In this document: piece by piece, positions 1 to 64,000 of the stretch | Layout: each line of letters opens with the position of its first letter | How positions within the stretch are numbered: the first letter of the stretch is position 1 | Source: a virus | Strand: one strand, 5' to 3' | DNA length: 64,000 nt | IMG/VR virus record: IMGVR_UViG_3300006793_000013 | The notes under the pieces: model-generated | The model's input: only the letters and a program-made list of their open reading frames with translations | What the model was told of the DNA's origin: nothing | Databases searched by the model: none | Position numbers and translations under genes: made by a program

Positions 1-1
1 C

Positions 2-679
2 TACGGAAAAGCCGGAGCAGGTAATCTTTATATTTCTAATCAACTAGTAGAAGCAAATTTAAGACATAATTTTAACAAAGATGATTTAGTTATTATTATG
101 TGGAGTTCAGTTACACGTGAAGATAGATATAGGCACAAACATTGGATAACATCAGGAAATATTACAACACAAAATAATATCTCTGCTAAGTTTGTATACG
201 ATTGGTTTGATTATAGATTTTATCTAATGAGAGATTTAGGACTTATAGAATTAACAAGACAATACATGAAGAACGGACTTGCTGATTTTCAAATGTGGAA
301 CATGGCATCTTTTGAGATTAACGATATGATCTCAAATAATCTAAGTGACGAAATGAAAGATACTAACTATGATGATATAAAACAGTTGTATGCTTCAACA
401 CTAGCAGCAATAAAACCAGACATACTTAGTACTGTGTTTAACGGTGTATGGCCACAAACACCAATACGCGGACACAACAGCACTGGACAGACTGCTGATT
501 ATCATCCTACTCCTGCTCACTATTTAGAATACATTTCTAAATGCTTACCAAATCATAATATAACAGAAAAGATGAAACGATTTGTTGCACACACAAATCA
601 AAAAGTATTAGAAGCAAAAGATTTTCAAGACCTAGAAAAGTGGTGGATAGAAAATGATAACACTCCAAGGAATTTATAA
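2..679 (+). CDS. 5'-truncated hypothetical protein, possibly SGNH-hydrolase-like
   Basis: Frame is open from base 2 (YGKAGAGNLYISNQ...DLVIIMWSSVTREDRY), so the gene starts before the window. Confidence 0.5.
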   Translation, partial: YGKAGAGNLYISNQLVEANLRHNFNKDDLVIIMWSSVTREDRYRHKHWITSGNITTQNNISAKFVYDWFDYRFYLMRDLGLIELTRQYMKNGLADFQMWNMASFEINDMISNNLSDEMKDTNYDDIKQLYASTLAAIKPDILSTVFNGVWPQTPIRGHNSTGQTADYHPTPAHYLEYISKCLPNHNITEKMKRFVAHTNQKVLEAKDFQDLEKWWIENDNTPRNL

Positions 680-1824
680 TGGCCTGTTTAAACAACGACA
701 ATTTACCATATCTTATAACTTACGATAATAACAATCCTCAGAAAGTTACTATAGCTACCAATCCTGCTGAACTAGGACGTATTAAATTAAAACAAGACTA
801 TTATTTTATAATGTTTTCTGGGCCAAACAGTTTTGAACATTTTCCGTTAGATACTGTTTTAGATCATCACACTATTCTTAAATTGCAGTTTAAAAAGATA
901 TTCTTGGTACTAGACAACTCGTTAGAATACTTTTACGAAAGTGTAGATGCAATTTATAAACACATAGTTAACAAATATAATATTCCAGCAAGTCAGATTG
1001 TGTTTTTATCTGGTGTACCTACTATGTACAAGTATACAGTAAAGTACTGTAAGAAAAACAATGCTGAAGAAATTAAAATTATGTGGTTTACTTTATTTGA
1101 AAATACTGGTAAAGACACAGTACAACAACGTAGTAGTTTTCCTACTATGGAAAAGAAACGCAAGTACTCTAAAAAATATCTTAATTTAAATAGACGCTGG
1201 CGCTTACATAGGCCGCTAATGGTTACATTACTTCATGATAGAGGTTTATTAGATGAAGGTTATGTTAGCCTTGCACCGTCGGACGATAATTTAAATTGGG
1301 AACATGTATGGCCACGACTAGAAGCAAATCACAAAGACCATAAAGAAATTTCTAAAGTTTTAAAACGCTCTGCTGACGTGCAGCAGTTGCCGCCGATGTA
1401 TCTTGATGAAGAAGACCTTGTTACTAATAGAGCAGAACATCAACGATCAATACACAAGTACTATCAAGAAACATATTTTAGTGTAATCAGTGAAACAACG
1501 TATTATGAAAACGTTCCATTTTTAAGTGAGAAGATATTTAAATGTATTGGAATGGGGCATCCTTATATAATGGTAGGCTCTCCAAATACATTGCAATATC
1601 TTAAAAAGTTAGGATATAGATCTTATCATCCTTATATAAATGAAGGATACGATAAAATTGAAGATCATGGAGATCGAGCAATAGCAATTGTAGATGAAAT
1701 TGAAAGATTGTGCAATTTGAAAGGTGCTGAATTTAGAGAATGGCATTCCAAAGTGAGAGAAATTGCACACTATAATTATAGGGTATTAACAGGGAGAAAC
1801 CACTTAGTAAAGCCTATAAATTAG
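679..1824 (+). CDS. hypothetical protein, glycosyltransferase-like C-terminus
   Basis: 381 aa; FSVISETTYY...FLSEKIFK...HPYIMVG resembles the SEKxxxA segment of GT10-like proteins. Confidence 0.4.
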   Translation: MACLNNDNLPYLITYDNNNPQKVTIATNPAELGRIKLKQDYYFIMFSGPNSFEHFPLDTVLDHHTILKLQFKKIFLVLDNSLEYFYESVDAIYKHIVNKYNIPASQIVFLSGVPTMYKYTVKYCKKNNAEEIKIMWFTLFENTGKDTVQQRSSFPTMEKKRKYSKKYLNLNRRWRLHRPLMVTLLHDRGLLDEGYVSLAPSDDNLNWEHVWPRLEANHKDHKEISKVLKRSADVQQLPPMYLDEEDLVTNRAEHQRSIHKYYQETYFSVISETTYYENVPFLSEKIFKCIGMGHPYIMVGSPNTLQYLKKLGYRSYHPYINEGYDKIEDHGDRAIAIVDEIERLCNLKGAEFREWHSKVREIAHYNYRVLTGRNHLVKPIN

Positions 1825-1932
1825 GTGTCTAAAACGCATTTTAAGCGTCATACAGCGTGGTTAACATGCATAAGCATTACTTGTGTATCAGTGTAAAAAG
1901 CCAGGCTTAAACAGCGTTTTAATGCCCAAAAG

Positions 1933-1938
1933 TAAATA
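1933..1938 (+). promoter_or_regulatory. putative late promoter TAAATA
   Basis: TAAATA 28 nt before the ATG at 1967, SD-like AAGGA in between. Confidence 0.45.
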
Positions 1939-1966
1939 ACAGTAACTAATCAAAAGGACAGAATAG

Positions 1967-3145
1967 ATGAAAATTGGATTTATTGGACTTGGTAAATTGG
2001 GTATGCCTTGCGCAGAAGAGATTGCCAAAAAAGGACATGCAGTAATTGGATATGATGTAGATAAATCGTTAGATAGTGATTATGTTATAGTAGAAGATAC
2101 TATTAAAGACGTAGCATCAGAAGCAGATATTGTATTCGTTGCAGTGCCTACTCCACATGATCCAAACTATGACGGCAAAGCACCTACAGCACATTTAGAG
2201 CCTAAAGACTTTCAATACGATATTGTTATTGATTGTTTACAAGAAGCAAATAAGTATATGAATAAAAAACAAATGCTTGTTCTTATTAGTACAGTTTTAC
2301 CTGGCACAGTAAGGCGTGAGTTTGTACCTTTAATAACTAACACACGTTTTGTTTATAATCCTTATTTGATTGCTATGGGTACAGTTGCTTGGGATATGGT
2401 CAATCCTGAAATGGTTATGATTGGTACAGAAGATGGTACTGAAACCGGCGATGCTAAAGAGCTTAGAGATTTTTATGATACATGCATGGAGAACGATCCA
2501 AGATATGTAATTGGTACTTGGGACGAATGCGAATGTATCAAAGTATTCTATAATACATTTATTAGCACAAAGATTGGACTTGTAAATATGATACAAGACG
2601 TTGCTGAAAAGCAAGGTAATATAAACGTTGATGTAGTTACTACAGCACTTGCAGAAAGTACACAACGTATCATGGGGCCAAGTTACATGAAAGCAGGAAT
2701 GGGAGATGGTGGCAGTTGTCACCCAAGAGATAATATTGCACTTAGGTACATGGCAAAGAAACTAGATCTTGGTTATGATATTTTTGATGCAGTAATGAAT
2801 GCTAGAGAAGTTCAAGCGCAAAATGTTGCACAAAAACTTTGTGATATTGCAAAAGAAAAAGAACTTCCTATTCTTATTAATGGTATTGCTTACAAACCAG
2901 GTGTGCCTTATATAGATGGAAGTTATGCTTTACTAGTTGCACAGTATTGTACAGAGTACGGCTTTAATCCTATGCAAGTTGATCCGTTAGTATATGGTTC
3001 TGATCCAGGACCTTTTAGAGCATGTGTTCTTTTATCTCATCCAGAGCTTTATGTAGAACTATCAGACGACTCCGTTGTAGTTGATCCTTGGCGTTCTTAC
3101 ACTTCAGATAAACACGAAGTTATTCATTACGGAAATACAAGATAA
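1967..3145 (+). CDS. ugd: UDP-glucose/GDP-mannose dehydrogenase family protein
   Basis: N-terminal GLGKLG Rossmann motif, VAVPTP, YNPY, KVFYN, GDGGSCHPRD with catalytic Cys. Confidence 0.85.
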   Translation: MKIGFIGLGKLGMPCAEEIAKKGHAVIGYDVDKSLDSDYVIVEDTIKDVASEADIVFVAVPTPHDPNYDGKAPTAHLEPKDFQYDIVIDCLQEANKYMNKKQMLVLISTVLPGTVRREFVPLITNTRFVYNPYLIAMGTVAWDMVNPEMVMIGTEDGTETGDAKELRDFYDTCMENDPRYVIGTWDECECIKVFYNTFISTKIGLVNMIQDVAEKQGNINVDVVTTALAESTQRIMGPSYMKAGMGDGGSCHPRDNIALRYMAKKLDLGYDIFDAVMNAREVQAQNVAQKLCDIAKEKELPILINGIAYKPGVPYIDGSYALLVAQYCTEYGFNPMQVDPLVYGSDPGPFRACVLLSHPELYVELSDDSVVVDPWRSYTSDKHEVIHYGNTR

Positions 3146-3176
3146 AAAAAGAGAGTTAGTATTTCTACTAACTCCC
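3144..3176 (-). terminator. intrinsic terminator between convergent genes
   Basis: 8-bp stem GAGTTAGT/ACTAACTC, 6-nt loop, T7 tract on the minus strand. Confidence 0.75.
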
Positions 3177-3189
3177 TAAGTGTGAGAAA

Positions 3190-3498
3190 CTACAATATCT
3201 GATCTGTTCGATCTTTTATTTCTTTCTTTAGAAGATCAACATTGATTTTAAAGTCTACTTTCTTAATAGTATCTTTATATTCATTCATAGTCTGTAACAT
3301 TTTTTTTGCTACACTATCTGGATCATCTGCCTGAAGATGTTCCTTAACATCAATCTCCCAAACTCTACCGTCACTAAATTCTAAAATCATTGCATCTAAA
3401 TATGCAACAGGCATAGTATTCATGTAGAGGTCGTCAAAAACCTCCGGCCATTCTTTAACCAGATGTTTTGGTGGTTTAAAATAATGCTTACTAGGCAC
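3190..3498 (-). CDS. hypothetical protein
   Basis: ORF track 3190..3540; GTG at 3498 overlapping the upstream stop is the likelier start. Confidence 0.6.
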   Translation of the reverse strand: MPSKHYFKPPKHLVKEWPEVFDDLYMNTMPVAYLDAMILEFSDGRVWEIDVKEHLQADDPDSVAKKMLQTMNEYKDTIKKVDFKINVDLLKKEIKDRTDQIL

Positions 3499-4114
3499 TC
3501 TCTGACACTTTTGCTTTAGTAGACTTCTTCGTAGGAACAAGTTCTTCAGCTTGGCGTCTTAGTTGTGCTGCTTCTTTACTTAATCTATCTGCTTGTGAGC
3601 GATAAGACTTAGCAAGATCATCGTCACTTAACACACCGTTGTCTTGTGGTGCAACTGCTTCAGTAACAGGCTGTGCTGGTGCTTCTGCACCTGGATTCGC
3701 AGCAGTTTCTTCTGGTGCGCCACTTACAAACTTGTGTAGCTCGTCAATGCTAACACCCTTCTGTTCAGCAATTAAAGCGTTAAGTTCGCTTAATTGAATT
3801 ACTGATGAAGATGTAGGTGTCATAGTTACGTTTGATGTGTCAACTTTAATAAGTCTATTATCAGCCTGCATTGATTGTAACATTGGTCTTCCGTCTGGAA
3901 AAGAATTTCTAAACATAAACTCACCAAGTTCATATGCTTCTTGAGCTTGATCTGTTTCGATTAGTTTCATTAAACTGTCATGATAGATATCAGGTAATGT
4001 TGCAGTTTGTAGTACCAATGCCTGATTTGATTCACCTGGAATAGTTCTGAATACTACAACTACAGCATCGCCAGTGTTGGTCATTTTACCAACGTGCTTC
4101 ATTTCTTTAGCCAT
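3491..4114 (-). CDS. hypothetical protein with coiled-coil C-terminus
   Basis: ORF track 3491..4171; likely start MAKEMKH at 4114. Confidence 0.65.
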   Translation of the reverse strand: MAKEMKHVGKMTNTGDAVVVVFRTIPGESNQALVLQTATLPDIYHDSLMKLIETDQAQEAYELGEFMFRNSFPDGRPMLQSMQADNRLIKVDTSNVTMTPTSSSVIQLSELNALIAEQKGVSIDELHKFVSGAPEETAANPGAEAPAQPVTEAVAPQDNGVLSDDDLAKSYRSQADRLSKEAAQLRRQAEELVPTKKSTKAKVSESA

Positions 4115-4424
4115 TGTTAATTCCCCCTTCAGGTGCTCCTGGTGCAGCAGCCTGTTGTTGTTTAACAACATGATCTAAAAATGCTGTTAGTTTGTTAAAT
4201 GCTTTACCAACTGCTTCTAATTCAGTTGCTTTAAATGCACCTCTTTGTGTAGCAACTTCAATAATGCTTTTTACTGCATTAAGGTCGCTAATGTTAAGAT
4301 CTGGTGCTGCTGGTTCCCCAGCTTCTTGTGCAGGTGCGTTTTGATCTACACCTGGTGTAGGAACAGGACCACTTGTTGGTGCTGCTTCTGTTGCCGTTTC
4401 CGGCGTTTTATTTTCTTCAGCCAT
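4107..4424 (-). CDS. hypothetical protein
   Basis: 105 aa, GGAG SD, A/P/E-rich N-terminus. Confidence 0.65.
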   Translation of the reverse strand: MAEENKTPETATEAAPTSGPVPTPGVDQNAPAQEAGEPAAPDLNISDLNAVKSIIEVATQRGAFKATELEAVGKAFNKLTAFLDHVVKQQQAAAPGAPEGGINNG

Positions 4425-4425
4425 T

Positions 4426-4698
4426 CTAGTTTCTCCTTAAGTATGGACAAGCTAACATAAAGTATGTTAGTTCTTTCTCTTCTTCAAACCCTACAAATGT
4501 AACAGATTTGAATTTATTTTCTTTAGCAGCCGGATATGTATTAATACAATACCTACCACTAGTATTAGTCTTAACCCACTCAGATAATCTACGATCAACA
4601 CGATCTGAATCCGATACCTGCATCTTTGCAAAATGCGGAGGCATAGTTTTAAGTTCTCTTGAACGCAGTACTTCTAATGGATTAAGTTCTATCATCAC
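4426..4698 (-). CDS. hypothetical protein
   Basis: 90 aa; TAAATA at 4702-4707 just upstream. Confidence 0.6.
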   Translation of the reverse strand: MMIELNPLEVLRSRELKTMPPHFAKMQVSDSDRVDRRLSEWVKTNTSGRYCINTYPAAKENKFKSVTFVGFEEEKELTYFMLACPYLRRN

Positions 4699-4729
4699 TA
4701 ATATTTATTATATGCTATGTTAATGAATG

Positions 4730-5128
4730 TTATTCTTGGTCCGCGGTTTCTTCAGATAATCGTTTGGACAATGCTTTATTATAGCCCATTTTACTGATAT
4801 CCCCACTAAACAAATACAATTCAAAAGCAGACCTTTCTTTAAGTACAGTTATTGATTTCTTAGTTATATAATACGGTGATTCGATAAAATTGTCAAGCCA
4901 TAAAAGCACTTTAGGTGTTATTTTAAATTGTTTTGGAAAATCTACTTTATAGGTTTTAATCTTTGCTATCTGTTCTATGTGGACTATTGCTTCTTCCGTT
5001 AGACGTAGCCCGCCAACATCACGAATGTTATACCACCATAATGTTCTCTTATTCTTTATGTCGGGAGTGTCAAAAGGCTGATCAGCGGCTTTCAGAAATA
5101 CTTTTGTATAGTTGTCCTTTTGATCCAT
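4730..5128 (-). CDS. hypothetical protein
   Basis: 132 aa ORF in operon. Confidence 0.6.
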   Translation of the reverse strand: MDQKDNYTKVFLKAADQPFDTPDIKNKRTLWWYNIRDVGGLRLTEEAIVHIEQIAKIKTYKVDFPKQFKITPKVLLWLDNFIESPYYITKKSITVLKERSAFELYLFSGDISKMGYNKALSKRLSEETADQE

Positions 5129-5134
5129 GTGTCA

Positions 5135-5419
5135 TTACTCTTCTTTCGCTCCAGAAGTTAGTGTGTATACCGCAAAGTCCTTTACTTGGAAAAGTGTGTT
5201 TAGTTTTTTTGCTAGGTTCCTAGCATGGCCAGGATTAGAAAACGATACTTTTTTATACTTCGGTCCAGGATAGCTCGATACCATACTTCCGCTTTTTAAG
5301 TTAAACGGCTTTCCTTTATAGAAGACCGCCCAAATTGCTTCGCTCTCTAATATTTGTTCTGTCTTATATGATTCTCGATTCACATGTTCGAGAAGCACTG
5401 TTGGTTTTGGTCTACTCAT
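5135..5419 (-). CDS. hypothetical protein
   Basis: 94 aa; AAAGGA SD and TAAATA at 5451-5456. Confidence 0.65.
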   Translation of the reverse strand: MSRPKPTVLLEHVNRESYKTEQILESEAIWAVFYKGKPFNLKSGSMVSSYPGPKYKKVSFSNPGHARNLAKKLNTLFQVKDFAVYTLTSGAKEE

Positions 5420-5463
5420 TATACGTAATCCTTTTAATTAACTACGTATATATTTATCCTTTT

Positions 5464-5712
5464 TTAGAACTGTCCGCCTTCAAATTTCACTTCAACTTGT
5501 TCGCTATTCTGCTTGATCTGCTTTAATTGCTCATCTATAGACGCTACAACAGTACCTAATTTAGATGTAAACATAGATAGCTCAATTGCTAGTGATCGTG
5601 CTTCTTGTATGCTTATTCTAACGTCTGATTGCTGTGATTTCTCTGCAACTGCAATTCGTTGTAGTATTTTTTCAATGGTAGGAAGTGACTGCGGAAGGCT
5701 ATTTGTTGACAT
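5464..5712 (-). CDS. hypothetical protein
   Basis: 82 aa, overlaps the upstream gene. Confidence 0.55.
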   Translation of the reverse strand: MSTNSLPQSLPTIEKILQRIAVAEKSQQSDVRISIQEARSLAIELSMFTSKLGTVVASIDEQLKQIKQNSEQVEVKFEGGQF

Positions 5713-6175
5713 TAGATAGTACCTGTTTCATCTCTAAATCAGTCTTAAATGGCCCTTTATACGCATACCGTTGTAGTGTAATGAGCTTCGGACAGAACGA
5801 TTTAACCCATCCTTTATCGAATTTAATAACATAATACCCTGAACAATACAAGCTCTTTGAGTCTTTGCTCTTTGTAAATAAAGGTAAACGCTTCTGTATA
5901 TCGTACATAGAGTTGTGTGGTTTAGTACTACACTTAAAGCCATGTACTTCTTTAGGATCAGAATCATCTGCTTCTTTTACAATTTTAGCAACAAAAAAGT
6001 CTTTTCCATAGTCACTTAAGATACTTTTCTTATTATGATAAAACTTAACACCGTTTTCATTACTAAAGACAAACTTATCTTCGTTCTTTCTTAGCGTACC
6101 AATTTTTTGGCCTTGTTCTTCAACAATCCAAAATTTATCTTCTAAAACAGGTTTTGCTTTAAATTCTGTTGTCAT
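5699..6175 (-). CDS. hypothetical protein
   Basis: 158 aa, ATGA-coupled to the RNase H-like gene. Confidence 0.6.
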   Translation of the reverse strand: MTTEFKAKPVLEDKFWIVEEQGQKIGTLRKNEDKFVFSNENGVKFYHNKKSILSDYGKDFFVAKIVKEADDSDPKEVHGFKCSTKPHNSMYDIQKRLPLFTKSKDSKSLYCSGYYVIKFDKGWVKSFCPKLITLQRYAYKGPFKTDLEMKQVLSNVNK

Positions 6176-7158
6176 ACTGTGTACCTCGCATTTAATGGTT
6201 CAGCGTATGCTTGTGCTTGATCTGATATTTTCTTTAAGTCGTATAAATTACAGAATTTCATAAGTCTTACACCAACCTGGCTAATATTTTTATCTGCATC
6301 AATTGACTCTTGAATAGTACCTGTAATTTTATCTTTTACATCTTCAGGCTGTGCAGTAAGATCAATTAATGTAACGTTACGTTGATAGTCATCTAGTACA
6401 CGATGTTCTTCACCGTTATGATCTACCCAACGTTGTAGCATCAAGTTATTCCAGTTATAGCCTTTAAGGTCTTTATCCTCAAATGCTTCTAGTAAACCAA
6501 CTTTATTTCTTGTGCCTTTTTTACGTACACCTGGATAAGCACTAAACACATTGTCACTAGTGTCACCACGCATACATTTCTCAAACAACAACCATTGCGG
6601 ATCTGGAACAGTCTTAGGCTCCTTAGTCTTTTTATCAATAACATGATTGCCCTTCTTATCAAAGTAACCTTCATGTGTAGTTGTTACTTCTTGTACACCA
6701 TTGTATAGTTTTACATTAGGTGCAATTAGTTGCTGAAAGTCTGTGTCTGTAGAAACAACAACATGATCTACATCTGGGTGTTGTTGTATCCAACCAGCAA
6801 TTAAGTCATCTGCTTCTAATTCTTTATGTTGTAATACAGTACAGTTAGTTTTTTCACTTACAAAGTCTTTAAATGTATCAAATGCTTCCCAAAAGATAGT
6901 ATCTTCTTCTTGCTGTTTTTCTGTAAGTGCATCACGAGCAACTTGCCTGTTACGCTTGTAAGGCTCATAATGGTCCTTACGCCAACTACGACCTTCTAAG
7001 CAGAATACAACATGTGTGCCATCAAAGTCTTGCCATGCCTTCTTAATGCTGTTAAGTGTAATATGGAAAGCCATACCCAACTTAATATCAGCATCACCGT
7101 TAATTACATGTCTTGCACGGAAGAATGTATTTGCTGTATCTACTAGAATGTGTGTCAT
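6172..7158 (-). CDS. rnh: T4 RNase H-like 5'-3' exonuclease / flap endonuclease
   Basis: LVDTAN, EADDLIA, VSTDTDFQQL and GDTSDNV acidic active-site motifs. Confidence 0.85.
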   Translation of the reverse strand: MTHILVDTANTFFRARHVINGDADIKLGMAFHITLNSIKKAWQDFDGTHVVFCLEGRSWRKDHYEPYKRNRQVARDALTEKQQEEDTIFWEAFDTFKDFVSEKTNCTVLQHKELEADDLIAGWIQQHPDVDHVVVSTDTDFQQLIAPNVKLYNGVQEVTTTHEGYFDKKGNHVIDKKTKEPKTVPDPQWLLFEKCMRGDTSDNVFSAYPGVRKKGTRNKVGLLEAFEDKDLKGYNWNNLMLQRWVDHNGEEHRVLDDYQRNVTLIDLTAQPEDVKDKITGTIQESIDADKNISQVGVRLMKFCNLYDLKKISDQAQAYAEPLNARYTV

Positions 7159-7538
7159 TATTTGTTATCTCTTTTTACTGTTTCAATATCTATATTGCCT
7201 GTTGCCATGCCTTCTAATGGACCGCCGTAGTCACCATCAACAACAACATTAGCGCAAAGCTCACGGAACCAACGATCAATAATTTCTTCTTCTTTATCAT
7301 TCTCAACTCCGTATCCTTCTTTAACTAATTGTAACACGAAATGCCTATTCCAGTCAAGCTCAAAAAAGCCATTTCGGACATTTTCTTTGTTAACGTGTGT
7401 TTGTATAACACCTACCCACGGTTCTTTCTTCTTAGTCGCAAGTTCTTTTGGACTAAGTTGTTTATTCTTTTCTTGTTCTTTGGCTTCGTTAACTTCTTTA
7501 ATTTTATCTAAGCCAAGCATTTTTGTTAAAAATGACAT
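7158..7538 (-). CDS. hypothetical protein
   Basis: 126 aa with GGAG SD. Confidence 0.6.
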   Translation of the reverse strand: MSFLTKMLGLDKIKEVNEAKEQEKNKQLSPKELATKKKEPWVGVIQTHVNKENVRNGFFELDWNRHFVLQLVKEGYGVENDKEEEIIDRWFRELCANVVVDGDYGGPLEGMATGNIDIETVKRDNK

Positions 7539-7546
7539 ATATTCTC

Positions 7547-8488
7547 CTAGGTTCCTATTGCATTACCAAACAAGTATACGTGTACCCTTGCGGCTACATT
7601 ATATCCTCTTTGAAATGCTTTTTGTGCAACTGCACCTGCACCTGCTGTTTGTTCTTCTTCTCTTGCACCTGTTGGCATAATCCATACTGGCCAATCAACA
7701 CCAACACTTCTAAATTTTTCAACTGCTTCTTCCATTTCATCCCACTCACGCTGTTTCGGACCTACAACAAATTTAAGTTGTCCTTTTGTAGATGCCTGTA
7801 AATATTCAGCAACAAGTTCGGGCTTGATAGCCTTTTCAGGTTTCTCACCTGATACAGTAAATAGTTTAGGACTACAACTGAAAAATATTTCTGTGTCAAT
7901 ACTCTTAGCCCATTCTAAAAATGGTTCTCTAAGTTTTTGTGTACCGTTAGTTTCAAATGTCATGCTACCAGGCAAATTGCCTTGTCTTTTTAATTCGTTA
8001 TATATACCTACCACTGCTTGTTGTCCTGTAACCATCAAAGGTTCGCCACCTGTAAAACACAAGTGTTGATGTTGTTTACTTACAGGATGTAAAAACTTAC
8101 CTTCTGGATTGCTATCATTCTTTATGCAGTCGACAATCTTATTTGCCATAGCAGTAGGAGTTTCTTGACCCATTAGTTTCTTAAACTTCTTAGCCCAAGT
8201 GTAACTACTATCACACCCTTTTTCCCATACAGGCAAGTCCTCAACACGTTTTACACTATCAACATCAAAGTCCTCAAACGGCAATTCATATGTATCTGGA
8301 TTAGTTGGATCTAATTGTCCAAACCCATTACATTGTAAATTGCACAAGAAGAATCTAATCCAAGCAGTCGGAACTCCTGTGTAATGTCCTTCTCCTTGAA
8401 TACTATAAAATATTTCAGAATAGTAAAACTTTTTTTCTATTGTTTTACTAAAGTCGTGTTGTTCGAGTGTCTGTATTTTATCGTTCAT
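7547..8488 (-). CDS. queE: 7-carboxy-7-deazaguanine synthase (radical SAM)
   Basis: SEIFYSIQGEG, CNLQC...GCDS, FTGGEP, FETNGT, SCSPK, LKFVV, RVHVYLFG; start moved to MNDKIQ at 8488. Confidence 0.85.
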   Translation of the reverse strand: MNDKIQTLEQHDFSKTIEKKFYYSEIFYSIQGEGHYTGVPTAWIRFFLCNLQCNGFGQLDPTNPDTYELPFEDFDVDSVKRVEDLPVWEKGCDSSYTWAKKFKKLMGQETPTAMANKIVDCIKNDSNPEGKFLHPVSKQHQHLCFTGGEPLMVTGQQAVVGIYNELKRQGNLPGSMTFETNGTQKLREPFLEWAKSIDTEIFFSCSPKLFTVSGEKPEKAIKPELVAEYLQASTKGQLKFVVGPKQREWDEMEEAVEKFRSVGVDWPVWIMPTGAREEEQTAGAGAVAQKAFQRGYNVAARVHVYLFGNAIGT

Positions 8489-8494
8489 AGTACT

Positions 8495-8524
8495 ATTATA
8501 CCTTCTTTCCACCAGGTTTGTCAA
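8495..8524 (-). promoter_or_regulatory. sigma70-type promoter, leaderless for queE
   Basis: TTGACA-18-TATAAT then 6 nt (AGTACT) and ATG. Confidence 0.75.
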
Positions 8525-8678
8525 CCTTTTTAATAGTGTAAGATTGGCCAGGCATATGCTCCTCCCAAACGAGGTCATCTCCAATATCCCAACCCATTTG
8601 GTTAAGAAGATCCGTTGGTAGAGGTAAGATTAACTCTTTTGTGTCCGGATCTTCTTCAAGTTTAATTTGCCAACCCAT
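8496..8678 (-). CDS. AbrB/SpoVT-like small DNA-binding protein
   Basis: ILPLPTDLLNQMGWDIGDDLVW swapped-hairpin pattern. Confidence 0.55.
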   Translation of the reverse strand: MGWQIKLEEDPDTKELILPLPTDLLNQMGWDIGDDLVWEEHMPGQSYTIKKVDKPGGKKV

Positions 8679-8679
8679 G

Positions 8680-8886
8680 TTAGCTAAAATGCTTGTCTAG
8701 CATTTCAAGTCTATCAGTTGCAGCAGCCATTTTATCCAATTCTTTTTGGATAGTTTCAACAATATCAGAATGTTCTCCAATACCGACTACCTGCTGCATA
8801 TAGACTTCAATATTTGCTTTGTGCACCGCAATGTCTGCTTCTGCATGTTTACGAGCTGCACTAATTAAAGTTTCTCTCAATGTCAT
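8680..8886 (-). CDS. hypothetical protein
   Basis: 68 aa helical ORF with AAGGA SD. Confidence 0.6.
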   Translation of the reverse strand: MTLRETLISAARKHAEADIAVHKANIEVYMQQVVGIGEHSDIVETIQKELDKMAAATDRLEMLDKHFS

Positions 8887-8895
8887 AACCTTTCC

Positions 8896-9270
8896 TTAAT
8901 ATTTTTGCTTTGATGGGATGACGCCTCTGACGCCTCCTTTCGGATCTTCCATGTCCCCATTACGACGGAATATTAAATGTACATGTGGATACATGACTGT
9001 TTGTCCTGCACTTTCACCTACATTTAAACCTATATTGTAACCTGTGATATTAGTCTTTTCACTTGCAACATTATCATAACCCATAGTAATAGCAAAGTTA
9101 AAACATTTCATAATGTTTTCTTGTGTTGCTTCTTTGGGTACAACTAATAAATGTCCTTCGGTTACAGGATACTTGTCACGAAAAACAGTAAAGTCACGTG
9201 TGTCTATTTCAACTTCTGTCCACGGTGCTCTTTGTTCTTCTCTTGCTATTTGTAAAGTATCAGCCTTCAT
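8896..9270 (-). CDS. HIT-family nucleotide hydrolase
   Basis: YPVTEGHLLVVPK, GYNIGLNVGESAGQTV, YPHVHL (first His of the triad is Tyr). Confidence 0.8.
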   Translation of the reverse strand: MKADTLQIAREEQRAPWTEVEIDTRDFTVFRDKYPVTEGHLLVVPKEATQENIMKCFNFAITMGYDNVASEKTNITGYNIGLNVGESAGQTVMYPHVHLIFRRNGDMEDPKGGVRGVIPSKQKY

Positions 9271-9497
9271 TAAAAGCCTCTTCGAATTGCGTTGTTAAAT
9301 TGCCTTGGACCTGGAGTAGTAAATTCAAAACCAAATGCATTTCCTACAAATACTCTACCGTTCCACTTCATGTGTATCTTATTGCCTGCCATAAAGATTT
9401 TTAAATAATCTTTAGGTTCAATACGATCAACTTCTGCTTCAGCAACTTTGCCATTGTCGGTACATGTAACTGTACATTTATTATCATAGGTCGTCAT
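9270..9497 (-). CDS. hypothetical protein
   Basis: 75 aa ORF in operon. Confidence 0.55.
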   Translation of the reverse strand: MTTYDNKCTVTCTDNGKVAEAEVDRIEPKDYLKIFMAGNKIHMKWNGRVFVGNAFGFEFTTPGPRQFNNAIRRGF

Positions 9498-9499
9498 AT

Positions 9500-9610
9500 T
9501 TACTCCTGATCTTTTTTAGTGTTATCGTTCTTTTCCATATTTTCCATGAGCTTCTCACCAACTATTCTATCCTTAGTGATTCCTAGCCATGTCTTAATAA
9601 ACTTAACCAT
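9500..9610 (-). CDS. small hypothetical protein (36 aa, not in ORF track)
   Basis: MVKFIKTWLGITKDRIVGEKLMENMEKNDNTKKDQE; fills the gap and overlaps the upstream stop. Confidence 0.45.
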   Translation of the reverse strand: MVKFIKTWLGITKDRIVGEKLMENMEKNDNTKKDQE

Positions 9611-9989
9611 GTTCAATATACCTCTTCAATTCTTTATCTTCTACATCTGATGGTATATCATTTTTATAAAATATTCTGTAACTATCATTACCGTATTTTC
9701 CTATACCATATAATTCAGTTGCATCTTCTCCGTTCCAGTTTTCAATCTGGACACTCATCTTATATATTCTTTTTGCTCTTACACGTTGCATACCTAACGG
9801 CTCTAATAATTCTTCTAGCATAGGAATAGTACAACTACGCAATAAACTATGTGCAGTAGGATACTTGTTAAACAATTTTGTAAGAACAGGCTTTGTTTGT
9901 CGCCTGTTTACTTGATTTAAACAAATAACACCAACCATATGTTGCCATACGTTTGATACTTGTTGTTGTACCATTAAATCTTCACGCAT
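9603..9989 (-). CDS. HhH DNA glycosylase, MBD4 catalytic-domain-like
   Basis: ELYGIGKYGNDSYRIF nearly matches the MBD4 HhH/Asp motif; VICLNQ, PLGM..RAKRI. Confidence 0.75.
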   Translation of the reverse strand: MREDLMVQQQVSNVWQHMVGVICLNQVNRRQTKPVLTKLFNKYPTAHSLLRSCTIPMLEELLEPLGMQRVRAKRIYKMSVQIENWNGEDATELYGIGKYGNDSYRIFYKNDIPSDVEDKELKRYIEHG

Positions 9990-10515
9990 AGTCAGCAACA
10001 TTTTCCCAAGGATAAACTAACCAAACATCTTCCTCGGCTTTATTAACTTCATGACATGTATAATCTACCTTATCAAAATCACTTGCTAGGTTTTCAGTAA
10101 GTGATGCAAAGCGAACATTTTCTTGCCAAATGTCTTGCCATGCTTCGCTATCAGGTAAACAACCTGCTTTCCAATCTTCCATAATCCAATTAAACGTAGC
10201 ACCAGTGTCATTGATGTCATCTATAATAAGAATATTTTTACGTGCTTTAGGATAACTTTTGCCGTCACCATAACCAAATGCATCTTCTGCCATCCAACAG
10301 TTGCTTTCGCTATCACGACTATCATCACGTAAACTTACTTTCAATGCTTCGCAACGTATGCCAGTCATGTTACTAATAATAGTAGCAGGAACATTCCCAC
10401 CTCTTGTTATTCCTACAATATAATCAGGCTTCCAGTTACTTTTGTACATCTGATTGACTATGCTTACACACATTTTTTCAACATCTTGCCAACTATAATA
10501 GTGCTTCTTAATCAT
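9982..10515 (-). CDS. type I phosphoribosyltransferase (Gpt-like)
   Basis: GITRGGNVPA, ILIIDDINDTGATF PRPP-binding loop, C-terminal WLVYPWE. Confidence 0.85.
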   Translation of the reverse strand: MIKKHYYSWQDVEKMCVSIVNQMYKSNWKPDYIVGITRGGNVPATIISNMTGIRCEALKVSLRDDSRDSESNCWMAEDAFGYGDGKSYPKARKNILIIDDINDTGATFNWIMEDWKAGCLPDSEAWQDIWQENVRFASLTENLASDFDKVDYTCHEVNKAEEDVWLVYPWENVADYA

Positions 10516-10937
10516 TATTTTAAGTATTCCTCGTTATGTATCCACTTACCATTCTTAACAAAACCCCATTGCTGTGCTTTCTTACCCATATAAAAAATGC
10601 TCCAACAAGGAATTTCATTCCCATCTTTATCTTTTGCAAGTTCTAACCAATGTAAATCTTTTGCTGTTCTAAAACGTATACTACCAGGACCACGCCAAAA
10701 CTTACCTTCTGGTGTATGTTCCCAATAGCCGCCTTTTAGAATTAATGCTCCCCAACTCCATGGGTGATCATGTAGTGTAGGTTCATCACTTACTAGTACT
10801 TTGTGTAGTGTAATATTAAAAGGAAAGTCTTTTCTGTCTTTTAAAAACAAATAGTATCTAACCAAATAAGGAATACTACCAGTCCTATCATAGATAGTAC
10901 GCTTTCTTCCAACCCATTCTAAAAACCTTGTTAACAT
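10515..10937 (-). CDS. cupin-fold protein
   Basis: LHDHPWSW...GGYWE...HWLEL metal-binding pattern. Confidence 0.55.
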   Translation of the reverse strand: MLTRFLEWVGRKRTIYDRTGSIPYLVRYYLFLKDRKDFPFNITLHKVLVSDEPTLHDHPWSWGALILKGGYWEHTPEGKFWRGPGSIRFRTAKDLHWLELAKDKDGNEIPCWSIFYMGKKAQQWGFVKNGKWIHNEEYLK

Positions 10938-11146
10938 TTGTGAATATAACCTCTCTTCACATTTTTAAAAGTTTCTGTTACTCTTTTGTTATACTCATCT
11001 TCGTCAACTGCAATACTGTTAAGTTTAGTTTCCCAAATCCTACGAGTATCTTCAGGCAACATTTTATTAGCAAGTACCTTTTTAATATTGCTAATTCTAT
11101 GCAGTTGTTTTGTTTCCGAATATGGTCCCATAAGTATACCTTTCAT
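10931..11146 (-). CDS. hypothetical protein
   Basis: 71 aa ORF in operon. Confidence 0.5.
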   Translation of the reverse strand: MKGILMGPYSETKQLHRISNIKKVLANKMLPEDTRRIWETKLNSIAVDEDEYNKRVTETFKNVKRGYIHKC

Positions 11147-11327
11147 GTGATGTATCTTTTCGACTATTCATTAGTCTTTGCACTGTCATGCCATGCTTTT
11201 CAGTCATGTCAATTAATCTAATACCTTTTAGATTATACATAAGTGCTTCTGCTGGAGTAAGCGCCATGCAGTCCTCAGGCTTCTTTGGCTCTGATACACT
11301 GTAAACTCTTTTCTTATGAATGTTCAT
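11097..11327 (-). CDS. hypothetical protein
   Basis: Likely start MNIHKK at 11327 behind GAGGAG. Confidence 0.45.
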   Translation of the reverse strand: MNIHKKRVYSVSEPKKPEDCMALTPAEALMYNLKGIRLIDMTEKHGMTVQRLMNSRKDTSHERYTYGTIFGNKTTA

Positions 11328-11539
11328 ACTATCTCCTCTATAATGCCTAGCACTTCTGCTAAGGCAAAGATTGCTCCGGCTGCTATAAAAAGCAAACCAA
11401 ATTGTTCTAACATATAGCCTCCGTAAATTAAACACCCACAGCCGACTATTCTAAATATACTCTTTACTAAACTTACAGCAAAATGATTATCACCTGGATC
11501 TCTATTTGCTGGAACTATTATTTTTTCTGGTATTGGCAT
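11324..11539 (-). CDS. small membrane protein
   Basis: Two hydrophobic segments; likely start MPIPEK at 11539. Confidence 0.55.
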   Translation of the reverse strand: MPIPEKIIVPANRDPGDNHFAVSLVKSIFRIVGCGCLIYGGYMLEQFGLLFIAAGAIFALAEVLGIIEEIV

Positions 11540-11547
11540 ACTACTCC

Positions 11548-12231
11548 TTAACAAGCAAACTGTTGTTGCAGTTTAACATTATCCATAAACTCTTTCTTAG
11601 TTGCAGGATCATTTTTAAATGCACCACGTAATACAGTTGTTTGTGTTAAACTGCTATGAGCTCTAATACCTCTGTTTTCGCAACAACCATGTGTTGCTTG
11701 TACATAGACACCTACATTTTCACTGCCTGTTTCTTTTTGTATTGCGTTTGCAATCATAACATTTAGTTCTTCTTGTAGTGTTCCACGCATAGCACACCAT
11801 TGTGCAATCCTTGTGTATTTGCTAAGACCAAGTAACTTAGGACCAGCAATAATACCAATGTATGCTACACCTTTAACAGTCTGATGATGATGTGAACACA
11901 AACTTGTAAGTTCACTACGTACAACTAGCATACCTTCATAACCATCTTCGATGTAGTTAGGAAAACTACTTGGGTTAGGCATTGGATTATAACGTCCACT
12001 CATAATTTCATTGATGTACATCTTTGCCATACGCCTTGCAGTATCTTGACTGTTAGGATCTGTTTTTGTATCAATCAACAAGTGCTGTAACACATTTTCA
12101 AAAGCAGGAACTGCTTCTTCGATAAGTTGTTGTTTATCGCCTTCTTGAAGCACTTCACTGATATTGTCATTCGCCCAATATCTAAGACCTGCTTCTTCTA
12201 AGCGTTTTTTAATTTCTTTTACTTTTTCCAT
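11548..12231 (-). CDS. folE: GTP cyclohydrolase I
   Basis: DTARRMAKMY, SLCSHH, GLSKYTRI, LQEEL, HGCCENRG. Confidence 0.95.
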   Translation of the reverse strand: MEKVKEIKKRLEEAGLRYWANDNISEVLQEGDKQQLIEEAVPAFENVLQHLLIDTKTDPNSQDTARRMAKMYINEIMSGRYNPMPNPSSFPNYIEDGYEGMLVVRSELTSLCSHHHQTVKGVAYIGIIAGPKLLGLSKYTRIAQWCAMRGTLQEELNVMIANAIQKETGSENVGVYVQATHGCCENRGIRAHSSLTQTTVLRGAFKNDPATKKEFMDNVKLQQQFAC

Positions 12232-12275
12232 TTATTTCTCCGATGTTTAGGCAGTGGATTGCCTTTTTAATAATA

Positions 12276-13316
12276 TTATTTTAGCACCTTTAGTAGATCA
12301 TTGCAACTGAAATATTTTTCATTCAGTGTTTCTACTTGTTTATTTAGGCTAGGAAGAAAACTTTTGTAATTTTCCATATAGTCAATTACACGTTCTTTCA
12401 CAGCCTCTCTATTGGAAATATAGGTTTTCCAATCTATTGTCCAATTACTAGGATATTTGAAAGGCAGCAAACCCATTTCAGTATAACTTAATCTGTCTGG
12501 TACCATAGGCAATGCTCCAACAAGAGCACCTTCATACCAACTAATACCTAGTGTTTCTTGCAAGTTAGCACTAAACACAAGTTTTGCTTCTCCTAGTAAG
12601 TTGTGATATTCGTTCTTTGATAGTTCACGTTCTTGACAAACTACCCATTCATATTGTGGAAGTTGATCAGCAAGATCACGGAATATTTCAACTTGCTTTT
12701 CAGGAGCAATCCTATGAGGGAATAAAATTAAGTCACGCTTTGGCATTCCTTTGTACATAGTTAATGTACTATCCATATAATGAAATGGCCAACCAGTTTG
12801 TACAACTTTAGATCTATCCAGTTCTGGAAATGATTGAAAGAACATATCTATATGAAACTCTGTTGCAAAATAATTATGATCATAACATTCAAACATACTA
12901 CGTTCTGCATTTCTAACCCAAGGCTTATCACCTATTAGTCTGCCTAAAAAATCTTGTGGATCATAACTACCAGCATGCCACATACCACCAATGCGAATGT
13001 TAATACCCAATAGTTCTGCCATGTAGCGTAATTGTACCACTGTAGGATTCCAGGCATCAGTGTACAGAAAATAATCGCCGTCCTTAACTTCTCCATTACA
13101 AAACGCCTCTGCAATTTGCTCTAGTTGTTTACTTTTATAAACATTAGTTCCGCCAAAGTTAAGAAACGCCCCAGGTGTTGTAGCCTGAGGCGTATCTCCT
13201 CCGTTAACTACATGAACGTCATGACCGTTGGCTTTTAGCAGTTTAGGAAATTCAGTTTTCCACTGCTTAGTGTAACGTGTTTCGACTGCTTCTAAGTCAA
13301 CAAGCCATATTTTCAT
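12276..13316 (-). CDS. GT-B fold (GT4-like) glycosyltransferase
   Basis: FPHRIAPEKQ and QETLGISWYEG match GT4-type R..PEK and ExFGxxxxE motifs. Confidence 0.7.
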   Translation of the reverse strand: MKIWLVDLEAVETRYTKQWKTEFPKLLKANGHDVHVVNGGDTPQATTPGAFLNFGGTNVYKSKQLEQIAEAFCNGEVKDGDYFLYTDAWNPTVVQLRYMAELLGINIRIGGMWHAGSYDPQDFLGRLIGDKPWVRNAERSMFECYDHNYFATEFHIDMFFQSFPELDRSKVVQTGWPFHYMDSTLTMYKGMPKRDLILFPHRIAPEKQVEIFRDLADQLPQYEWVVCQERELSKNEYHNLLGEAKLVFSANLQETLGISWYEGALVGALPMVPDRLSYTEMGLLPFKYPSNWTIDWKTYISNREAVKERVIDYMENYKSFLPSLNKQVETLNEKYFSCNDLLKVLK

Positions 13317-13517
13317 CTAGTTTCTCCGTTTGTTAAATTTGTTTCGAAACGCCCTCTTATGATTGTTGCGATTCTCGAAAGCCCTCCATGCGCGACTCTC
13401 TTTTTTATAGAGATCTTTTTCATTAAACTTAAAGCCGTTGTAACGACAAAAGTCTCTATACAAGTCAAGATCATTGAAGATCTTAACCACCTCAGGGCGG
13501 TCTTGCCAGTAACCCAT
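13317..13517 (-). CDS. hypothetical protein
   Basis: 66 aa with GGAG SD. Confidence 0.55.
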   Translation of the reverse strand: MGYWQDRPEVVKIFNDLDLYRDFCRYNGFKFNEKDLYKKESRAWRAFENRNNHKRAFRNKFNKRRN

Positions 13518-13529
13518 TTTAGGTCTCCT

Positions 13530-14018
13530 TTAATAACTAGCATACTCAATGTGGGCACCGTTCTCTCCATCTTCGGAGACATCGATGTGGACTTCACGTC
13601 CGGGATATTTGTTTGTAATTTGATGCCACAAATCATCTGACATCATTTCACAGGACTTATAGTCAAGTTCTAATGTTTTTTCTGCGTATAACTTCTCCAT
13701 CCAACGTTTAAACTGAATAAACTCAATATCTCTGTCATTGTGTGTTACAGCGATACCTACTTTAAAATGGAATATGTGTCTGTGTGGATAACCCAAAAAA
13801 CTTACATCATATTCATCACCTGTTGCAAGACTAGGATCATCTAGTGCCGCAGGATACTTGTGGATACCTTCTTTTGTAAAGGTTACCCAAATCATTCGCT
13901 TTGCGTTTTGCAATGCATTTTCTTTGCCTTGTTTCATATCTTCTTCTCTCATTCTACGCCCCATGTAGTCGTAATAACGTTCTTGTTTCATTATAGCACC
14001 CTTTAATTCTAGTGTCAA
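13530..14018 (-). CDS. dpdL: QueD-like T-fold protein, DpdL-like
   Basis: L-GYP-HRH-I-F fits LxxxHRHxF; DIEFIQFK parallels QueD DFxxxK; lacks QueD CxxxHGH Cys; start uncertain. Confidence 0.6.
   Translation of the reverse strand: MTLELKGAIMKQERYYDYMGRRMREEDMKQGKENALQNAKRMIWVTFTKEGIHKYPAALDDPSLATGDEYDVSFLGYPHRHIFHFKVGIAVTHNDRDIEFIQFKRWMEKLYAEKTLELDYKSCEMMSDDLWHQITNKYPGREVHIDVSEDGENGAHIEYASY
13990..14018 (-). promoter_or_regulatory. sigma70-type promoter
   Basis: TTGACA-17-TATAAT; the -10 box overlaps the ATG of MKQERY. Confidence 0.65.
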
Positions 14019-14539
14019 TCATTATCTACGATATCATCATTTTCATATTCACGCCAAGGTGTAAATTTTGAACGGTCCATTAGTTCGTGTATACTGTGTG
14101 TCCAAACACCTGGATTTGTTGCTTTAAAATCTTTGTCATCAATTTTAATTGTAGCATTGTACCCAAACTGTTCAATATAAGGAATAGGTACACGCAGTTG
14201 CGGAATAAAGTTGTCAAATTCAATTAAAGAACTTTCAAGCATATCTTCCGCATTTGCAATTGGAATGTCCAAAGTGCAACAAATGTCATCATCTAGGAAT
14301 GGTTCGATCATAGCCTCCCACTCACCGTAGTCTGAATCTTGACTTGGTTGAAAACTGTGGTTTGCACCAAAGAAGATATGTTCGCAATCGTTCTTTGAAT
14401 ACTGGCTGGCAATTTCATCAACGCTTTGAAGTCCTGTTACGAACAATGTTTTCCTACCATATGCAGGAGTATGTTCTACTTCAACACCAACAAAATATGT
14501 TGCGTCACTGCTTGTGCCTTGTTTGTATGACCTTTTCAT
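14015..14539 (-). CDS. hypothetical protein inside the deazaguanine locus
   Basis: 174 aa, acidic, HIFFGANHSF segment. Confidence 0.65.
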   Translation of the reverse strand: MKRSYKQGTSSDATYFVGVEVEHTPAYGRKTLFVTGLQSVDEIASQYSKNDCEHIFFGANHSFQPSQDSDYGEWEAMIEPFLDDDICCTLDIPIANAEDMLESSLIEFDNFIPQLRVPIPYIEQFGYNATIKIDDKDFKATNPGVWTHSIHELMDRSKFTPWREYENDDIVDND

Positions 14540-14548
14540 AATTACTTC

Positions 14549-14830
14549 CTATTGACTTTCGTTACCAAAGTAGTGCGTAAATGCACCTTTGACGTTATTA
14601 AAGATACCAACAATTTGTTCTTTATTATCTGCAAGTTGGTCTTTACCCTGTTGCCAACTATCTTTTTGATATGCTACAGTATCGTTATATTCTTGAATAA
14701 CAAACTGTGATACCTTGTTGTTTACCGCAAAGTCTTTTGCGCCTTCAACATTCTTGATAATTGGATTATCATTTGCCTGTGCTATTGTTGCAAACATAAT
14801 TGCTGCAACTATTGTTACTAGTTTCTTCAT
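14549..14830 (-). CDS. secreted/periplasmic protein
   Basis: Sec-type signal MKKLVTIVAAIMFATIAQA-N. Confidence 0.6.
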   Translation of the reverse strand: MKKLVTIVAAIMFATIAQANDNPIIKNVEGAKDFAVNNKVSQFVIQEYNDTVAYQKDSWQQGKDQLADNKEQIVGIFNNVKGAFTHYFGNESQ

Positions 14831-16375
14831 TTATGCCTCCGTTAGTTCACTTTCTAGTTTATCTAGTTCAGTGTCTTCTCTGTCGTCAGTCCATGGAGTT
14901 TCTTCTTTACCTTCATCATCAACTTCAACGAACAACGAATTCGAAATGTTTGTAACACCTCCACGTAGTCTTGCACCTTCTAAGTTTTTAAGGAAACTGT
15001 CTGCTTCTTTAATCATTGCAAACGCTGCCTCTTTAGTAGGTTGTTCGAACAGTTCTTCAATAAAACGATCGAAGTACAAAATGTTACGTGGTACCCATTC
15101 CGAATATTCATCACTCTTATCTGCGTCTTTAACTTTACGCCATAGTCTCCAATCTGGTCTTACTTTCTTAATTTCAATGTCAGTAAGTTGATTAGCACGT
15201 TGTACTGCTACAATGTGACAGTAAACATTATGTGCCATCATTAATGCATAACCAAAACTATCCCAACTAGTTTTACCTTCTTTACCAATCTTGTTCAACA
15301 TGCCAGGAGCATAATGACAAATGTCAGCAATAGATAAACGTCTACCAATTTCACTTTCGAATGGAAATGGAATATCATGTTGATTAGCAAGTGCTTTATT
15401 ATCTGGAGCCTTGTCCATAATCACTGACCAACGCTTTGCTGTGTGTTGTGCATTTGTATACACAAGACCGTGTGCAGTTGCAATAAACGGACTAGCACAG
15501 TCAAAACTTACTGTAAAGTTTTCGTTGATGTGTTTACGTACTTGTCTTTGAATACTAGTTAAGTAACATGACCAATCAAGTTGTGCAGTACCTAAGAAGT
15601 GCATCCAGTCCTTGCCTTCTAACATACCATCAAATTTCAAAGTCATTAACCTACGTAATGTAATAGGCATCTTGCACATATTAGCACCGCCCATTGCCCA
15701 ACCTTCACATGCTTTATCGCCCCAAACGTTTGGATCGGAGAACTCTTTAACACCTTCGTACCACTTCTCAGCAGTATCCCAGTCTGATCCTTGTAAAACG
15801 TTTAAGAACTTTGTAGCACCAAGTCTACGTTCTAACCAATACTTGTTATTGTAACGTGTCTTGTCTAAGCAATCTTCAAAACTTTTAAGTCCTGTTTTAG
15901 GAGCATGAATATGATCACAAGCCCAAGTCGGAACATCAAGTAGCATTGACCAATCTGCTGTAAGCTCTAGCCAATTAAGAATATCATCACGTGTTTTGTT
16001 TGCGGCAGCACCTTCAAAGTTTAACCAATCAAATTTAAGAACACCTTTACCAACCTGATAACCACCCGAGTCACCTAGTATCATAGTGTTATTTCTATCA
16101 CGTTCTTGGACCATGGCATCTTGTGTCATAGTCTTTTCTAAGTTTAATTGTGCGTGACCTGCGGAATACAACCCATATTTGTATGTGTAGTATCCTGCGT
16201 CTGCATTAAGGAAGTTCATACCTTCTATTCCACGATCAAATCCTTTAGGAATACGATCGTTCGGAACAAACTCTCCTTGCCTCTGTTTAGCAATATATGT
16301 GCTAAAGAAAGAACTAATCGCTGGTAGATACACAGCATAGTCCTTTTGTAATGGTGTTAAGTTGACTGGTTTCAT
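14831..16375 (-). CDS. dpdA: TGT-fold 7-deazaguanine DNA transglycosylase (DpdA-like)
   Basis: GDSGGYQ, MLLDVP, VLQG, GWAMGG, HFLG, SFDCASP align with TGT catalytic motifs; no Zn-binding CxCxxC. Confidence 0.75.
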   Translation of the reverse strand: MKPVNLTPLQKDYAVYLPAISSFFSTYIAKQRQGEFVPNDRIPKGFDRGIEGMNFLNADAGYYTYKYGLYSAGHAQLNLEKTMTQDAMVQERDRNNTMILGDSGGYQVGKGVLKFDWLNFEGAAANKTRDDILNWLELTADWSMLLDVPTWACDHIHAPKTGLKSFEDCLDKTRYNNKYWLERRLGATKFLNVLQGSDWDTAEKWYEGVKEFSDPNVWGDKACEGWAMGGANMCKMPITLRRLMTLKFDGMLEGKDWMHFLGTAQLDWSCYLTSIQRQVRKHINENFTVSFDCASPFIATAHGLVYTNAQHTAKRWSVIMDKAPDNKALANQHDIPFPFESEIGRRLSIADICHYAPGMLNKIGKEGKTSWDSFGYALMMAHNVYCHIVAVQRANQLTDIEIKKVRPDWRLWRKVKDADKSDEYSEWVPRNILYFDRFIEELFEQPTKEAAFAMIKEADSFLKNLEGARLRGGVTNISNSLFVEVDDEGKEETPWTDDREDTELDKLESELTEA

Positions 16376-16383
16376 AATATTAT

Positions 16384-17121
16384 TTAGGCCGCCTGTGCTG
16401 GAATGATATATTTGTATGAAGCAAGTCCGCTGTCTAATTCAATTTGAATAGCACCTTCATTACTCAAGCTCATCTTAGTGTTGTTAACATCTGCAATTTT
16501 TAAGATTGCAAGTACACTTGCTACAGGCCATGTCCAGCCTCTGTCTAATGTTCCTTCAACATCTTGTGCAAATACAAACTCACCACCATGTGATGATGCA
16601 TCACCAAAGATAAACTTTAAGTTAGTACCGTCAGTCTTTGCTAAGAATGTAGGATGTTCGCTGTTAGCGCCTGCTTGGAAATTAAAACGCTGTACTGCTG
16701 GAAGTGAAGGACTTACTTCTACGTCCCAGTTAACACCTCTAAACTTAACAGTTTTCATCTTTTCGTTGATGTGTTCTGTAAGCATAAACTGATAAGTGTT
16801 TTTAAAGTCTGCGTCTTTGTTTACAAATTCTAATCCTGTAGGAATAGTTGCACCATTGCGTTCACCTGACTTTACAGTAATTACAGCATCTTTTTGATAC
16901 TCACTACCGTCAAGTAAATATTTTAGTTTTTGCAACTGCGGCATACCAAATACGCCAATCATATCCGGATAAGGATTATGTGTAGTTGCTTCCATTATAA
17001 CTGATCTGTCATCAGCCATTGAAAACATAGTAGTTGAACCTTCTTCGCCTGTAATCTTTACAGTTGTAAGAAAGCCCAAGTTTTGTGTATGTTCCACAAT
17101 ATCTTTTAGAATGTCTTTCAT
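16384..17121 (-). CDS. DNA polymerase sliding clamp (gp45-like)
   Basis: 245 aa directly downstream of the polymerase; clamp-like size; C-terminal YKYIIPA strand. Confidence 0.55.
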   Translation of the reverse strand: MKDILKDIVEHTQNLGFLTTVKITGEEGSTTMFSMADDRSVIMEATTHNPYPDMIGVFGMPQLQKLKYLLDGSEYQKDAVITVKSGERNGATIPTGLEFVNKDADFKNTYQFMLTEHINEKMKTVKFRGVNWDVEVSPSLPAVQRFNFQAGANSEHPTFLAKTDGTNLKFIFGDASSHGGEFVFAQDVEGTLDRGWTWPVASVLAILKIADVNNTKMSLSNEGAIQIELDSGLASYKYIIPAQAA

Positions 17122-17148
17122 TATAGAGTTCTCCGTTTGTTAATATAC

Positions 17149-17177
17149 ATTATATTTAGGTTTTTGTTTAATTGCAA
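17149..17177 (-). promoter_or_regulatory. sigma70-type promoter for clamp-dpdA operon
   Basis: TTGCAA-17-TATAAT then GGAG SD. Confidence 0.6.
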
Positions 17178-17194
17178 GAATTTTTTTAACCAAT

Positions 17195-19864
17195 TTAATC
17201 AAAATCAAACAATTTGTTAAAGTTGTTATCACTTCTTGTAGAGCTGATATCCCACTCTAACACACCAATAAGGTTACCTAGCTTTTCATCAATTACTGAA
17301 TTTTCCATTTCAGCATCGTTGAAAGGCAGTTTTTTAAACCATTCTGGCAAACGTAATTCATCTACAGGATACGCAACACTAGTGAATCCCATAGGGTTAT
17401 CTTTAACTTTACAAACAATTACTTTCGCACCATCTGTAATAGTTATGGAATATTTGTCATCTTCCATACGCTTTAAGGTATTCCAATTAATACTTGCACG
17501 AACATGTCCAGGCATATTTGCTTTACCTTGTTTCTTTTCTTTGTTGCCGTACTCAGTAATCTTGTTTGCACGTTTCGGACTACCTTTCTCCCAACCAGGT
17601 CTTGTTTTAAATTCAGTTCTAAATTCTGTAATGTAATCTAGTACGTCTTGTTGTTCTTTACCTGCTAGTACCATTTCTAATACATTACTCAAAAAGTCTT
17701 GAATAACAACAGGAGTATCAGAACGTTTCAAGTCTAAACCCATTGCTTTGATCTTACCTGGCTTTCCTTCAGTATCTACACGCTTACCTTCTACGTCATA
17801 GTACAGAACTGCATATCTTTTCTTTGTAATAAACAGACCTTTACTTGCAACAATCTCTCTTGCTGCCGCAATAACATCTGATCTGCTTTTAGGACAATGG
17901 AAAGTTTCAGCCATAAACTTAGGAAACGTAGTATTTGCTTCATCGCAGATTTGATCATACAATGCCATAACACTATCTTTATCCCAAGGAATGTTTCCTT
18001 TATCAATCTCTTCTTTTAACGTACTGTATGCACTAAAGTAAGATGAATCAGTATCACCATACACAATTGACTTACCTGTATGGTTGTACTCGCCTGTAAT
18101 AATCTCATTAACCTTTGCACTCATATGCTTAACAATCTGTCTACCTGTAAGTGTAGTTGACTGTCCAATACGGTTATCAAAGAATCTACAACCTGGATTA
18201 AGAATAGCACCATACAAACTGTTAAGTAGAATCTTTTTAACAAGTTGTCTTTTTGCCCAGTACTCTTCTTCGATAGGATTCTTTGCTTTGATTGCATCAC
18301 GCATCTTTGCCTGCATTTCTTTACGTTCTTTATACCAACGTTTTAGCAGTCCAGGAATAACACCTTCTTTTTCATATGTAAAGATGGTACCATTAGCACT
18401 TAGCATCCAAGGCTGATTGCTTTCAAAGATTAAATCATATACTTGTGCCGCACTAATTGTATCGCTTTTGTCGCTGTCTTCCCAGTCGATAGTAATCTGC
18501 CTACCTACTTCACGTTCCATAACAGAGTCAAACTCAACAGAACCAAATTGTCCTTCCCAAGCATTTGCAAAACTTTTACCTTTTGCCATTTCGCCTTCAA
18601 TACGTGCTTTTGTTCCGTCTTGTCTTAGTTGTCCTACAATTGTTTCAGGACCCATATTCAAAGCTCTAATAACAGATGGATACAGTGAATTCAAGTCAAC
18701 ACTACCAATCCATTCATGAATACCTTTCTTAGGATATGCAACATAAGCACCTGCCGCAGGCTCACTACCTGGTTCACGTCTTACTCTGTTAGGAACAATA
18801 AACCCACGTCTGTGTGCTTCGTTAATAATACCTTGTTCTGTAACAGCAACAGCACCCATAGTAGTTTGAATAAGAACTGTATTCTCATGTGCAACAGTAT
18901 TAGCAAGATCAATAAATTTAAGTTTCTTATCTAGTTTGTCAAGTAGTGCAGTATCTTGAATGTTATATTCAATAAATGTTCTAAAGTCGTTGTTGTAAAG
19001 TGAATCAAGAGAACCTTCATAAACTGTTTTTGTTTCGCCAACTTCTAGTTCGCCAATAGCATCAAGTCGATATGTATGACGTTCTTCGTAGTTATATTTT
19101 CTATAAAGTTCTAGTGAGTCAACATGCACTCTACCAATTAAATCATATGTAACAGATGTTTTACCAAACTTTTCATACTCACGTTTTTTAGGATACTGAT
19201 TCCAAAGACATAATCTTTTTGTATCTTCTTTGCTTAACGTTTTTGTAATTCTATTAACTGTGTACGGAATATCAAATCCTTCGCTGTTCCAGCCACTTAG
19301 TACATCAGCATCTTGTATAAGATCTAAAAATGCATCTAGCATTTCGCTTTCTTTTTCAAACAGCACAACATTGTCAATGCCTTCAATAGTTTTCTTTGCT
19401 TCTTCCATTGAAAGTGTCTTAGGCGGAATAGCAAGACATACCATTGTTTCCATCCACTGCATGTATACAGCAATTGAAGTAATAGGCATAAAAGCATCTT
19501 CAGGAGATGCATAACCTCGCTCAGGATCAAAGTCAACCTCAATATCAAAAAAAGCAACGTTTAGTTTAGGTGCGTCTTGATTGAGATAGTTGTCCTCAAG
19601 CATTCTATAAATTGGATTGATGTCGCTCTCATAAAGTTTTTTGTTGCTGTGAATAGCAAGTTCTTTACGAAGTTCTTTGATGTTTTTACAAGTTACCCTT
19701 GATAATGGTTTGCCATAGATGGATTTATATTTTCCTCTAGGATCCTCGTAATAAAAAATATGTCTGGGATTGTATTCTCGATAATGACGTTTGCCTTTAT
19801 CGTCACGTTCAACAACGTTGATGGTGTCTTGCCCTCTATCATAGAAAGCGTCTACGTAACTCAT
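17195..19864 (-). CDS. family B DNA polymerase (gp43-like)
   Basis: FFDIE and WNSEGFDIPY exonuclease motifs; DLNSLYPS, KILLNSLYG, YGDTDS, KKRY; C-terminal FNKLFDF. Confidence 0.97.
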   Translation of the reverse strand: MSYVDAFYDRGQDTINVVERDDKGKRHYREYNPRHIFYYEDPRGKYKSIYGKPLSRVTCKNIKELRKELAIHSNKKLYESDINPIYRMLEDNYLNQDAPKLNVAFFDIEVDFDPERGYASPEDAFMPITSIAVYMQWMETMVCLAIPPKTLSMEEAKKTIEGIDNVVLFEKESEMLDAFLDLIQDADVLSGWNSEGFDIPYTVNRITKTLSKEDTKRLCLWNQYPKKREYEKFGKTSVTYDLIGRVHVDSLELYRKYNYEERHTYRLDAIGELEVGETKTVYEGSLDSLYNNDFRTFIEYNIQDTALLDKLDKKLKFIDLANTVAHENTVLIQTTMGAVAVTEQGIINEAHRRGFIVPNRVRREPGSEPAAGAYVAYPKKGIHEWIGSVDLNSLYPSVIRALNMGPETIVGQLRQDGTKARIEGEMAKGKSFANAWEGQFGSVEFDSVMEREVGRQITIDWEDSDKSDTISAAQVYDLIFESNQPWMLSANGTIFTYEKEGVIPGLLKRWYKERKEMQAKMRDAIKAKNPIEEEYWAKRQLVKKILLNSLYGAILNPGCRFFDNRIGQSTTLTGRQIVKHMSAKVNEIITGEYNHTGKSIVYGDTDSSYFSAYSTLKEEIDKGNIPWDKDSVMALYDQICDEANTTFPKFMAETFHCPKSRSDVIAAAREIVASKGLFITKKRYAVLYYDVEGKRVDTEGKPGKIKAMGLDLKRSDTPVVIQDFLSNVLEMVLAGKEQQDVLDYITEFRTEFKTRPGWEKGSPKRANKITEYGNKEKKQGKANMPGHVRASINWNTLKRMEDDKYSITITDGAKVIVCKVKDNPMGFTSVAYPVDELRLPEWFKKLPFNDAEMENSVIDEKLGNLIGVLEWDISSTRSDNNFNKLFDFD

Positions 19865-19956
19865 GTTTTCTCCTGTATGTCACTTCTGGCTGACAAGTAC
19901 CTAATAAGCAGTTTGTGGCCTGCGATTACCTTCTTCATTAATACTTATCTTTCTAC

Positions 19957-20181
19957 TTACAGTGTGTATAGTAAACCGGCTACACCAACTAATGCTAATG
20001 TAAGGTTAGTTACAATTAGTGCAGGTTCGTTCCACATACAACTTACGATTAACCAAATGAAACTACCAAGTACTAATACAACAGGCCCTGCAGGATAAAA
20101 TCCTAAAGCATTAATGCCTGTGCCAAGTATTAGAATAACCGTGGCAGTCCATTTTAAAAATATATCTGATTTTAATATCAT
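19957..20181 (-). CDS. small multi-pass membrane protein
   Basis: 74 aa, almost entirely hydrophobic. Confidence 0.6.
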   Translation of the reverse strand: MILKSDIFLKWTATVILILGTGINALGFYPAGPVVLVLGSFIWLIVSCMWNEPALIVTNLTLALVGVAGLLYTL

Positions 20182-20187
20182 ACATGT

Positions 20188-20216
20188 ATTATACGATATT
20201 TTTAGGTTAATGTCAA
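20188..20216 (-). promoter_or_regulatory. sigma70-type promoter, leaderless
   Basis: Perfect TTGACA-17-TATAAT then ACATGT and ATG(20181). Confidence 0.8.
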
Positions 20217-20219
20217 GTA

Positions 20220-20501
20220 CTAAATTATATTAAGTGCAACAAGAAAGCCAAAAACGTTTATACATGCAAAGTACCCTGTTAGTAGCATAACCCAAGCAGC
20301 ACCACGTCTTACTGATGCGTAGCACTGTGTTACACTACCTACAAAGAAAAATGGATATATAATAACCATATTTGGATCTTGTGCATTAAAAGCAAGTGTT
20401 AGACTTGCTATTACTGTAAAGATAAAACTAACTAGCTCAAAACCAAATGCTGTGGTGTCAGACTTATAACTGTCTATCCAAAAGTGTTTTATCTTTTCCA
20501 A
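20220..20501 (-). CDS. small multi-pass membrane protein
   Basis: 93 aa, TTG start, about three hydrophobic helices. Confidence 0.6.
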   Translation of the reverse strand: MEKIKHFWIDSYKSDTTAFGFELVSFIFTVIASLTLAFNAQDPNMVIIYPFFFVGSVTQCYASVRRGAAWVMLLTGYFACINVFGFLVALNII

Positions 20502-20780
20502 TTATTCACTCTCAGTATTACCGGACGGTAAATTATTTGTGATTCCAAGAATGCCTTCGATGTCTTCCCACTCTTCTAAGTGTTTAGCCCAATCGTCTTT
20601 GTGAGCAATTTTAATTGCTTTATTAATTACTGATGGTTTGATCTGTAGTTCTTCTGCTACTGCTTTTACAGTATCCTTAAGACCTTCATTAAGATCCTCT
20701 ACTTCACGTAGAACATTTGAACCTTCTTTGATCAATCTCTCTAGTTTAGCCTTTTCTTCTGGCCCGTACATTTTTGACAT
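20502..20780 (-). CDS. DsbA/GapR-like dsDNA-binding protein
   Basis: REVEDLNEGLKDTVKAVAEELQIKPSVINKAIKIAH helical pattern. Confidence 0.45.
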   Translation of the reverse strand: MSKMYGPEEKAKLERLIKEGSNVLREVEDLNEGLKDTVKAVAEELQIKPSVINKAIKIAHKDDWAKHLEEWEDIEGILGITNNLPSGNTESE

Positions 20781-20805
20781 AAATTATTCTCCTGGTTGAA
20801 GTACT

Positions 20806-20834
20806 ATTATATAGTCATAAAAAAAGCCAGTCAA
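20806..20834 (-). promoter_or_regulatory. sigma70-type promoter overlapping a terminator
   Basis: TTGACT-17-TATAAT; the -35 box lies in the terminator hairpin. Confidence 0.7.
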
Positions 20835-20850
20835 GTTAATAACTGGCTTT
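20818..20850 (-). terminator. intrinsic terminator ending the internal-protein cluster
   Basis: AAAGCCAGT/ACTGGCTTT stem, T7 run on the minus strand. Confidence 0.8.
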
Positions 20851-20877
20851 AGTTTAATTTTGGTTAATTCTTTTTAC

Positions 20878-21000
20878 TTATTTTGCATTACAATCACAAT
20901 GCTTACAAGTCGGTTTGCAATTACAGTCTGCTGCTTTTACATCTGCACCGCAACACTCATCTGAGCAATAGCCTGCTTTTGCTTCACTCAGTCCTTTTTT
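20878..21000 (-). other. -1 frame Cys-rich extension of the 472-aa protein, via A_AAA_AAG
   Basis: Frame GLSEAKAGYCSDECCGADVKAADCNCKPTCKHCDCNAK* has no own ATG (TGA at 21007-21009) and ends just before the terminator; heptamer at 20994-21000. Confidence 0.6.
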
Positions 21001-22406
21001 TTTGACTCAGTAAGTCCGTCTTCGTCCATAACGTCATACATTTCAAAACGTCCACCGTTACGCTCGTAAATCAATCCTGCAAAAATTTCTGCTTTGTTTG
21101 ACTCTTCAACTTTTGAAGTAGCAACTCTTTGAGCCCAGTTCCAAAGTGTTTCGTCAACTGGATCAATTTGCTGTTGTCCACCGCTTTCTTTTACAAGTTT
21201 TAGCATTTCAACAAATGACATGTTTGAAGGATCTTTAATAACTTCAACTGACTCGTTAACTGATTCTTTCATGTCTTTTTTGCAATCGTCGATCATGTCT
21301 TTTAATTTCTTTTGATCACAGTCTGGATGCATTTTGCAAATTTCTGCTTTAGACTTACCGTCTTTACACATTTTCTTTATGTGTGCTTTGGATGGCATCT
21401 TGCCGTCTTTTGCTTCGTTAACTGACTCGTTAGTTTTCTTTGCTTTAACTTCAGACATACATGCTTCGCACATCTCTTTTAATTTCTTTTGATCACAGTT
21501 TGGATACTTCTTGCAAATTTCATTTACTTTCATACCTTTGCTGCACATCATTAAAATGTCTTTCTTCTTAGGCATTTTTTCTGCTGTAATTACGTCTGCT
21601 GCTTCTTCAACTGACTCTTTCTTTTTGCCGAAGAATTTCTTTTGCTTATCTGACATTTCTTTTTTGCCTGACTTCTTGCCGCCTTTAGCATCTTTAGCAG
21701 CTTTCTTCATTGGCTCTTTCTTGTTACCGTCTTTGTCTAAGTCTAAAAAGTCTGGCTTACCTGCTTCAGCAACCATGTCATCGAACTTAGCTCTAAATGA
21801 CTCTTCTTTCTTTTTAGATGATTGGAACTCTTTAGATACTTTAACGTACTCATCGCCTTTCAAACCTTCAACATCTTTGTTGTGAGTTTTCTTAAGCCAT
21901 GCTGCAAATTCTGTATCTTTGTCTTTTTCGGATAGCTCTTCGTTTACAGTTTTTGCAACTTCGTCATCTGATTCTTTTACTTCTTTGGACTTAGAATCTT
22001 TTTCAACTTTAGCATCTTCTTTGGCTTTTTTCTTTTTAGGTTTAGCAGCACCGTGTTCTTCTAGTGTAACAATTTCCATGTCTGCTGCTGGAACTTTCTT
22101 TTCTACACCGTGTTTAAATTGTACATCGTACCACTCAACATTACCGTAGTCATCTGGAATAGCATGACTTTCGTAAACTGGTTTACCTTTACCATATAAT
22201 GGATGGTTAACAGTTGTTGCACAATCGTGGTCTTTTGAATGGCAAAGTTCTCTAACTTCGTCATCTGTATAACCTTCAAATACAACTGCTTGTGGTTTAT
22301 AATCAACGTTAGCGGCTCTTGCTATACTTTCTAGCGTACCGTCAAATGTGTTTTCGTTTTTTGCTTCCTCTCTTGGAAGTTTGTTTAATAAATTTCTAAA
22401 GTCCAT
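20988..22406 (-). CDS. K/E-rich modular protein, candidate head-internal/scaffold protein
   Basis: 472 aa; ESVEE/ESVNE linkers, DLDKDG motif, duplicated Cys-rich module. Confidence 0.65.
   Translation of the reverse strand: MDFRNLLNKLPREEAKNENTFDGTLESIARAANVDYKPQAVVFEGYTDDEVRELCHSKDHDCATTVNHPLYGKGKPVYESHAIPDDYGNVEWYDVQFKHGVEKKVPAADMEIVTLEEHGAAKPKKKKAKEDAKVEKDSKSKEVKESDDEVAKTVNEELSEKDKDTEFAAWLKKTHNKDVEGLKGDEYVKVSKEFQSSKKKEESFRAKFDDMVAEAGKPDFLDLDKDGNKKEPMKKAAKDAKGGKKSGKKEMSDKQKKFFGKKKESVEEAADVITAEKMPKKKDILMMCSKGMKVNEICKKYPNCDQKKLKEMCEACMSEVKAKKTNESVNEAKDGKMPSKAHIKKMCKDGKSKAEICKMHPDCDQKKLKDMIDDCKKDMKESVNESVEVIKDPSNMSFVEMLKLVKESGGQQQIDPVDETLWNWAQRVATSKVEESNKAEIFAGLIYERNGGRFEMYDVMDEDGLTESKKKD
21282..21578 (-). 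repeat. two copies of a 40-aa Cys-rich module
   Basis: aa 277-316 and 336-375; 22-nt exact DNA match tttaatttcttttgatcacagt. Confidence 0.8.
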
Positions 22407-22410
22407 GATG

Positions 22411-22701
22411 CTATCCTTTTAAGAGCTCCCACTCTGTTGTTAGTTTATCTCGAATACTTTCGCAAGTCCCAGCTTCGTATTCTCGTTCTCCTTTATTCAT
22501 AGCATTATCTGCCTGAATCTCATACTCCATTCTTTCACGAACAGAATCTAAGTAATCGTTAGATAGAGTAATATAACTGCTAATCCAACCTTGTAATTCG
22601 TCGCCTGGCTCAATCATTTTATATAGCGCAATAGCGTTCTTAGCAACGTTTGCTAATTCTGCTTTTGCCATTGTGGCTTCATGATCGGGCTTCTTTTCCA
22701 T
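22411..22701 (-). CDS. hypothetical protein
   Basis: 96 aa; DHEATMAK...GWISSYIT...DYL pattern; TAAATA-N5-ATG start. Confidence 0.65.
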   Translation of the reverse strand: MEKKPDHEATMAKAELANVAKNAIALYKMIEPGDELQGWISSYITLSNDYLDSVRERMEYEIQADNAMNKGEREYEAGTCESIRDKLTTEWELLKG

Positions 22702-22706
22702 ACTAA

Positions 22707-22712
22707 TATTTA
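22707..22712 (-). promoter_or_regulatory. putative late promoter, leaderless
   Basis: TAAATA-TTAGT-ATG(22701). Confidence 0.55.
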
Positions 22713-23000
22713 TCTTTTGAGCGCAGCGCCGCCACCAAAAATGTTTCCTTTCATGTCTAGTGCATTTACTGCTGTGCCGTCTTTTTTCTTCTTCTGCACA
22801 GTTTTAGGCGGTTTAGGCGCACTTGTACCGCTTTTTCCTGGAGAACCTGTATAACTTTTATTACCAATTGAGCCTTTTCCTATAGCAAGTTGTGGACTTA
22901 CAACTGTTGCTATATTGCCAGAAGCTGTAGCACCTGCTGTAGCAGATTCCATTCTCTTTTTATTTTGCTCAATGGCATTGAATAATTCATTAAGTTTCAT
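22710..23000 (-). CDS. candidate head-internal protein
   Basis: MKLNELF N-terminus, then low-complexity basic chain. Confidence 0.6.
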   Translation of the reverse strand: MKLNELFNAIEQNKKRMESATAGATASGNIATVVSPQLAIGKGSIGNKSYTGSPGKSGTSAPKPPKTVQKKKKDGTAVNALDMKGNIFGGGAALKR

Positions 23001-23004
23001 ATTA

Positions 23005-24099
23005 CTATTTACCCTTTTTACGACCTGATTTCATATTAGCACACCAGTGATACATTCTACCTTTTTCACCACCTGCATTCTTTGCTTTTTTACGTAGGCT
23101 TGTAACTGATCCGTTACAACTAGCACCAGACTTCTTTACTCGTCCTGGTCTGCTTTTGCCTTTCTTTTTACCGTCAGCAAAGTTTTCAACTACTGCATTT
23201 ACAGTTAAAAACAATTTAGCAACGTTTACATTAGTTTCACCTAGCATTTGTAATGCAGCATATCTATGATGTCCGTTGATAATTTTGTTATTGCAATCTA
23301 CAATAATAGGAGCATATGAACCTTCTGAAATTTTATCTATTTGCTTTTTAAAATTTTCAAGAACAAATTCATTTTGTACTGGAATAATGTCACCTATCTC
23401 TACTGTCTCTACAGTATGTCTAATATGTTCTAGGTGCTTATTTTTAATTTGGGGTAAATCTTCTCTTTCGTAATTTTCTTCTTTTGTTGCTTCAATTTTT
23501 GCAACTTCAAGTCCAAGATTGTTAAACAAGTTTTTTAAGCCTGAAACACTTTTTAGTGCCTGTAGCATTAGTTGCTGTTCGTCTTCTGCACGTCTATCAT
23601 AAAACTGTATAAACTTTTTAGCATTTTCTGGAGTAATGTATACCATGCCGCCTGAACTTGCACCGCCTGTATCTTTATAACTTAACGGAAAAGGATTATT
23701 ATCTTTTCTCATTGCTATGTTATTAATAACATCAATTTTAGGACGTTGCTGTTTTACAACAAGTTCTTGTACACTGTCTTCTTTAGTTTTTTTCTTTTTG
23801 TTTTTAGGAAACAGTTTCTTAACATTCATATACTCTCCGCCAACTGGAACGTCTGCGGTAGCATTTTGTTTTGTTACGATACCAACACCTGCTGCTTCTT
23901 CAGATGTTTTCTTTGTAGGCAATCCTTTATGCTTTGTTTTAGCAAAGTCCTTTACATCAGAAACTTTCATATCTTTAGCAACTTCACCGGCTTCGCCGCC
24001 TTTTTTCATGTCGCCCTTTTGCATAGCTCTTACTATACCAAAGAACTGCTGTTGCTTTTTGCTTACTGCTTTTTCAGATACAAATTCAAATGATCTCAT
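23005..24099 (-). CDS. modular protein with ParB/Srx-like domain
   Basis: MRSFEFVSE start; PIIVD..NKIINGHHRYAAL; C-terminal basic module ending HWCANMKSGRKK. Confidence 0.6.
   Translation of the reverse strand: MRSFEFVSEKAVSKKQQQFFGIVRAMQKGDMKKGGEAGEVAKDMKVSDVKDFAKTKHKGLPTKKTSEEAAGVGIVTKQNATADVPVGGEYMNVKKLFPKNKKKKTKEDSVQELVVKQQRPKIDVINNIAMRKDNNPFPLSYKDTGGASSGGMVYITPENAKKFIQFYDRRAEDEQQLMLQALKSVSGLKNLFNNLGLEVAKIEATKEENYEREDLPQIKNKHLEHIRHTVETVEIGDIIPVQNEFVLENFKKQIDKISEGSYAPIIVDCNNKIINGHHRYAALQMLGETNVNVAKLFLTVNAVVENFADGKKKGKSRPGRVKKSGASCNGSVTSLRKKAKNAGGEKGRMYHWCANMKSGRKKGK
23006..23011 (-). promoter_or_regulatory. putative late promoter, leaderless
   Basis: TAAATA-GTAAT-ATG(23000). Confidence 0.55.
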
Positions 24100-24296
24100 A
24101 TCGGTTTCTCACCTGTGAACTTAGGTAATGAAAACCATAACTTAAACCATTCAGGGGTGCCTGGTTCAATCTTATGCTTCTTCATTAGTTCTCCCTTTTC
24201 ATTACCACTAATACTAATATTGCTGCCTTCCCAAGGTGTGTAACCTTTGAATTCATTTATACCGGCAAGTCTAACAATATCGTCTAATTCAGACAT
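24096..24296 (-). CDS. hypothetical protein
   Basis: 66 aa; MSELDDIVRLAGINE...IEPGTPEWFKLWF. Confidence 0.6.
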   Translation of the reverse strand: MSELDDIVRLAGINEFKGYTPWEGSNISISGNEKGELMKKHKIEPGTPEWFKLWFSLPKFTGEKPI

Positions 24297-24802
24297 TACA
24301 TCTTAACGCAGTTGTCTACTGTTTTGCCACCCTTCTTCTTGGTGCCCATTCTTTTATATCCTTTCCAACATACTTTGCCGTCAACGCCTTTTTGCTTTTC
24401 TTCGTTGATGCTTTCGTACTGTTGTTGAATATGCTCTGGCATTGCTGTGAATCTTGGCTTAGCACATTCTGGACAAAATGATTCTTCTTCCTCGTGTCCT
24501 GGTTTATCCATGTCTGGATTATCAGGTGGATTTTTAACTTTGTCTAAAACGTCCTTTTGACTTTCTGCCCACTTCATTAATTTCATAATTTTTTCTTGTG
24601 GCAGTTTACAACGTTTAACTAGTTCTTCAATATTTCTTGCTCCGCCTGGCGCACCATAGCGTGTTAGTTCGTCACCTACTCTTGAAAGCACTAATGATAA
24701 TGCATCGTCTTTAGTAGTGACAGCCTTGTCCATAAGAACTCTGCCGATACGAGATAGCTTCGCTCCATGTGGATGATCATATGCTGATTCTTTATTCATC
24801 AT
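24296..24802 (-). CDS. hypothetical modular protein
   Basis: Likely start MMNKES at 24802; CPEC and terminal CWKGYKRMGTKKKGGKTVDNCVKM. Confidence 0.6.
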   Translation of the reverse strand: MMNKESAYDHPHGAKLSRIGRVLMDKAVTTKDDALSLVLSRVGDELTRYGAPGGARNIEELVKRCKLPQEKIMKLMKWAESQKDVLDKVKNPPDNPDMDKPGHEEEESFCPECAKPRFTAMPEHIQQQYESINEEKQKGVDGKVCWKGYKRMGTKKKGGKTVDNCVKM

Positions 24803-25412
24803 TTTCCCCTGTGTTATCATTGATCCCCATACCTTTTCTAACCGCAGCGTATAATTCATCTGCATGTTCTCCTGCACCGGTATGTTGTGCAAATTTGTTT
24901 ATGTCTCCGTTAGCAGCATCGGCTCTTGCCATTGTTCCACTAATACCTTCTACGCCATCTGAACCATCTTCACGTTGTCCGCTAGATTCAAAATTCATTG
25001 TTTCAAATTTATAGTAACCGTGTCCTTTTCCTTCGACACCGTTATAATCTTTTATAAGTTTAGACATCATCTCAAGACGATCACTTCCTGCAACAAATGT
25101 TATATGATTGTAACCTCTTTCATGTAATGAAGTACAAATTTTAGGTAGTGTATTCAAGTCTGTGTTTTCTACAACGTTGTTTGCAAAGTCAGGATGTACT
25201 TTTCTAATAAAGTCTACTTTGGTTGAATAGTCTAAAGGATTCTTTTTTGCGTCTTGTGTTTGGCTAGTATATATTTCTAATTCGCCACCAGCTTTCTTCA
25301 TTGACTTAAAAACTTCTTTATGTCCAAGTGTAGGTGGATTGAATCTGCCAAAGCAAAAAGTCATATGCTTATCGGCATCATCTTCAGTTAAAAATATTTC
25401 ATTAATTCTCAT
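24792..25412 (-). CDS. HIGH-family nucleotidyltransferase (cytidylyltransferase/NMNAT-like)
   Basis: FGRFNPPTLGH, KNPL..KVDF, VAGSDR, ISGTMAR; MRINEIF N-terminus. Confidence 0.75.
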   Translation of the reverse strand: MRINEIFLTEDDADKHMTFCFGRFNPPTLGHKEVFKSMKKAGGELEIYTSQTQDAKKNPLDYSTKVDFIRKVHPDFANNVVENTDLNTLPKICTSLHERGYNHITFVAGSDRLEMMSKLIKDYNGVEGKGHGYYKFETMNFESSGQREDGSDGVEGISGTMARADAANGDINKFAQHTGAGEHADELYAAVRKGMGINDNTGENDE

Positions 25413-25740
25413 AGTCGCCGTTCTCTAAATGCATCTCTTGCTCTTTAGCAATTTGTCTTGCTAATGAAATCATGTTTTCTCTAGAAAACTTTTCTTCTGG
25501 TTTATCGACACCAAATTTGTTGCAATACATATCACAACATTTTTCCACAGGCTTTATATAAATTTTATAAGCATTTGGATGTCCTCTGTATTTTTCATGT
25601 TTCTTAATTGCTGGAAACATTACAGTAGACATAACTTCATTGTCATTGTCCATAAACACTTTCAAATCGTCGTGCCAGTTAATATCATCTTCTTTATCAT
25701 TAGGGGCACCGATAGGAGAGAAAAGTTCTTTTAATAACAT
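25402..25740 (-). CDS. hypothetical protein
   Basis: Likely start MLLKELFS at 25740. Confidence 0.55.
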   Translation of the reverse strand: MLLKELFSPIGAPNDKEDDINWHDDLKVFMDNDNEVMSTVMFPAIKKHEKYRGHPNAYKIYIKPVEKCCDMYCNKFGVDKPEEKFSRENMISLARQIAKEQEMHLENGDYEN

Positions 25741-25741
25741 A

Positions 25742-26122
25742 TTACCATTTCCTACATGACCAGTAACGTGCTTTAGTACGTGGTCCTGGGTTTGAACAAT
25801 TGTGTCTAGCACGGAAACTTTTACGTCTCTTTGGGTTAGACTTTTTAATACGCATATTAGGATCACCAAAGTTTACTTTTTTAATATTTTTAGTTTTGGG
25901 ATCTCTTACATATACTTTGAATTTCTTAACATCGCCACGCATTGGTTTACCTAGCGATACTTTACGTCCTTGGTATTCTGCTTCTTCAACGGGAACATCT
26001 TCGTGCCATGGCAAATAGCCATAGTATTCAAAGAATTCTTCACCATTAAATGTTTGTTCTTCGAGATCACTGATCTCTGTTACTGTTTCAATTGACTCTA
26101 GTTTTTTCAATAGATCGCGCAT
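25742..26122 (-). CDS. hypothetical protein, basic Cys/His C-terminal module (DUF6321-like, recalled)
   Basis: KVNFGDPNM...RKSFRARHNC...KARYWSCRKW. Confidence 0.6.
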   Translation of the reverse strand: MRDLLKKLESIETVTEISDLEEQTFNGEEFFEYYGYLPWHEDVPVEEAEYQGRKVSLGKPMRGDVKKFKVYVRDPKTKNIKKVNFGDPNMRIKKSNPKRRKSFRARHNCSNPGPRTKARYWSCRKW

Positions 26123-26172
26123 AGTATCCTCTCTTTACAAGATTATACTGTATTTAGCGTTATTAATCAAAC

Positions 26173-26529
26173 TTAGTAGTTATAAAGGACCTGGACTATT
26201 TGCCCGTCTTGAACGTTATGACCTGCTCTTAGCCATATAAACTTGCCTGTAAACGTCTGTGTGCCTATGTAATCTTCTATTCCTTGGCCGTAATAAGTAC
26301 TATCACCACCCCATTCTATTACATCTACCCAGTCATTCTCACCTGGCTCTTCTGCTAGTGTGCCTTGTACTTTAATAGTACCTTGAAAGGCATTGACATA
26401 GTACGCAACTGTATGCACACCGTCATTGTTTTTATGATATCCTGCACCTTTTTTCTTATCACCATATGTATATGCTGAATCAGATACAATTGAAGTTACA
26501 GGACCTAATAGTTGTCTACTCTCGCTCAT
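26173..26529 (-). CDS. hypothetical beta-rich protein, probably virion-associated
   Basis: 118 aa; TAAATA-GTAAT-ATG start. Confidence 0.6.
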   Translation of the reverse strand: MSESRQLLGPVTSIVSDSAYTYGDKKKGAGYHKNNDGVHTVAYYVNAFQGTIKVQGTLAEEPGENDWVDVIEWGGDSTYYGQGIEDYIGTQTFTGKFIWLRAGHNVQDGQIVQVLYNY

Positions 26530-26533
26530 ATTA

Positions 26534-27244
26534 CTATTTACCTGTTTTTACATATTTACGTACAGTGCCTATAAGGTCGTTACAGCGCAATCTAAGCATC
26601 AGTAGCGTACTATCGTTATCAACGTATATCCAACGTCTAGTGTTGAATATATCACGTTTAAGAAGCCAGTTATAGGTAGCATCAGTAAATGCAATAGCAG
26701 GTTTTCGTGAACGGCACCAGTCTGCTAAACTTTCAAGCTCTCCGAATGTTAAAGATTTAGGAGTTTTAAGATCTATCTGATAGTTATACATGCTGTGTGG
26801 TAATTCTTTTACAAATATTTCTTGATCACTATAAAGCAAAGTGTCTTCCATACCAGGAGCAGGCTCAAACCTGTTTCTAGTTATATCTGAAAACTCATAA
26901 CAAAGTGTTCCATAAAGTGTTTTGTTATTTGTATACACATCTAATATATCAGTTTCAATTCGAATAGTTACTTCATTCTTTGGTACTGAATTTATAATAC
27001 CTAAAAAAGATATCCATGTTTGACTATGCTTTAATATTGTATGAGCATTTCTTGTACGCCAAGTTGCTTCACTATAATCTGCTCCATCTGACTGTGGAGG
27101 CGGTCGTAAACCGGTCGCAAAGTCCAAGATCTCTTGATGACCGAGTGTACGTAAACTATATGCACCAGGTAACGTTAAACTAACTTTGTAGATATACTTG
27201 TTATAGAACTTCTTTTTAGTTTTCTTTGCTGTCTTAAGCATCAT
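26534..27244 (-). CDS. hypothetical protein
   Basis: 236 aa, overlaps the clpA stop. Confidence 0.6.
   Translation of the reverse strand: MMLKTAKKTKKKFYNKYIYKVSLTLPGAYSLRTLGHQEILDFATGLRPPPQSDGADYSEATWRTRNAHTILKHSQTWISFLGIINSVPKNEVTIRIETDILDVYTNNKTLYGTLCYEFSDITRNRFEPAPGMEDTLLYSDQEIFVKELPHSMYNYQIDLKTPKSLTFGELESLADWCRSRKPAIAFTDATYNWLLKRDIFNTRRWIYVDNDSTLLMLRLRCNDLIGTVRKYVKTGK
26535..26540 (-). promoter_or_regulatory. putative late promoter, leaderless
   Basis: TAAATA-GTAAT-ATG(26529). Confidence 0.55.
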
Positions 27245-29564
27245 TACTAGCCTGCGCCTTAGCAGCCAGCTTCTGTGCTTTACGTTCTTCTTTAGTCAAA
27301 GGCTTTGGCATAGGAGTAATTGTAAACGCTGGACCGTCTTTATCGATTGATACAGCAACTTTACCCCCGTCAACTAAATCTCCAAACAACACTCTCCTAC
27401 TTAAAGGTGTTTTAATTGTTTTATCAATTAATCTACCTAAAGGCCTTGCACCCATCTTAGGATTGTAACCTTTCTTAGATAACCAATTAACAGTATCTTC
27501 GTCAAGTGTAATTGCAATGTGCTTCTCTTTTAGTTGTGTATTAAGTTCTTTAATAAACTTATGAACAATACTTTTAACTACATCAGTAGATAGTTTAGCA
27601 AACTTAACTGTACCGTCTAATCTATTTCTAAACTCTGGAGCAAAAAACTTTTTAACTGCTTTATCATCTTCCGAGTCTTTCTCGTTATCAGCAAAGCCAA
27701 TTAATTTTGATTCATTATCAGCAGCACCTAAGTTACTTGTCATAATAAGAATAGTGTTACGTCCATCTGCACGTTTACCATTTGATCCTGTAACAAAACC
27801 GTTGTCCATAAACTGTAGCAAAATGTTTGATACATCTTTGTGTGCTTTTTCAATTTCGTCTAACAACAATACAGCATTAGGTGTTTCTTGTAACTTGTTA
27901 ATAAGTTGGCCAGCGTCATCATCAAATCCTACATAACCTGGAGGAGCACCAATTAATCTTGCAACACTGTGTTTTTCTTGATACTCTGACATATCAAAAC
28001 GTATTAGTGACATACCCATTTTCTCTGCAAGTTGTTTTGCTGTTTCTGTTTTACCTGTTCCTGTTGGTCCTAAGAATAAGAAACTACCAATTGGCTTGTC
28101 AGGATCTTTCATTCCACTTTGTGCAACAAAGATCTTATCAAGAATAGATTCAACTGCTTTGTCTTGTCCGAATACTGCTTTCTTCATTGACGCATCAAGT
28201 CCAGCAAGATTGTTACTTTCTTTTTGCGAAATAGTTTCTAGCGGCATACTTACCATTTTAGCAAGTTCGTATGTTACTTGTTCAATGTCAACAATTTGTG
28301 CAACTGTTTCAGTTTCGTCAGTTTCATTTAACTTGTATCTTGCTGAAGCACAATCAATAATATCAATTGCTTTGTCAGGTAACTTTTTATCAGCCATGTA
28401 CTTGACAGATAAGTTTACTGCTTGTTGAATTGCTTCATTTGTAATCTTAACATTATGATGCTGTTCGTAGTACTTACGTAAGCCTTTAATAATTTTTACT
28501 GTAAGATCTGCTGTTGGTTCGTCAATAGTTACACGTTGGAACCTACGCATTAATGCTCTATCTTTTTCAAAAGATTTTCTATACTCTTCCCAAGTAGTAG
28601 AAGCAATAACTTTCATGTTGCCTTTTGTAAGTGCAGGCTTCAGCATATTTGCTAAGTCGTTTGACTGTCCTTGTCCGCCTGAACCAGCACCACTCATCAT
28701 GTGTGCTTCATCAATGAATAAGATAATTTTACCTTTACGCTCAAGGGCCATTAGTACTGCCTTAATACGTTCTTCAAAGTCACCTCTATACTTACTACCA
28801 GCAACTAAAGAACTAATGTCTAAACTAAACACTAAATGATCTTGAATAAACTTAGGTACTTTCTTTTCATGAATCTTACGTGCAAGACCTTCAGCAATAG
28901 CAGTCTTACCAACACCTGGATCACCAACCATTAGTACGTTTGCTTTGTTACGTCTTGCTAATACTAATTCAATTTTTTCAATTTCTTCGTCACGTCCGAT
29001 AACAGGATCAATGACTCTTTGCTTTGCCTTCATAGACAAGTTAGTACAGAATTGATTAATAATTCTATCTAATTGATCTGGGCTTAGATTGATATCTTCT
29101 TCTCCGCCACCTTCAAACATTTCTTCACCAATATGATGTGCTTGGAAATGCTCTACAAATTTCTGTTTATCAATTCCACCTTTTGCTAAGAAGTAAAATG
29201 CAAAAGAGTTTTTCTCGCTCATAACACTAATGATTACGTCAGCAACTTCAATTTGATTACGTCCACTAAACAATACTTGTGTAAAGCATCTATTTAAAAC
29301 ACGTTCAACAGATGCAGTTTTCTTAGGATTTATATTCTTATCCTTAGAAACAATATCACCTAAGTTGTTTTTTAAGTAATGCTCTAGGTTCTTTTTAATA
29401 AAGTCAACATCAGCACCAAATTCTTTAAGACCACCTGCTGTATCTGGGTCAGCAAAAATTGAGTACACCAAATGCTCAATAGTAATATGTGTGTGCGTGT
29501 GGTTCTGCGCAACTACTACAGAGGCATCAAAAATCTTTTGTAATTGTTTACTAGGTTCAATCAT
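27234..29564 (-). CDS. clpA: ClpA-type AAA+ unfoldase
   Basis: Clp N-domain, Walker A GDPGVGKT and GPTGTGKT, FIDEAH/LLDEIEK, IGF loop, no ClpB middle domain. Confidence 0.93.
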   Translation of the reverse strand: MIEPSKQLQKIFDASVVVAQNHTHTHITIEHLVYSIFADPDTAGGLKEFGADVDFIKKNLEHYLKNNLGDIVSKDKNINPKKTASVERVLNRCFTQVLFSGRNQIEVADVIISVMSEKNSFAFYFLAKGGIDKQKFVEHFQAHHIGEEMFEGGGEEDINLSPDQLDRIINQFCTNLSMKAKQRVIDPVIGRDEEIEKIELVLARRNKANVLMVGDPGVGKTAIAEGLARKIHEKKVPKFIQDHLVFSLDISSLVAGSKYRGDFEERIKAVLMALERKGKIILFIDEAHMMSGAGSGGQGQSNDLANMLKPALTKGNMKVIASTTWEEYRKSFEKDRALMRRFQRVTIDEPTADLTVKIIKGLRKYYEQHHNVKITNEAIQQAVNLSVKYMADKKLPDKAIDIIDCASARYKLNETDETETVAQIVDIEQVTYELAKMVSMPLETISQKESNNLAGLDASMKKAVFGQDKAVESILDKIFVAQSGMKDPDKPIGSFLFLGPTGTGKTETAKQLAEKMGMSLIRFDMSEYQEKHSVARLIGAPPGYVGFDDDAGQLINKLQETPNAVLLLDEIEKAHKDVSNILLQFMDNGFVTGSNGKRADGRNTILIMTSNLGAADNESKLIGFADNEKDSEDDKAVKKFFAPEFRNRLDGTVKFAKLSTDVVKSIVHKFIKELNTQLKEKHIAITLDEDTVNWLSKKGYNPKMGARPLGRLIDKTIKTPLSRRVLFGDLVDGGKVAVSIDKDGPAFTITPMPKPLTKEERKAQKLAAKAQASNDA

Positions 29565-30083
29565 TTATTTTTGTCTCTTTTTTAATTTCTTCATAGCTAA
29601 TTGTAACTTCAACCGACTCACTTTGTCAACAAAACAAATGCCATTTAGGTGATCTAATTCATGCTGAAAGCATTTAGCAAGATAACCTTCTACTTTTGCT
29701 TCTTTCGTTTCGCCTTTTGAATTCTGATATTGTGCAACTATCATTTTAGGTCTCTGCAAATGTAACCATAAACCCGGAAAGCTCAAACAGCCTTCTTTAT
29801 CTAAAACATGTTCCTCACTTGCTTCTAAAATGACAGGATTAAAAACACAGAACGGTTCTGGAAAACCTGGTACGTTTTTTGATCCTATAGCAAACACTCT
29901 CTTTTTAATATTTAACTGGTTAGCAGCAAGACCAATGCCGTTGTGATTTAGCATAAAGTTACACATATCAAACTCTAATTTTTCTGGGTCTAGCTCTTCT
30001 TTATCAAAGTCCCATACTTCACTAGATTCATTTAGTGCTTTGTGTAAGCCTAATTTATAATCTAAATCTAATTTATAGTCCAT
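29565..30083 (-). CDS. def: peptide deformylase
   Basis: GIGLAANQ, EGCLS, HELDH. Confidence 0.95.
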   Translation of the reverse strand: MDYKLDLDYKLGLHKALNESSEVWDFDKEELDPEKLEFDMCNFMLNHNGIGLAANQLNIKKRVFAIGSKNVPGFPEPFCVFNPVILEASEEHVLDKEGCLSFPGLWLHLQRPKMIVAQYQNSKGETKEAKVEGYLAKCFQHELDHLNGICFVDKVSRLKLQLAMKKLKKRQK

Positions 30084-30882
30084 GTTTTATTTCCATAATT
30101 TTTTTACGTTGTTCGTCTGTATACTCTCTTGGCATAAGTGCTTTAATTTTTACTAACAAGTTTCCTCTCTTTTTTGTTCTTATATTTGGTAATCCTTCAC
30201 CGTTACAACTTAGTGTAGTATCGGGTGGTGTGCCTGCTGGTACGTTTAATTTAATTTGTCTGCCTGAAAGGGTAGTAACTACTGCGTGTGTGCCTAACAT
30301 CAAATCCCATATAAGAATTTTTTCTTCACATAGTATATTATCACCGTAGCGTTGGAACCTGGGGTGATTGCGAACACGAATATGCACCATTAGGTCTCCT
30401 GCTGGAATGTTTTGGATAGAATTATCTCCCATTCCTGCATACCTTACAGTTTGTCCTTCTTCAACACCTGCTGGAATATCAATATCGATTAGTTTAGTTC
30501 TGCCTGTAGGAAGTTGAACTTCCATAGCAATTTGTTTACCGTTGTAAACATCTTCCATTGTTACATCAAGAGCAAGATCAATTTGTCTATTCTGTGGTCT
30601 GCGTTGACCCATGTTAAAGCCAAAGTTTCTAAATAGATCTTCAAACCCATTGGGATTCATTCCTTCAAAACCGTTAGGGCCAAAGCCCTGTGGTTGAGGA
30701 TTATCGTACTGTTGTCTTTTTACAGGATCTTTTAGAGTTGAATATGCTTCGTTAATTTTCTTAAACTTTTCTTCATCACCACCCCTGTCAGGATGATGTT
30801 GCATACTTGCTTTCTTGTATGCTGATTTAAGTTCCTTTTCCGAAGCATCTCTATTGACGCCTAGTATAGAATAGTAGTCCAT
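30073..30882 (-). CDS. dnaJ: type II J-domain co-chaperone (DnaJ/CbpA-like)
   Basis: DYYSILGV, HHPDRGG, G/F-rich linker, C-terminal domain, no Zn finger. Confidence 0.92.
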   Translation of the reverse strand: MDYYSILGVNRDASEKELKSAYKKASMQHHPDRGGDEEKFKKINEAYSTLKDPVKRQQYDNPQPQGFGPNGFEGMNPNGFEDLFRNFGFNMGQRRPQNRQIDLALDVTMEDVYNGKQIAMEVQLPTGRTKLIDIDIPAGVEEGQTVRYAGMGDNSIQNIPAGDLMVHIRVRNHPRFQRYGDNILCEEKILIWDLMLGTHAVVTTLSGRQIKLNVPAGTPPDTTLSCNGEGLPNIRTKKRGNLLVKIKALMPREYTDEQRKKIMEIKHGL

Positions 30883-30911
30883 ACTAGTACTTATTTGTAA
30901 TACTTAGTGGG

Positions 30912-31205
30912 CTACTTCTTACTGGTTCCAGCGTATAAGCCAAACCATGCAGCACCAGCACCAACTACAACTGAAACAAGTCCTGACTGTTCCATAGTAG
31001 CAGCCGTTCCTAATCCCATGTACCAATGTACAACTTGATATAGCAAAACAATATACACTGTGATAAACAGTCTTGGAAATATTCTCCAACTGTCTACAGC
31101 TCTTGCAAGATCAATCCAAGTTTGGTATCTATTTTTAGAACTGTCAACAGTAGTTGTATCTACTTCAAGTTCGATATTTACTTTTTTAGTTTGAGTGTCG
31201 CTCAT
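30912..31205 (-). CDS. two-TM membrane protein, holin candidate
   Basis: Two hydrophobic segments; end of lysis cassette. Confidence 0.5.
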   Translation of the reverse strand: MSDTQTKKVNIELEVDTTTVDSSKNRYQTWIDLARAVDSWRIFPRLFITVYIVLLYQVVHWYMGLGTAATMEQSGLVSVVVGAGAAWFGLYAGTSKK

Positions 31206-31486
31206 TATCTCTTCCCCTCAAGATGTTTAATACGTTTTTCTAATTCGTCAATCTTTGATGTAATTTTAGGATATTTAACACGCCAGGCGTCCGGGTCATC
31301 CTGTAACCAAGTCCACCCCCAACGTACTGCTAGGTAAGCAAGAAAGTTATCAAACTTTGCAACTGCCCAAGTTGCCATTCTTGTGTCTTTAAACCAAAAC
31401 AAGAATGCTGCTCCAAGTAGAGAACCTGCGATTGCTGTGTAGATCCACAAGCGATCAGTCGCCATTCTTTCTATCATTTCCCACAT
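31205..31486 (-). CDS. membrane protein, holin/antiholin candidate
   Basis: N-terminal TM; TAAATA at 31512-31517 and GGAG SD. Confidence 0.5.
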   Translation of the reverse strand: MWEMIERMATDRLWIYTAIAGSLLGAAFLFWFKDTRMATWAVAKFDNFLAYLAVRWGWTWLQDDPDAWRVKYPKITSKIDELEKRIKHLEGKR

Positions 31487-31518
31487 ATTCGCTCCTAGTT
31501 AATTATAGTAGTATTTAT

Positions 31519-31680
31519 TTAAAATGCACAATTAACTTCAGCTTTGGGCTTGACGTTAGGTAGTTGTTTGGTATCTGTTGATTCGATGCTTACATCTACG
31601 CCAGGTTTAAGTTTACAGCGTAGTTGTTGACAGGAGGCAAGCATAACTAGAAATGCTATTATGATCGCCCTTGTTAGCAC
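31519..31680 (-). CDS. small lipoprotein (53 aa, not in ORF track)
   Basis: GTG start overlapping the o-spanin stop; MLTRAIIIAFLVMLAS-C lipobox; two further Cys. Confidence 0.6.
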   Translation of the reverse strand: MLTRAIIIAFLVMLASCQQLRCKLKPGVDVSIESTDTKQLPNVKPKAEVNCAF

Positions 31681-32060
31681 TATTTTTCTTCAGCAGTTTC
31701 GCTTTCGTAGTACTCTTTATAAGCATCAATGATTTTGTTTTGCTTGATCATGTATGCACGGATTTGTGCATAATTTTTTCTAAAGTTTTCGTAGTCTTCG
31801 TCTGTTAATCCTATGATAACAGGATCAATGTTATTCTTTTCTAAGTCTTTAAATACTTGTTCTGCGTTTTCGCGATTAATTATGATCCAGCGAACTTGTT
31901 CTAGTGCTGCTGGTTCAGGTAAAGGTAAGTTTAATGGTCTGCGTTCAACTTCTGTTTTAAAAACTTCTAACGGCTTAATCGTACTACAACTAGTAAGCAA
32001 CGTAGTTAGGATTAGCAAGTTCAGGACAAACAGAATTGACCTTTGACTTCTTTGTAGCAT
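31680..32060 (-). CDS. outer-membrane spanin (Rz1-like lipoprotein)
   Basis: LLTS-C lipobox, Pro-rich segment, start overlaps the i-spanin 3' end. Confidence 0.7.
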   Translation of the reverse strand: MLQRSQRSILFVLNLLILTTLLTSCSTIKPLEVFKTEVERRPLNLPLPEPAALEQVRWIIINRENAEQVFKDLEKNNIDPVIIGLTDEDYENFRKNYAQIRAYMIKQNKIIDAYKEYYESETAEEK

Positions 32061-32475
32061 TTAACTCCTCTTCAGTTAACGGAGCGCCGCCTATAATTTC
32101 AAAACAACGTCTCTCGTGAACTTCATCTTTATTTAAAATTCTTTCAATGGACTTTGGTCTAGTTACTGATAAAGCCCCAATATCTCTCTTATCACCTGCT
32201 GCATTTAGTTTATTAAATTTTTCATTTAGGTTTCTATTTGCAGTTTCTAATACTCTATTTAAGTCCTCAAGGTCATTTCGGACTTTAATAATGGCTTCAA
32301 AATCTTTTTTCTGCTGTTCAATTACAGCCTTTTGCTCATTGATGCCATCTTCTAGTTTAACAATGTTTGCTTTTGCTGTGTCAAGATCTTTTTGTAATGC
32401 TTTCACATACATAAATCCGCCACCTGCCGCAGCAAGTACAACTAGAATCATTGCTATTCTAATACTACTGAACAA
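31990..32475 (-). CDS. inner-membrane spanin (Rz-like)
   Basis: N-terminal TM then long coiled coil, two C-terminal Cys. Confidence 0.7.
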   Translation of the reverse strand: MFSSIRIAMILVVLAAAGGGFMYVKALQKDLDTAKANIVKLEDGINEQKAVIEQQKKDFEAIIKVRNDLEDLNRVLETANRNLNEKFNKLNAAGDKRDIGALSVTRPKSIERILNKDEVHERRCFEIIGGAPLTEEELNATKKSKVNSVCPELANPNYVAY

Positions 32476-32695
32476 TGTTCTTCTCCACCTCGTTTAGTAA
32501 GTCTTGTACTGTTTCAATGTTAAATGTATCTTCTTCTGGAATATTGATTTCTAATTTTTTACAAACTTGATCGGTAACATCAACAATGTCAAAATCATCT
32601 CCATCTAAATCATCAATGAAATGACTTGCTTCAGTGATCTCTTTTCCAGTACCGAAATGTCTTTCCAGTACTTGCATGACTTGCTCTTTCCACAT
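32465..32695 (-). CDS. acyl-carrier-protein homologue lacking the phosphopantetheine Ser
   Basis: FIDDLDGDDFDIVDV aligns to ACP FVEDLGADSLDTVEL (Ser36 to Asp); IPEED..IETVQ matches IPDEE..ITTVQ. Confidence 0.75.
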   Translation of the reverse strand: MWKEQVMQVLERHFGTGKEITEASHFIDDLDGDDFDIVDVTDQVCKKLEINIPEEDTFNIETVQDLLNEVEKNIVQ

Positions 32696-32698
32696 AAT

Positions 32699-32842
32699 TT
32701 AATCCTCGTTAGTTTGTGCTTCGTATTTATACCTTGGATATTGACACACTACTATCTCTATTGGCTTATTGTCTCCATCCTTAAATGTTTCGACTAATCG
32801 GCCTTCGTGTTCCCTTCCACAGTTTTGACAAACTCCGGACAT
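32699..32842 (-). CDS. small Cys/His protein (47 aa, not in ORF track)
   Basis: MSGVCQNCGREHEGRLVETFKDGDNKPIEIVVCQYPRYKYEAQTNED; fills the endolysin-ACP gap. Confidence 0.55.
   Translation of the reverse strand: MSGVCQNCGREHEGRLVETFKDGDNKPIEIVVCQYPRYKYEAQTNED
32724..32731 (-). promoter_or_regulatory. T4-type late promoter TATAAATA upstream of the ACP-like gene
   Basis: Exact TATAAATA 28 nt before ATG(32695), GAGG SD in between. Confidence 0.55.
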
Positions 32843-32843
32843 T

Positions 32844-33683
32844 CTACTCCATCAACTTAGCAAGGGTCTTAGGACCTACAATGCCGTCTGCAACTAAACC
32901 ATTTTTGGTTTGCCACTCTTTAACAGCCTTTTCAGTACCAGGACCAAAGTCGCCGTCTGCTGCAATACCAAGTTTCTCTTGCATTTGCATAACTGCTGGA
33001 CCTTTTGCACCTTTTCTTAAAATACCAACAACTGGTGCTGGTGCTTTACTAGGATCAAAGTTTCCACCTAATACATCTAAGAAATGTTTAAAATGTTTTT
33101 TACGATCTTCAAGGCCTACTGTTCCGCCGTTAACCTTTTTACTCATAGCAACAATATCTTGATTGTCAGCCATAGCATTAATATTTCTTGTGTCCCAGAA
33201 CCAACATGCACTTTCTAATGCACCTTTGATAGTAGTTACATAATCAATTACTTCTTCAGCAGTCATGCCAATTGTTTTACCAAAGTCAGCATAGTTAGCA
33301 CGACCAGTTAATTGAATAACACCTCTACCACGGAAACGCCAACCATCTCCTGATGCTGTATCTCCATTACCAATTCTATTTGCGTATGTTACGTTTGCAA
33401 TTTTTTCTGGTTGTCTTGCATATTCGTTTGCATCTCTGCCACCACGTGCAAAGTATTTTCCAAATACTGCATCTAATGCTTTTGCACTATAGTTTAAATT
33501 TTCTTCAAGTACTCTAAAGTTAAGACTTTCGTGAGCGCATTGTGCTAAAAATCCTGCTGCTCTATCGACAGTATCAATTTCATACTTAGGAAGCATCTCA
33601 AGAAGTGCTTCATACCATTCGTCTACTTTACTGTTACCGTGCAATACTTCTGCACACATCTCTTTTGTAAACTCAAATTTCAT
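32844..33683 (-). CDS. endolysin: GH19 domain plus PG_binding_1 domain
   Basis: FLAQCAHES, FRGRGVIQLTGRANY, VNGG; C-terminal ADGDFGPGT/ADGIVGPKT. Confidence 0.9.
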   Translation of the reverse strand: MKFEFTKEMCAEVLHGNSKVDEWYEALLEMLPKYEIDTVDRAAGFLAQCAHESLNFRVLEENLNYSAKALDAVFGKYFARGGRDANEYARQPEKIANVTYANRIGNGDTASGDGWRFRGRGVIQLTGRANYADFGKTIGMTAEEVIDYVTTIKGALESACWFWDTRNINAMADNQDIVAMSKKVNGGTVGLEDRKKHFKHFLDVLGGNFDPSKAPAPVVGILRKGAKGPAVMQMQEKLGIAADGDFGPGTEKAVKEWQTKNGLVADGIVGPKTLAKLME

Positions 33684-34435
33684 TATTCAATCCTTTGTAA
33701 TATCATGGACTTCTGTCCATTAGTAAATACGAAGTCAGCGCCAACTTTGTTAATATTGTAATCGCCTAGTACTTTGCTTAACCAAAATGTTTCAGCAGAA
33801 GCATCTAAACCAATATCCGTAGTTGCATCAAGACCTTCGATTATATCTTTTGTTGCGCCCTCTTTTATCCATTTCATCTTGATAACATTACCGAAGGGCT
33901 TGTAAAATGTAATGATATCATCTTCAAGTTCTAAGTTGTCCATAAGCGTTTTAGAAAAGAAAGTCTTTACTTCGTCTGTTCTTACCTGTGCTAGTTTCGC
34001 TTCGTACATTTGTTTATCTGTAGGAATAACTTTGCTTAAATTTTCTCTTGTAGCTTCTCTTTTCTTATCGTCTTTATAGTATTGAAACTTCCAATCTTCA
34101 ATGCCTGTTAGTTTAGATACACCATAAAGTAAATCGTCAATTTGTTCTGCTAGCCTTTTGTTTCTTTCAATTTCTACAAATACTGAATATTCGCCTTCTT
34201 CGTTCTCTCCTGAACTAACATCTGCATCAAGCACAAATGAAAATCCTTTTTCGATAAACTCCATTAAATCTCTTGCTGGGTATCTGTCTTTTGCTTGGAA
34301 TGTTACAACACAAACATCTCTATCTTCTCCCATCTTTGATCTAAACTTATCTACTTCAAACATAGGATATACTAGATCCACTAGATCGTTTTTACGTAAT
34401 CCTTCTTCTAAAACTTTATTGTGCTGCTGTGTCAT
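33683..34435 (-). CDS. hypothetical protein
   Basis: 250 aa ORF in late operon. Confidence 0.65.
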   Translation of the reverse strand: MTQQHNKVLEEGLRKNDLVDLVYPMFEVDKFRSKMGEDRDVCVVTFQAKDRYPARDLMEFIEKGFSFVLDADVSSGENEEGEYSVFVEIERNKRLAEQIDDLLYGVSKLTGIEDWKFQYYKDDKKREATRENLSKVIPTDKQMYEAKLAQVRTDEVKTFFSKTLMDNLELEDDIITFYKPFGNVIKMKWIKEGATKDIIEGLDATTDIGLDASAETFWLSKVLGDYNINKVGADFVFTNGQKSMILQRIE

Positions 34436-34952
34436 CTGCTGGTGCCTCTTGTTGTGCTGCTACTTCTTGTGCAGGCTCAAGGTTCATATTAACTGCATTG
34501 TTCGCCATGATGTCTTGTACTTTATTTCTATCAAGGTTCTTATAACCGCGATCAATGTTTTTCATTAAACGTTTTGGCATAGCAATTTTCACCATCCAAA
34601 TGTTTTCGTAGTCGATTTTACCTTTTCTTGTACCAGGTCTAATATCGTCTACTGCTTTAATTTTTCTAACTTTAGCAATAGCAGATTCTGCAAAGCCTAC
34701 TTTGCATCCGTATTCTTTTAATCTTTTACCGCCTTGTGGTTCAGGCATATTTTCATATGGCCACATAAACGTACATTCAACAAAGTATCTTGATTCGTTA
34801 GGACCAGACACTAATTCGCCATCTAACCAGCCGTCATACACATACACGTCTAATTCATCTAAGACACGTTCGAAGTCTTTTAGTAGATTTAGGCTGTTAT
34901 TTGAACCATAAATTTGTTCAATGTTTGCAATAATATCTTTAGTAGTTGCCAT
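34416..34952 (-). CDS. hypothetical protein
   Basis: 178 aa; TAAATA at 34983-34988 and GGAG SD. Confidence 0.65.
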   Translation of the reverse strand: MATTKDIIANIEQIYGSNNSLNLLKDFERVLDELDVYVYDGWLDGELVSGPNESRYFVECTFMWPYENMPEPQGGKRLKEYGCKVGFAESAIAKVRKIKAVDDIRPGTRKGKIDYENIWMVKIAMPKRLMKNIDRGYKNLDRNKVQDIMANNAVNMNLEPAQEVAAQQEAPADDTAAQ

Positions 34953-35115
34953 CTGAGATTTCCTGTTCTCCTATTGTTATTGTATTTATGCTCAAATTTA
35001 AACTAAGAGCTTTATATATGAATTAATCGAGTAAATATTAGTATGTTCGAACACGGACTTAACATCGCTAATTTAGGTATAACTCTGTGTTTGAGCCCAA
35101 CAAAGCACGGAGGAA

Positions 35116-35841
35116 ATGCTTAATATGAAGAGTAAAAGAAAACAATCTCACCACTCACAAAACTTCAACAACGTAATAAACATTAACGAAAAGACACGCA
35201 AACGTGTTGCTCTAACTCCCAAAAACAAAGCTCAAGAAATATACTTAGAAACGCTAAACAATGCTGATACACATATTGTATTTGCATGTGGACCAGCGGG
35301 TACAGGTAAAACTATGCTAGGTGTACAATGGGCTATTGATGCTTGGAAAGACGGAGATTTCGATAAAATTGTTATTACGAGACCTGCGGTTTCTGTGGAC
35401 GAGCAACATGGATTTTTACCAGGAGATCTTAACGACAAAATGGCTCCTTGGACAAGACCAATTTTCGATGTTTTTTCTGATAACTTCTGTCAACGTGAAG
35501 TGGAGCGACAGATGAGAGAAAGTATTCTTGAGATTAGTCCTTTAGCATATATGCGAGGGCGAACCTTTAAACACTCTGTAATTATTGCAGATGAAATGCA
35601 AAACGCTACGCCTAATCAAATGAAAATGCTTCTCACAAGATTAGGTGAAGGATCTAAGATGGTGGTAACAGGTGACTTGCAACAGGCGGACCGCCCTAGC
35701 AATAACGGCTTACTTGAGTTCCTTGGGTTATATAATAACTTCCGTAACCATCAATATGTTGATATATGTCAGTTCGACAAAACGCATATTGAAAGGCATG
35801 AAGCAGTAAAAGAGATTCTAGAGATCTACGGAGATCAGTAA
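35116..35841 (+). CDS. phoH: PhoH-family ATPase
   Basis: GPAGTGKT, ITRPAV, GFLPG, LAYMRGRTF, IADEMQN, GDLQQAD; start may be 35125. Confidence 0.95.
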   Translation: MLNMKSKRKQSHHSQNFNNVININEKTRKRVALTPKNKAQEIYLETLNNADTHIVFACGPAGTGKTMLGVQWAIDAWKDGDFDKIVITRPAVSVDEQHGFLPGDLNDKMAPWTRPIFDVFSDNFCQREVERQMRESILEISPLAYMRGRTFKHSVIIADEMQNATPNQMKMLLTRLGEGSKMVVTGDLQQADRPSNNGLLEFLGLYNNFRNHQYVDICQFDKTHIERHEAVKEILEIYGDQ

Positions 35842-35846
35842 AGTTT

Positions 35847-35868
35847 AGGGGAGTGTAAAAACTCCCTT
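35847..35868. terminator. hairpin between convergent genes
   Basis: AGGGGAGT-GTAAAA-ACTCCCTT stem-loop with U-rich flanks. Confidence 0.6.
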
Positions 35869-35980
35869 ATTCTTCTTGGAATCTATCGCGAAGTTGGTCT
35901 AAAAGATCAATAAGCTCATCTATGAGATTTTGATCCTCATCTCGAGCTGTGTCGACTTCTAATTCTATCTTGATTTTCAT
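35867..35980 (-). CDS. small acidic protein (37 aa, not in ORF track)
   Basis: [37 protein letters not shown]; start overlaps the ferredoxin stop. Confidence 0.5.
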   Translation of the reverse strand: MKIKIELEVDTARDEDQNLIDELIDLLDQLRDRFQEE

Positions 35981-36330
35981 TAGTCTATTTGTATAGCAGG
36001 TATTGCTTTAAATAATTTTGTTTTATCTTCTTTGTAGTTTTCTTTTGCAAAATCTACATAGTCTTCCATTGGCTCTTGTTCGTCTGTAATGTTTGGCCAA
36101 TTAGCATCATTTGAAAAATACTGGTTATGTTTAAACCATTTGTTTTCTTCATCGTCAGTTTGCCATATTGCATCTTCAGGACATTCAGGAACACATACAC
36201 CACAATCAATACATTCATCAGGATTGATTACAAGCATGTTTGCACCTTCGTAAAAACAATCTACAGGGCAAACACTTACACAAGTTGTGTGTTTACAGTT
36301 AATACATTTGTCGTCAACTACGTGTGTCAC
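35980..36330 (-). CDS. fdxA: FdxA-type ferredoxin
   Basis: [18 protein letters not shown] and [12 protein letters not shown] motifs. Confidence 0.9.
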
Positions 36331-36914
36331 GGTACCATTTTCTCCGGTAAACCATTAAATGCCATTGTAATCCTATCATTATCACCTGTATGTGGCAAAG
36401 TTAAATGCTGTACATAACTAGGAAAGATTATAACTTGTCCTGGCTTAGGTTCAATAGTAAAACTATCGTACATATAATCATTCGGTATTTCAATAGCTGA
36501 AAGGCTTCTAGCATAACAAGGATCCATAAACTTAGTATGCGCACCTTCTGTTAAGTAGAAGATACCACTAAAGTAAGCCATAGGATGTCTATGTTGACGC
36601 TGGTCACCACCTGATCCTTTAAGAGCCATATTAGCCCAAAGCCTTGTTAACTTTATATGTCCAAAGGCAGGATCGTATACTTCTTCTTTTTGTATTCGCA
36701 ACATGCAATCTTCTAGTTCGTCTTTTAGAAACTTCCAATGATCTAGTGTATGCAATACTTGATTGTCTGTTTGATTAATTGATGGGTAATGGGGATTTAT
36801 GTTATTAGACTCTTTAGGAATTAATTCAAGCGACTGTTCTACGCAGTGTGATAAATCAAACTCGTAAAAAGGAATCGGAAACATCATGTGTTTTGTAAGT
36901 GTCATACTAACCAA
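36327..36914 (-). CDS. 2OG-Fe(II) oxygenase-like protein
   Basis: [33 protein letters not shown]. Confidence 0.75.
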
Positions 36915-37147
36915 TTATATATAGCTCTTAATGCTAAAAGCAAATACATACCCTCCATTAATGCTCTTGGTATATCTTTATCTTTAATACCAAAGTAAAT
37001 CCACATTGCACAACTAACTGTAGCAACTGCCCAGCCTATCCATTGTGTTTCTGGATTAGCGTCTGAAAGAATAAAAGCAGCGATAATTGCAAGTAAGAAC
37101 CCAACCCACCTAGGACCATCTATGTCGTGGTAGTATCTTATCTTCAT
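36902..37147 (-). CDS. small multi-pass membrane protein
   Basis: 81 aa, three hydrophobic segments. Confidence 0.6.
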   Translation of the reverse strand: MKIRYYHDIDGPRWVGFLLAIIAAFILSDANPETQWIGWAVATVSCAMWIYFGIKDKDIPRALMEGMYLLLALRAIYNWLV

Positions 37148-38058
37148 AGTCTTGCTAACTTAATTAGTGTTGCAGCCAAGTTAATCTCAGGATCTGCAAC
37201 TAATGTATGATCTACTAAACCCTGTTTAATAATGATTACTGCTGTGTCTTGCTTTTCTTCTTCACCAAATATTTCTAAGTTGTCATACAGCCAACGATAA
37301 ATCTCTTCCATTTCTTCTGCACGTACTTTACCACAAAGTAGTTTACGTGCTTGTGTAATTTTACCTGCTTTAAATAGTTCGACCATTTCAAACTTCCAGT
37401 CAGCTTCTCCTTCGTCACCTTTAGTAGGAGAACTTAGTTTGCTGCCACTTACGTTTTGCTGTACCATATTAATACATTTACGCAAGTCTGGATACGAAAC
37501 TTTTACATAATTATCAAGTGTATCTAATTCAAACTCAATATTTTCTGTAACAAGAATAGTTGCAACTCTTGCAGTGAATTCTGTCTGATCAATTTTTTCA
37601 ATATGAAAGCCTTGACACCTGCTGTGAATAGCAGGAATAATTCTATTAGGATAGTTACACGTTAAAACAAATCTTGATGTGCTATGATATTCTTCCATAA
37701 CACCACGTAGTGCCGCTTGTGCGTTAGGCGACAAATAATCTGCCTCATCAAGTAATACAACTTTAAATGGACCAAACGGAATAGTTTGCACAAAACCTGT
37801 AATCTTATCTCGAATCTCATCAACAGAGTTATTTCTACTAGCATTAATTTCTAGTACATCATAACTTTCAATACCTAGTTCATTAACAAGCATCTTTGCC
37901 ATAGTAGTTTTACCAATGCCGGCTGCACCACTAAACAACAAGTGCGGAATACTCTCATCTTTAACCCATGCTTGTACTTGTGCTTTCTGATGATTGTCTC
38001 TAAAAACATAATCTTCAAGTTTCTTAGGACGATACTTTTCTACCCATAACTCTTTCAT
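37144..38058 (-). CDS. clamp loader AAA+ subunit (gp44/RFC-small-like)
   Basis: LWVEKYRP, GAAGIGKTT, LEINAS, LLDEAD, SRC, DLRKCIN. Confidence 0.92.
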   Translation of the reverse strand: MKELWVEKYRPKKLEDYVFRDNHQKAQVQAWVKDESIPHLLFSGAAGIGKTTMAKMLVNELGIESYDVLEINASRNNSVDEIRDKITGFVQTIPFGPFKVVLLDEADYLSPNAQAALRGVMEEYHSTSRFVLTCNYPNRIIPAIHSRCQGFHIEKIDQTEFTARVATILVTENIEFELDTLDNYVKVSYPDLRKCINMVQQNVSGSKLSSPTKGDEGEADWKFEMVELFKAGKITQARKLLCGKVRAEEMEEIYRWLYDNLEIFGEEEKQDTAVIIIKQGLVDHTLVADPEINLAATLIKLARL

Positions 38059-38465
38059 TCCGACTCCTTAATGCGTTTTCTCAAATTAGTTGTACTAAAT
38101 GAGTGTTGTCTTTTATTATAGTATATTTCTATGCCTTTGTCAACACATATTTGTTTGGCAGTAAAATCCTTTTGGCGATACTCTTCGCCAATAAAACGTA
38201 TATCTATTCCATATGTAAGAAAAATATCCGTTAAGTCTTTTTCAGATTCATAAGGAATAATTTCGTCAATATACTTACAACCTTCAAGTTGTACGTAACG
38301 CTCAAACACACTTTGGATTGGCTTATTCTTTTCTGGTCTATCAAGTGTTGGGTCTGTTTGCAAACCAACAATCATATAGTCGCAATTTGCTCTTGCTTCT
38401 TTAAGCATAGCAACATGTCCACTGTGGAACAAGTCAAATGATGATGCTGTAAATCCTCGTGTCAA
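38055..38465 (-). CDS. glycerol-3-phosphate cytidylyltransferase-like protein
   Basis: SSFDLFHSGH HIGH motif, IGEEY, FSTTNLR. Confidence 0.85.
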   Translation of the reverse strand: MTRGFTASSFDLFHSGHVAMLKEARANCDYMIVGLQTDPTLDRPEKNKPIQSVFERYVQLEGCKYIDEIIPYESEKDLTDIFLTYGIDIRFIGEEYRQKDFTAKQICVDKGIEIYYNKRQHSFSTTNLRKRIKESE

Positions 38466-38866
38466 AGATCACCTTCTTGCCTGTTTTCTGAATAGTGTAC
38501 GTCAAACTCACCACCCGGATAACGCTTCTTTAATTTGTTAACATTCTCTGCTATGACTTCATTAGGATCCAACCCCAATGCACGGCAACTATTGATCCAA
38601 TACCAAATAATATCCCCAAGTTCTCGTTTAGCATGAAACTTAGTTTCATCGTCCATAGGTTTACCTTGAAATATACATTTCTTAACAATTTCTGCAAATT
38701 CGCCTCCTTCTGATGCAATGCCAATAGCACCTGTCATTAATAATGAAATATTAACTTCGTCATTTAATTCATGCAAACGAGCTTGTGTATAAGCCCAATC
38801 GTTTGACTCTTCTGATGTTACTTCTTTTACAAAGTCTTTGTATTTGTTTAGATCTACTGTAGACAT
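38462..38866 (-). CDS. mazG: MazG-like NTP pyrophosphohydrolase
   Basis: SEGGEFAEIVKK and RELGDIIWY. Confidence 0.85.
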   Translation of the reverse strand: MSTVDLNKYKDFVKEVTSEESNDWAYTQARLHELNDEVNISLLMTGAIGIASEGGEFAEIVKKCIFQGKPMDDETKFHAKRELGDIIWYWINSCRALGLDPNEVIAENVNKLKKRYPGGEFDVHYSENRQEGDL

Positions 38867-38893
38867 CTATATTTCCTTTACTGTTATTGCTTT

Positions 38894-38922
38894 ATTATAT
38901 AATAGTACTTTATTGTTGTCAA
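38894..38922 (-). promoter_or_regulatory. sigma70-type promoter for mazG-clamp loader operon
   Basis: TTGACA-17-TATAAT. Confidence 0.75.
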
Positions 38923-38973
38923 CCCCTAAGGTAAATATTTTTAGCAGCATTCGCTGGACAAAAGGAGAATCCC

Positions 38974-39162
38974 ATGATTAAGAATCTTTCACTAAACCTT
39001 GAAGTAGGACAAGAAATCCTTGTCGGTAAAAATAATAAACGTGCTAGAATTACTAAAATCGAGTTCCATGAAAAGTCAGGGGAGATTACAATTAATACGA
39101 CACAAGGCCCTCGTAGAGCCTTGACATTTAGGTTAATGCCCGAAATACAATACGCTTATTGA
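38974..39162 (+). CDS. hypothetical protein
   Basis: 62 aa; TAAATA at 38932-38937 and AAGGAG SD. Confidence 0.6.
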   Translation: MIKNLSLNLEVGQEILVGKNNKRARITKIEFHEKSGEITINTTQGPRRALTFRLMPEIQYAY

Positions 39163-39563
39163 GCACCAAAGTCACCTGCGTCAAATGTAGCGGTGTCACC
39201 ATCGCTATAATGTTGTCCCCAATAGGCTAGTTCTGGTTCAAAGTCCTCGGTACCTACAGCGAGGATGGCGGACTTCTCAACCTTTTGTACCTCGATTTCA
39301 CCGCGATCGGGACAATCCACTTTGATCTTTCGTGTCCAACGACCATGCTCAATTAAGATCCAATCTTCTGATTTGTAGTCGTCTGTGTTTGTAGCACCTT
39401 TAGCATAAACTTTTGCCCAACGACATTTGACTCCGTGTGCTTTTGCATCATCACTTGCCATGATAATGCCGCCTTTAGTTACAGTTTCACCAAAGTGCAT
39501 GTTATATACTAACACGTCATCATGTAATGGTGTAAGTTTACCTTTGATCATCTTTGCCTCCAT
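39156..39563 (-). CDS. groES: GroES-like co-chaperonin
   Basis: LTPLHDDVLV, TKGGII mobile loop, AKVYAKG. Confidence 0.75.
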   Translation of the reverse strand: MEAKMIKGKLTPLHDDVLVYNMHFGETVTKGGIIMASDDAKAHGVKCRWAKVYAKGATNTDDYKSEDWILIEHGRWTRKIKVDCPDRGEIEVQKVEKSAILAVGTEDFEPELAYWGQHYSDGDTATFDAGDFGAQ

Positions 39564-41157
39564 AAATATGATTCTTCAAAAATTCGTAATGACTAGGAAG
39601 TTTAGAAACATAATCAATTACAAAGTCTCTGTAATCTTCATAACTGCGTTTCTGAAAATCTAGTTCTTCTAACTTAGTTACCCCGCCCCAGTACGGTCCT
39701 TCGTGTAAAACGATTTCTTTAGTTGCTTTTGGTTTTACACCCATACCAGCCGCTAAAAATAAAGAGGGCGGAAAGTCTGCTGCTCCACTATAGGTATTAC
39801 CTAATGTAACTCCGCCGATCAAAGATTGATATTGTGTGTTTCTTAAATTATAATTTTCGCCTACAAGTTCCGGACAATACTCGTGATACTCTGTTGCATG
39901 TTTCCAATAAGGAGTATCGTCACGCATTGAAAGAGCATAGTGAGTTGAAATAAAATCTCTAAATTTTAATACTTCTGATTCAACAGCGTAATTGAATCCT
40001 TCTTTCTCTGTTCTTGTTACCCAACCATTTCTTCTATTCAAACACTCTACTAACTTAACTAAGTTTTCATGCGTTGTTAGTAGTCCTGTAGATTCTAAAG
40101 GTTCTACAAAACCATAACTTAGTCCAATGCCAACAACGTTGCGTACCCAACCTCTACGTCTACGGCCATGCTTAATATTAATGTGAAACATTTCTGCATT
40201 GTCTGCACGTTCTTTTGAACCTGTTGTTTCTAGGTGTTTTCTAAATTCTTCTTTTGCTGCGTCAGCAGTTGTAAATTTTGATGAGTATACATACCCAGTA
40301 CCAATACGATTCCATAATGGAATATGCCATACCCAACCATTATCTAATGCATGACAGTCTGTGTAAGGGTGCATTTCTTTTTCAACATCTTCATAAGGTA
40401 CTCTACATGCCCAAGCACAGTCGTTTGCTAGATAATCATCAAATGACAAAAACTCTTGCTTCATTGCTTTTTCTAAAAGCATTGATTGAAATCCTGTACA
40501 ATCAATATAAAGGTCTGCTGATACTGTTTCTCCGTTATCTAATAAAAGACCGCTTATTTGATCGTCTTCCATATCAACGTGTACTACATCGTGATTTAAC
40601 AATGTTACGCCATTAGGCATAGCAATATTGTTTTTAAGATATTGTCCTAGTTTTGCAGCATCAACATGATATGCAGTATCCCATTTAAAACTATAATGTC
40701 TTAATTTTTCATCTGCATTTGTTGTGCCTTTGCACATATCAGAAAGATATGTGTTAGCGGTAGCATAAAATTTAGCGAATGTATCAGGAGTAAATTCATC
40801 TGGATATACAGTTGCTAACTCTGACCAAGCATCTATTCCGCCTGGTTTATCAGTCATATCAAAACCTAAACTAAAAGGATATTGAAAACTGGTACCGTCG
40901 TTCTCTCTAAAGTTTGTAAACCTGATTGAATTTTTGTATGTAGCATTACACTCTGCCATCCAGTCTTTATCTTCAAGACCTAGCAAATCTAAAAATTTTG
41001 TAATGTGACCGAGTGTACTTTCACCTACGCCTACAGTTTTTATGTTAGGTGATTCAATAATGGTTATGTCGATGTGTGGACATAGTTTAGACAGTGCGGC
41101 TGCTGACATCCACCCTGAACTTCCACCGCCGACAATCACCAATGATTCTACTCTCAT
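39538..41157 (-). CDS. flavin-dependent halogenase (PrnA-like)
   Basis: GGGSSG FAD motif, ATYKNSIRF, AYHVDA, IDCTGF, GWVWHIPL, FVEPLESTG. Confidence 0.88.
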   Translation of the reverse strand: MRVESLVIVGGGSSGWMSAAALSKLCPHIDITIIESPNIKTVGVGESTLGHITKFLDLLGLEDKDWMAECNATYKNSIRFTNFRENDGTSFQYPFSLGFDMTDKPGGIDAWSELATVYPDEFTPDTFAKFYATANTYLSDMCKGTTNADEKLRHYSFKWDTAYHVDAAKLGQYLKNNIAMPNGVTLLNHDVVHVDMEDDQISGLLLDNGETVSADLYIDCTGFQSMLLEKAMKQEFLSFDDYLANDCAWACRVPYEDVEKEMHPYTDCHALDNGWVWHIPLWNRIGTGYVYSSKFTTADAAKEEFRKHLETTGSKERADNAEMFHINIKHGRRRRGWVRNVVGIGLSYGFVEPLESTGLLTTHENLVKLVECLNRRNGWVTRTEKEGFNYAVESEVLKFRDFISTHYALSMRDDTPYWKHATEYHEYCPELVGENYNLRNTQYQSLIGGVTLGNTYSGAADFPPSLFLAAGMGVKPKATKEIVLHEGPYWGGVTKLEELDFQKRSYEDYRDFVIDYVSKLPSHYEFLKNHIYGGKDDQR

Positions 41158-41176
41158 GGTTTGTCCTATCTAAAAA

Positions 41177-41398
41177 TTACTTTTTTCTACTTACGATTTC
41201 TTCTTTGATTGCTCTTGGATTTTGCTTGTAGTAGTCTGATAGAACTTCTTCTCTTGTTCTAATAATCTTTCCACCTGGACCTAATTCGTCTCCACGTGCA
41301 TTTACTTTAGCATTTCCAACTGCTGGAAGTTCTTCATTTTTGAGATTAAGTTTCTCCATGTCAACTTCCTTACCTCTCATACTTCTTACTAGTGCCAT
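41177..41398 (-). CDS. hypothetical protein
   Basis: 73 aa; AVGNAKVNARGDELGPGG. Confidence 0.65.
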   Translation of the reverse strand: MALVRSMRGKEVDMEKLNLKNEELPAVGNAKVNARGDELGPGGKIIRTREEVLSDYYKQNPRAIKEEIVSRKK

Positions 41399-41871
41399 TA
41401 TATTTCTCCTTTAAAGAATTCGTTTAGTGGTATATTGTATTTAATACTATCTACCTTGTGTACTCCCATTAAATAGAGTACAAAACTAGCAACACTACTA
41501 CCTCTACCTACACCCCAAACAATATTCTTTTCTCTAAGTGTATCTATTATATATGCCATCTGTTTGAGCAACGGAAATAAATCTCGCTTCTCATACTCTG
41601 CTAGTTCTATATTTACCCTGTCTAATTCAGTATCATTGGAACATTTGGCTAACAAATATTGCTTAATGTCCATGTTTTGATATTTGTATGGAAGGAACCA
41701 ATTAGTAGAATCTATTGATGTTTTTGGAAGTGGATAGTCGAGAAACTCTTTTTCTATCTTGTTTTTGTACTTACTAAGATCATCAGCGCATACGCAATGC
41801 TCAAGTATGTCCGGGCCATACTTAACTATGCCTTTAATAAGTTGTTCAGTAGTATTAGTTTCAGTCCACAT
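41398..41871 (-). CDS. truncated DnaE (Pol III alpha)-like protein
   Basis: WGVGRGSSVASFVLYLMGVHKVDSIKY matches DnaE GPGRGSxxGSLVAYxLxITxxDP; ends before PDxDxD. Confidence 0.75.
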   Translation of the reverse strand: MWTETNTTEQLIKGIVKYGPDILEHCVCADDLSKYKNKIEKEFLDYPLPKTSIDSTNWFLPYKYQNMDIKQYLLAKCSNDTELDRVNIELAEYEKRDLFPLLKQMAYIIDTLREKNIVWGVGRGSSVASFVLYLMGVHKVDSIKYNIPLNEFFKGEI

Positions 41872-42094
41872 TAATCAGTTGATCCAAATCTTTCTCTTGT
41901 TCATCAAATTTCGCTTGTATTGCTCTCTGGCGAAGTTCATTTCTATATATTGTAACAAAAGTTTGAAGTTGTGTCAACAGTTGATTATTGCCTAAACGGC
42001 TCGCTTGGTAATATTTTTTGTTCAATTCGCTTAGTTTAAGCTCTACCTCAGAGGTAGTCATTTCGGATAAATCTTCTTCTAATGGGTGAAACAT
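41861..42094 (-). CDS. hypothetical coiled-coil protein
   Basis: 77 aa ORF in operon. Confidence 0.6.
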   Translation of the reverse strand: MFHPLEEDLSEMTTSEVELKLSELNKKYYQASRLGNNQLLTQLQTFVTIYRNELRQRAIQAKFDEQEKDLDQLINVD

Positions 42095-42095
42095 A

Positions 42096-42710
42096 TTAAC
42101 TAAATGAGCCTAAGTATCTCATGTATATGAATTCTTGGCTATGACGCCAAACTTCAACAAACACAGGATCTGTGTTAGAAGTTAATGTAAGTGATGCTGG
42201 AAAACTGCTATCTTTCTTAATTACAGTTCCGCCTGTAGTTGTAAATGTTACAGCTCTATCACCAACACCTGATGTATAAAGTTCCAAAGTTACTTTGCTA
42301 ACACCACTTTGGGCTGCTGTTTCTTCACCATTTGCAGGATCTCCAGCAAAGTTTGTAAACTGTAAGTTAAGAGCAGATGAAGCGTTAATAATAAAGTATG
42401 AGCCAGTTTGGTAATCAATCTCTGTTGTTGTACCTTCAACAAGTGGTACTGTACCCAAATTGTTAAGTTTATCTCTGTTATTTGCCATAACAGCTCTTGT
42501 AACTTGGTTAAGTTGAAAGTCATTAATGTATGCACCACCGCCTGGATTAGATAATCTAGCAGTAGTTGACTCAAGACTAGTAATTTCAGTCTTGGCTGTG
42601 TTTAAACTTGTTTTAATAGTATCGAAATTATCCCTGAATGTTTGGGTGTCGTTATCGGCACCTGCTACAGGAAAGTTTTCGTTTATGCTCAAATAATTTA
42701 TATTACTCAC
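42096..42710 (-). CDS. putative virion structural protein
   Basis: FPVAGADNDTQTFRDNF..IK resembles the N-termini of neighbouring baseplate genes. Confidence 0.55.
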   Translation of the reverse strand: MSNINYLSINENFPVAGADNDTQTFRDNFDTIKTSLNTAKTEITSLESTTARLSNPGGGAYINDFQLNQVTRAVMANNRDKLNNLGTVPLVEGTTTEIDYQTGSYFIINASSALNLQFTNFAGDPANGEETAAQSGVSKVTLELYTSGVGDRAVTFTTTGGTVIKKDSSFPASLTLTSNTDPVFVEVWRHSQEFIYMRYLGSFS

Positions 42711-45181
42711 GGTTTCTTTTCTCCACGTTGCGGGAATACAAAGTATTTATCCTCAATTTGCCCGTCAACTATATCTATGATATAGCGATCTGCAACAAAG
42801 TTAATAGTCTTGAAATCAAACGCTTTTTGTTTAATTCTAGCTATAATACTGTCGGCTTTCCCTGGTTTTGTATAGCATAATACTAATGCTTTAGTAAATC
42901 CAAGCTCAAAAGTGCTTGTTTCTTGTATACTTCTCATCCATAGAGGTAAAAACCCTCTATCTCTTTCCCCAACAGTTTGTATTCTCTTTCTCATGTTATT
43001 TACTGAATTAGGAAAAATTCTTTGATGATCTGAATCACTTACTAATGGAACATCACTATCAATACTAATACTGTCGTAACTTACAATGATTTTACTATTA
43101 ATATCATCTGGTAATTCTACTACTTGTGATATGCTTTTACCATTCTTTTCAAGATCGTCAATTATATCAACATATACAACTTCATACAACAATTCAGATG
43201 TAGTTGGGTCTTTTGCTACTGCTTTTTTAACATTACCAAACGTAAAGCGTTTGTTATAATGATTTCTTCCCATTGCAGAAACAAACAGTTCTGCTGTTTT
43301 ACTTTCAATACCAGCAAATAGTAATGCTGTTAATTCACTCTGTACTCCGTAGTTCTTATCACCATAACGATAAATGTCCTCTGGTTTAAAAACAGTAGAG
43401 TCAGTAATAAAGTTAAACCATGATAACCTTTTCTCTTTTGATTGTAATGCTCTAACATATATGTTTGAGAATACTGTTTGATTATCAGCAACTACTTTAA
43501 TTTTAAATTCTCTCAATGCTTCAGCAAAGTTTGCACCGTCTTGTGCTTTAACTGTAAATTTAAACTCTTTATCAAAAGATGATCGACCTTGATCAAACGT
43601 TAAACTAAAGTCTCGAGATCTAGTTGATGAATCTTCTCCAGCACTATCCTGCTCATAAAATCTAGTTAGTCCTAACCCTTTATCATCTTCAAATTGTTTT
43701 ACTTTACCTTGAATAAGTCCTGTAGGTAAAAATTCTAATCCTGCAGGTAAGTTTCCACTTTCAAGTGTGTATAAAATTCTGCCACCATACAATAAACTTT
43801 TTGCTTCGACATATAAGTTACTTGGCTCGTTAGGTTTAATAGTTCCTCTATCAGAAGGTGTAATCCATTCAATTGAACTTTCAACCTCACCAATGATGTC
43901 TATGTTGAATGTTCTTTCAACAGTTGAAACACCTGGTACCCAAAAATCAGTATCCGTAGGCAATCTATTTTGGTTCTCTACAATAGCGATGTAAATAATT
44001 CCATCATAAACAATTGCTTCGTTAACAGTATAAATTCTAGTACTACTCCAATTACCTACAAGTGTGTAATTAATTGTTGCTAAGTTTGCAGGAAAGTTTA
44101 CAGCTCTCATAGTGAACTGATAATTTTTAGTTACTGCTGCTTGATACGGAACTTTACCAGAAAGGTCTCCTGTTACAGTATCGAGAGTAAGACCGGGTGG
44201 TATAGTACTTGGAGTACCATCTGGATTATTTTCAACTAAGAAATAAGTTATTGTACCTGATAGTGTAGGTGGATCGTAAACATCTAAAGCAACAGTTACA
44301 AAGTTATTTGCTCTATATCTACCTAAGTAAGGATCTGTAATCCATAGTGGTTGTCTGTTACCACTATTATCTGCTTGGAATAAATTTGTATCAACTTGTA
44401 GTAATGTGTTGTCTGCTTTTAAAAATTCTTCAGTAACAACATAGATTTTAAATGTTCTATGTATAGCATTAATACCGTCAGTAACTGCAATACTAAATGT
44501 ATATTCTCTACTTAATTTTCTAGGTATTTGACTTCCTTCTGCATAGTCAAATCTTTGCGTATCGTAAAAGTATGTGTCAAAACCAGTTGATGTATTTTTT
44601 GCAATATCAAGTGGAACAGTATCAAAAGAATGTGTATCGTATGCTCCAGTGTTAGTTGAATTGTACTCTACAGCCTGCACAGGCTCCGTAAAACCGCTGA
44701 TCTTTCCTGTTTGGGACAATGACAAGCCCGGAGGTAAAAGACCGCTGTTAGGCACCATATAGTAGCTTAGAGTCTCCCCTGCTGTAAGATCTTTGTCTGT
44801 TGCCTGTAATTGAAAGTCTATTTTAGAATCGTCAAGTGCAAAGTATGCATCACCTTGCCCAACATTTAAATAACCTCTTTCTGTAATCCATTCTGGAAAG
44901 TCTGCTCCTGTTATAGACATACTAAATGTTCTATCCATACACCCACCAGTACCGTCATCAGCTCTGATAACAAATTTATTAGTTGTATGTTTTGTAACTT
45001 CTCCAGGTGCGCCTTTAATTACACCATCAGATAAAACACAACCTACAGGAAGTGAACCAGCAATTATAGAATATGAAATTGTACTAGAAGTATCAGTAGA
45101 CGCTTCTATTGGAATGTTGACTGTGATCCTTTCTTCGAAAGTACCTAGGTCTCCTGCTGGCGTAATCCAAGTAATTGCCAT
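42707..45181 (-). CDS. baseplate wedge-like protein with putative Ig repeats
   Basis: Repeated (S/A)GxLPxGL.L...G.I.G units and W.T..G.LG linkers. Confidence 0.65.
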   Translation of the reverse strand: MAITWITPAGDLGTFEERITVNIPIEASTDTSSTISYSIIAGSLPVGCVLSDGVIKGAPGEVTKHTTNKFVIRADDGTGGCMDRTFSMSITGADFPEWITERGYLNVGQGDAYFALDDSKIDFQLQATDKDLTAGETLSYYMVPNSGLLPPGLSLSQTGKISGFTEPVQAVEYNSTNTGAYDTHSFDTVPLDIAKNTSTGFDTYFYDTQRFDYAEGSQIPRKLSREYTFSIAVTDGINAIHRTFKIYVVTEEFLKADNTLLQVDTNLFQADNSGNRQPLWITDPYLGRYRANNFVTVALDVYDPPTLSGTITYFLVENNPDGTPSTIPPGLTLDTVTGDLSGKVPYQAAVTKNYQFTMRAVNFPANLATINYTLVGNWSSTRIYTVNEAIVYDGIIYIAIVENQNRLPTDTDFWVPGVSTVERTFNIDIIGEVESSIEWITPSDRGTIKPNEPSNLYVEAKSLLYGGRILYTLESGNLPAGLEFLPTGLIQGKVKQFEDDKGLGLTRFYEQDSAGEDSSTRSRDFSLTFDQGRSSFDKEFKFTVKAQDGANFAEALREFKIKVVADNQTVFSNIYVRALQSKEKRLSWFNFITDSTVFKPEDIYRYGDKNYGVQSELTALLFAGIESKTAELFVSAMGRNHYNKRFTFGNVKKAVAKDPTTSELLYEVVYVDIIDDLEKNGKSISQVVELPDDINSKIIVSYDSISIDSDVPLVSDSDHQRIFPNSVNNMRKRIQTVGERDRGFLPLWMRSIQETSTFELGFTKALVLCYTKPGKADSIIARIKQKAFDFKTINFVADRYIIDIVDGQIEDKYFVFPQRGEKKP

Positions 45182-45195
45182 TTAGAATTTGCTCC

Positions 45196-45771
45196 TTATA
45201 AACCGCCAACATCTAAATTGATTCCTGAATCATACGTTAGTGTACCAAAATCAATATTAGATCCTTGCAGTGCTAATTGTATGGCATTTTCAAACCCTGA
45301 AGCTCCAACAGGTCCAAAGTCGTATGTTGTTAAGTATTCAGTTACCGGTACAATAGTTTTAAATTTAATAGTGCTGCCTACAGCGGTAACTTCAATATCT
45401 TTGAATCCGTTTTCTGATTGTGGCGCACTAGTACCTTCCATAGTAATTTGTTGGTGTGTATTAGCCAACATACTACCACTATCTGTATCGATTCTTGTAA
45501 ATGCATCTGGCGCAGTACTAGCAACAATAATTGCTTCGTTACCTTCGTCAAGTTGAATTTTAGAACCAGCTACTAGTTTTCTAAAGTTTAGATTTGCACC
45601 AACTTTATCTTTAAACACACTAACACCATTAGCACCTGTATTGGTTGCTGTAATTGTTAGTTCTGTTTCTAGTGTTGAGAAGTTTGTGTTAACTTTCTGG
45701 AACGCTGTTCGTAGATCATCACCTAACCCGTCGTTTACAATATTACCTATGTTTATTGTTTGTATCGCCAT
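45196..45771 (-). CDS. baseplate/fibre protein with gp9/gp10-like N-terminus
   Basis: INIGNIVNDGLGDDLRTAFQKVNTNF. Confidence 0.7.
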   Translation of the reverse strand: MAIQTINIGNIVNDGLGDDLRTAFQKVNTNFSTLETELTITATNTGANGVSVFKDKVGANLNFRKLVAGSKIQLDEGNEAIIVASTAPDAFTRIDTDSGSMLANTHQQITMEGTSAPQSENGFKDIEVTAVGSTIKFKTIVPVTEYLTTYDFGPVGASGFENAIQLALQGSNIDFGTLTYDSGINLDVGGL

Positions 45772-45780
45772 GTATCACTC

Positions 45781-46035
45781 CTAATGTAGATCTGCCCAGC
45801 CTGCTGTACTATCATTATTTGCATCAGCAGCGTATCCTTGAAACTTTCCTGTTGTTGTGTTGTAAACCATCATTCCAAAAACTGGTGTAAGTGCATCTAT
45901 TTCAGTTTGTGTTAGTTGTGGTGGTCCAACATAAAGTTCTGTAAAGTTAGAATTAATTTTTTCAAACGCTCCACGTAGAGTATCGCCTGTTCTATCGTTT
46001 GCGGATGTTCCAATGTTTACTGTAAGTTTTGCCAT
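45781..46035 (-). CDS. small baseplate/fibre protein with gp9/gp10-like N-terminus
   Basis: VNIGTSANDRTGDTLRGAFEKINSNFTELY. Confidence 0.7.
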   Translation of the reverse strand: MAKLTVNIGTSANDRTGDTLRGAFEKINSNFTELYVGPPQLTQTEIDALTPVFGMMVYNTTTGKFQGYAADANNDSTAGWADLH

Positions 46036-46045
46036 CTATCCGCTC

Positions 46046-48241
46046 CTATACCCAACCGCCAATTGCAATTCTGCCCCAGCCCGTACTCTTGCGGACATAA
46101 ACATAATTGTCATCAACTCTAATTTCACCAACTTCTGCTGCTTCTGTTTCTGAACCTGGAGCAGCACTGTTTGGTGCAATCTTACCTGTAACTGTGCCTG
46201 TTGCACCATCAATTACTACGGAAGAATCATCACCAAATACTGAACCTCTAATATCAATAGTTGCAGTACCATTTAGCACTGCTGCTGGTATTGTACTACT
46301 AACACCATCTACTAACAATGTACTATCATCACCAAACACGCTACCTTTAATATCAGTTACAGGACTTCCTGTATGAGATACTTCGCCTGTTGTAGCATTG
46401 TACATTAGCATAGTTGTTCCAACTACACTTCTAATTGGTTTAATTACTAAACTACTTGCTGTGGTGTTCTCTAATACACCGCTAGTTGCGTTAATTGCAA
46501 TACTGTTTGCGGCTTGGCTTGTTGTACCAGCACCTACACCAATTGCTAGTGCATTTTGTCCTTGATTTGTAACACCTGCACCTGCACCAATTGCTGTTGC
46601 ATTTTGGCCTTGGTTAGTTACACCTGCGGAATTTCCCACAGCCGTTGCAGTTGTACCTTGACTTGTTTTACCTGCTTCCCAACCTATTGCTATTGAGTTT
46701 TGTCCTTGACTTGTTTGACCTGCGTAATAACCTACCGCAATACTAAAGTCTCCTTGACTCGTTCCACCTGCGTCAATACCAACTGCTACTGCGTCACCGC
46801 CTTGATTAGTTTCACCTGAGTTTACACCAATTGCTACTGAATTTGCACCTTGATTTTCTTGACCTGCTTCGTATCCAATCGCAACTGCAAGACTTCCTTG
46901 ATTAGTTTCACCTGTACTTTTACCAAGTGCAATCTTTAATTCACTTGTTCTTAAACTTGTTGTGTCTACTGCACCAACAATCTTACCTTCAACACCGTCA
47001 ACTAGTAATCCTGAGTCGTCTGCAAACACTGATCCTGTAATATCAATCTTCGGATCAACTGCAATAGTAATCTTATCTTCAATTGAAGTAAGTGTAATAC
47101 CAATACCGTAACCAGGTTCAAACGTTAAAATATCAGCAGTACTATCTGCTGCAATACTAGTTTGTCCGTCAACAGCAATTTGTTGGAATGTTGGAACTGC
47201 CGGAGCACCGTTTGAAACAGTTACAACACCTGTTGCAGGATCTGTTGAAACTGTAATACCAAAACCTTGTTGTACTTCTAACACACCTGTGTTAGTAAAC
47301 TGCACAGCACCAGTTATTGAACTAACTGTAATACCTTCGCCTGCTGTTCTTCCTGCTGCTCTGCCTGGAATGTTAGTTGTGTTTTGCGCAGATGTAACAC
47401 CTGTGTTAGTAATTGTTACATTACCTGTTGCTGAACTAACTGTAATACCTGTACTTGCAATTGCTTGTGTTACACCATCGTTAATAAATGTAATACTGTC
47501 TGCATCACTTCCTGCTACTAGTTGTACACCAGTACCACCGTAAAATGATAAAGTATCATTAGTATGATCAGCTTCAACAATATCACCGTCATCTAAATTA
47601 ATATATCTAAAATATCTTTTCTCTGGATCAATAATTAAGTCACCGTTAATAGTTGAACCAAATGGTAAATCAACTTTACCACTTTCGCCTTTAACGTGTG
47701 CCGTACCTAAGTATAATCCGTTGTCTTCGTTGCCTGCTGATGCTAGTGTTTCAGCAATGTGTACTTCTTTCCATTTATGTGTAGCATCACCTAAAACTTT
47801 TTGTGCATCGTCTGCTGGTTTAACAGAAGTTGTAAGTGCTTCTAAGTTAAGTGTACTAAATTCATTTAGACCTTGTGTATTACCACCTGATGCATATGCA
47901 GTAAAGCCTGTGCCATTAACTGCTGAACTAATTCCTGCATCTGTGTAAAGAGCAAAAGTATTACTTGTTAGTACATCTGCATAGTAAGTATTACCATTTA
48001 GTTGTGTCATGCCTACTACATCTGTAATAGTTACACGTTGTCCGTCAGTAAGTCCGTGTGCTGTTGAAGTTGTAACTACAACAGGACTTGCTTGAGTTGC
48101 ATTAGTAATTGTTTTTTGTTCGCCACCTGCAAGTGTTGCACCGATAGTTACAAAGTTTGCATTGACTTCATCTAATGCACTTTTAAACTTATCCCATAAA
48201 AGTGGTGGATTACCTGGCGTTATGTTTGTATTATATGCCAT
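46046..48241 (-). CDS. tail fibre/adhesin with FCCH-like domain and YadA-like repeats
   Basis: ITNATQASPVVVTT..HGL domain; three GSVFxDDS repeats; nine 16-aa repeats. Confidence 0.7.
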   Translation of the reverse strand: MAYNTNITPGNPPLLWDKFKSALDEVNANFVTIGATLAGGEQKTITNATQASPVVVTTSTAHGLTDGQRVTITDVVGMTQLNGNTYYADVLTSNTFALYTDAGISSAVNGTGFTAYASGGNTQGLNEFSTLNLEALTTSVKPADDAQKVLGDATHKWKEVHIAETLASAGNEDNGLYLGTAHVKGESGKVDLPFGSTINGDLIIDPEKRYFRYINLDDGDIVEADHTNDTLSFYGGTGVQLVAGSDADSITFINDGVTQAIASTGITVSSATGNVTITNTGVTSAQNTTNIPGRAAGRTAGEGITVSSITGAVQFTNTGVLEVQQGFGITVSTDPATGVVTVSNGAPAVPTFQQIAVDGQTSIAADSTADILTFEPGYGIGITLTSIEDKITIAVDPKIDITGSVFADDSGLLVDGVEGKIVGAVDTTSLRTSELKIALGKSTGETNQGSLAVAIGYEAGQENQGANSVAIGVNSGETNQGGDAVAVGIDAGGTSQGDFSIAVGYYAGQTSQGQNSIAIGWEAGKTSQGTTATAVGNSAGVTNQGQNATAIGAGAGVTNQGQNALAIGVGAGTTSQAANSIAINATSGVLENTTASSLVIKPIRSVVGTTMLMYNATTGEVSHTGSPVTDIKGSVFGDDSTLLVDGVSSTIPAAVLNGTATIDIRGSVFGDDSSVVIDGATGTVTGKIAPNSAAPGSETEAAEVGEIRVDDNYVYVRKSTGWGRIAIGGWV
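46490..46915 (-). repeat. about nine 16-aa (48-nt) beta-roll repeats
   Basis: Consensus T[NS]QGxxAxA[IV]GxxAGx; boundaries approximate. Confidence 0.8.
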
Positions 48242-51200
48242 TAGTTTCTCCCTACCGCTACTTCAATTGTGCCTATATGATCACTATCATATGCTTCAAT
48301 TGCTTTACCAATAATTGTACCTGCTCGTACATCGCCATCTGCTACTGTACCAACACCGTGTATGCCTGCACACACAATTAAATCACCTTTTTCAATCTTG
48401 CCAACTACCTTACAAGGTACTCTACCTTGTAGTGCAACAAGATTTTTAAATCCAGGACAAGCTGCGTACATAACATATGCTGCTCTATCCGAAACAACAC
48501 CTGCTACTTTTGGATCGCCTTTCTTATTAGAAGTTGTAACTTCCTTGTCACCACCAAATACTAGCACTGTTCCGACTTCGTATTCCTTGTCACCTTCGTA
48601 GTATTCTGCAAGGTCAGCTGCATATGTTGCTTCAAACCTTGATTCACTTGGAGTTGTTCCTGTTAATGTCCAACGTCCTGTTACTGTACCTGCTGAAGTA
48701 TTACCGCCAGTTGTTAATGACGTTGTAATAATTGATGATGCTTCAACTGGTGCAAGTGATACACCGTTCTGTGTTCTAAACTGGTGATAGTCATTATCAT
48801 AAAAGTTTCTCTTGTCTGTTGCAAGTGAACCGTTCTGTAAATATAAACCACCACTACCACTTGAACCTGTAAACACTCTTACATAACTTGCAGATCCTGA
48901 TGTACCATAACCTACAGCAGTATTACCACTAATATTGAAAGTACTTGTGGCATCCCATATTCTTGCTTGTGCATCTGCGTTGCCGTCTCTTTGTACAAGT
49001 TGATTTGCACTTGCGTTTGCAGTTGCTTCAATAATGCTGTAGTCGGCATCAGCAGTGTTACTTGAACTACTAATTCTTCTTAAGAAACCAGTTGTACTAT
49101 ATTGTGATTTCTTAATAGAACCACCTTGGTCAACAACAGTTGTAAACAAGATGTCTGCTGGTTGATCAGCACTTAGTAAGTTATTACCTAATACACTTTT
49201 ACCAGTAACAGTTTCTAGTTTTGCTTTAGTAATTGTACTGTCTGTAATTGTTACCCAACCGTCTGTAATAGTAAAGAACGTATTATCAAATGCTGCAATA
49301 CCTTTATTAGCCTGTGTAATTCCTGTTGCATTTGCACGTACTTGAGCATCAGTCATATTCAACTTGCTTTGATCAATTGCTGCTGAAGCGTTAACGTCAG
49401 CGTTAACAATTACATCTGGCTGTATTTGTGCATCAATAGTGTTTGCAGTTGAGTCAATATCTAAAGCAATATCACCTACAATAGTTGCATTAATTGCATC
49501 GTTACCGTTACCTGTAAATGCAAGTATATCGTTTGCTTTCAGGTCATTGATTGAAAATTCTTGTAAGTTAGTAAATGTTAAGTTTCTTAAGTTAACTGCG
49601 TCTTGCGGTTGTGTCGGATCACCAACATTAATAACTTTGTAATTGGCAATATCTATCGGGCCTTTCATAGCCAGTGAACCATCTAGTGCCATAAAGCCAC
49701 CATTGATTGGTGGAATTAAGTTTGCTGATGTTACCGGAGCACCACCGTGTGTGGTACCAAGACGTCTTTCAATGTAAAGTCTAGTTGCGTTTTCTGTTGG
49801 CACTGTATCAACAGCGTTATCAGTCATACCAGAGTCTGTACTAAATTCAGAAACAGGAACACCACGCTTAAATCCAATACCGTCCAAGTTACTCAATGCA
49901 ATCGCTGCTGAGAACGTAACCTGTCCTGTACCTTGGTCAACTCTAAAGAACGGTCCAACGTTGAAGTTACCAAATTGGTCTGTGGTTACATAGAACACAC
50001 GTCCAACGTTTCTTTCTTCAGTTTCTGTATCAGGGTTGAACGCATTAACTGATGGTCCATAAATCTCTGTTGGATAGTTGGTATCAGCATATGATCCTGT
50101 ACCAATCTCAAGTAAGTCATGAGATGTAACACGAGTCAATGAAATTCTAATTGTTAGTTTACCATTAGCACCGTCTGTTCCTCTTGCTACAGCAGATTTA
50201 ACTGTGTATGATGCTTCATACTGTGTAAGACTATCTACTAATGGTTTATTAAGTGTAACCCTTGCCCAAGGATTACCAACTACGGTTTCATCTTCAAATA
50301 AATCAATTACATACGTTTCACCGTTGAATACAAATGTACTTCCTTGTACCCTTGATCTTTCCTGAGGAGCAACAGCAACAATAGCAAATGAACTATCGCC
50401 TGCGGCGCCTGTTGGTGTATAGTATGAATGTGTTCCACTTTGAACACCTGTTGTATCAACTTGTACTGCACCTGACAGTGTAGGATATGCTACACTTATT
50501 GTAAATGTGTTTGCATCAAGAACTGTGTGTACAAAGTAATGTGTACTTGTGTTAATTCCTGTTGGTAATGAACCAGTTGTTGTGAAAACAATTGGATCAC
50601 CTTGTGTAAGGTTATGCGTTACTTTTGTAATAACAGCCGGAGATGCAACAGATATTGTACAAGTTTCTGTTGTACCTGCTTTCGCTTCGCCTGGCTTGTA
50701 TAATGTTAAGTCAATATAGTTGTAGTTCTCTCTAAGTGTTGTAACAGTCAAGCCTTCAATAATAGCTGAATGTGTACCTGTACCTGTATCAGTTGTTGTT
50801 ACAGGTGTTGACCCATTAATAACACTTGAAAGTTCAAAGTTTGTTGCGGTTAAGTTTTCTTCTCTAACCCAATAAGTTTCACCTGATGTAATTCCTGCTG
50901 GTAATGTACCAGTTGAACTAAAGCTCAATCTATAGTTGAATAATTGTTTATGTGGTACAACACATTTAATAGTTGGTGTACCAGACGTTAGTGTTAGAGC
51001 TGAACCTCCAGCACTTGTACTTAAAACAACACTGTCATATGTTGGAACGTCGATAATATGATAAGTTGTACTTGCAGTTATTCCATTTGCGGTTGATCTT
51101 GGAACAATAGTGTCTCCAACAATTAATCCATGATTTTGACTAAACGTAGCAATGTTTCCAGTTGCTGTTGTTGCATTAATAGTTGCAAGGAATGTACCAA

Positions 51201-54200
51201 CGCCTGGTGCTGCTGCTGTAAATTCTACTTCATAGTTACCTCTTGAATCAGATGCTGACTCAAACTGTAGAACACGATAAACGTCTGTGTATTCTTGTAA
51301 TATCAAACCAGTTGATGGTCTTGTAGCAACGTCAACCAGTTCACCTGTTAACATAACCTGCGAGTTAGAACGCAACGACATTTTAGTATTGTCTGGAATA
51401 ACAGCAAACAATCCATCAAAGTTACCAGTTGAATCACTTGTTAAATTAAGTTTAGCAACACCTGCTGGTAAATCAGAAGTTGAAACTGATGTTACAGGAT
51501 ATCTGTAAATTACATTACCATGGTCAACTTCAAGTTCTGAGTTGTTAAGTGGCGTGTAGTCGTATCCGTCAACATAAAGGAACAGTCCACCTTGTGTGTT
51601 TGCAAATCCTGCACTTGGGAAATAACTGTAAACTGTTTGTGCAAGGTCATTGTATAATGAAGTTGGTGTTGGAACCTCAAGTGGATCTGAACCATCTGCA
51701 ACCAATGCATAGATACCATGTGCAGAAGAACCACCAACGGATCTAATCTGCGCACCGTTAAGTGACATGTACGATGCATAACAGTAATATGTAAACATCG
51801 AAACTGCTTCTGTTAAACCACCGTTAGTTGCAAGTAGGCCGTAACCCATATCAGCAACCTGCGTAAAGTCATTTGATAGCATTGATCTGTTACCAGGCAT
51901 CAATACTTCGTAAATTCTTTCAATTGAGTGTGTTCCGCTACCAGCACTTGTTGTTGCAACTGATGTGCCGCCTAGTGATTCTGCTACTTGGAATGTGTTT
52001 GTTGTTAAGTTAACACCTGAAACAAAATAATCTTTACCAACAATTAACCCAGTTGGCAATGAACCAGTTGTTGTAAATCTAACAACTGCACCTTCTTGTA
52101 ATTTGTGTGCTGCTGAAGTAATAACAGCAGGGTCAGCATTTGTAATTGTAGCAGTAACAGGTCCAGCAGTTCTAGTAAATGGTGTAGTTTCATCTAAAAT
52201 AAATGATGCTGAAGAACCGTTTTTGTTAAAGACAAAATCTCTAACATAGTTTACTCTGAATACTGTATCATCAACAATAAACGAACAAGGTAGTTGTGGT
52301 ATTCTGTCTAGTCCTGTTACTTCAATTCTTGTAGTTGTTGTCGATGAAGCGTGTCTAAATTGTAAGTTACCAGCAAAGCCGTCAACAAACATACCACCTG
52401 CAAAAGTTTGTTTGTTTATTGATTTTGAGAATGATGCTGATTCTTGACAGTATGGTGACTTAGCAAGGATTTGTCCTTCTGGATCAAGTACCATCATAAA
52501 GCCGCCATGTCCTTGACCTGTAACAGCTCTAATAATGTTAGCGTCATTCATTAAGAATACGTCTAACTTGTCGTTCTCTTCTGGATAGTTAACACTACCT
52601 GAACCGTCCATTACATCTTCAATAGCATCAAATAGTTCAGCAACAACACCTTGTGTTCCTGTTTCTGCTATAAACGATGTATCAATAATCTGTACTGCTG
52701 TAGTTACTGTTCCTGGTAATGGTAAGTTTTGTATAACATAATCAATCGCTGTCTGCGCTCTTTCAAGACCTGCAATTGTTTGTGAAAGCTGTGTAGTAAT
52801 TGCAAGTCTTCCACTTGCACTTTGATAATATTTTAAACCTGCGGAAATAGTTCTATTGTATCCGCCATACTTCAGGTCGAATATCATAGCATCAATAACT
52901 AATCCTACGTCACGTTTACATAGTACTTTGTTATATGTAAATGACTGAGTAAATGGTGCAGTGTTTGAAGCAATTTGTGTATCGATCCATTCAACAACTT
53001 CGCTTTGAATGAATGATTTGTTAAGTTTGATAAGTGCTGCTGCTTTTCTATAAGCACCTTTGTTATCAACTTTAGGATAAACTGGTTGTGTTGTATCTGA
53101 TAGGTAATGATGACCGTACAATTGTGTAGCAGTTGTCAGTCCATCAATATTTGTATCTCTTCTAAACTTTTGGAACGCCCAAGGTGAACTTGATGTACCT
53201 TGTCTTGGTTTAATAAGAACACGTCTAAATTCATCACCAATGATTGCAACGTTCTGCGGTACCTTAAGTGGATAGTTTTCTTGGTAAATTCCACTTTCAA
53301 CAAGGACTGCAATTTGAATTTGGTTAGTAATATCACCGTATGAAATAGGCTCGTCAATTAAGAACGTTCCGTACTTGATATCTACATCAAAAATCTCATT
53401 ACCTAAACTATCTAATGCACCTTCGTGTGCAAGAATCTGTGCAAGTGCTCCAGATGTTTCACCTCGTAAATATAAACCTTCTCTAAGATCTCTTGTTCTA
53501 AATGCTACTGGAGTATCAGTTAAAACGTCACCTGTAAAGTCTGTACGATAACCATCTGTTTTTAGCAAGAACCTTGGTAGGTCAACATTAACTGTTGGAA
53601 TTGCTGTAAATCCTGAACCAGAATCTGCAATATCAATACTAGTAATAGTTCCGCTTGTAATAACTGCTGTACCAAATGAACCAGTTGATCCAGTGCCGCC
53701 TGTAACACGTACAGATACTAAACTGTAGCCTGATCCACCATTGGTAATATCAATTCCGTTTACTTTATATGTTACATCAAATGTAGCACCTATACCAAAA
53801 GTTGAGTCAGAAGTTGTAACAACTCCGCTTGTTCCAGGTAATACTGTGTAATCACCTTGTGCTAAAAGTTTAAATGTTGTAATAGCACCTGGTGTTGTTG
53901 CTGTTGATAATACTTCAATAGTTGCACTTGATCCTGTACCACCTTGCAGTGTAATAATATCTCCTGCTTGATAGTTAGCACCTGGTGCGTTCATAGTAAT
54001 AGTGTCAACACTCATTCTTGCAGTACCAGCAAAGCCTATACCTGAACTTGGTGATGATGCAATTTCTGAAAGTGTTACAGTACCTGAACCGTTATTAAAT
54101 GTAAGTTGCTTCTTATAAGGTCCAATGTCGTCTAGTGATTCTAATACTAGTTCTTCAGCACGTTTTAGTGCTGCTTCAATTGTTCTATAAGCATAAGCAA

Positions 54201-54897
54201 GAGCTCTACCTTGTAGTTCTTCACTAACACCTACTCTTTCGTCTTGACCTGATGTAGCAACATATAAGTTTACCTTACTACCGAATGATGCGTTATCAAC
54301 ATATTGTTTTGTTGCAGCAATCAAGCCGTCATATAATTCGTCATCTGCAGGTTCTGGGCTTCTGCTTAAAATTAATGGACCAGTCATTGTACCAAATGCT
54401 ACATTTGGGTTACCTGTTGACGGATCAATAGCACCAATACCCGCTCTTGAAATCTTTGTATCTACATATTCTTTGTTTGCTGCTTCATCATCTGAAACAG
54501 GAGTAGCCATATCTTTAATACGATATGTATTACCACCTGATGCAACTGATAAGTTACCACCTAGTTGTGGACTAGGGTCTCCTGAGATTTCACTAAACTC
54601 AGTAGCAACAATAATTTGGTTTGAATTAGAAGTATCATCGATTGTGATACCTAAACCTGCTGTAATTTGTTTAAATTGTAACCCGTCTGTTGTTGGGTTA
54701 ACAGCTAGAACAGCGCCTTCTTGACCTAAAAATGTAGTAGGTGTATCGTCAAGGGCAATAAAAGTAAGTTTTTCGCCAAGTCCTAGTGAACTATATAATT
54801 CTTTAAAGTTGTCGTTTACCTTGCGAAACGAATCTCTAATACTATCGCCGGTACCGTCGTTACCTATTGCTCCAATATCTACAATCTTACGTGCCAT
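48241..54897 (-). CDS. giant (2218 aa) tail fibre/baseplate protein
   Basis: gp9/gp10-like N-terminus, KxYVD motifs, four FCCH-like units, chaperone-like C-terminus (ADLAEYY...VALQGRVPCKV). Confidence 0.75.
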   Translation of the reverse strand: MARKIVDIGAIGNDGTGDSIRDSFRKVNDNFKELYSSLGLGEKLTFIALDDTPTTFLGQEGAVLAVNPTTDGLQFKQITAGLGITIDDTSNSNQIIVATEFSEISGDPSPQLGGNLSVASGGNTYRIKDMATPVSDDEAANKEYVDTKISRAGIGAIDPSTGNPNVAFGTMTGPLILSRSPEPADDELYDGLIAATKQYVDNASFGSKVNLYVATSGQDERVGVSEELQGRALAYAYRTIEAALKRAEELVLESLDDIGPYKKQLTFNNGSGTVTLSEIASSPSSGIGFAGTARMSVDTITMNAPGANYQAGDIITLQGGTGSSATIEVLSTATTPGAITTFKLLAQGDYTVLPGTSGVVTTSDSTFGIGATFDVTYKVNGIDITNGGSGYSLVSVRVTGGTGSTGSFGTAVITSGTITSIDIADSGSGFTAIPTVNVDLPRFLLKTDGYRTDFTGDVLTDTPVAFRTRDLREGLYLRGETSGALAQILAHEGALDSLGNEIFDVDIKYGTFLIDEPISYGDITNQIQIAVLVESGIYQENYPLKVPQNVAIIGDEFRRVLIKPRQGTSSSPWAFQKFRRDTNIDGLTTATQLYGHHYLSDTTQPVYPKVDNKGAYRKAAALIKLNKSFIQSEVVEWIDTQIASNTAPFTQSFTYNKVLCKRDVGLVIDAMIFDLKYGGYNRTISAGLKYYQSASGRLAITTQLSQTIAGLERAQTAIDYVIQNLPLPGTVTTAVQIIDTSFIAETGTQGVVAELFDAIEDVMDGSGSVNYPEENDKLDVFLMNDANIIRAVTGQGHGGFMMVLDPEGQILAKSPYCQESASFSKSINKQTFAGGMFVDGFAGNLQFRHASSTTTTRIEVTGLDRIPQLPCSFIVDDTVFRVNYVRDFVFNKNGSSASFILDETTPFTRTAGPVTATITNADPAVITSAAHKLQEGAVVRFTTTGSLPTGLIVGKDYFVSGVNLTTNTFQVAESLGGTSVATTSAGSGTHSIERIYEVLMPGNRSMLSNDFTQVADMGYGLLATNGGLTEAVSMFTYYCYASYMSLNGAQIRSVGGSSAHGIYALVADGSDPLEVPTPTSLYNDLAQTVYSYFPSAGFANTQGGLFLYVDGYDYTPLNNSELEVDHGNVIYRYPVTSVSTSDLPAGVAKLNLTSDSTGNFDGLFAVIPDNTKMSLRSNSQVMLTGELVDVATRPSTGLILQEYTDVYRVLQFESASDSRGNYEVEFTAAAPGVGTFLATINATTATGNIATFSQNHGLIVGDTIVPRSTANGITASTTYHIIDVPTYDSVVLSTSAGGSALTLTSGTPTIKCVVPHKQLFNYRLSFSSTGTLPAGITSGETYWVREENLTATNFELSSVINGSTPVTTTDTGTGTHSAIIEGLTVTTLRENYNYIDLTLYKPGEAKAGTTETCTISVASPAVITKVTHNLTQGDPIVFTTTGSLPTGINTSTHYFVHTVLDANTFTISVAYPTLSGAVQVDTTGVQSGTHSYYTPTGAAGDSSFAIVAVAPQERSRVQGSTFVFNGETYVIDLFEDETVVGNPWARVTLNKPLVDSLTQYEASYTVKSAVARGTDGANGKLTIRISLTRVTSHDLLEIGTGSYADTNYPTEIYGPSVNAFNPDTETEERNVGRVFYVTTDQFGNFNVGPFFRVDQGTGQVTFSAAIALSNLDGIGFKRGVPVSEFSTDSGMTDNAVDTVPTENATRLYIERRLGTTHGGAPVTSANLIPPINGGFMALDGSLAMKGPIDIANYKVINVGDPTQPQDAVNLRNLTFTNLQEFSINDLKANDILAFTGNGNDAINATIVGDIALDIDSTANTIDAQIQPDVIVNADVNASAAIDQSKLNMTDAQVRANATGITQANKGIAAFDNTFFTITDGWVTITDSTITKAKLETVTGKSVLGNNLLSADQPADILFTTVVDQGGSIKKSQYSTTGFLRRISSSSNTADADYSIIEATANASANQLVQRDGNADAQARIWDATSTFNISGNTAVGYGTSGSASYVRVFTGSSGSGGLYLQNGSLATDKRNFYDNDYHQFRTQNGVSLAPVEASSIITTSLTTGGNTSAGTVTGRWTLTGTTPSESRFEATYAADLAEYYEGDKEYEVGTVLVFGGDKEVTTSNKKGDPKVAGVVSDRAAYVMYAACPGFKNLVALQGRVPCKVVGKIEKGDLIVCAGIHGVGTVADGDVRAGTIIGKAIEAYDSDHIGTIEVAVGRN

Positions 54898-54930
54898 CTA
54901 CTAACTCCAAGTATCCTTTTAATTCTAATG

Positions 54931-54974
54931 TATTTAGCCAATAATTTTATAAGCCTAATGTAAAATAGTAAATA
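54931..54974. promoter_or_regulatory. divergent pair of TAAATA late promoters
   Basis: Minus TAAATA 54931-54936; plus TAAATA 54969-54974 then CAAGT-ATG(54980). Confidence 0.55.
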
Positions 54975-54979
54975 CAAGT

Positions 54980-55267
54980 ATGTTCATTAAGACTGAAAAA
55001 GTTCATACTTGTTACACTAGGCAAAGTAAACTTGGTAAAACACACGAATATATCCGTGAAAAAACCGTTGTTCATCTACAGTGTGATAACTGTGATACTG
55101 TATTTACCAGGGATTTAAAAAAGATGAACTCAAGCCGGTTGAATAACAATTACTTCCACGTTTGTAATGACTGTGACTCTAAACGTTTTGCACAGCGTAA
55201 AGGAGTAGAACAGAAGAAAGTCTGGGATATGCCAGCTAACGCAGACTTACCTTTATCTAAATACTAA
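54980..55267 (+). CDS. zinc-finger-like hypothetical protein
   Basis: CDNC...CNDC. Confidence 0.6.
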   Translation: MFIKTEKVHTCYTRQSKLGKTHEYIREKTVVHLQCDNCDTVFTRDLKKMNSSRLNNNYFHVCNDCDSKRFAQRKGVEQKKVWDMPANADLPLSKY

Positions 55268-55446
55268 ACTGCTCGTCGAGCAAGTTCTTTTTTTACTTTT
55301 ACTATAAGTTTAGGCTTTGCATTACTGCTATCTATATAGTCTACAAGCTCTTGCGTAGCCGTAGATTTCATATAGAAGTGTTGAGTTTCAGTTTTGCCTG
55401 TTGTTTTGTTTCTAATTTTTTGTGATGGTTTAAATTTTACAGGCAT
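55264..55446 (-). CDS. hypothetical protein
   Basis: 60 aa coupled to the iscU stop. Confidence 0.55.
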   Translation of the reverse strand: MPVKFKPSQKIRNKTTGKTETQHFYMKSTATQELVDYIDSSNAKPKLIVKVKKELARRAV

Positions 55447-55874
55447 TATTCAGGCCCTCCGTTATGCATACGTTTTGCTTTCTTTTCATCCCAGTCCTGT
55501 AAGGCTCTTTTTATAGAATCCTCTGCTAGAACTGAACAGTGTAATTTAATAGGTGGAAGGTCAAGTGCTTTTGCTATGTCTTTATCCTTTATTTCTAGTG
55601 CTTGGGCCATTGTAAGTCCTTTAAGCATTTCAACAAACATAGTTGAACTTGCTATTGCACTACCACAACCGTATGTTTTGAATTTCACATCTTCAATAAC
55701 ATCAGTATCTGGATTTACTTTAAGATCAAGTTTCATAACATCACCACATGCTGGTGCACCGGTCATGCCTGTTGCCACGTTTGGGTCTTTAGGATCAAAG
55801 CGACCAACACCGTGAGCATTAGGGTTTGCAAGAACAGATTCGAATCTGTCTACTACTTCTTTTGAATATGCCAT
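55446..55874 (-). CDS. iscU: Fe-S scaffold protein IscU/NifU
   Basis: GAPACGDVMKL, KTYGCGSAIAS, LPPIKLHCSVLAED; likely start MAYSKEV at 55874. Confidence 0.93.
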   Translation of the reverse strand: MAYSKEVVDRFESVLANPNAHGVGRFDPKDPNVATGMTGAPACGDVMKLDLKVNPDTDVIEDVKFKTYGCGSAIASSTMFVEMLKGLTMAQALEIKDKDIAKALDLPPIKLHCSVLAEDSIKRALQDWDEKKAKRMHNGGPE

Positions 55875-55896
55875 AATGTAATGTGATTTTTCGTTT

Positions 55897-55938
55897 ATTA
55901 TACAACAACTTAGTGAAGTTGTCAACCAATTGTATTTA
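55897..55938 (-). promoter_or_regulatory. tandem early and late promoters for iscU
   Basis: TTGACA(55925-20)-17-TATAAT(55902-897), TAAATA at 55938-33. Confidence 0.65.
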
Positions 55939-55982
55939 GCCATGATTTTTATCTCTTTTATATTTTATGACAGCCCTAAGTG

Positions 55983-55990
55983 TATAAATA
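55983..55990 (+). promoter_or_regulatory. T4-type late promoter TATAAATA for sod
   Basis: TATAAATA-CAGT-ATG(55995). Confidence 0.6.
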
Positions 55991-55994
55991 CAGT

Positions 55995-56558
55995 ATGACC
56001 ATAAAATTATACAGAGAAATAGTCATTGAAGCAGATACAGCTCGTGAAAACTTAGTGCAAGAAAAATTGCCCTATGAAAAGAATGAGCTGGAAGTAATGA
56101 GCAGCGACACACTTGATTATCATTATGGCAAACTTGCGTCAGCGTATGTTAAAAGATACAACGACAAAGACGGCGATGATGATTTCAATTATGGAGGCGC
56201 AAAGTTACATAATTTGTTTTTCCCTCAGTTACAACCTGTTTCTGTTGGTAATAAACCTACAGGGATATCTAAAGAACTTATTGATAGCAATTTTGGTTCT
56301 TTTGAAAACTTTAAAGAAGAGTTTTCAAAGGTGGCCATGGGCATTCAAGGTTCAGGTTGGTTGTATCTTGATACCAAAGGACGAATCAAAACAATTAAAA
56401 ATCACAGTTACAAGCGTGGTATGAAAATTGCATTGTTAGTTGATTGGTGGGAACATGCATGGGCTTTAGATTATCAAGCAGATAAATCAAAGTACCTTGC
56501 AAATATTTGGAAGATTATAAATTGGTCAGTAATCAATGACCGCATACAAGGAGAATAA
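55995..56558 (+). CDS. sod: Fe/Mn superoxide dismutase-like protein
   Basis: LPY..ELE, YHYGK, HNLFF, GSGW, DWWEHA; all four metal ligands present. Confidence 0.85.
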   Translation: MTIKLYREIVIEADTARENLVQEKLPYEKNELEVMSSDTLDYHYGKLASAYVKRYNDKDGDDDFNYGGAKLHNLFFPQLQPVSVGNKPTGISKELIDSNFGSFENFKEEFSKVAMGIQGSGWLYLDTKGRIKTIKNHSYKRGMKIALLVDWWEHAWALDYQADKSKYLANIWKIINWSVINDRIQGE

Positions 56559-56559
56559 T

Positions 56560-56730
56560 ATGAATCCTATTAATTGGGTAAAAGACAGACTAGAAGAAAG
56601 AACATCATGGGACGGTGCAGTTCTAATTGGTGTTGGAGTAGTTGTTTTAATCGCAGGACCTTTTGCGAAATTAGCAGCCTATGCAGCCATCGGGTATGGT
56701 ATTTGGACACTATGGAAAAAGCAGGACTAG
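56560..56730 (+). CDS. small membrane protein
   Basis: Two hydrophobic segments; AGGAG SD. Confidence 0.6.
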   Translation: MNPINWVKDRLEERTSWDGAVLIGVGVVVLIAGPFAKLAAYAAIGYGIWTLWKKQD

Positions 56731-57044
56731 TTAAACTAACTCAATCAGCGGTCGATCATATGACCAAGCTGATAGATGAACAAGGTAAACCCATCGTCAG
56801 ACTCAGTGTCAAAGGCGGTGGGTGTGCCGGTTTCGGTTATGAGTGGGCCATGACTGAAGAATTAGAAGAAAAAGATGAAATAATTGACCTACCAAACGGC
56901 CAATTCGCTATAGATCAATTTAGTATAATGTATGTTGCAGGTACTGAGATTGATTTTATTAAGGAAGTATTTGGTTCTCAACTTGTAATTAAAAACCCTA
57001 ACGCAACATCAAGCTGCGGTTGCGGCGAGAGCTTCTCGGCTTAA
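56712..57044 (+). CDS. iscA: A-type Fe-S carrier (IscA/HesB/ErpA)
   Basis: GGGCAGFGY, GTEIDF, NPNATSSCGCGESF; start uncertain. Confidence 0.92.
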   Translation: MEKAGLVKLTQSAVDHMTKLIDEQGKPIVRLSVKGGGCAGFGYEWAMTEELEEKDEIIDLPNGQFAIDQFSIMYVAGTEIDFIKEVFGSQLVIKNPNATSSCGCGESFSA

Positions 57045-58058
57045 ATCATATTCGTATAAAGCCTTACTAGCAAGATTCTTTGCCTTGCTTTCACACATAA
57101 TATCTGCCGAGTCACGGAAGGACAAAGCCCAGTCATTAACTGTATTGTTAGGATAGTAATCACTGTGGGCTCTAAGTTTTTGCTTTTTGTAGCCTGCCTC
57201 TAGTAACTGTTCCATATTAGGCATTGTGTCGTGTGCAAAGTCTTGCGGTAACCATTCGTCTCGACTGTATGAATAATGTATCACAGGTCGTACACCACGC
57301 CACGAATCTATCATGCGTAGATATCTATCGTCGGTGGGACGTATATATTCGCCTGTACGGACCCAGTGATGGTGTATGTCCAATACCAATGCGCATGTGT
57401 CAACAAGTTCGAGGCTTGCGTCGATGCCCCATGACATCTCATCGTTCTCGATCGTAATGCAATTTCTCGCTTCTGGAGAAAGTCTCTTGTCAACTGCGTG
57501 TTTGATACCGGCTGGACCTTGGCGACCGGATATGTGGACATTGCACTTGAAGTCCTGGAAGGACTTCCCGTATCCCATCCACCTGATGACATCGGTGTGA
57601 TATTCAAATTCTTCTATGCTCCTCTCTACAATTTCGGGGTTGTCGCTCGCAAGTACAGTAAATTGGCCTGGGTGCATCGATAGTCGGACATCGAGGGCTC
57701 TTGCTCTCTCACCGATCGGTGCAAAGTGTGTTTCGCAGTATTTGCGGACATCCGGCTTACGCCAAAAATAGCCCCAAGTAGGCTCAGTATAAACAGGAAG
57801 TACATCACTACCCAGTCGTACCATTCGCAATTCATCGGGCAAACTCCCTACGTACTCTATCAGATTAGCGTAGCTCTGTATGTTGTGAACCATAATGTCC
57901 CACAAGCGTTGTTCGGCATCACCACGTGTCTGCCTGTTGAGCCACTGCACTGTTGTACTGCGTGTATTTAGTGGTCGTTGAATTTCTTCTAGCAGTTTTT
58001 TCTTCTGCGTTTGATCGTGCCACATGTATTTGCAGGCAAAGCCTATTCTCTTATTCAT
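57009..58058 (-). CDS. uvsE: UV damage endonuclease
   Basis: RIGFACK, RLGSDVLP, RLSMHPGQF, NVHISG, IENDE, LVLDIHH, PVIHYS, MCESKAK. Confidence 0.92.
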   Translation of the reverse strand: MNKRIGFACKYMWHDQTQKKKLLEEIQRPLNTRSTTVQWLNRQTRGDAEQRLWDIMVHNIQSYANLIEYVGSLPDELRMVRLGSDVLPVYTEPTWGYFWRKPDVRKYCETHFAPIGERARALDVRLSMHPGQFTVLASDNPEIVERSIEEFEYHTDVIRWMGYGKSFQDFKCNVHISGRQGPAGIKHAVDKRLSPEARNCITIENDEMSWGIDASLELVDTCALVLDIHHHWVRTGEYIRPTDDRYLRMIDSWRGVRPVIHYSYSRDEWLPQDFAHDTMPNMEQLLEAGYKKQKLRAHSDYYPNNTVNDWALSFRDSADIMCESKAKNLASKALYEYDLSREALAATAA

Positions 58059-58060
58059 AC

Positions 58061-58798
58061 TTATAGTATACTATCTTCTAAGTTGTAAGTCAATCGAGGA
58101 TCTCTCAATATTCTAAATGTTTCTTTCCAATCGTTAACATGATAAATCTTTGAACGTTTGAAGTTTTGTTTTAGTGCTTCTGCAATAGGAAAGTCATTTC
58201 CTGCAGGATCACAACGATCACCAAAGAACAATATACTATCGTCTTTATCAAAGTCTGAAAGTATTTGACTTTTGTCTGACCCATGAGGTGCAATGTCTAA
58301 ACCTGTTTCTCCGCCTACTGTTGCTTTCATATAAGGGAATTCTTTGTTGAATAAGTCAGCAATTATGTTACGCTCGTTATGTTTGGTATCATACTTTGCA
58401 TATAACTTACGTTCGCCCATTGTAGCATTGCGACCTACAACACTGAAGTTAATCATGCCAGGACGTTCTTCAATGTGTAGTCCTGTTCTAAGTGGGAATT
58501 CACTTTCTTCTAGTTTATCTAATAAGAAAGTTTTTGCTGAATGAGGAAGTTTCCAATCGCTTCGCCTAACGTTTTTAGATGATTCATATACGTCAGCACC
58601 ACTACAATTATAAGCACGTCTAGCCAAGCCGTAAATAACATTACCTACTTGTTCAACAGTTTTGTCTTTGTCACTGCCTGTAACAAGGTAAACTTTGTTT
58701 TCTGTGCAAAAGTCAAAGAAGAATTTTGAGAACTCTTCGTCCATCTTTTGACGACTTGGCGTCAATGTACCGTCTACATCAAATATAAACTTTAGCAA
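58061..58798 (-). CDS. HAD-superfamily phosphomannomutase (eukaryote-type PMM-like)
   Basis: FDVDGTLTPSR, LVTGSD, IEER.GMINFS..GR, DKS, FFGD..GND. Confidence 0.85.
   Translation of the reverse strand: MLKFIFDVDGTLTPSRQKMDEEFSKFFFDFCTENKVYLVTGSDKDKTVEQVGNVIYGLARRAYNCSGADVYESSKNVRRSDWKLPHSAKTFLLDKLEESEFPLRTGLHIEERPGMINFSVVGRNATMGERKLYAKYDTKHNERNIIADLFNKEFPYMKATVGGETGLDIAPHGSDKSQILSDFDKDDSILFFGDRCDPAGNDFPIAEALKQNFKRSKIYHVNDWKETFRILRDPRLTYNLEDSIL
58065..58093 (-). promoter_or_regulatory. sigma70-type promoter, leaderless for uvsE
   Basis: TTGACT-17-TATACT-ATAAGT-ATG(58058). Confidence 0.7.
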
Positions 58799-58801
58799 TG
58801 A

Positions 58802-58942
58802 TTATTCCTCCAACGGAATGTCAGTATAAAATCGGTTATACTGTTCCCAGAACATGTATTCGTCATACACTTGAGAACCATAAACAATTGCTAACTCTAG
58901 CAAAACAATTATGGCTAGTACTTTTAGTATTACGTTAAGCAT
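58802..58942 (-). CDS. small membrane protein (46 aa, not in ORF track)
   Basis: MLNVILKVLAIIVLLELAIVYGSQVYDEYMFWEQYNRFYTDIPLEE; AGGA SD. Confidence 0.5.
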   Translation of the reverse strand: MLNVILKVLAIIVLLELAIVYGSQVYDEYMFWEQYNRFYTDIPLEE

Positions 58943-58954
58943 ATTTTCCTTTCT

Positions 58955-59779
58955 CTAAATTTTAGCATTAGGATTTTTTTTACGAAAACGATCAAACAGT
59001 TGTTTAATACGTTTTACCTTTGCAACAACATTGTCTGTGTTTGCAAACTTATGATGATTAGCATATGTAAATGCATCTTCAATATCTTTTTCGAGATCAC
59101 CTGCTTCGTCAATAATAATCTCATGATCGTGTAGCATACTTCTACTAATAGGTACAAACTGTGCAAGTGGAGTACCTGATTTAACTAATGTTTTACCTTC
59201 TAGTATATGCCAAAATAATTGAATTGGAATGGCATGCATGTACATAGGATCAACTATGCCATATGCAGCCGTAAATCTTGTTTCGTTGTTATAGGACACT
59301 GGCATTTGTAACAGCAACATATCTTCACTTGCTTTTACACGCCAAGGTGTTTCAACTTTAACTGCTGAATTTAAGTAAGGCTTGTTTGTGTTATCAGTGT
59401 CATGAGGAATAAGTGGCTCAGTTTGCCAAGGTGCATGCCAGTTGATATAATATTCCCAACCTTTTATATTGTAATTTCCTGTGCTAGGTTTTACAAACTG
59501 AAAAGGAACTTCCCAACCAATGCCACCGTCTACATTAGGACCTGTAGCAATTGTAAAATCTGCAGGAGCTCTCATAATATATCCTGACTTCATAAGCGGC
59601 TTAATGCCAGGACAGTTTTTAGAAAGTTGATTGCCGCTTTCAGGTCTTACTCTACGTGTTCCAACATCGTTGAAATCACGTTCTGCCTTACCAGCAGGCT
59701 CAATAGGATACAATTCTGCTACATTAGGATCTAATGAGTAGAAACGTAACCAAGATTTTTTCTTTCTAAAACTAAACAT
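58955..59779 (-). CDS. hypothetical protein
   Basis: 274 aa; CPGI....SGYIMRAPADF pattern. Confidence 0.6.
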   Translation of the reverse strand: MFSFRKKKSWLRFYSLDPNVAELYPIEPAGKAERDFNDVGTRRVRPESGNQLSKNCPGIKPLMKSGYIMRAPADFTIATGPNVDGGIGWEVPFQFVKPSTGNYNIKGWEYYINWHAPWQTEPLIPHDTDNTNKPYLNSAVKVETPWRVKASEDMLLLQMPVSYNNETRFTAAYGIVDPMYMHAIPIQLFWHILEGKTLVKSGTPLAQFVPISRSMLHDHEIIIDEAGDLEKDIEDAFTYANHHKFANTDNVVAKVKRIKQLFDRFRKKNPNAKI

Positions 59780-59785
59780 ACTTAC

Positions 59786-59814
59786 AGTATACAGTCATTA
59801 TTTCCAGTTGTCAA
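59786..59814 (-). promoter_or_regulatory. sigma70-type promoter, leaderless
   Basis: TTGACA-17-TATACT-GTAAGT-ATG(59779). Confidence 0.7.
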
Positions 59815-60613
59815 TGATTAACTTATCTTTTACTTGTCCAGGATTTGGATCACCATGAAAAACCATAATAGAATTTTCTTTTGGAGGAACTACGTCATCT
59901 CTAACAGTTTTAAACTGTCTTTGTCCGTCTTTCATATGAAGCTCACTCTTATCTCGTATTTCCCATTTATAACTCATAACCCATTCTTCAGGCCAAAACT
60001 TAAGAACTTCTCTGCAATTTTGCCAAATCCAATCTTGATCACCATGAAGTCTTTGTGCTTGTGCTGGATTAGCCATAAAGTTTTGGTAAACATGAGATTG
60101 TGTTCTAGCATTCCAAGCCATAACAGAACTGTTTAGATACTTGTAGTTTGGATGGAACTTTCTATTAAAATCTCTAATGCCCATAAAGTCATCTAACCAA
60201 ACATTGCACAGTTTATCAATATTGTTATGAATAACAACATCTAAATCCATATATAATATTCTACCTTCTAAAGGAAGACTAGGATCAAACATATGAACTT
60301 TGTGCCACCAACCTCTTTGGTAACCTTTATTAGGTATAACAATATTGTTTACACCCTCTAGTGGCTTAGGATCATCTGTTAAACAGTTAAAACGATATGG
60401 CACAGTAATATGTCTTGCAACCATATCACGTAACTTTATAACATATTCATTTCCGTATTTGTTGCCAAAGCGTACACAAAGAATTTGTGTAACAGGACCA
60501 TGCTGATTGTTCTCTCTAAGAGCTTGACTCTTACGAAGTTCTTTTTCTAAACGCCTAGCTCTCTTTTGTGCTTTACGTTCTTCTTTTGTGAAGTTGTGAT
60601 TTTCTAATGCCAT
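59798..60613 (-). CDS. GT-A (GT8-like) glycosyltransferase
   Basis: GWWHKV, ILYMDLDVVI DxD, NSSVMAW, GDQDWI, VFHGDPNP. Confidence 0.7.
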   Translation of the reverse strand: MALENHNFTKEERKAQKRARRLEKELRKSQALRENNQHGPVTQILCVRFGNKYGNEYVIKLRDMVARHITVPYRFNCLTDDPKPLEGVNNIVIPNKGYQRGWWHKVHMFDPSLPLEGRILYMDLDVVIHNNIDKLCNVWLDDFMGIRDFNRKFHPNYKYLNSSVMAWNARTQSHVYQNFMANPAQAQRLHGDQDWIWQNCREVLKFWPEEWVMSYKWEIRDKSELHMKDGQRQFKTVRDDVVPPKENSIMVFHGDPNPGQVKDKLIIDNWK

Positions 60614-60619
60614 TCATTG

Positions 60620-61387
60620 CTACTCGGCATGACGAACTATGCTGTCAACGACAGATTCAAAGTCATGTAAATGAAGTGCATTTGGACCATCGCTTGGTGC
60701 GTTATCTGGATCAGTATGTACTTCTAAAAAGAAATTTCTAATACCCAAAGCACTACCTGCCCTACATAAGCCAGGAACGTAATCCCTATTGCCGCCGCTA
60801 CTACTTCCATTACCACCTGGTTTCTGTACTGCGTGGGTGGCGTCAAGCACAATAGGAGTGCTGTAATTATTAAGCATATAGTCCAAGCCGGTAAAGTCAA
60901 CAACAAGTGTATTGTATCCAAAACTTGTTCCCCTTTCTGTTATCCATACTTCTTTGGCACCTTCTGTTTTTGTTAAAATGCTTTCAACATCCCAGGGTGC
61001 AAGGAACTGACCTTTCTTAATATTAACAATCTTATCTGTAGCACAAGCAGCCTTTACTAAATCTGTTTGTCTACATAAGAACGCAGGAATTTGTAATGCA
61101 TCAACTACATCATTATATGCTTCAGTAATGTAATCAATTTGTTCTACAGTGTGTACATCAGTAATTGTGTTTACACCGAACTGTTCTTTAATTGCTTCAA
61201 AGTCAGTAAGTGTTGCATCCATACCAACACCACGTATTCCTTTGATGCTAGATCTATTTGCTTTATCAAAACTGGCTTTGAAATAATATTCAATGCCGTG
61301 TTTGTCGCAAACACGTTTACACTCTTTTGCAATCATTGCACTGTCAGTCAGTGTTTCATGCTGACATGGTCCTGCGATTATTCTCAT
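60620..61387 (-). CDS. kdsA: KDO8P synthase
   Basis: IAGPCQHE, KASFDKANRSS, QIPAFLCRQTDL, KKGQF, ERG, DATHAVQ, FLEVH..P..A.SDG. Confidence 0.95.
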   Translation of the reverse strand: MRIIAGPCQHETLTDSAMIAKECKRVCDKHGIEYYFKASFDKANRSSIKGIRGVGMDATLTDFEAIKEQFGVNTITDVHTVEQIDYITEAYNDVVDALQIPAFLCRQTDLVKAACATDKIVNIKKGQFLAPWDVESILTKTEGAKEVWITERGTSFGYNTLVVDFTGLDYMLNNYSTPIVLDATHAVQKPGGNGSSSGGNRDYVPGLCRAGSALGIRNFFLEVHTDPDNAPSDGPNALHLHDFESVVDSIVRHAE

Positions 61388-61393
61388 AATTTA

Positions 61394-61843
61394 CTATCCT
61401 TCGTAGATTGCTGAATTGGCACCATGCTCTGAACATTCAACACTTACACAATAACAACGATGATTTGTTTTTTCTCTAATTAAATCGTTCGCAAAGTTAA
61501 ATGCATGTTCCGCAAATTTTTCTGCACCAACACCATCGAATTGTCTAATCTCTGCAAGTCCTAATGTTTCTAAACGTAGCAGTTCATCTTTCATTGGATC
61601 TATTTTATCAATACAAGTTTTGTGATCAAAACTATCTTCAAGCCAAGCCTTCAGCGGTTTAAGTCCACCAAAGTCAACTGCCCAATTTTTATTATCTAGA
61701 TCATTACATCCAAAAGTAAATTTAAATGCTAAACTATAACCGTGTAGCAAATGACAATGTGAATGATCTGCGTTCGGCTGCCTAAACACCGCACTAAGGC
61801 CAATGTTATGACCATAAGTTTTTGTACTAAAGTATTTTCCCAT
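61394..61843 (-). CDS. queD: 6-carboxy-5,6,7,8-tetrahydropterin synthase
   Basis: CHLLHGY (CxxxHGH variant), VDFGGLK, FDHK, E.GANSA. Confidence 0.8.
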   Translation of the reverse strand: MGKYFSTKTYGHNIGLSAVFRQPNADHSHCHLLHGYSLAFKFTFGCNDLDNKNWAVDFGGLKPLKAWLEDSFDHKTCIDKIDPMKDELLRLETLGLAEIRQFDGVGAEKFAEHAFNFANDLIREKTNHRCYCVSVECSEHGANSAIYEG

Positions 61844-61914
61844 ATTTTTATCTCCTATATATGAGCGGCAGAATTAGAAGGGTTGACGCTAAGACCTTGT
61901 TAAACATATTAGTA

Positions 61915-61942
61915 ATTATACACTAATTAGATTGTTTGTCAA
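61915..61942 (-). promoter_or_regulatory. sigma70-type promoter for queD-kdsA operon
   Basis: TTGACA-16-TATAAT, leader about 65 nt, AGGAG SD. Confidence 0.65.
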
Positions 61943-62550
61943 GATATTGATTTATAAAATTGTTCAAAATGAACATTAGGCTTTTGCCAAATAGGCGGGA
62001 AGTCCCATTCATGCATATTTTTTATTGTAAATTTTTTGTGAGGATGATTTTTAAACACTTCGCCAATTTGTATTTTCCAGAAACTAGGATCAATTGGATG
62101 TGTGTCAGCATCAGCATAGTTGTTTGTACCTTTATACAAATTATTAACTTTATGATTGTTGCCGTAAAGATCAAACCCTAGCAGTGTAATATTATCTGAT
62201 TCAAGAGTTGCTGCAAGTAAAACAGCATACGGACCACTTCCCCAATTGATTGGTTGATTGTGTTTTTGTTCGTCTTTAGGTGTTATGTAAGGAACAGAAT
62301 TTATTCTTTTATCTTTTCGAATTTTACGAAAGTATTGATAGTTTTCACCTCGAACATATATCTTAGTGTTCTTTGTGTTCTCTCCATCGACTGCTTCAAG
62401 TACCATGCGCCTATCGCAACACACAAGATGATCAACAGCCATATCTCTATGTACTGCGTTGCAGCCTACTATTTCGTAATTTGGGTAAATGCGGGCGATA
62501 TCTAGCCCTTTGCGACTTTCTCCGTTACCTAAAACTAAAGTCCCGGACAC
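61939..62550 (-). CDS. hypothetical protein (glycosylation-associated, DUF115-like?)
   Basis: LVLGNGESR, GCNA, LLGFDL pattern. Confidence 0.45.
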   Translation of the reverse strand: MSGTLVLGNGESRKGLDIARIYPNYEIVGCNAVHRDMAVDHLVCCDRRMVLEAVDGENTKNTKIYVRGENYQYFRKIRKDKRINSVPYITPKDEQKHNQPINWGSGPYAVLLAATLESDNITLLGFDLYGNNHKVNNLYKGTNNYADADTHPIDPSFWKIQIGEVFKNHPHKKFTIKNMHEWDFPPIWQKPNVHFEQFYKSIS

Positions 62551-62556
62551 TCCGTG

Positions 62557-63372
62557 TTACCTGATTTCTCCAAACGGTGCCCATATGCCAGGGTTACCTG
62601 CTTGGATACAAACCCAACCAATGTATGACTTCTGTCTTGCTCTTGAGTTCCAGCAAATATCACCTTGATTGAAGTTACCACCTTGTGGTGCTTCAACGCC
62701 ATTGATATGAAGTGCATTGTTGAATTTAATTGCGCCCCTAACATGCAAGTCAACTGTGCTGTCTGGGTTGGAAACTCCTACTGCTAGTTTGCCTCCAACA
62801 AAGCCGTCTTTAGCAATGCGTACATCACCACCAGCTTCTACAGTTATTCTAACTTGATTGTCTGTTTTTACGTCTAATTGATGACTACCAAATGTGCCAA
62901 CAAATCCTTTTGTTGACTCATCTGTACCCATAATAATTTCTACACCATCTTCTGCTATACCTACAGCAGCATTTGGTTGTTCAGTACCAATACCTAATCT
63001 ATCTGTACCTGAGTCAAAGTAAATGTATTGATTGATTGAAATATCGCCGTCTACTACTAAGCCTCTTAATCTACCAACTGATTTTAAATTACTGTTTACT
63101 ACACTAGTTCCTAGTGTGTCTAGTGATAGTACTTCTAAATTGTTTACTTTAATTGCTTTATTTTTTGCAAGGTCAATATTCTCTGTTGAAAAGATACTCT
63201 TTGTATCTTCCATATAAGATAATTGTTTAGTGTAGTCTTTACCCGCCCAGAAAAGACCTTTACCGTTGATATCGGTAGTGAATTTAATTGACTGATTTGA
63301 TGCCCATCCACCGTCTGATGTTAAAGCTGATTCTAGCTCAGTTAGGGCTTGATTAAGTCTCGTATTGTCCAT
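62557..63372 (-). CDS. putative tail-fibre-like structural protein
   Basis: RLGIGTEQPNA and KLAVGVSNP beta-roll motifs. Confidence 0.55.
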   Translation of the reverse strand: MDNTRLNQALTELESALTSDGGWASNQSIKFTTDINGKGLFWAGKDYTKQLSYMEDTKSIFSTENIDLAKNKAIKVNNLEVLSLDTLGTSVVNSNLKSVGRLRGLVVDGDISINQYIYFDSGTDRLGIGTEQPNAAVGIAEDGVEIIMGTDESTKGFVGTFGSHQLDVKTDNQVRITVEAGGDVRIAKDGFVGGKLAVGVSNPDSTVDLHVRGAIKFNNALHINGVEAPQGGNFNQGDICWNSRARQKSYIGWVCIQAGNPGIWAPFGEIR

Positions 63373-63377
63373 ATTAG

Positions 63378-63383
63378 TATTTA
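63378..63383 (-). promoter_or_regulatory. putative late promoter, leaderless
   Basis: TAAATA-CTAAT-ATG(63372). Confidence 0.55.
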
Positions 63384-63405
63384 TCCTTTATACAGAAAAG
63401 CCGGT

Positions 63406-63999
63406 TTATTGTACTTTCAGCAAGATTATATCATTATTTATCCGACCGTTGAGCTTTATGTCCACTGCTTTAATGTCATCTAGGAATGATCTCAACTTGA
63501 CTTTACCACTATCTTTGAACTGTTTTAGTTGTTCTTCTGGTTTACGTAGTGTCTTCTGTATACTTTCAGATTCTTTAAATCCTGTAATAGTTGTACCTTT
63601 TACACTAAGTCCACTGCCCTCACGCTGTAGTCCTTGTGGGTCTTGTATTTCTGCTATGTATTTCCCTATCTTACGTGTTTTACAGTTAAACACCCATAGC
63701 TCATTGCACTTGATAATATCCTCTGGATTAATACTAGCAAGTTGATATTTGTCATCTGATTTTTTGTACTTCAGTTTTGCTACCAGTTTGTCTGCACTGT
63801 ACACTTTACGTTTACGTGGTTTACGTTTTGCTTTACTTGAATCAATAACAACCTGACAACCACCATATATTCTTTCTAGTGCTGTTAGTAAGTTCTTAAG
63901 TTCTTTTTTGTTCGAGAACTCATATGCTTCTTGTAATTGTTTTGCATAGTCAATTTCAAGTTCAGTTGCAGTTTTCTTTAACTTGGGTGGATTAAGTAC
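63406..63999 (-). CDS. 5'-truncated hypothetical protein
   Basis: Frame stays open from the window edge (VLNPPKLKK...KRKPRKRKVYSADKL...). Confidence 0.65.
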   Translation of the reverse strand, partial: VLNPPKLKKTATELEIDYAKQLQEAYEFSNKKELKNLLTALERIYGGCQVVIDSSKAKRKPRKRKVYSADKLVAKLKYKKSDDKYQLASINPEDIIKCNELWVFNCKTRKIGKYIAEIQDPQGLQREGSGLSVKGTTITGFKESESIQKTLRKPEEQLKQFKDSGKVKLRSFLDDIKAVDIKLNGRINNDIILLKVQ

Positions 64000-64000
64000 T

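Follow-up and report, generated by a model that had tools for sequence, protein, structure and literature searches.

A GT-B glycosyltransferase is encoded within a run of 7-deazaguanine genes in the window, a stretch of 64,000 nucleotides from an uncultured marine giant phage, and we propose, with about an even chance of being right, that it functions in a DpdL-type module for DNA modification with 7-deazaguanine. The deazaguanine genes lie on the minus strand, adjoining a family-B DNA polymerase, in the order DpdA-like gene, signal-peptide ORF, gene for a 174-aa protein, DpdL, 66-aa ORF, glycosyltransferase and folE. Downstream of folE follow a phosphoribosyltransferase (PRT), a HIT protein and then queE, and queD is separate, at 61.4 kb. 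All genes named in an earlier account made from the letters only (the sequence-only reading) were recovered on the minus strand where it had put them.

Synthesis of 7-carboxy-7-deazaguanine (CDG) by FolE, QueD and QueE is established chemistry for these families, and all three are encoded in the window (all features given here are on the minus strand). FolE (GTP cyclohydrolase I, 11548..12231) matched PF01227 (Pfam E 1e-37). The QueD/PTPS-family protein (61394..61843) matched PF01242 (PTPS, E 8e-14) and is homologous to QueD of phages ACP17 and BCSR5; its motif is CHLLHGY, not CxxxHGH. QueE (CDG synthase, 7547..8488, in an ORF open up to 8584) gave weak matches to the QueE N-terminus below the cut-offs, shares 39% identity with the QueE annotated in PA5oct and is homologous also to those of ACP17 and BCSR5. 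A Pfam scan of 60 window ORFs, every ORF of at least 190 aa included, found no QueC, and none was found in four cultured phages with the same glycosyltransferase whose genomes are complete. The QueC-less DpdA/DpdL setting described before holds for the window, and without QueC the pathway would be unable to proceed to preQ0. Downstream of folE, an accessory purine PRT (XGPRT-like, 9982..10515) matched PF00156 (E 1e-10) and, below the cut-off of that model, the xanthine PRT model NF006613 (E 1e-11); its gene was found in 65 of 82 related loci and in PA5oct. A short endonuclease III/HhH-GPD-like protein of 132 aa (9603..10001; PF00730, E 3e-6; TIGR01083, E 5e-5) occurs in 39/82 related loci, and a HIT-family nucleotide hydrolase/transferase is encoded at 8896..9270 (PF01230, E 4e-10).

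The QueD-like DpdL, a predicted CDG decarboxylase (13530..13964, in an ORF open up to 14018), contains LGYPHRHIF, which corresponds to the signature LxxxHRHxF; this motif is retained in 95/104 family ORFs. Its identity to phiST gp040, the prototype DpdL, is 33% (E 1e-18), and it matches phrog_17812 (E 1e-33). The sequence-only reading took DpdL to have been described as a CDG decarboxylase, but this activity is a prediction: in Escherichia coli carrying dpdL and dpdA of phiST or ACP17 no dDG was detected, and given the result with ACP17 the authors considered that additional enzymes may be needed (PMC10516641). A putative sigma-70-type promoter (13990..14018), a perfect 12/12 match to TTGACA-17-TATAAT with TG, stands ahead of DpdL-orf66-GT-folE, and the true start of DpdL is probably an ATG beyond it. 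The window holds seven such perfect matches, every one on the coding strand; others stand ahead of queD (61942) and of queE (8495-8524), just past which the ATG at 8488 is the probable queE start.

The DpdA-like protein (14831..16375, 514 aa) is a candidate DNA-guanine transglycosylase. It had no sequence match in Pfam, NCBIfam or PDB, and its AlphaFold model (pLDDT 77.7) has a TGT fold: the best 50 Foldseek matches were all tRNA-guanine transglycosylase (TGT) of Z. mobilis (probability 1.0, E about 3e-8). GDSGGYQ (D102), GWAMGG and FDCASP (D292) are invariant in 14 relatives, 41-89% identical (alignment A1), and a related ESM Atlas cluster has PF01702 in 17% of its members. The 93-aa ORF, whose product begins with a signal peptide (14549..14830, MKKLVTIVAAIMFATIAQA), is real, as the sequence-only reading had it; because homologues occur in only 2/82 related loci, it is a variable insert and probably not part of the module. 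The acidic 174-aa protein (14015..14539) is a conserved partner, present in 70/82 related loci and with a homologue directly upstream of DpdA in Acidovorax phage ACP17 (E 2e-25). It has invariant residues E22, H54, D91, K132, D134 and D135, gave no match in Pfam, PDB or the Atlas, and occurs in one natural metagenomic protein (P0272) as a fusion with DpdL. The basic 66-aa ORF between DpdL and the glycosyltransferase (13317..13517, pI 10.1) is kept in 68/82 related loci and was not seen in cultured phages.

The glycosyltransferase (12276..13316, 346 aa) is predicted to be a retaining, GT4-like enzyme. Its GT-B model (pLDDT 95.6, pTM 0.92) gave Z scores of 24-25, over about 300 aligned residues, to retaining GT4/GT5/GT20 enzymes, among them sucrose-phosphate synthase, BshA and MshA, which are of similar size. 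EX7E (E254, E262), a motif shared with these enzymes, is conserved, as are FPHRxxPEK and the R/K phosphate-binding motif. Pfam Glycos_transf_1 was matched by 27/40 family members, and more than 8000 metagenomic homologues were found. The earlier identification as a GT4-like glycosyltransferase is thereby upheld, and judged from model and conserved residues the enzyme looks active. Its closest solved structures are of enzymes that act on small molecules or sugars (tetrahydrobiopterin glucosyltransferase, 9v0l, is at rank 27), but fold similarity within GT4 tells little about the acceptor. DNA glucosyltransferases, those of T4 included, were not among the best 50 structural matches, which does not exclude a relation. 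Sequence identity to the GT4 small-acceptor enzymes is only 10-15%, and the family differs from them in forming its own phage-borne clade, in its distinct acceptor domain and in its deazaguanine gene context. Aromatic side chains are frequent among the conserved residues of this N-terminal domain (W19, Y15, W89, Y98 and W133); this hints, and no more than hints, at a flat heterocyclic acceptor. Other sugar enzymes encoded in the window are KdsA-like, GT8-like, a phosphomannomutase, a UDP-glucose/GDP-mannose dehydrogenase and a cytidylyltransferase, all 9 to 50 kb from the glycosyltransferase. There was no sign of an hmC pathway within the window.

Linkage to the deazaguanine genes was counted over 64 glycosyltransferase-family loci with at least 2.5 kb of flank on both sides. 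DpdL was present in 62/64 and at most 3 kb away in 60/64, counts that overstate independence because a single marine clade contributes 45 of the loci; among the 19 most divergent members it was at most 3 kb away in 15. The linkage is seen even where identity has dropped to about 25% and where the polymerases differ (PA5oct, ACP17, Phosso and BCSR5). DpdL, QueD, QueE, FolE and TGT-like genes accompany the family in 62/64 loci from several phage lineages, and homologues of the enzyme are linked to dpd genes well outside this phage. The order pol, clamp, DpdA, unk174, DpdL, orf66, GT ... PRT ... FolE ... QueE is kept in 80 IMG/VR relatives. It is DpdA-GT-DpdL ... PRT-QueE in PA5oct, QueD-FolE-unk174-DpdA-GT-DpdL-QueE with overlapping stops and starts in ACP17, DpdL-GT ... 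FolE ... QueE in Phosso and QueD-DpdL ... GT-TGT-like ... QueE ... FolE in BCSR5; in ACP17 and PA5oct the glycosyltransferase frame overlaps with DpdA and DpdL. The two exceptions without DpdL (L087 and L095) belong to one glycosyltransferase subclade: in L095 a canonical QueD, accompanied by a DpdA-like gene, stands in place of DpdL, and L087 has no deazaguanine gene within 8 kb.

The dDG system of Cellulophaga phage phiST (FolE, QueD, QueE, DpdL and DpdA3; Cui, Hutinet et al., NAR 2023, PMC10516641) resembles the present one in having FolE, QueD and QueE without QueC, a DpdL with LxxxHRHxF, a TGT-fold transglycosylase and a position adjoining replication genes. It differs in lacking homologues of the glycosyltransferase, the 174-aa protein, orf66 and the PRT, and has MazG and an ATPase instead. 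Its DpdA3 has 259 aa and is marginally similar to the 514-aa protein (hhalign probability 16%), which is not demonstrably a member of the DpdA3 subfamily. The DNA of phiST contains plain dDG, fully substituted (PMC10516641), and DpdL occurs without the glycosyltransferase also in RHph_I1_18, Ahp1, Bakedbeans and others. The glycosyltransferase therefore seems to act at an optional step that follows DpdL.

In the pathway that we propose, CDG made by FolE, QueD and QueE would be converted by DpdL, with 7-deazaguanine as the predicted product, and the DpdA-like enzyme would swap guanine in phage DNA for this deazapurine. The glycosyltransferase would use a nucleotide sugar to place a sugar on the DpdL-derived base, whether after its incorporation into DNA, in the way T4 glucosyltransferases treat hmC, or while it is still free and awaits insertion by DpdA, and the product in virion DNA would be a glycosylated 7-deazaguanine. 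The sequence-only reading is supported in part, in its gene setting, enzyme identity and dpd linkage; we infer every chemical step after CDG, the acceptor atom, the donor sugar, the final product and the presence of the sugar in DNA. Plain dDG has no hydroxyl. The acceptor would thus be unusual (N2, O6, the C7 carbon, or the carboxyl if CDG is the substrate), or else DpdL must make something other than 7-deazaguanine.

The latter possibility is a variant of the preferred explanation with a different acceptor: DpdL, possibly with the 174-aa protein, would make a derivative that bears a hydroxyl or some other handle, and its glycosylation would yield a new 7-substituted deazaguanine glycoside and not glycosyl-dDG. 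Oxygen nucleophiles are the usual acceptors of retaining GT4 enzymes, and C7 of dDG lacks one; the 174-aa protein accompanies the module both in ACP17 and in the marine clade; PA5oct encodes a short Rossmann protein (epimerase/dehydratase-type) between DpdL and PRT; and the activity of DpdL is a prediction. Still, we consider this variant quite unlikely, as the DpdL here has the full signature and resembles that of a plain-dDG phage, the 174-aa protein yielded no fold assignment, and its fusion to DpdL is a single sequence on one contig that could be a read-through error.

It is also unlikely, though a little less so, that the enzyme belongs to the pathway but acts on a small molecule, so that the final base is plain dDG or dCDG. 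Candidates would be a pterin intermediate or by-product of FolE/QueD, comparable to the substrate of cyanobacterial tetrahydrobiopterin glucosyltransferase, or a transient glycosyl-CDG that aids the DpdL step. The acceptors of the top structural matches (malate for BshA, inositol phosphate for MshA), sucrose-phosphate synthase and 9v0l are in line with this, as is the suggestion that DpdL may need additional enzymes. However, phiST reaches full substitution without any glycosyltransferase homologue, so the enzyme is not required for DpdL chemistry in general, and the GT4 fold is a weak guide to the acceptor. Least probable of all, and in our view improbable, is an unrelated target (host envelope glycans, virion proteins or a modified pyrimidine), with proximity to DpdL reflecting only a shared early/replication module. 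The other sugar enzymes imply that the phage does glycan chemistry, and L087 fits this explanation, but those genes are distant, whereas adjacency to DpdL persists across different polymerases and gene orders and includes overlapping frames. Moreover, PA5oct DNA is attacked by nucleases that sense modified G (PMC12191111), and these restriction data point to G, not a pyrimidine.

If the preferred explanation is correct, the T4 alpha- and beta-glucosyltransferases, which act on 5-hydroxymethylcytosine in DNA, offer an analogy as phage GT-B enzymes that decorate a base which is non-canonical already, adding to a simpler modification a further, optional one, although they have no detectable sequence similarity to the present enzyme, whose acceptor would be an analogue of a purine with no obvious hydroxyl. 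Mannosyl- and galactosyl-queuosine in eukaryotic tRNA also carry a sugar on a 7-deazaguanine derivative in nucleic acid, and the mannosyltransferase may belong to the GT4 family; there the substrate is RNA and the sugar sits on a hydroxyl of the cyclopentenediol, a side chain beyond the reach of the QueC-less pathway. The linkage predicts a sugar-bearing deazaguanine, and in the literature searched we found no description of a glycosylated one in DNA. Such a base would, if present, give the phage a second protective layer, shielding its DNA from restriction enzymes and modification-dependent nucleases and from the DNA glycosylases active on dDG.

The window encodes a GT-B/GT4-like glycosyltransferase (GT) within a run of deazaguanine genes from an uncultured and probably marine jumbo phage. 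This origin follows from three lines of evidence: the family-B DNA polymerase (17195-19864) has its nearest counterparts in giant phages (Sinorhizobium phage Phosso, 50%; Agrobacterium phage Atu_ph07, 46%; GAP32/CBB group, 44%), a nucleotide-level search with the locus gave no match to any cultured phage, and the same locus is found on metagenome contigs, from IMG/VR and elsewhere, with a protein identity of up to 99%, many of these contigs coming from marine samples including Tara. The genome is AT-rich (~36% G+C) and the genes around the locus all lie on the minus strand. Reading gene by gene downstream of the polymerase, we recovered the run described by the sequence-only reading. A clamp-like protein (245 aa) is followed by a DpdA-like protein (514 aa, 14831-16375), an ORF of 93 aa with a clear signal peptide, a conserved 174-aa protein (unk174), DpdL, a basic 66-aa ORF (orf66), the GT (346 aa, 12276-13316) and FolE, with intergenic gaps of 0-44 bases within the core run. 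After FolE come three small ORFs, an XGPRT-like phosphoribosyltransferase, a short endonuclease-III-like protein, a HIT protein, QueE and a 5'-3' exonuclease. QueD (61394-61843, minus) is encoded apart from this run. The signal-peptide ORF is present as described, but homologues occur in only 2 of 82 related loci; it is thus a variable insert and was rejected as part of the module. The phosphoribosyltransferase may recycle guanine released by DpdA or make a deazapurine nucleotide. The endonuclease III/HhH-GPD-like protein (9603-10001, minus) is truncated and occurs in 39 of the 82 loci. Host nucleases that sense modified bases carry an inactive EndoIII domain (PMC12191111); by analogy, this protein might conceivably act as a decoy or helper.

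It is established that FolE, QueD and QueE together make 7-carboxy-7-deazaguanine (CDG), and the window contains the genes for all three as well as the DpdA-like gene, as in a DpdL-type context. The three enzymes would therefore be expected to produce CDG in this phage. No QueC was detected among the 60 window ORFs scanned with Pfam, in agreement with the earlier reading, nor in the nearest record (G001, 67 kb) or in the complete genomes of the cultured GT-bearing phages PA5oct, Phosso, ACP17 and BCSR5. Absence of QueC would close the route to preQ0. The QueD homologue has SAVFR and CHLLHGY in place of the histidine and CxxxHGH of canonical QueD, and judged by these residues its metal site may differ.

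For base exchange, the DpdA-like protein would be available. Its AlphaFold model (pLDDT 77.7) has the (beta/alpha)8-barrel fold of TGT, and the best 50 Foldseek matches in PDB were all Z. mobilis TGT (probability 1.0, E ~3e-8, target-normalised TM ~0.5). D102 (in GDSGGYQ) and D292 (in SFDCASP) were invariant across 14 relatives with 41-89% identity, so that the TGT catalytic motifs are indeed intact; the equivalence of these aspartates to D102 and D280 of TGT is by motif and not by residue-level structural alignment. The protein had no Pfam match (including PF01702) at E <=0.01 and no NCBIfam match at E <=1, and sequence and profile searches against PDB returned only noise. PF01702 was found on 17% of a related ESM Atlas cluster, and phage DpdA3 and DpdA4 were likewise detected by HHpred only (PMC10516641). 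With hhalign, the alignment of the window protein and its relatives matched DpdA3 of phage phiST (gp042) marginally (probability 16%, E 0.0017, 79 columns) and ACP17 DpdA with a probability of 6%, the latter aligning at DSGG. Because the likeness to phiST DpdA3 is only marginal, we name the protein a TGT-fold DpdA-like enzyme of the TGT/DpdA superfamily without assigning a subfamily; it would exchange guanine in DNA for a 7-deazaguanine.

The motif LGYPHRHIF of DpdL matches exactly the signature LxxxHRHxF, which was contrasted with CxxxHGH of QueD (PMC10516641) and is retained in 95 of the 104 ORFs of the DpdL family. BLASTP aligned the window protein to the founding member, phiST gp040 (CGPG_00067), with 33% identity over 123 columns (E 1e-18). 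Signature and homology thus favour the earlier assignment as DpdL, whose CDG decarboxylase activity is a predicted one; reconstitution in E. coli with phiST or ACP17 genes failed, as 7-deazaguanine deoxynucleoside (dDG) was not detected (PMC10516641). In Vibrio phage Bakedbeans, DpdL forms the C-terminal third of the 383-aa protein gp176 (locus L094, 6260-7411), the N-terminal 250 aa of which had no family match. The second conserved protein of the module, unk174, is shared by the marine clade and ACP17. It had no match in Pfam, NCBIfam or PHROGs, and Pfam was also empty for five homologues; direct sequence and profile searches against PDB gave noise, and the ESM Atlas held a poor model (pLDDT 0.31) with no usable match. 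In a single metagenomic case (P0272, 327 aa) unk174 is fused to DpdL. The ten other long forms, which include P0273-P0281, continue into a long disordered tail, in which the motif LGLDP...K..LKPD is repeated and whose end is rich in lysine. With one fusion in 11, the idea that long forms are generally DpdL fusions was rejected. The protein could be a missing factor of the pathway.

The GT was modelled with high confidence (pLDDT 95.6) as a GT-B fold with two Rossmann domains. Foldseek matched GT-B structures with a probability of 1.0, and VIA gave Z 25.4 to 6kih and 24.8 to BshA, both retaining GT-B enzymes, over ~300-311 aligned residues. Among 40 diverse family members, E262 of the EX7E motif is invariant and E254 is conserved in at least 90%, while R202 and K207, basic residues for the diphosphate in the C-terminal domain, are near-invariant; the GT profile aligns the EX7E/basic region to PDB 8xsg (E 1.8e-4). 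Pfam Glycos_transf_1 matched 27 of the 40 members (best E 3.5e-8) and did not match the window GT itself. The original call of a GT4-like glycosyltransferase is thus sustained by model, Z scores of 24-25 and motif, and the structure predicts a catalytically intact, retaining-type GT-B enzyme. Enzymes of the T4 alpha-GT and beta-GT type were absent from the best 50 Foldseek and VIA rows, although a relation to them may lie beyond these rows, and no gene for hmC synthesis was found among the scanned window ORFs. Conserved residues of the acceptor domain are aromatic-rich, which suits a flat heterocycle, in DNA or as free base alike. Net charge was considered as a clue to DNA binding and discarded as uninformative, since the family is acidic (median pI 5.7) and the polymerase and DpdA of this phage are acidic too. 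The family is large, with more than 8000 metagenome homologues and 1211 clusters at 50% identity. Some IMG/VR phages encode two GT paralogues (L109, 1572 and 9974; L110, 4736 and 9974), one beside FolE and the other between DpdL and DpdA, which might mean two sugars.

The linkage of this GT to deazaguanine genes is strong. Gene order around the GT was conserved in 80 IMG/VR loci retrieved with it, which alone proves little because these loci are themselves closely connected by descent. With profiles derived from the metagenomic loci, we recovered the same gene set in four different types of cultured phage, which is more telling. PA5oct has DpdA, GT and DpdL consecutively, then the phosphoribosyltransferase and QueE. 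The 156-kb T4-like Acidovorax phage ACP17 has QueD, FolE, unk174, DpdA, GT, DpdL and QueE, whose stop and start codons overlap, and in Phosso DpdL and GT are followed by FolE and QueE. In Burkholderia phage BCSR5, QueD and DpdL precede a GT of ~25% identity beside a TGT-like gene (DSGGFQ), followed by QueE and FolE. The earlier reading would have been contradicted by GT homologues standing apart from dpd genes elsewhere. Distant branches, reached by way of cluster representatives and additional scans of IMG/VR, showed the opposite: among loci with at least 2.5 kb of flank on each side, DpdL was present in 62 of 64 and within 3 kb of the GT in 60 of 64, and for the most divergent members it was within 3 kb in 15 of 19. 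The two loci that lack DpdL fall in one subclade; in L095 a canonical QueD (CxxxHGH) adjoins the GT and a DpdA-like gene is present, and in L087 no deazaguanine gene was found within 8 kb of the GT. A 172-aa protein of PA5oct (L001, 12416-12934), encoded between DpdL and the phosphoribosyltransferase, matches the N-terminal Rossmann portion of NAD-dependent epimerases/dehydratases (E 6e-7) and, from this match, may contribute a reductase or sugar-modifying reaction to the module.

The reverse dependence does not hold. DpdL occurs without a detectable GT homologue in the phiST group, Rhizobium phage RHph_I1_18, Aeromonas phage Ahp1, Vibrio phages Bakedbeans and D479, and others. In phiST, the DNA carries plain dDG at full substitution (PMC10516641), and the GT is therefore not needed for making dDG; full dDG substitution was also reported for Vibrio phage VP1 (bioRxiv 10.1101/2025.10.29.685425), another phage with DpdL and no GT. 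The GT thus behaves as an optional extra that depends on the DpdL pathway, following the same logic as glucosylation of hmC, where a sugar step is layered on a simpler base modification. We regard the module as a new variant within the known Dpd deazaguanine systems.

The best explanation is that DpdL would convert CDG to the inserted base and that the GT would add a sugar to this DpdL-derived base, either in DNA or before insertion. Since dDG has no hydroxyl, the acceptor must be N2, O6, a nucleophilic C7, the CDG carboxyl or another DpdL product, and the link to such a base is possibly an unusual N- or C-glycosidic one, unless the sugar sits on a new 7-substituent. Whether a sugar-bearing deazaguanine, on a non-DG acceptor or otherwise, ends up in DNA seems to us evenly balanced. 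The GT could instead serve the pathway by acting on a small molecule. This stays alive because its structural neighbours accept small molecules or sugars, among them a tetrahydrobiopterin glucosyltransferase at rank 27, but we consider it unlikely. That the GT has an unrelated target is more improbable still, and the linkage to DpdL argues against it. Returning to glycosylation of a DpdL-derived base, we tentatively propose, at somewhat less than even likelihood, that PA5oct, ACP17, Phosso, BCSR5 and a very abundant marine giant-phage clade carry a glycosylated 7-deazaguanine, made by a GT4-like enzyme acting after DpdL.

The window contains seven perfect matches to the pattern TTGACA-N16-18-TATAAT (61942, 55925, 38922, 38143, 20216, 14018 and 8524), which are putative promoters; all lie on the coding (minus) strand, and the opposite strand has none. 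One each lies ahead of QueD, of the DpdL-orf66-GT-FolE genes and of QueE. Related loci show the pattern too, close to DpdL in 18 of 101 and close to QueE in 24 of 70. This arrangement fits joint early expression with replication genes, apart from the other sugar genes of the window (58-63 kb and 2-3 kb), and the GT is co-located and probably co-transcribed with DpdL and FolE. DpdL probably starts after the perfect sigma-70-type match at 13990-14018 and not at the TTG at 14018.

A cluster of sugar-metabolism genes surrounds QueD (58061-63372, minus), with a phosphomannomutase-like protein (58061-58798), a weak GT8/nucleotide-sugar transferase (59798-60613), a KdsA/DAHP-synthase-family protein directly beside QueD (60620-61387) and a weak CST-I sialyltransferase-like N-terminus (61939-62550), all on the minus strand. 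It is possible that this cluster supplies the donor sugar of the GT. A UDP-glucose/GDP-mannose dehydrogenase (1967-3145, plus) and a cytidylyltransferase-like protein (24792-25412, minus) indicate further nucleotide-sugar capacity in the phage. The window also encodes a 2OG-Fe(II) oxygenase (36327-36914, minus; PF13759, E 7e-17), 20 kb from the locus, which could create a hydroxyl acceptor for the GT, and a 539-aa protein of the flavin-dependent tryptophan-halogenase family (39538-41157, minus; PF04820, E 2e-106). Other phage-encoded proteins are a ClpB-like AAA+ chaperone (27234-29564), DnaJ (30073-30882), a NifU-like scaffold (55446-55943) and a UvdE UV-endonuclease (57009-58058).

A search for glycosyltransferases or glycosylation together with 7-deazaguanine in phage DNA, which covered few subscription journals, found no description of such a base. 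To our knowledge, sugar-decorated DNA bases are all pyrimidines, namely glucosyl- and arabinosyl-hmC, glycosylated 5-hydroxycytosine, base J and hmU derivatives. A glycosylated deazapurine would, if it exists, be a new chemical class in natural DNA and, for DNA of any kind, the first purine-type base to bear a sugar. Several GT-bearing phages are already in culture, and the finding would have practical weight for sequencing and cloning artefacts, for biotechnology, as a new enzyme that glycosylates DNA, and for therapy with PA5oct-like phages. PA5oct DNA is resistant to five restriction enzymes, and nucleases that specifically recognise modified G act against this phage; QueE and PTPS genes were pointed to without identification of the base (PMC12191111, 2025 preprint). 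A glycosylated deazaguanine could explain this restriction resistance together with the detection by modification-dependent nucleases. Such a base would also matter for the arms race against the glycosylases that were recently found to excise dDG and, given the size of the GT family, would be common in the sea.

Follow-up and report, generated by a model that had tools for sequence, protein, structure and literature searches.

The window analysed here, a 64-kb stretch of viral DNA, carries on its minus strand a gene block with a lysis cassette, in which genes for two virion structural proteins are followed by an endolysin, a 47-aa ORF, a gene with an acyl carrier protein (ACP)-like product, an i-spanin, an o-spanin, a 53-aa ORF, two membrane proteins of 93 and 97 aa, DnaJ, peptide deformylase and a ClpA/B-like ATPase, in this order. 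The two virion structural proteins (34416-34952 and 33683-34435) were assigned by PHROG, and the endolysin (32844..33683), which combines a GH19-type catalytic part with a C-terminal PG_binding_1 domain, by both Pfam and PHROG (phrog_181, E 2.8e-69). Downstream of the ACP-like gene (32465..32695, 76 aa) lies the 161-aa i-spanin (31990..32475), which was identified by Rz-like spanin PHROGs and a family alignment and has an N-terminal TM helix, a coiled coil and a TTG start within the ACP-like gene, the two genes sharing 11 nt. The i-spanin in turn shares its 3' end with the o-spanin (31680..32060), a 126-aa lipoprotein with an LTSC lipobox that falls in phrog_812 (Rz-like spanin); an o-spanin was found in 79 of 80 related loci, and the lipobox is also present in relatives. 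Further downstream are the 53-aa ORF (31519..31680), a small lipoprotein-like cassette member with an LASC lipobox that is found in 23 of the 80 relatives, and the 93-aa (one TM helix) and 97-aa (two TM helices) membrane proteins (together 30912..31486), which are kept in 59 and 50 of the 80 relatives, respectively. The 97-aa protein belongs to phrog_10198, a family with no assigned function, and neither of the two matches a named holin family; by topology only, they are the sole holin/antiholin candidates near the endolysin. Directly after the cassette, a tightly packed proteostasis block (27234-30882, minus strand) encodes the ClpA/ClpB-like double-AAA+ ATPase (776 aa), the peptide deformylase (172 aa) and a DnaJ with its C-terminal domain (269 aa).

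The initial annotation of this DNA had placed the ACP-like gene between the endolysin and the two spanins, and the cassette is as it described, except that the 47-aa ORF (32699..32842, minus strand) intervenes after the endolysin. This ORF encodes a CxxC motif and a third Cys, and it matched no Pfam or PHROG family. It is a conserved cassette member, with homologues between endolysin and i-spanin in 49 of the 80 related cassettes, whether or not these contain the ACP-like gene, and is possibly a tiny zinc-ribbon protein. The annotation had also credited the ACP-like gene with a TATAAATA motif and a GAGG of its own. Both sequences are present on the minus strand, the GAGG ribosome-binding site at 32704..32707, 8 nt ahead of the ATG, and the T4-late-promoter-like TATAAATA at 32724..32731, within the 3'-terminal part of the 47-aa ORF, but the significance of the latter is doubtful. 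Across the whole window the motif occurs twice against 7.7 expected occurrences, and all of 100 shuffled sequences contained at least two, so that it is under-represented; ahead of the ACP-like gene it was found only in nine near-identical relatives and was absent from 50 others. Being neither above chance nor conserved, it was rejected as a conserved late promoter belonging to this gene. In most relatives the ACP-like gene abuts or overlaps its neighbours in an operon-like arrangement.

Predicted fold and serine site of the ACP-like protein

The 76-aa product is strongly acidic (20 acidic and 6 basic residues in its translation) and matches PF00550 (PP-binding) over residues 6-68 with 24.7 bits, above the gathering score of 20.8, while its relatives score 27-40 bits against the same profile. 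A PHROG search of the window returned only ACP families for it and placed it in the family "acyl carrier protein", and a profile of its own family, when compared to the PDB, matched AcpP-type ACPs at E 1e-20, with DDLdgDdlD aligned to EDLGADSLD. An AlphaFold2 model built with 15 relatives (mean pLDDT 92.7) predicted helices at residues 2-14, 34-48, 54-57 and 63-74, which is the four-helix topology of ACP, and the best Foldseek matches of this model were all ACPs (TM ~0.83, rmsd 1.7 Å). The protein nevertheless fell under every cut-off of the NCBIfam AcpP equivalogs (TIGR00517 and PRK00982), scoring at best 42.8 against 71, and 32.9 against 70.45 for TIGR00517.

We found no signal peptide or hydrophobic segment in the translation, and the model is that of a soluble acidic globule. 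None of the annotated ORFs of the window is a fab gene, the neighbours of the ACP-like gene being the endolysin, the spanins, small membrane proteins and DnaJ. A search for fusions to domains that could identify a partner also came out negative: 121 longer matches yielded only three with Glu at the serine site, and their extra parts matched nothing.

The phosphopantetheine serine of ACP is replaced in this protein by Asp34 (codon GAT, 32594..32596, minus strand), at the N-terminus of helix II. Across the 56 distinct members of the family that were collected from viral loci, the equivalent site is occupied by Glu in 30, Asp in 24 and Pro in two, and by Ser in none, and all four acidic codons are used across the family. 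Asp is retained in close homologues (75-99% identity), and Glu takes its place in one at 62%; in a representative library of 1.8 billion proteins, the nearest matches all carried Asp or Glu, and the more distant ones were ordinary Ser-bearing ACPs. The dN/dS of the gene relative to unsaturated relatives was 0.02-0.18, indicating purifying selection. As an acidic residue is conserved at this site in relatives, and Ser never occurs there, the loss of Ser is a trait of the family rather than an error, and the protein cannot be phosphopantetheinylated at the canonical site. A sequencing error or strain mutation was ruled out as the source of Asp34 by the retention of an acidic residue from 99% down to ~30% identity and the use of all four acidic codons, and a decaying pseudogene by the dN/dS values together with the confident fold prediction. 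In an ML tree of 165 ACP-like sequences the Ser loss needs 10 changes, of which well-supported branches force only one, so that Ser may have been lost once or several times.

These results bear out the core of the initial annotation, namely an acidic 76-aa protein that aligns with ACP and carries Asp in place of the modified Ser, and both the profile and structure prediction and the conservation of the site among homologues came out in its favor. The protein is thus confirmed as real, conserved and unusual, with a predicted carrier fold that was kept without the carrier site. A further suggestion, that the acidic residue mimics a phosphate, fared less well. Asp, Glu and Pro are all favored at helix N-termini, and since two relatives carry Pro, there is no need to read the carboxylate as mimicking a phosphate.

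Other positions of the family are strongly constrained as well. L30, D33 and D36 are invariant in the 56 members and position 39 is always acidic, while I52, E55, T62, V63 and V70 are nearly invariant and a family-specific His13 is found in 52 of the 56. With an offset of +2, we take D33, D36, position 39, I52, E55, T62 and V63 to correspond to D35, D38, E41, I54, E57, T64 and V65 of E. coli AcpP, which are the residues that dock partners. As judged by this alignment, the acidic docking surface of AcpP on helices II and III is retained in the family. The protein resembles bacterial AcpP (PF00550; TIGR00517), and especially its apo form, in length, four-helix fold (TM 0.83), strong negative charge and the docking positions of helices II and III. 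It differs from AcpP in having Asp, Glu or rarely Pro for Ser, in scoring below the NCBIfam cut-offs and in its His13, and its gene is phage-encoded, optional and located in a lysis cassette rather than in a fab cluster.

Distribution among relatives and known phages

A motif scan, which by design finds only Asp and Glu forms, returned 60 viral loci with the ACP-like gene, and in about 50 of these it was directly followed by an i-spanin of 161-166 aa, overlapping by 1-26 nt, and then by a lipobox o-spanin. To this we added an unbiased scan that started from the i-spanin, of which the best 80 loci were taken. The ACP-like gene lay directly upstream of the i-spanin in 39 of these 80 loci (22 Glu, 17 Asp, 0 Ser), whereas in the other 41 the i-spanin comes after the endolysin or the small CxxC ORF. 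On the i-spanin tree, the presence and absence of the gene requires at least six changes, and the switches between Asp and Glu at least five. No copy was found anywhere in a 268-kb relative estimated to be 75% complete. The synteny anticipated by the initial annotation thus recurs in many relatives, but roughly half of the syntenic cassettes lack the gene. Its absence from 41 of the 80 cassettes and from the 268-kb relative indicates that endolysin and spanins work without it.

The gene also occurs elsewhere. Two of the 41 loci counted as lacking it, L131 (3627-3845, plus strand) and L133, have a copy with Pro (ADPFD) at a later point of the cassette, which in L131 is located downstream of the spanins, between membrane proteins of 92 and 133 aa. 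In seven loci of another phage group (L050-L054, L057 and L059), an Asp or Glu copy is positioned just before a T4 gp15-like tail sheath stabilizer, with no spanin nearby; in such loci (L052, for example) the ACP-like and gp15-like genes overlap by 1 nt at their start and stop, and the neighbor on the other side of the L052 gene (3441-3656) is a virion structural protein by PHROG (phrog_11591). Across the best 80 loci we found no cassette gene that co-varies with the ACP-like gene, as endolysin type (GH19 or GH108), the small CxxC ORF, the 93-aa and 97-aa proteins, the 53-aa lipoprotein, DnaJ and peptide deformylase were all independent of it. Taken together, the ACP-like gene is a dispensable addition to the lysis and structural block, located mostly at the junction of endolysin and i-spanin, and not a core lysis component. 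In four related loci (L015-L018; for example L016:6114-6644), a MotA/ExbB-family gene and two further genes stand directly after the spanins.

Two groups of cultured phages encode comparable proteins. Vi01_122c of Salmonella phage Vi01 (Ackermannviridae), annotated as "acyl carrier protein", also has Asp for Ser (DLGGDDLD). Its gene is on the same strand as, and ~2 kb upstream of, an Rz-like spanin, with a DnaJ-like gene nearby; unlike the gene of the window, it is not spanin-adjacent. At 105 aa, with an N-terminal extension and a very divergent long branch, Vi01_122c may or may not share an origin with the protein of the window. In the Rak2-like Erwinia phage pEa_SNUABM_47 (Eneladusvirus), gp157 is a 134-aa putative ACP whose gene is directly followed by those for a membrane protein and an annotated o-spanin; in contrast to the protein of the window it keeps Ser (LGLDSLD), and it has a 55-aa N-terminal extension and 22% identity to it. 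Rak2-like phages belong to a lineage related to that of the phage studied here, as indicated by matches of a virion protein of the window. No similarity was detectable between the spanins of the Erwinia phage and those of the marine phages, and together with the 22% identity this leaves common descent of the two ACP-spanin pairs unproven.

The location of an ACP gene next to spanins has been remarked on in Eneladusvirus phages, in which the ACP was also detected in virions by LC-MS/MS (PMC7760394), and one peptide of an annotated ACP homologue was reported from virion mass spectrometry of the Vi01-like phage Sajous1 (PMC10892097). The view that no phage lysis accessory of this kind had been described therefore has to be narrowed, since a Ser-bearing ACP beside spanins was already reported (PMC7760394), and the annotated ACP of Vi01 has Ser replaced by Asp as well. 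We found no published functional study of the Vi01-like or Rak2-like proteins or of that of the window. For the public record, deposited phage "acyl carrier protein" genes such as that of Vi01 call for correction, as their products cannot be carriers.

Proposed function and alternatives

We tentatively favor the view, to which we assign a probability of roughly 40%, that the ACP-like protein is a binding-only mimic of AcpP that is made with the lysis genes and docks on an AcpP client, preferably a host enzyme of envelope lipid synthesis. Such a protein would keep the fold and docking surface of AcpP and, having a carboxylate for Ser, would never carry an acyl chain. It would presumably be made late, in step with the endolysin and spanins, as suggested by the packed same-strand block and the overlap with the i-spanin start. 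It would then act by docking on a protein that normally binds AcpP, and as it has no co-varying phage neighbor and keeps the residues by which AcpP faces its partners, docking on a binder of host AcpP appears the most economical assumption. Its presence with both endolysin types, again with no co-varying phage neighbor, would fit a partner that is host-encoded or universal. Enzymes of the PlsB/PlsX or LpxA/LpxD class would be our first candidates because the window encodes KdsA (3-deoxy-8-phosphooctulonate synthase; 60620-61387, minus strand), which passed two NCBIfam equivalog cut-offs (333.5 against 242 and 320 against 314); the phage thus appears to supply a precursor of the LPS core (KDO) and to act already on LPS precursor supply. 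The protein would occupy such an enzyme as a dead-end competitor, as apo-ACP does in E. coli, so that membrane or LPS synthesis would be trimmed while the cell is readied for lysis, in line with the lysis decoy hypothesized in the initial annotation. It is an add-on of the cassette, outside the core lysis machinery.

Several observations speak against this binding-only mimic, namely the 41 of 80 cassettes without the gene, the seven loci in which it stands beside a tail gene, the two Pro copies, and the annotated ACPs in virions of two cultured phages. As to the partner, SpoT and the stringent response, which had been listed among the possible targets, have become less attractive, as SpoT was reported not to bind apo-ACP (PMC3896788).

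The location within the lysis block, overlapping the i-spanin start, could also point to a regulator of lysis timing that binds the two holin/antiholin candidates (93 and 97 aa) on their cytoplasmic side and tunes the time of membrane permeabilization. T4 RIII, a small soluble helical antiholin of the cytoplasm, binds holin T, and would be the model for such a regulator, yet the analogy is functional only, as the ACP-like protein has no sequence or family relationship to RIII and its fold is of another origin. The Pro-type copy of L131, located directly between the 92-aa and another membrane protein, and Foldseek matches in which ACPs are accessory subunits on membrane proteins (EmbB, MmpL5 and the FtsHi motor) agree with this idea. 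The membrane proteins occur, however, just as often whether or not the ACP-like gene is present (28 of 39 against 31 of 41 loci for the 93-aa protein, and 26 of 39 against 24 of 41 for the 97-aa protein), the i-spanin has almost no cytoplasmic part to bind, no similarity to known antiholins emerged, the PHROG matches being confined to ACPs, and the tail-gene setting in other phages does not fit. We regard a role in lysis timing as unlikely, though not negligibly so. A factor that chaperones virion assembly, or is packaged and delivered into the next host, seems more doubtful than that, even though the two genes upstream of the endolysin encode virion structural proteins, the seven tail-gene loci include one (L052) flanked by a further such protein, and annotated ACPs were detected in Eneladusvirus virions (PMC7760394) and, by one peptide, in Sajous1 (PMC10892097). 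This mass spectrometry is thin, with one retrieval in Sajous1 and a Ser-bearing Erwinia protein that is only 22% identical; half of the relatives with the same structural genes do without the ACP-like gene, and the retained docking residues of AcpP would be left unexplained.

Improbable to a slightly greater degree is a mimic used against defence or for host takeover, which would sequester an AcpP partner from outside lipid metabolism, such as an SMC protein of the MukB type, or a carrier-protein-dependent defence system. The patchy, accessory distribution with at least six gains or losses is typical of counter-defence genes, the protein is strongly acidic, and AcpP as a bound MukBEF subunit is among the Foldseek matches, but the gene lies in a lysis and structural block, whereas anti-defence genes would mostly be expected in the early region, and none of its neighbors is defence-related. 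We give least credence to a partnership with phage Fe-S assembly proteins. In many relatives iscS and iscU follow within ~1 kb of the spanins, and IscU is found within 2.5 kb in 14 of 39 loci with the ACP-like gene against 4 of 41 without it, a weak enrichment that is confounded by phylogeny; ACP in NFS1-ISD11 complexes was also among the Foldseek matches. The bridging LYR protein is, however, known from eukaryotes only, the IscU (NifU_N) homologue of the window (55446-55943, minus strand; 72.5% identity to the post-spanin IscU of relatives) is 23 kb away from the ACP-like gene, no IscS was found anywhere in the 64 kb, and other relatives with the ACP-like gene have MotA/ExbB-like genes or DnaJ downstream instead. 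The precedent on which this partnership is modelled is the mitochondrial ACP of Plasmodium, which lacks phosphopantetheine and still stabilizes the Isd11-Nfs1 desulfurase complex in Fe-S biogenesis (PMC8547962). It shares with the protein of the window, as we propose to read the latter, retention for protein binding after loss of the cofactor; in contrast to the dispensable phage gene it is eukaryotic, organellar and essential, with Isd11-Nfs1 as its partner.

The binding-only AcpP mimic can also be extended, as a long shot, to large myoviruses of several lineages (marine jumbo and Vi01-like), which would share an effector whose carboxylate copies the phosphodiester of holo-ACP and which shuts down a specific AcpP-dependent envelope enzyme of the host in programmed lysis. 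If true, lysis cassettes would encode four functional classes of protein, with this effector added to holin, endolysin and spanin. ACP is among the most connected of bacterial proteins, and a cofactor-less viral ACP under selection could serve as a natural probe for those of its interactions that matter in infection, while the protein itself possibly represents a new phage route to envelope manipulation before lysis. Its partner could be sought in Vi01-like and Rak2-like phages, which are in culture and tractable.

Phage lineage, host hints and other genes of the window

Among 50,697 phage records searched by megablast and tblastn, no cultured phage matched the ACP-like locus. A 250-aa virion protein of the window matches the Rak2-like and Atu_ph07 group of jumbo myoviruses, and the nearest viral record, estimated to be 19% complete at 67 kb, suggests a genome of ~350 kb. 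Relatives of the window come from marine metagenomes. The phage KdsA is 78% identical to the KdsA of two contigs of 153 and 335 kb (L168 and L169; PBPT01000082.1 and PBPT01000016.1), compared to no more than 51% for other bacterial matches. Both contigs were binned into a Red Sea Neomarinimicrobiota MAG, and they may be mis-binned relatives of the jumbo phage or a hint of its host; the ACP-like matches of this MAG are ordinary Ser-bearing ACPs. Near the kdsA of the window are genes for an HAD-IIB hydrolase and a QueD-like protein. The window further contains a GroES-like gene (39156-39563) and, on the minus strand, genes for a tryptophan-halogenase-like protein (39538-41157; phrog_2928, E 6e-147) and an 824-aa protein with an He_PIG Ig-like domain (42707-45181), as well as an ORF of 2218 aa (48241-54897).
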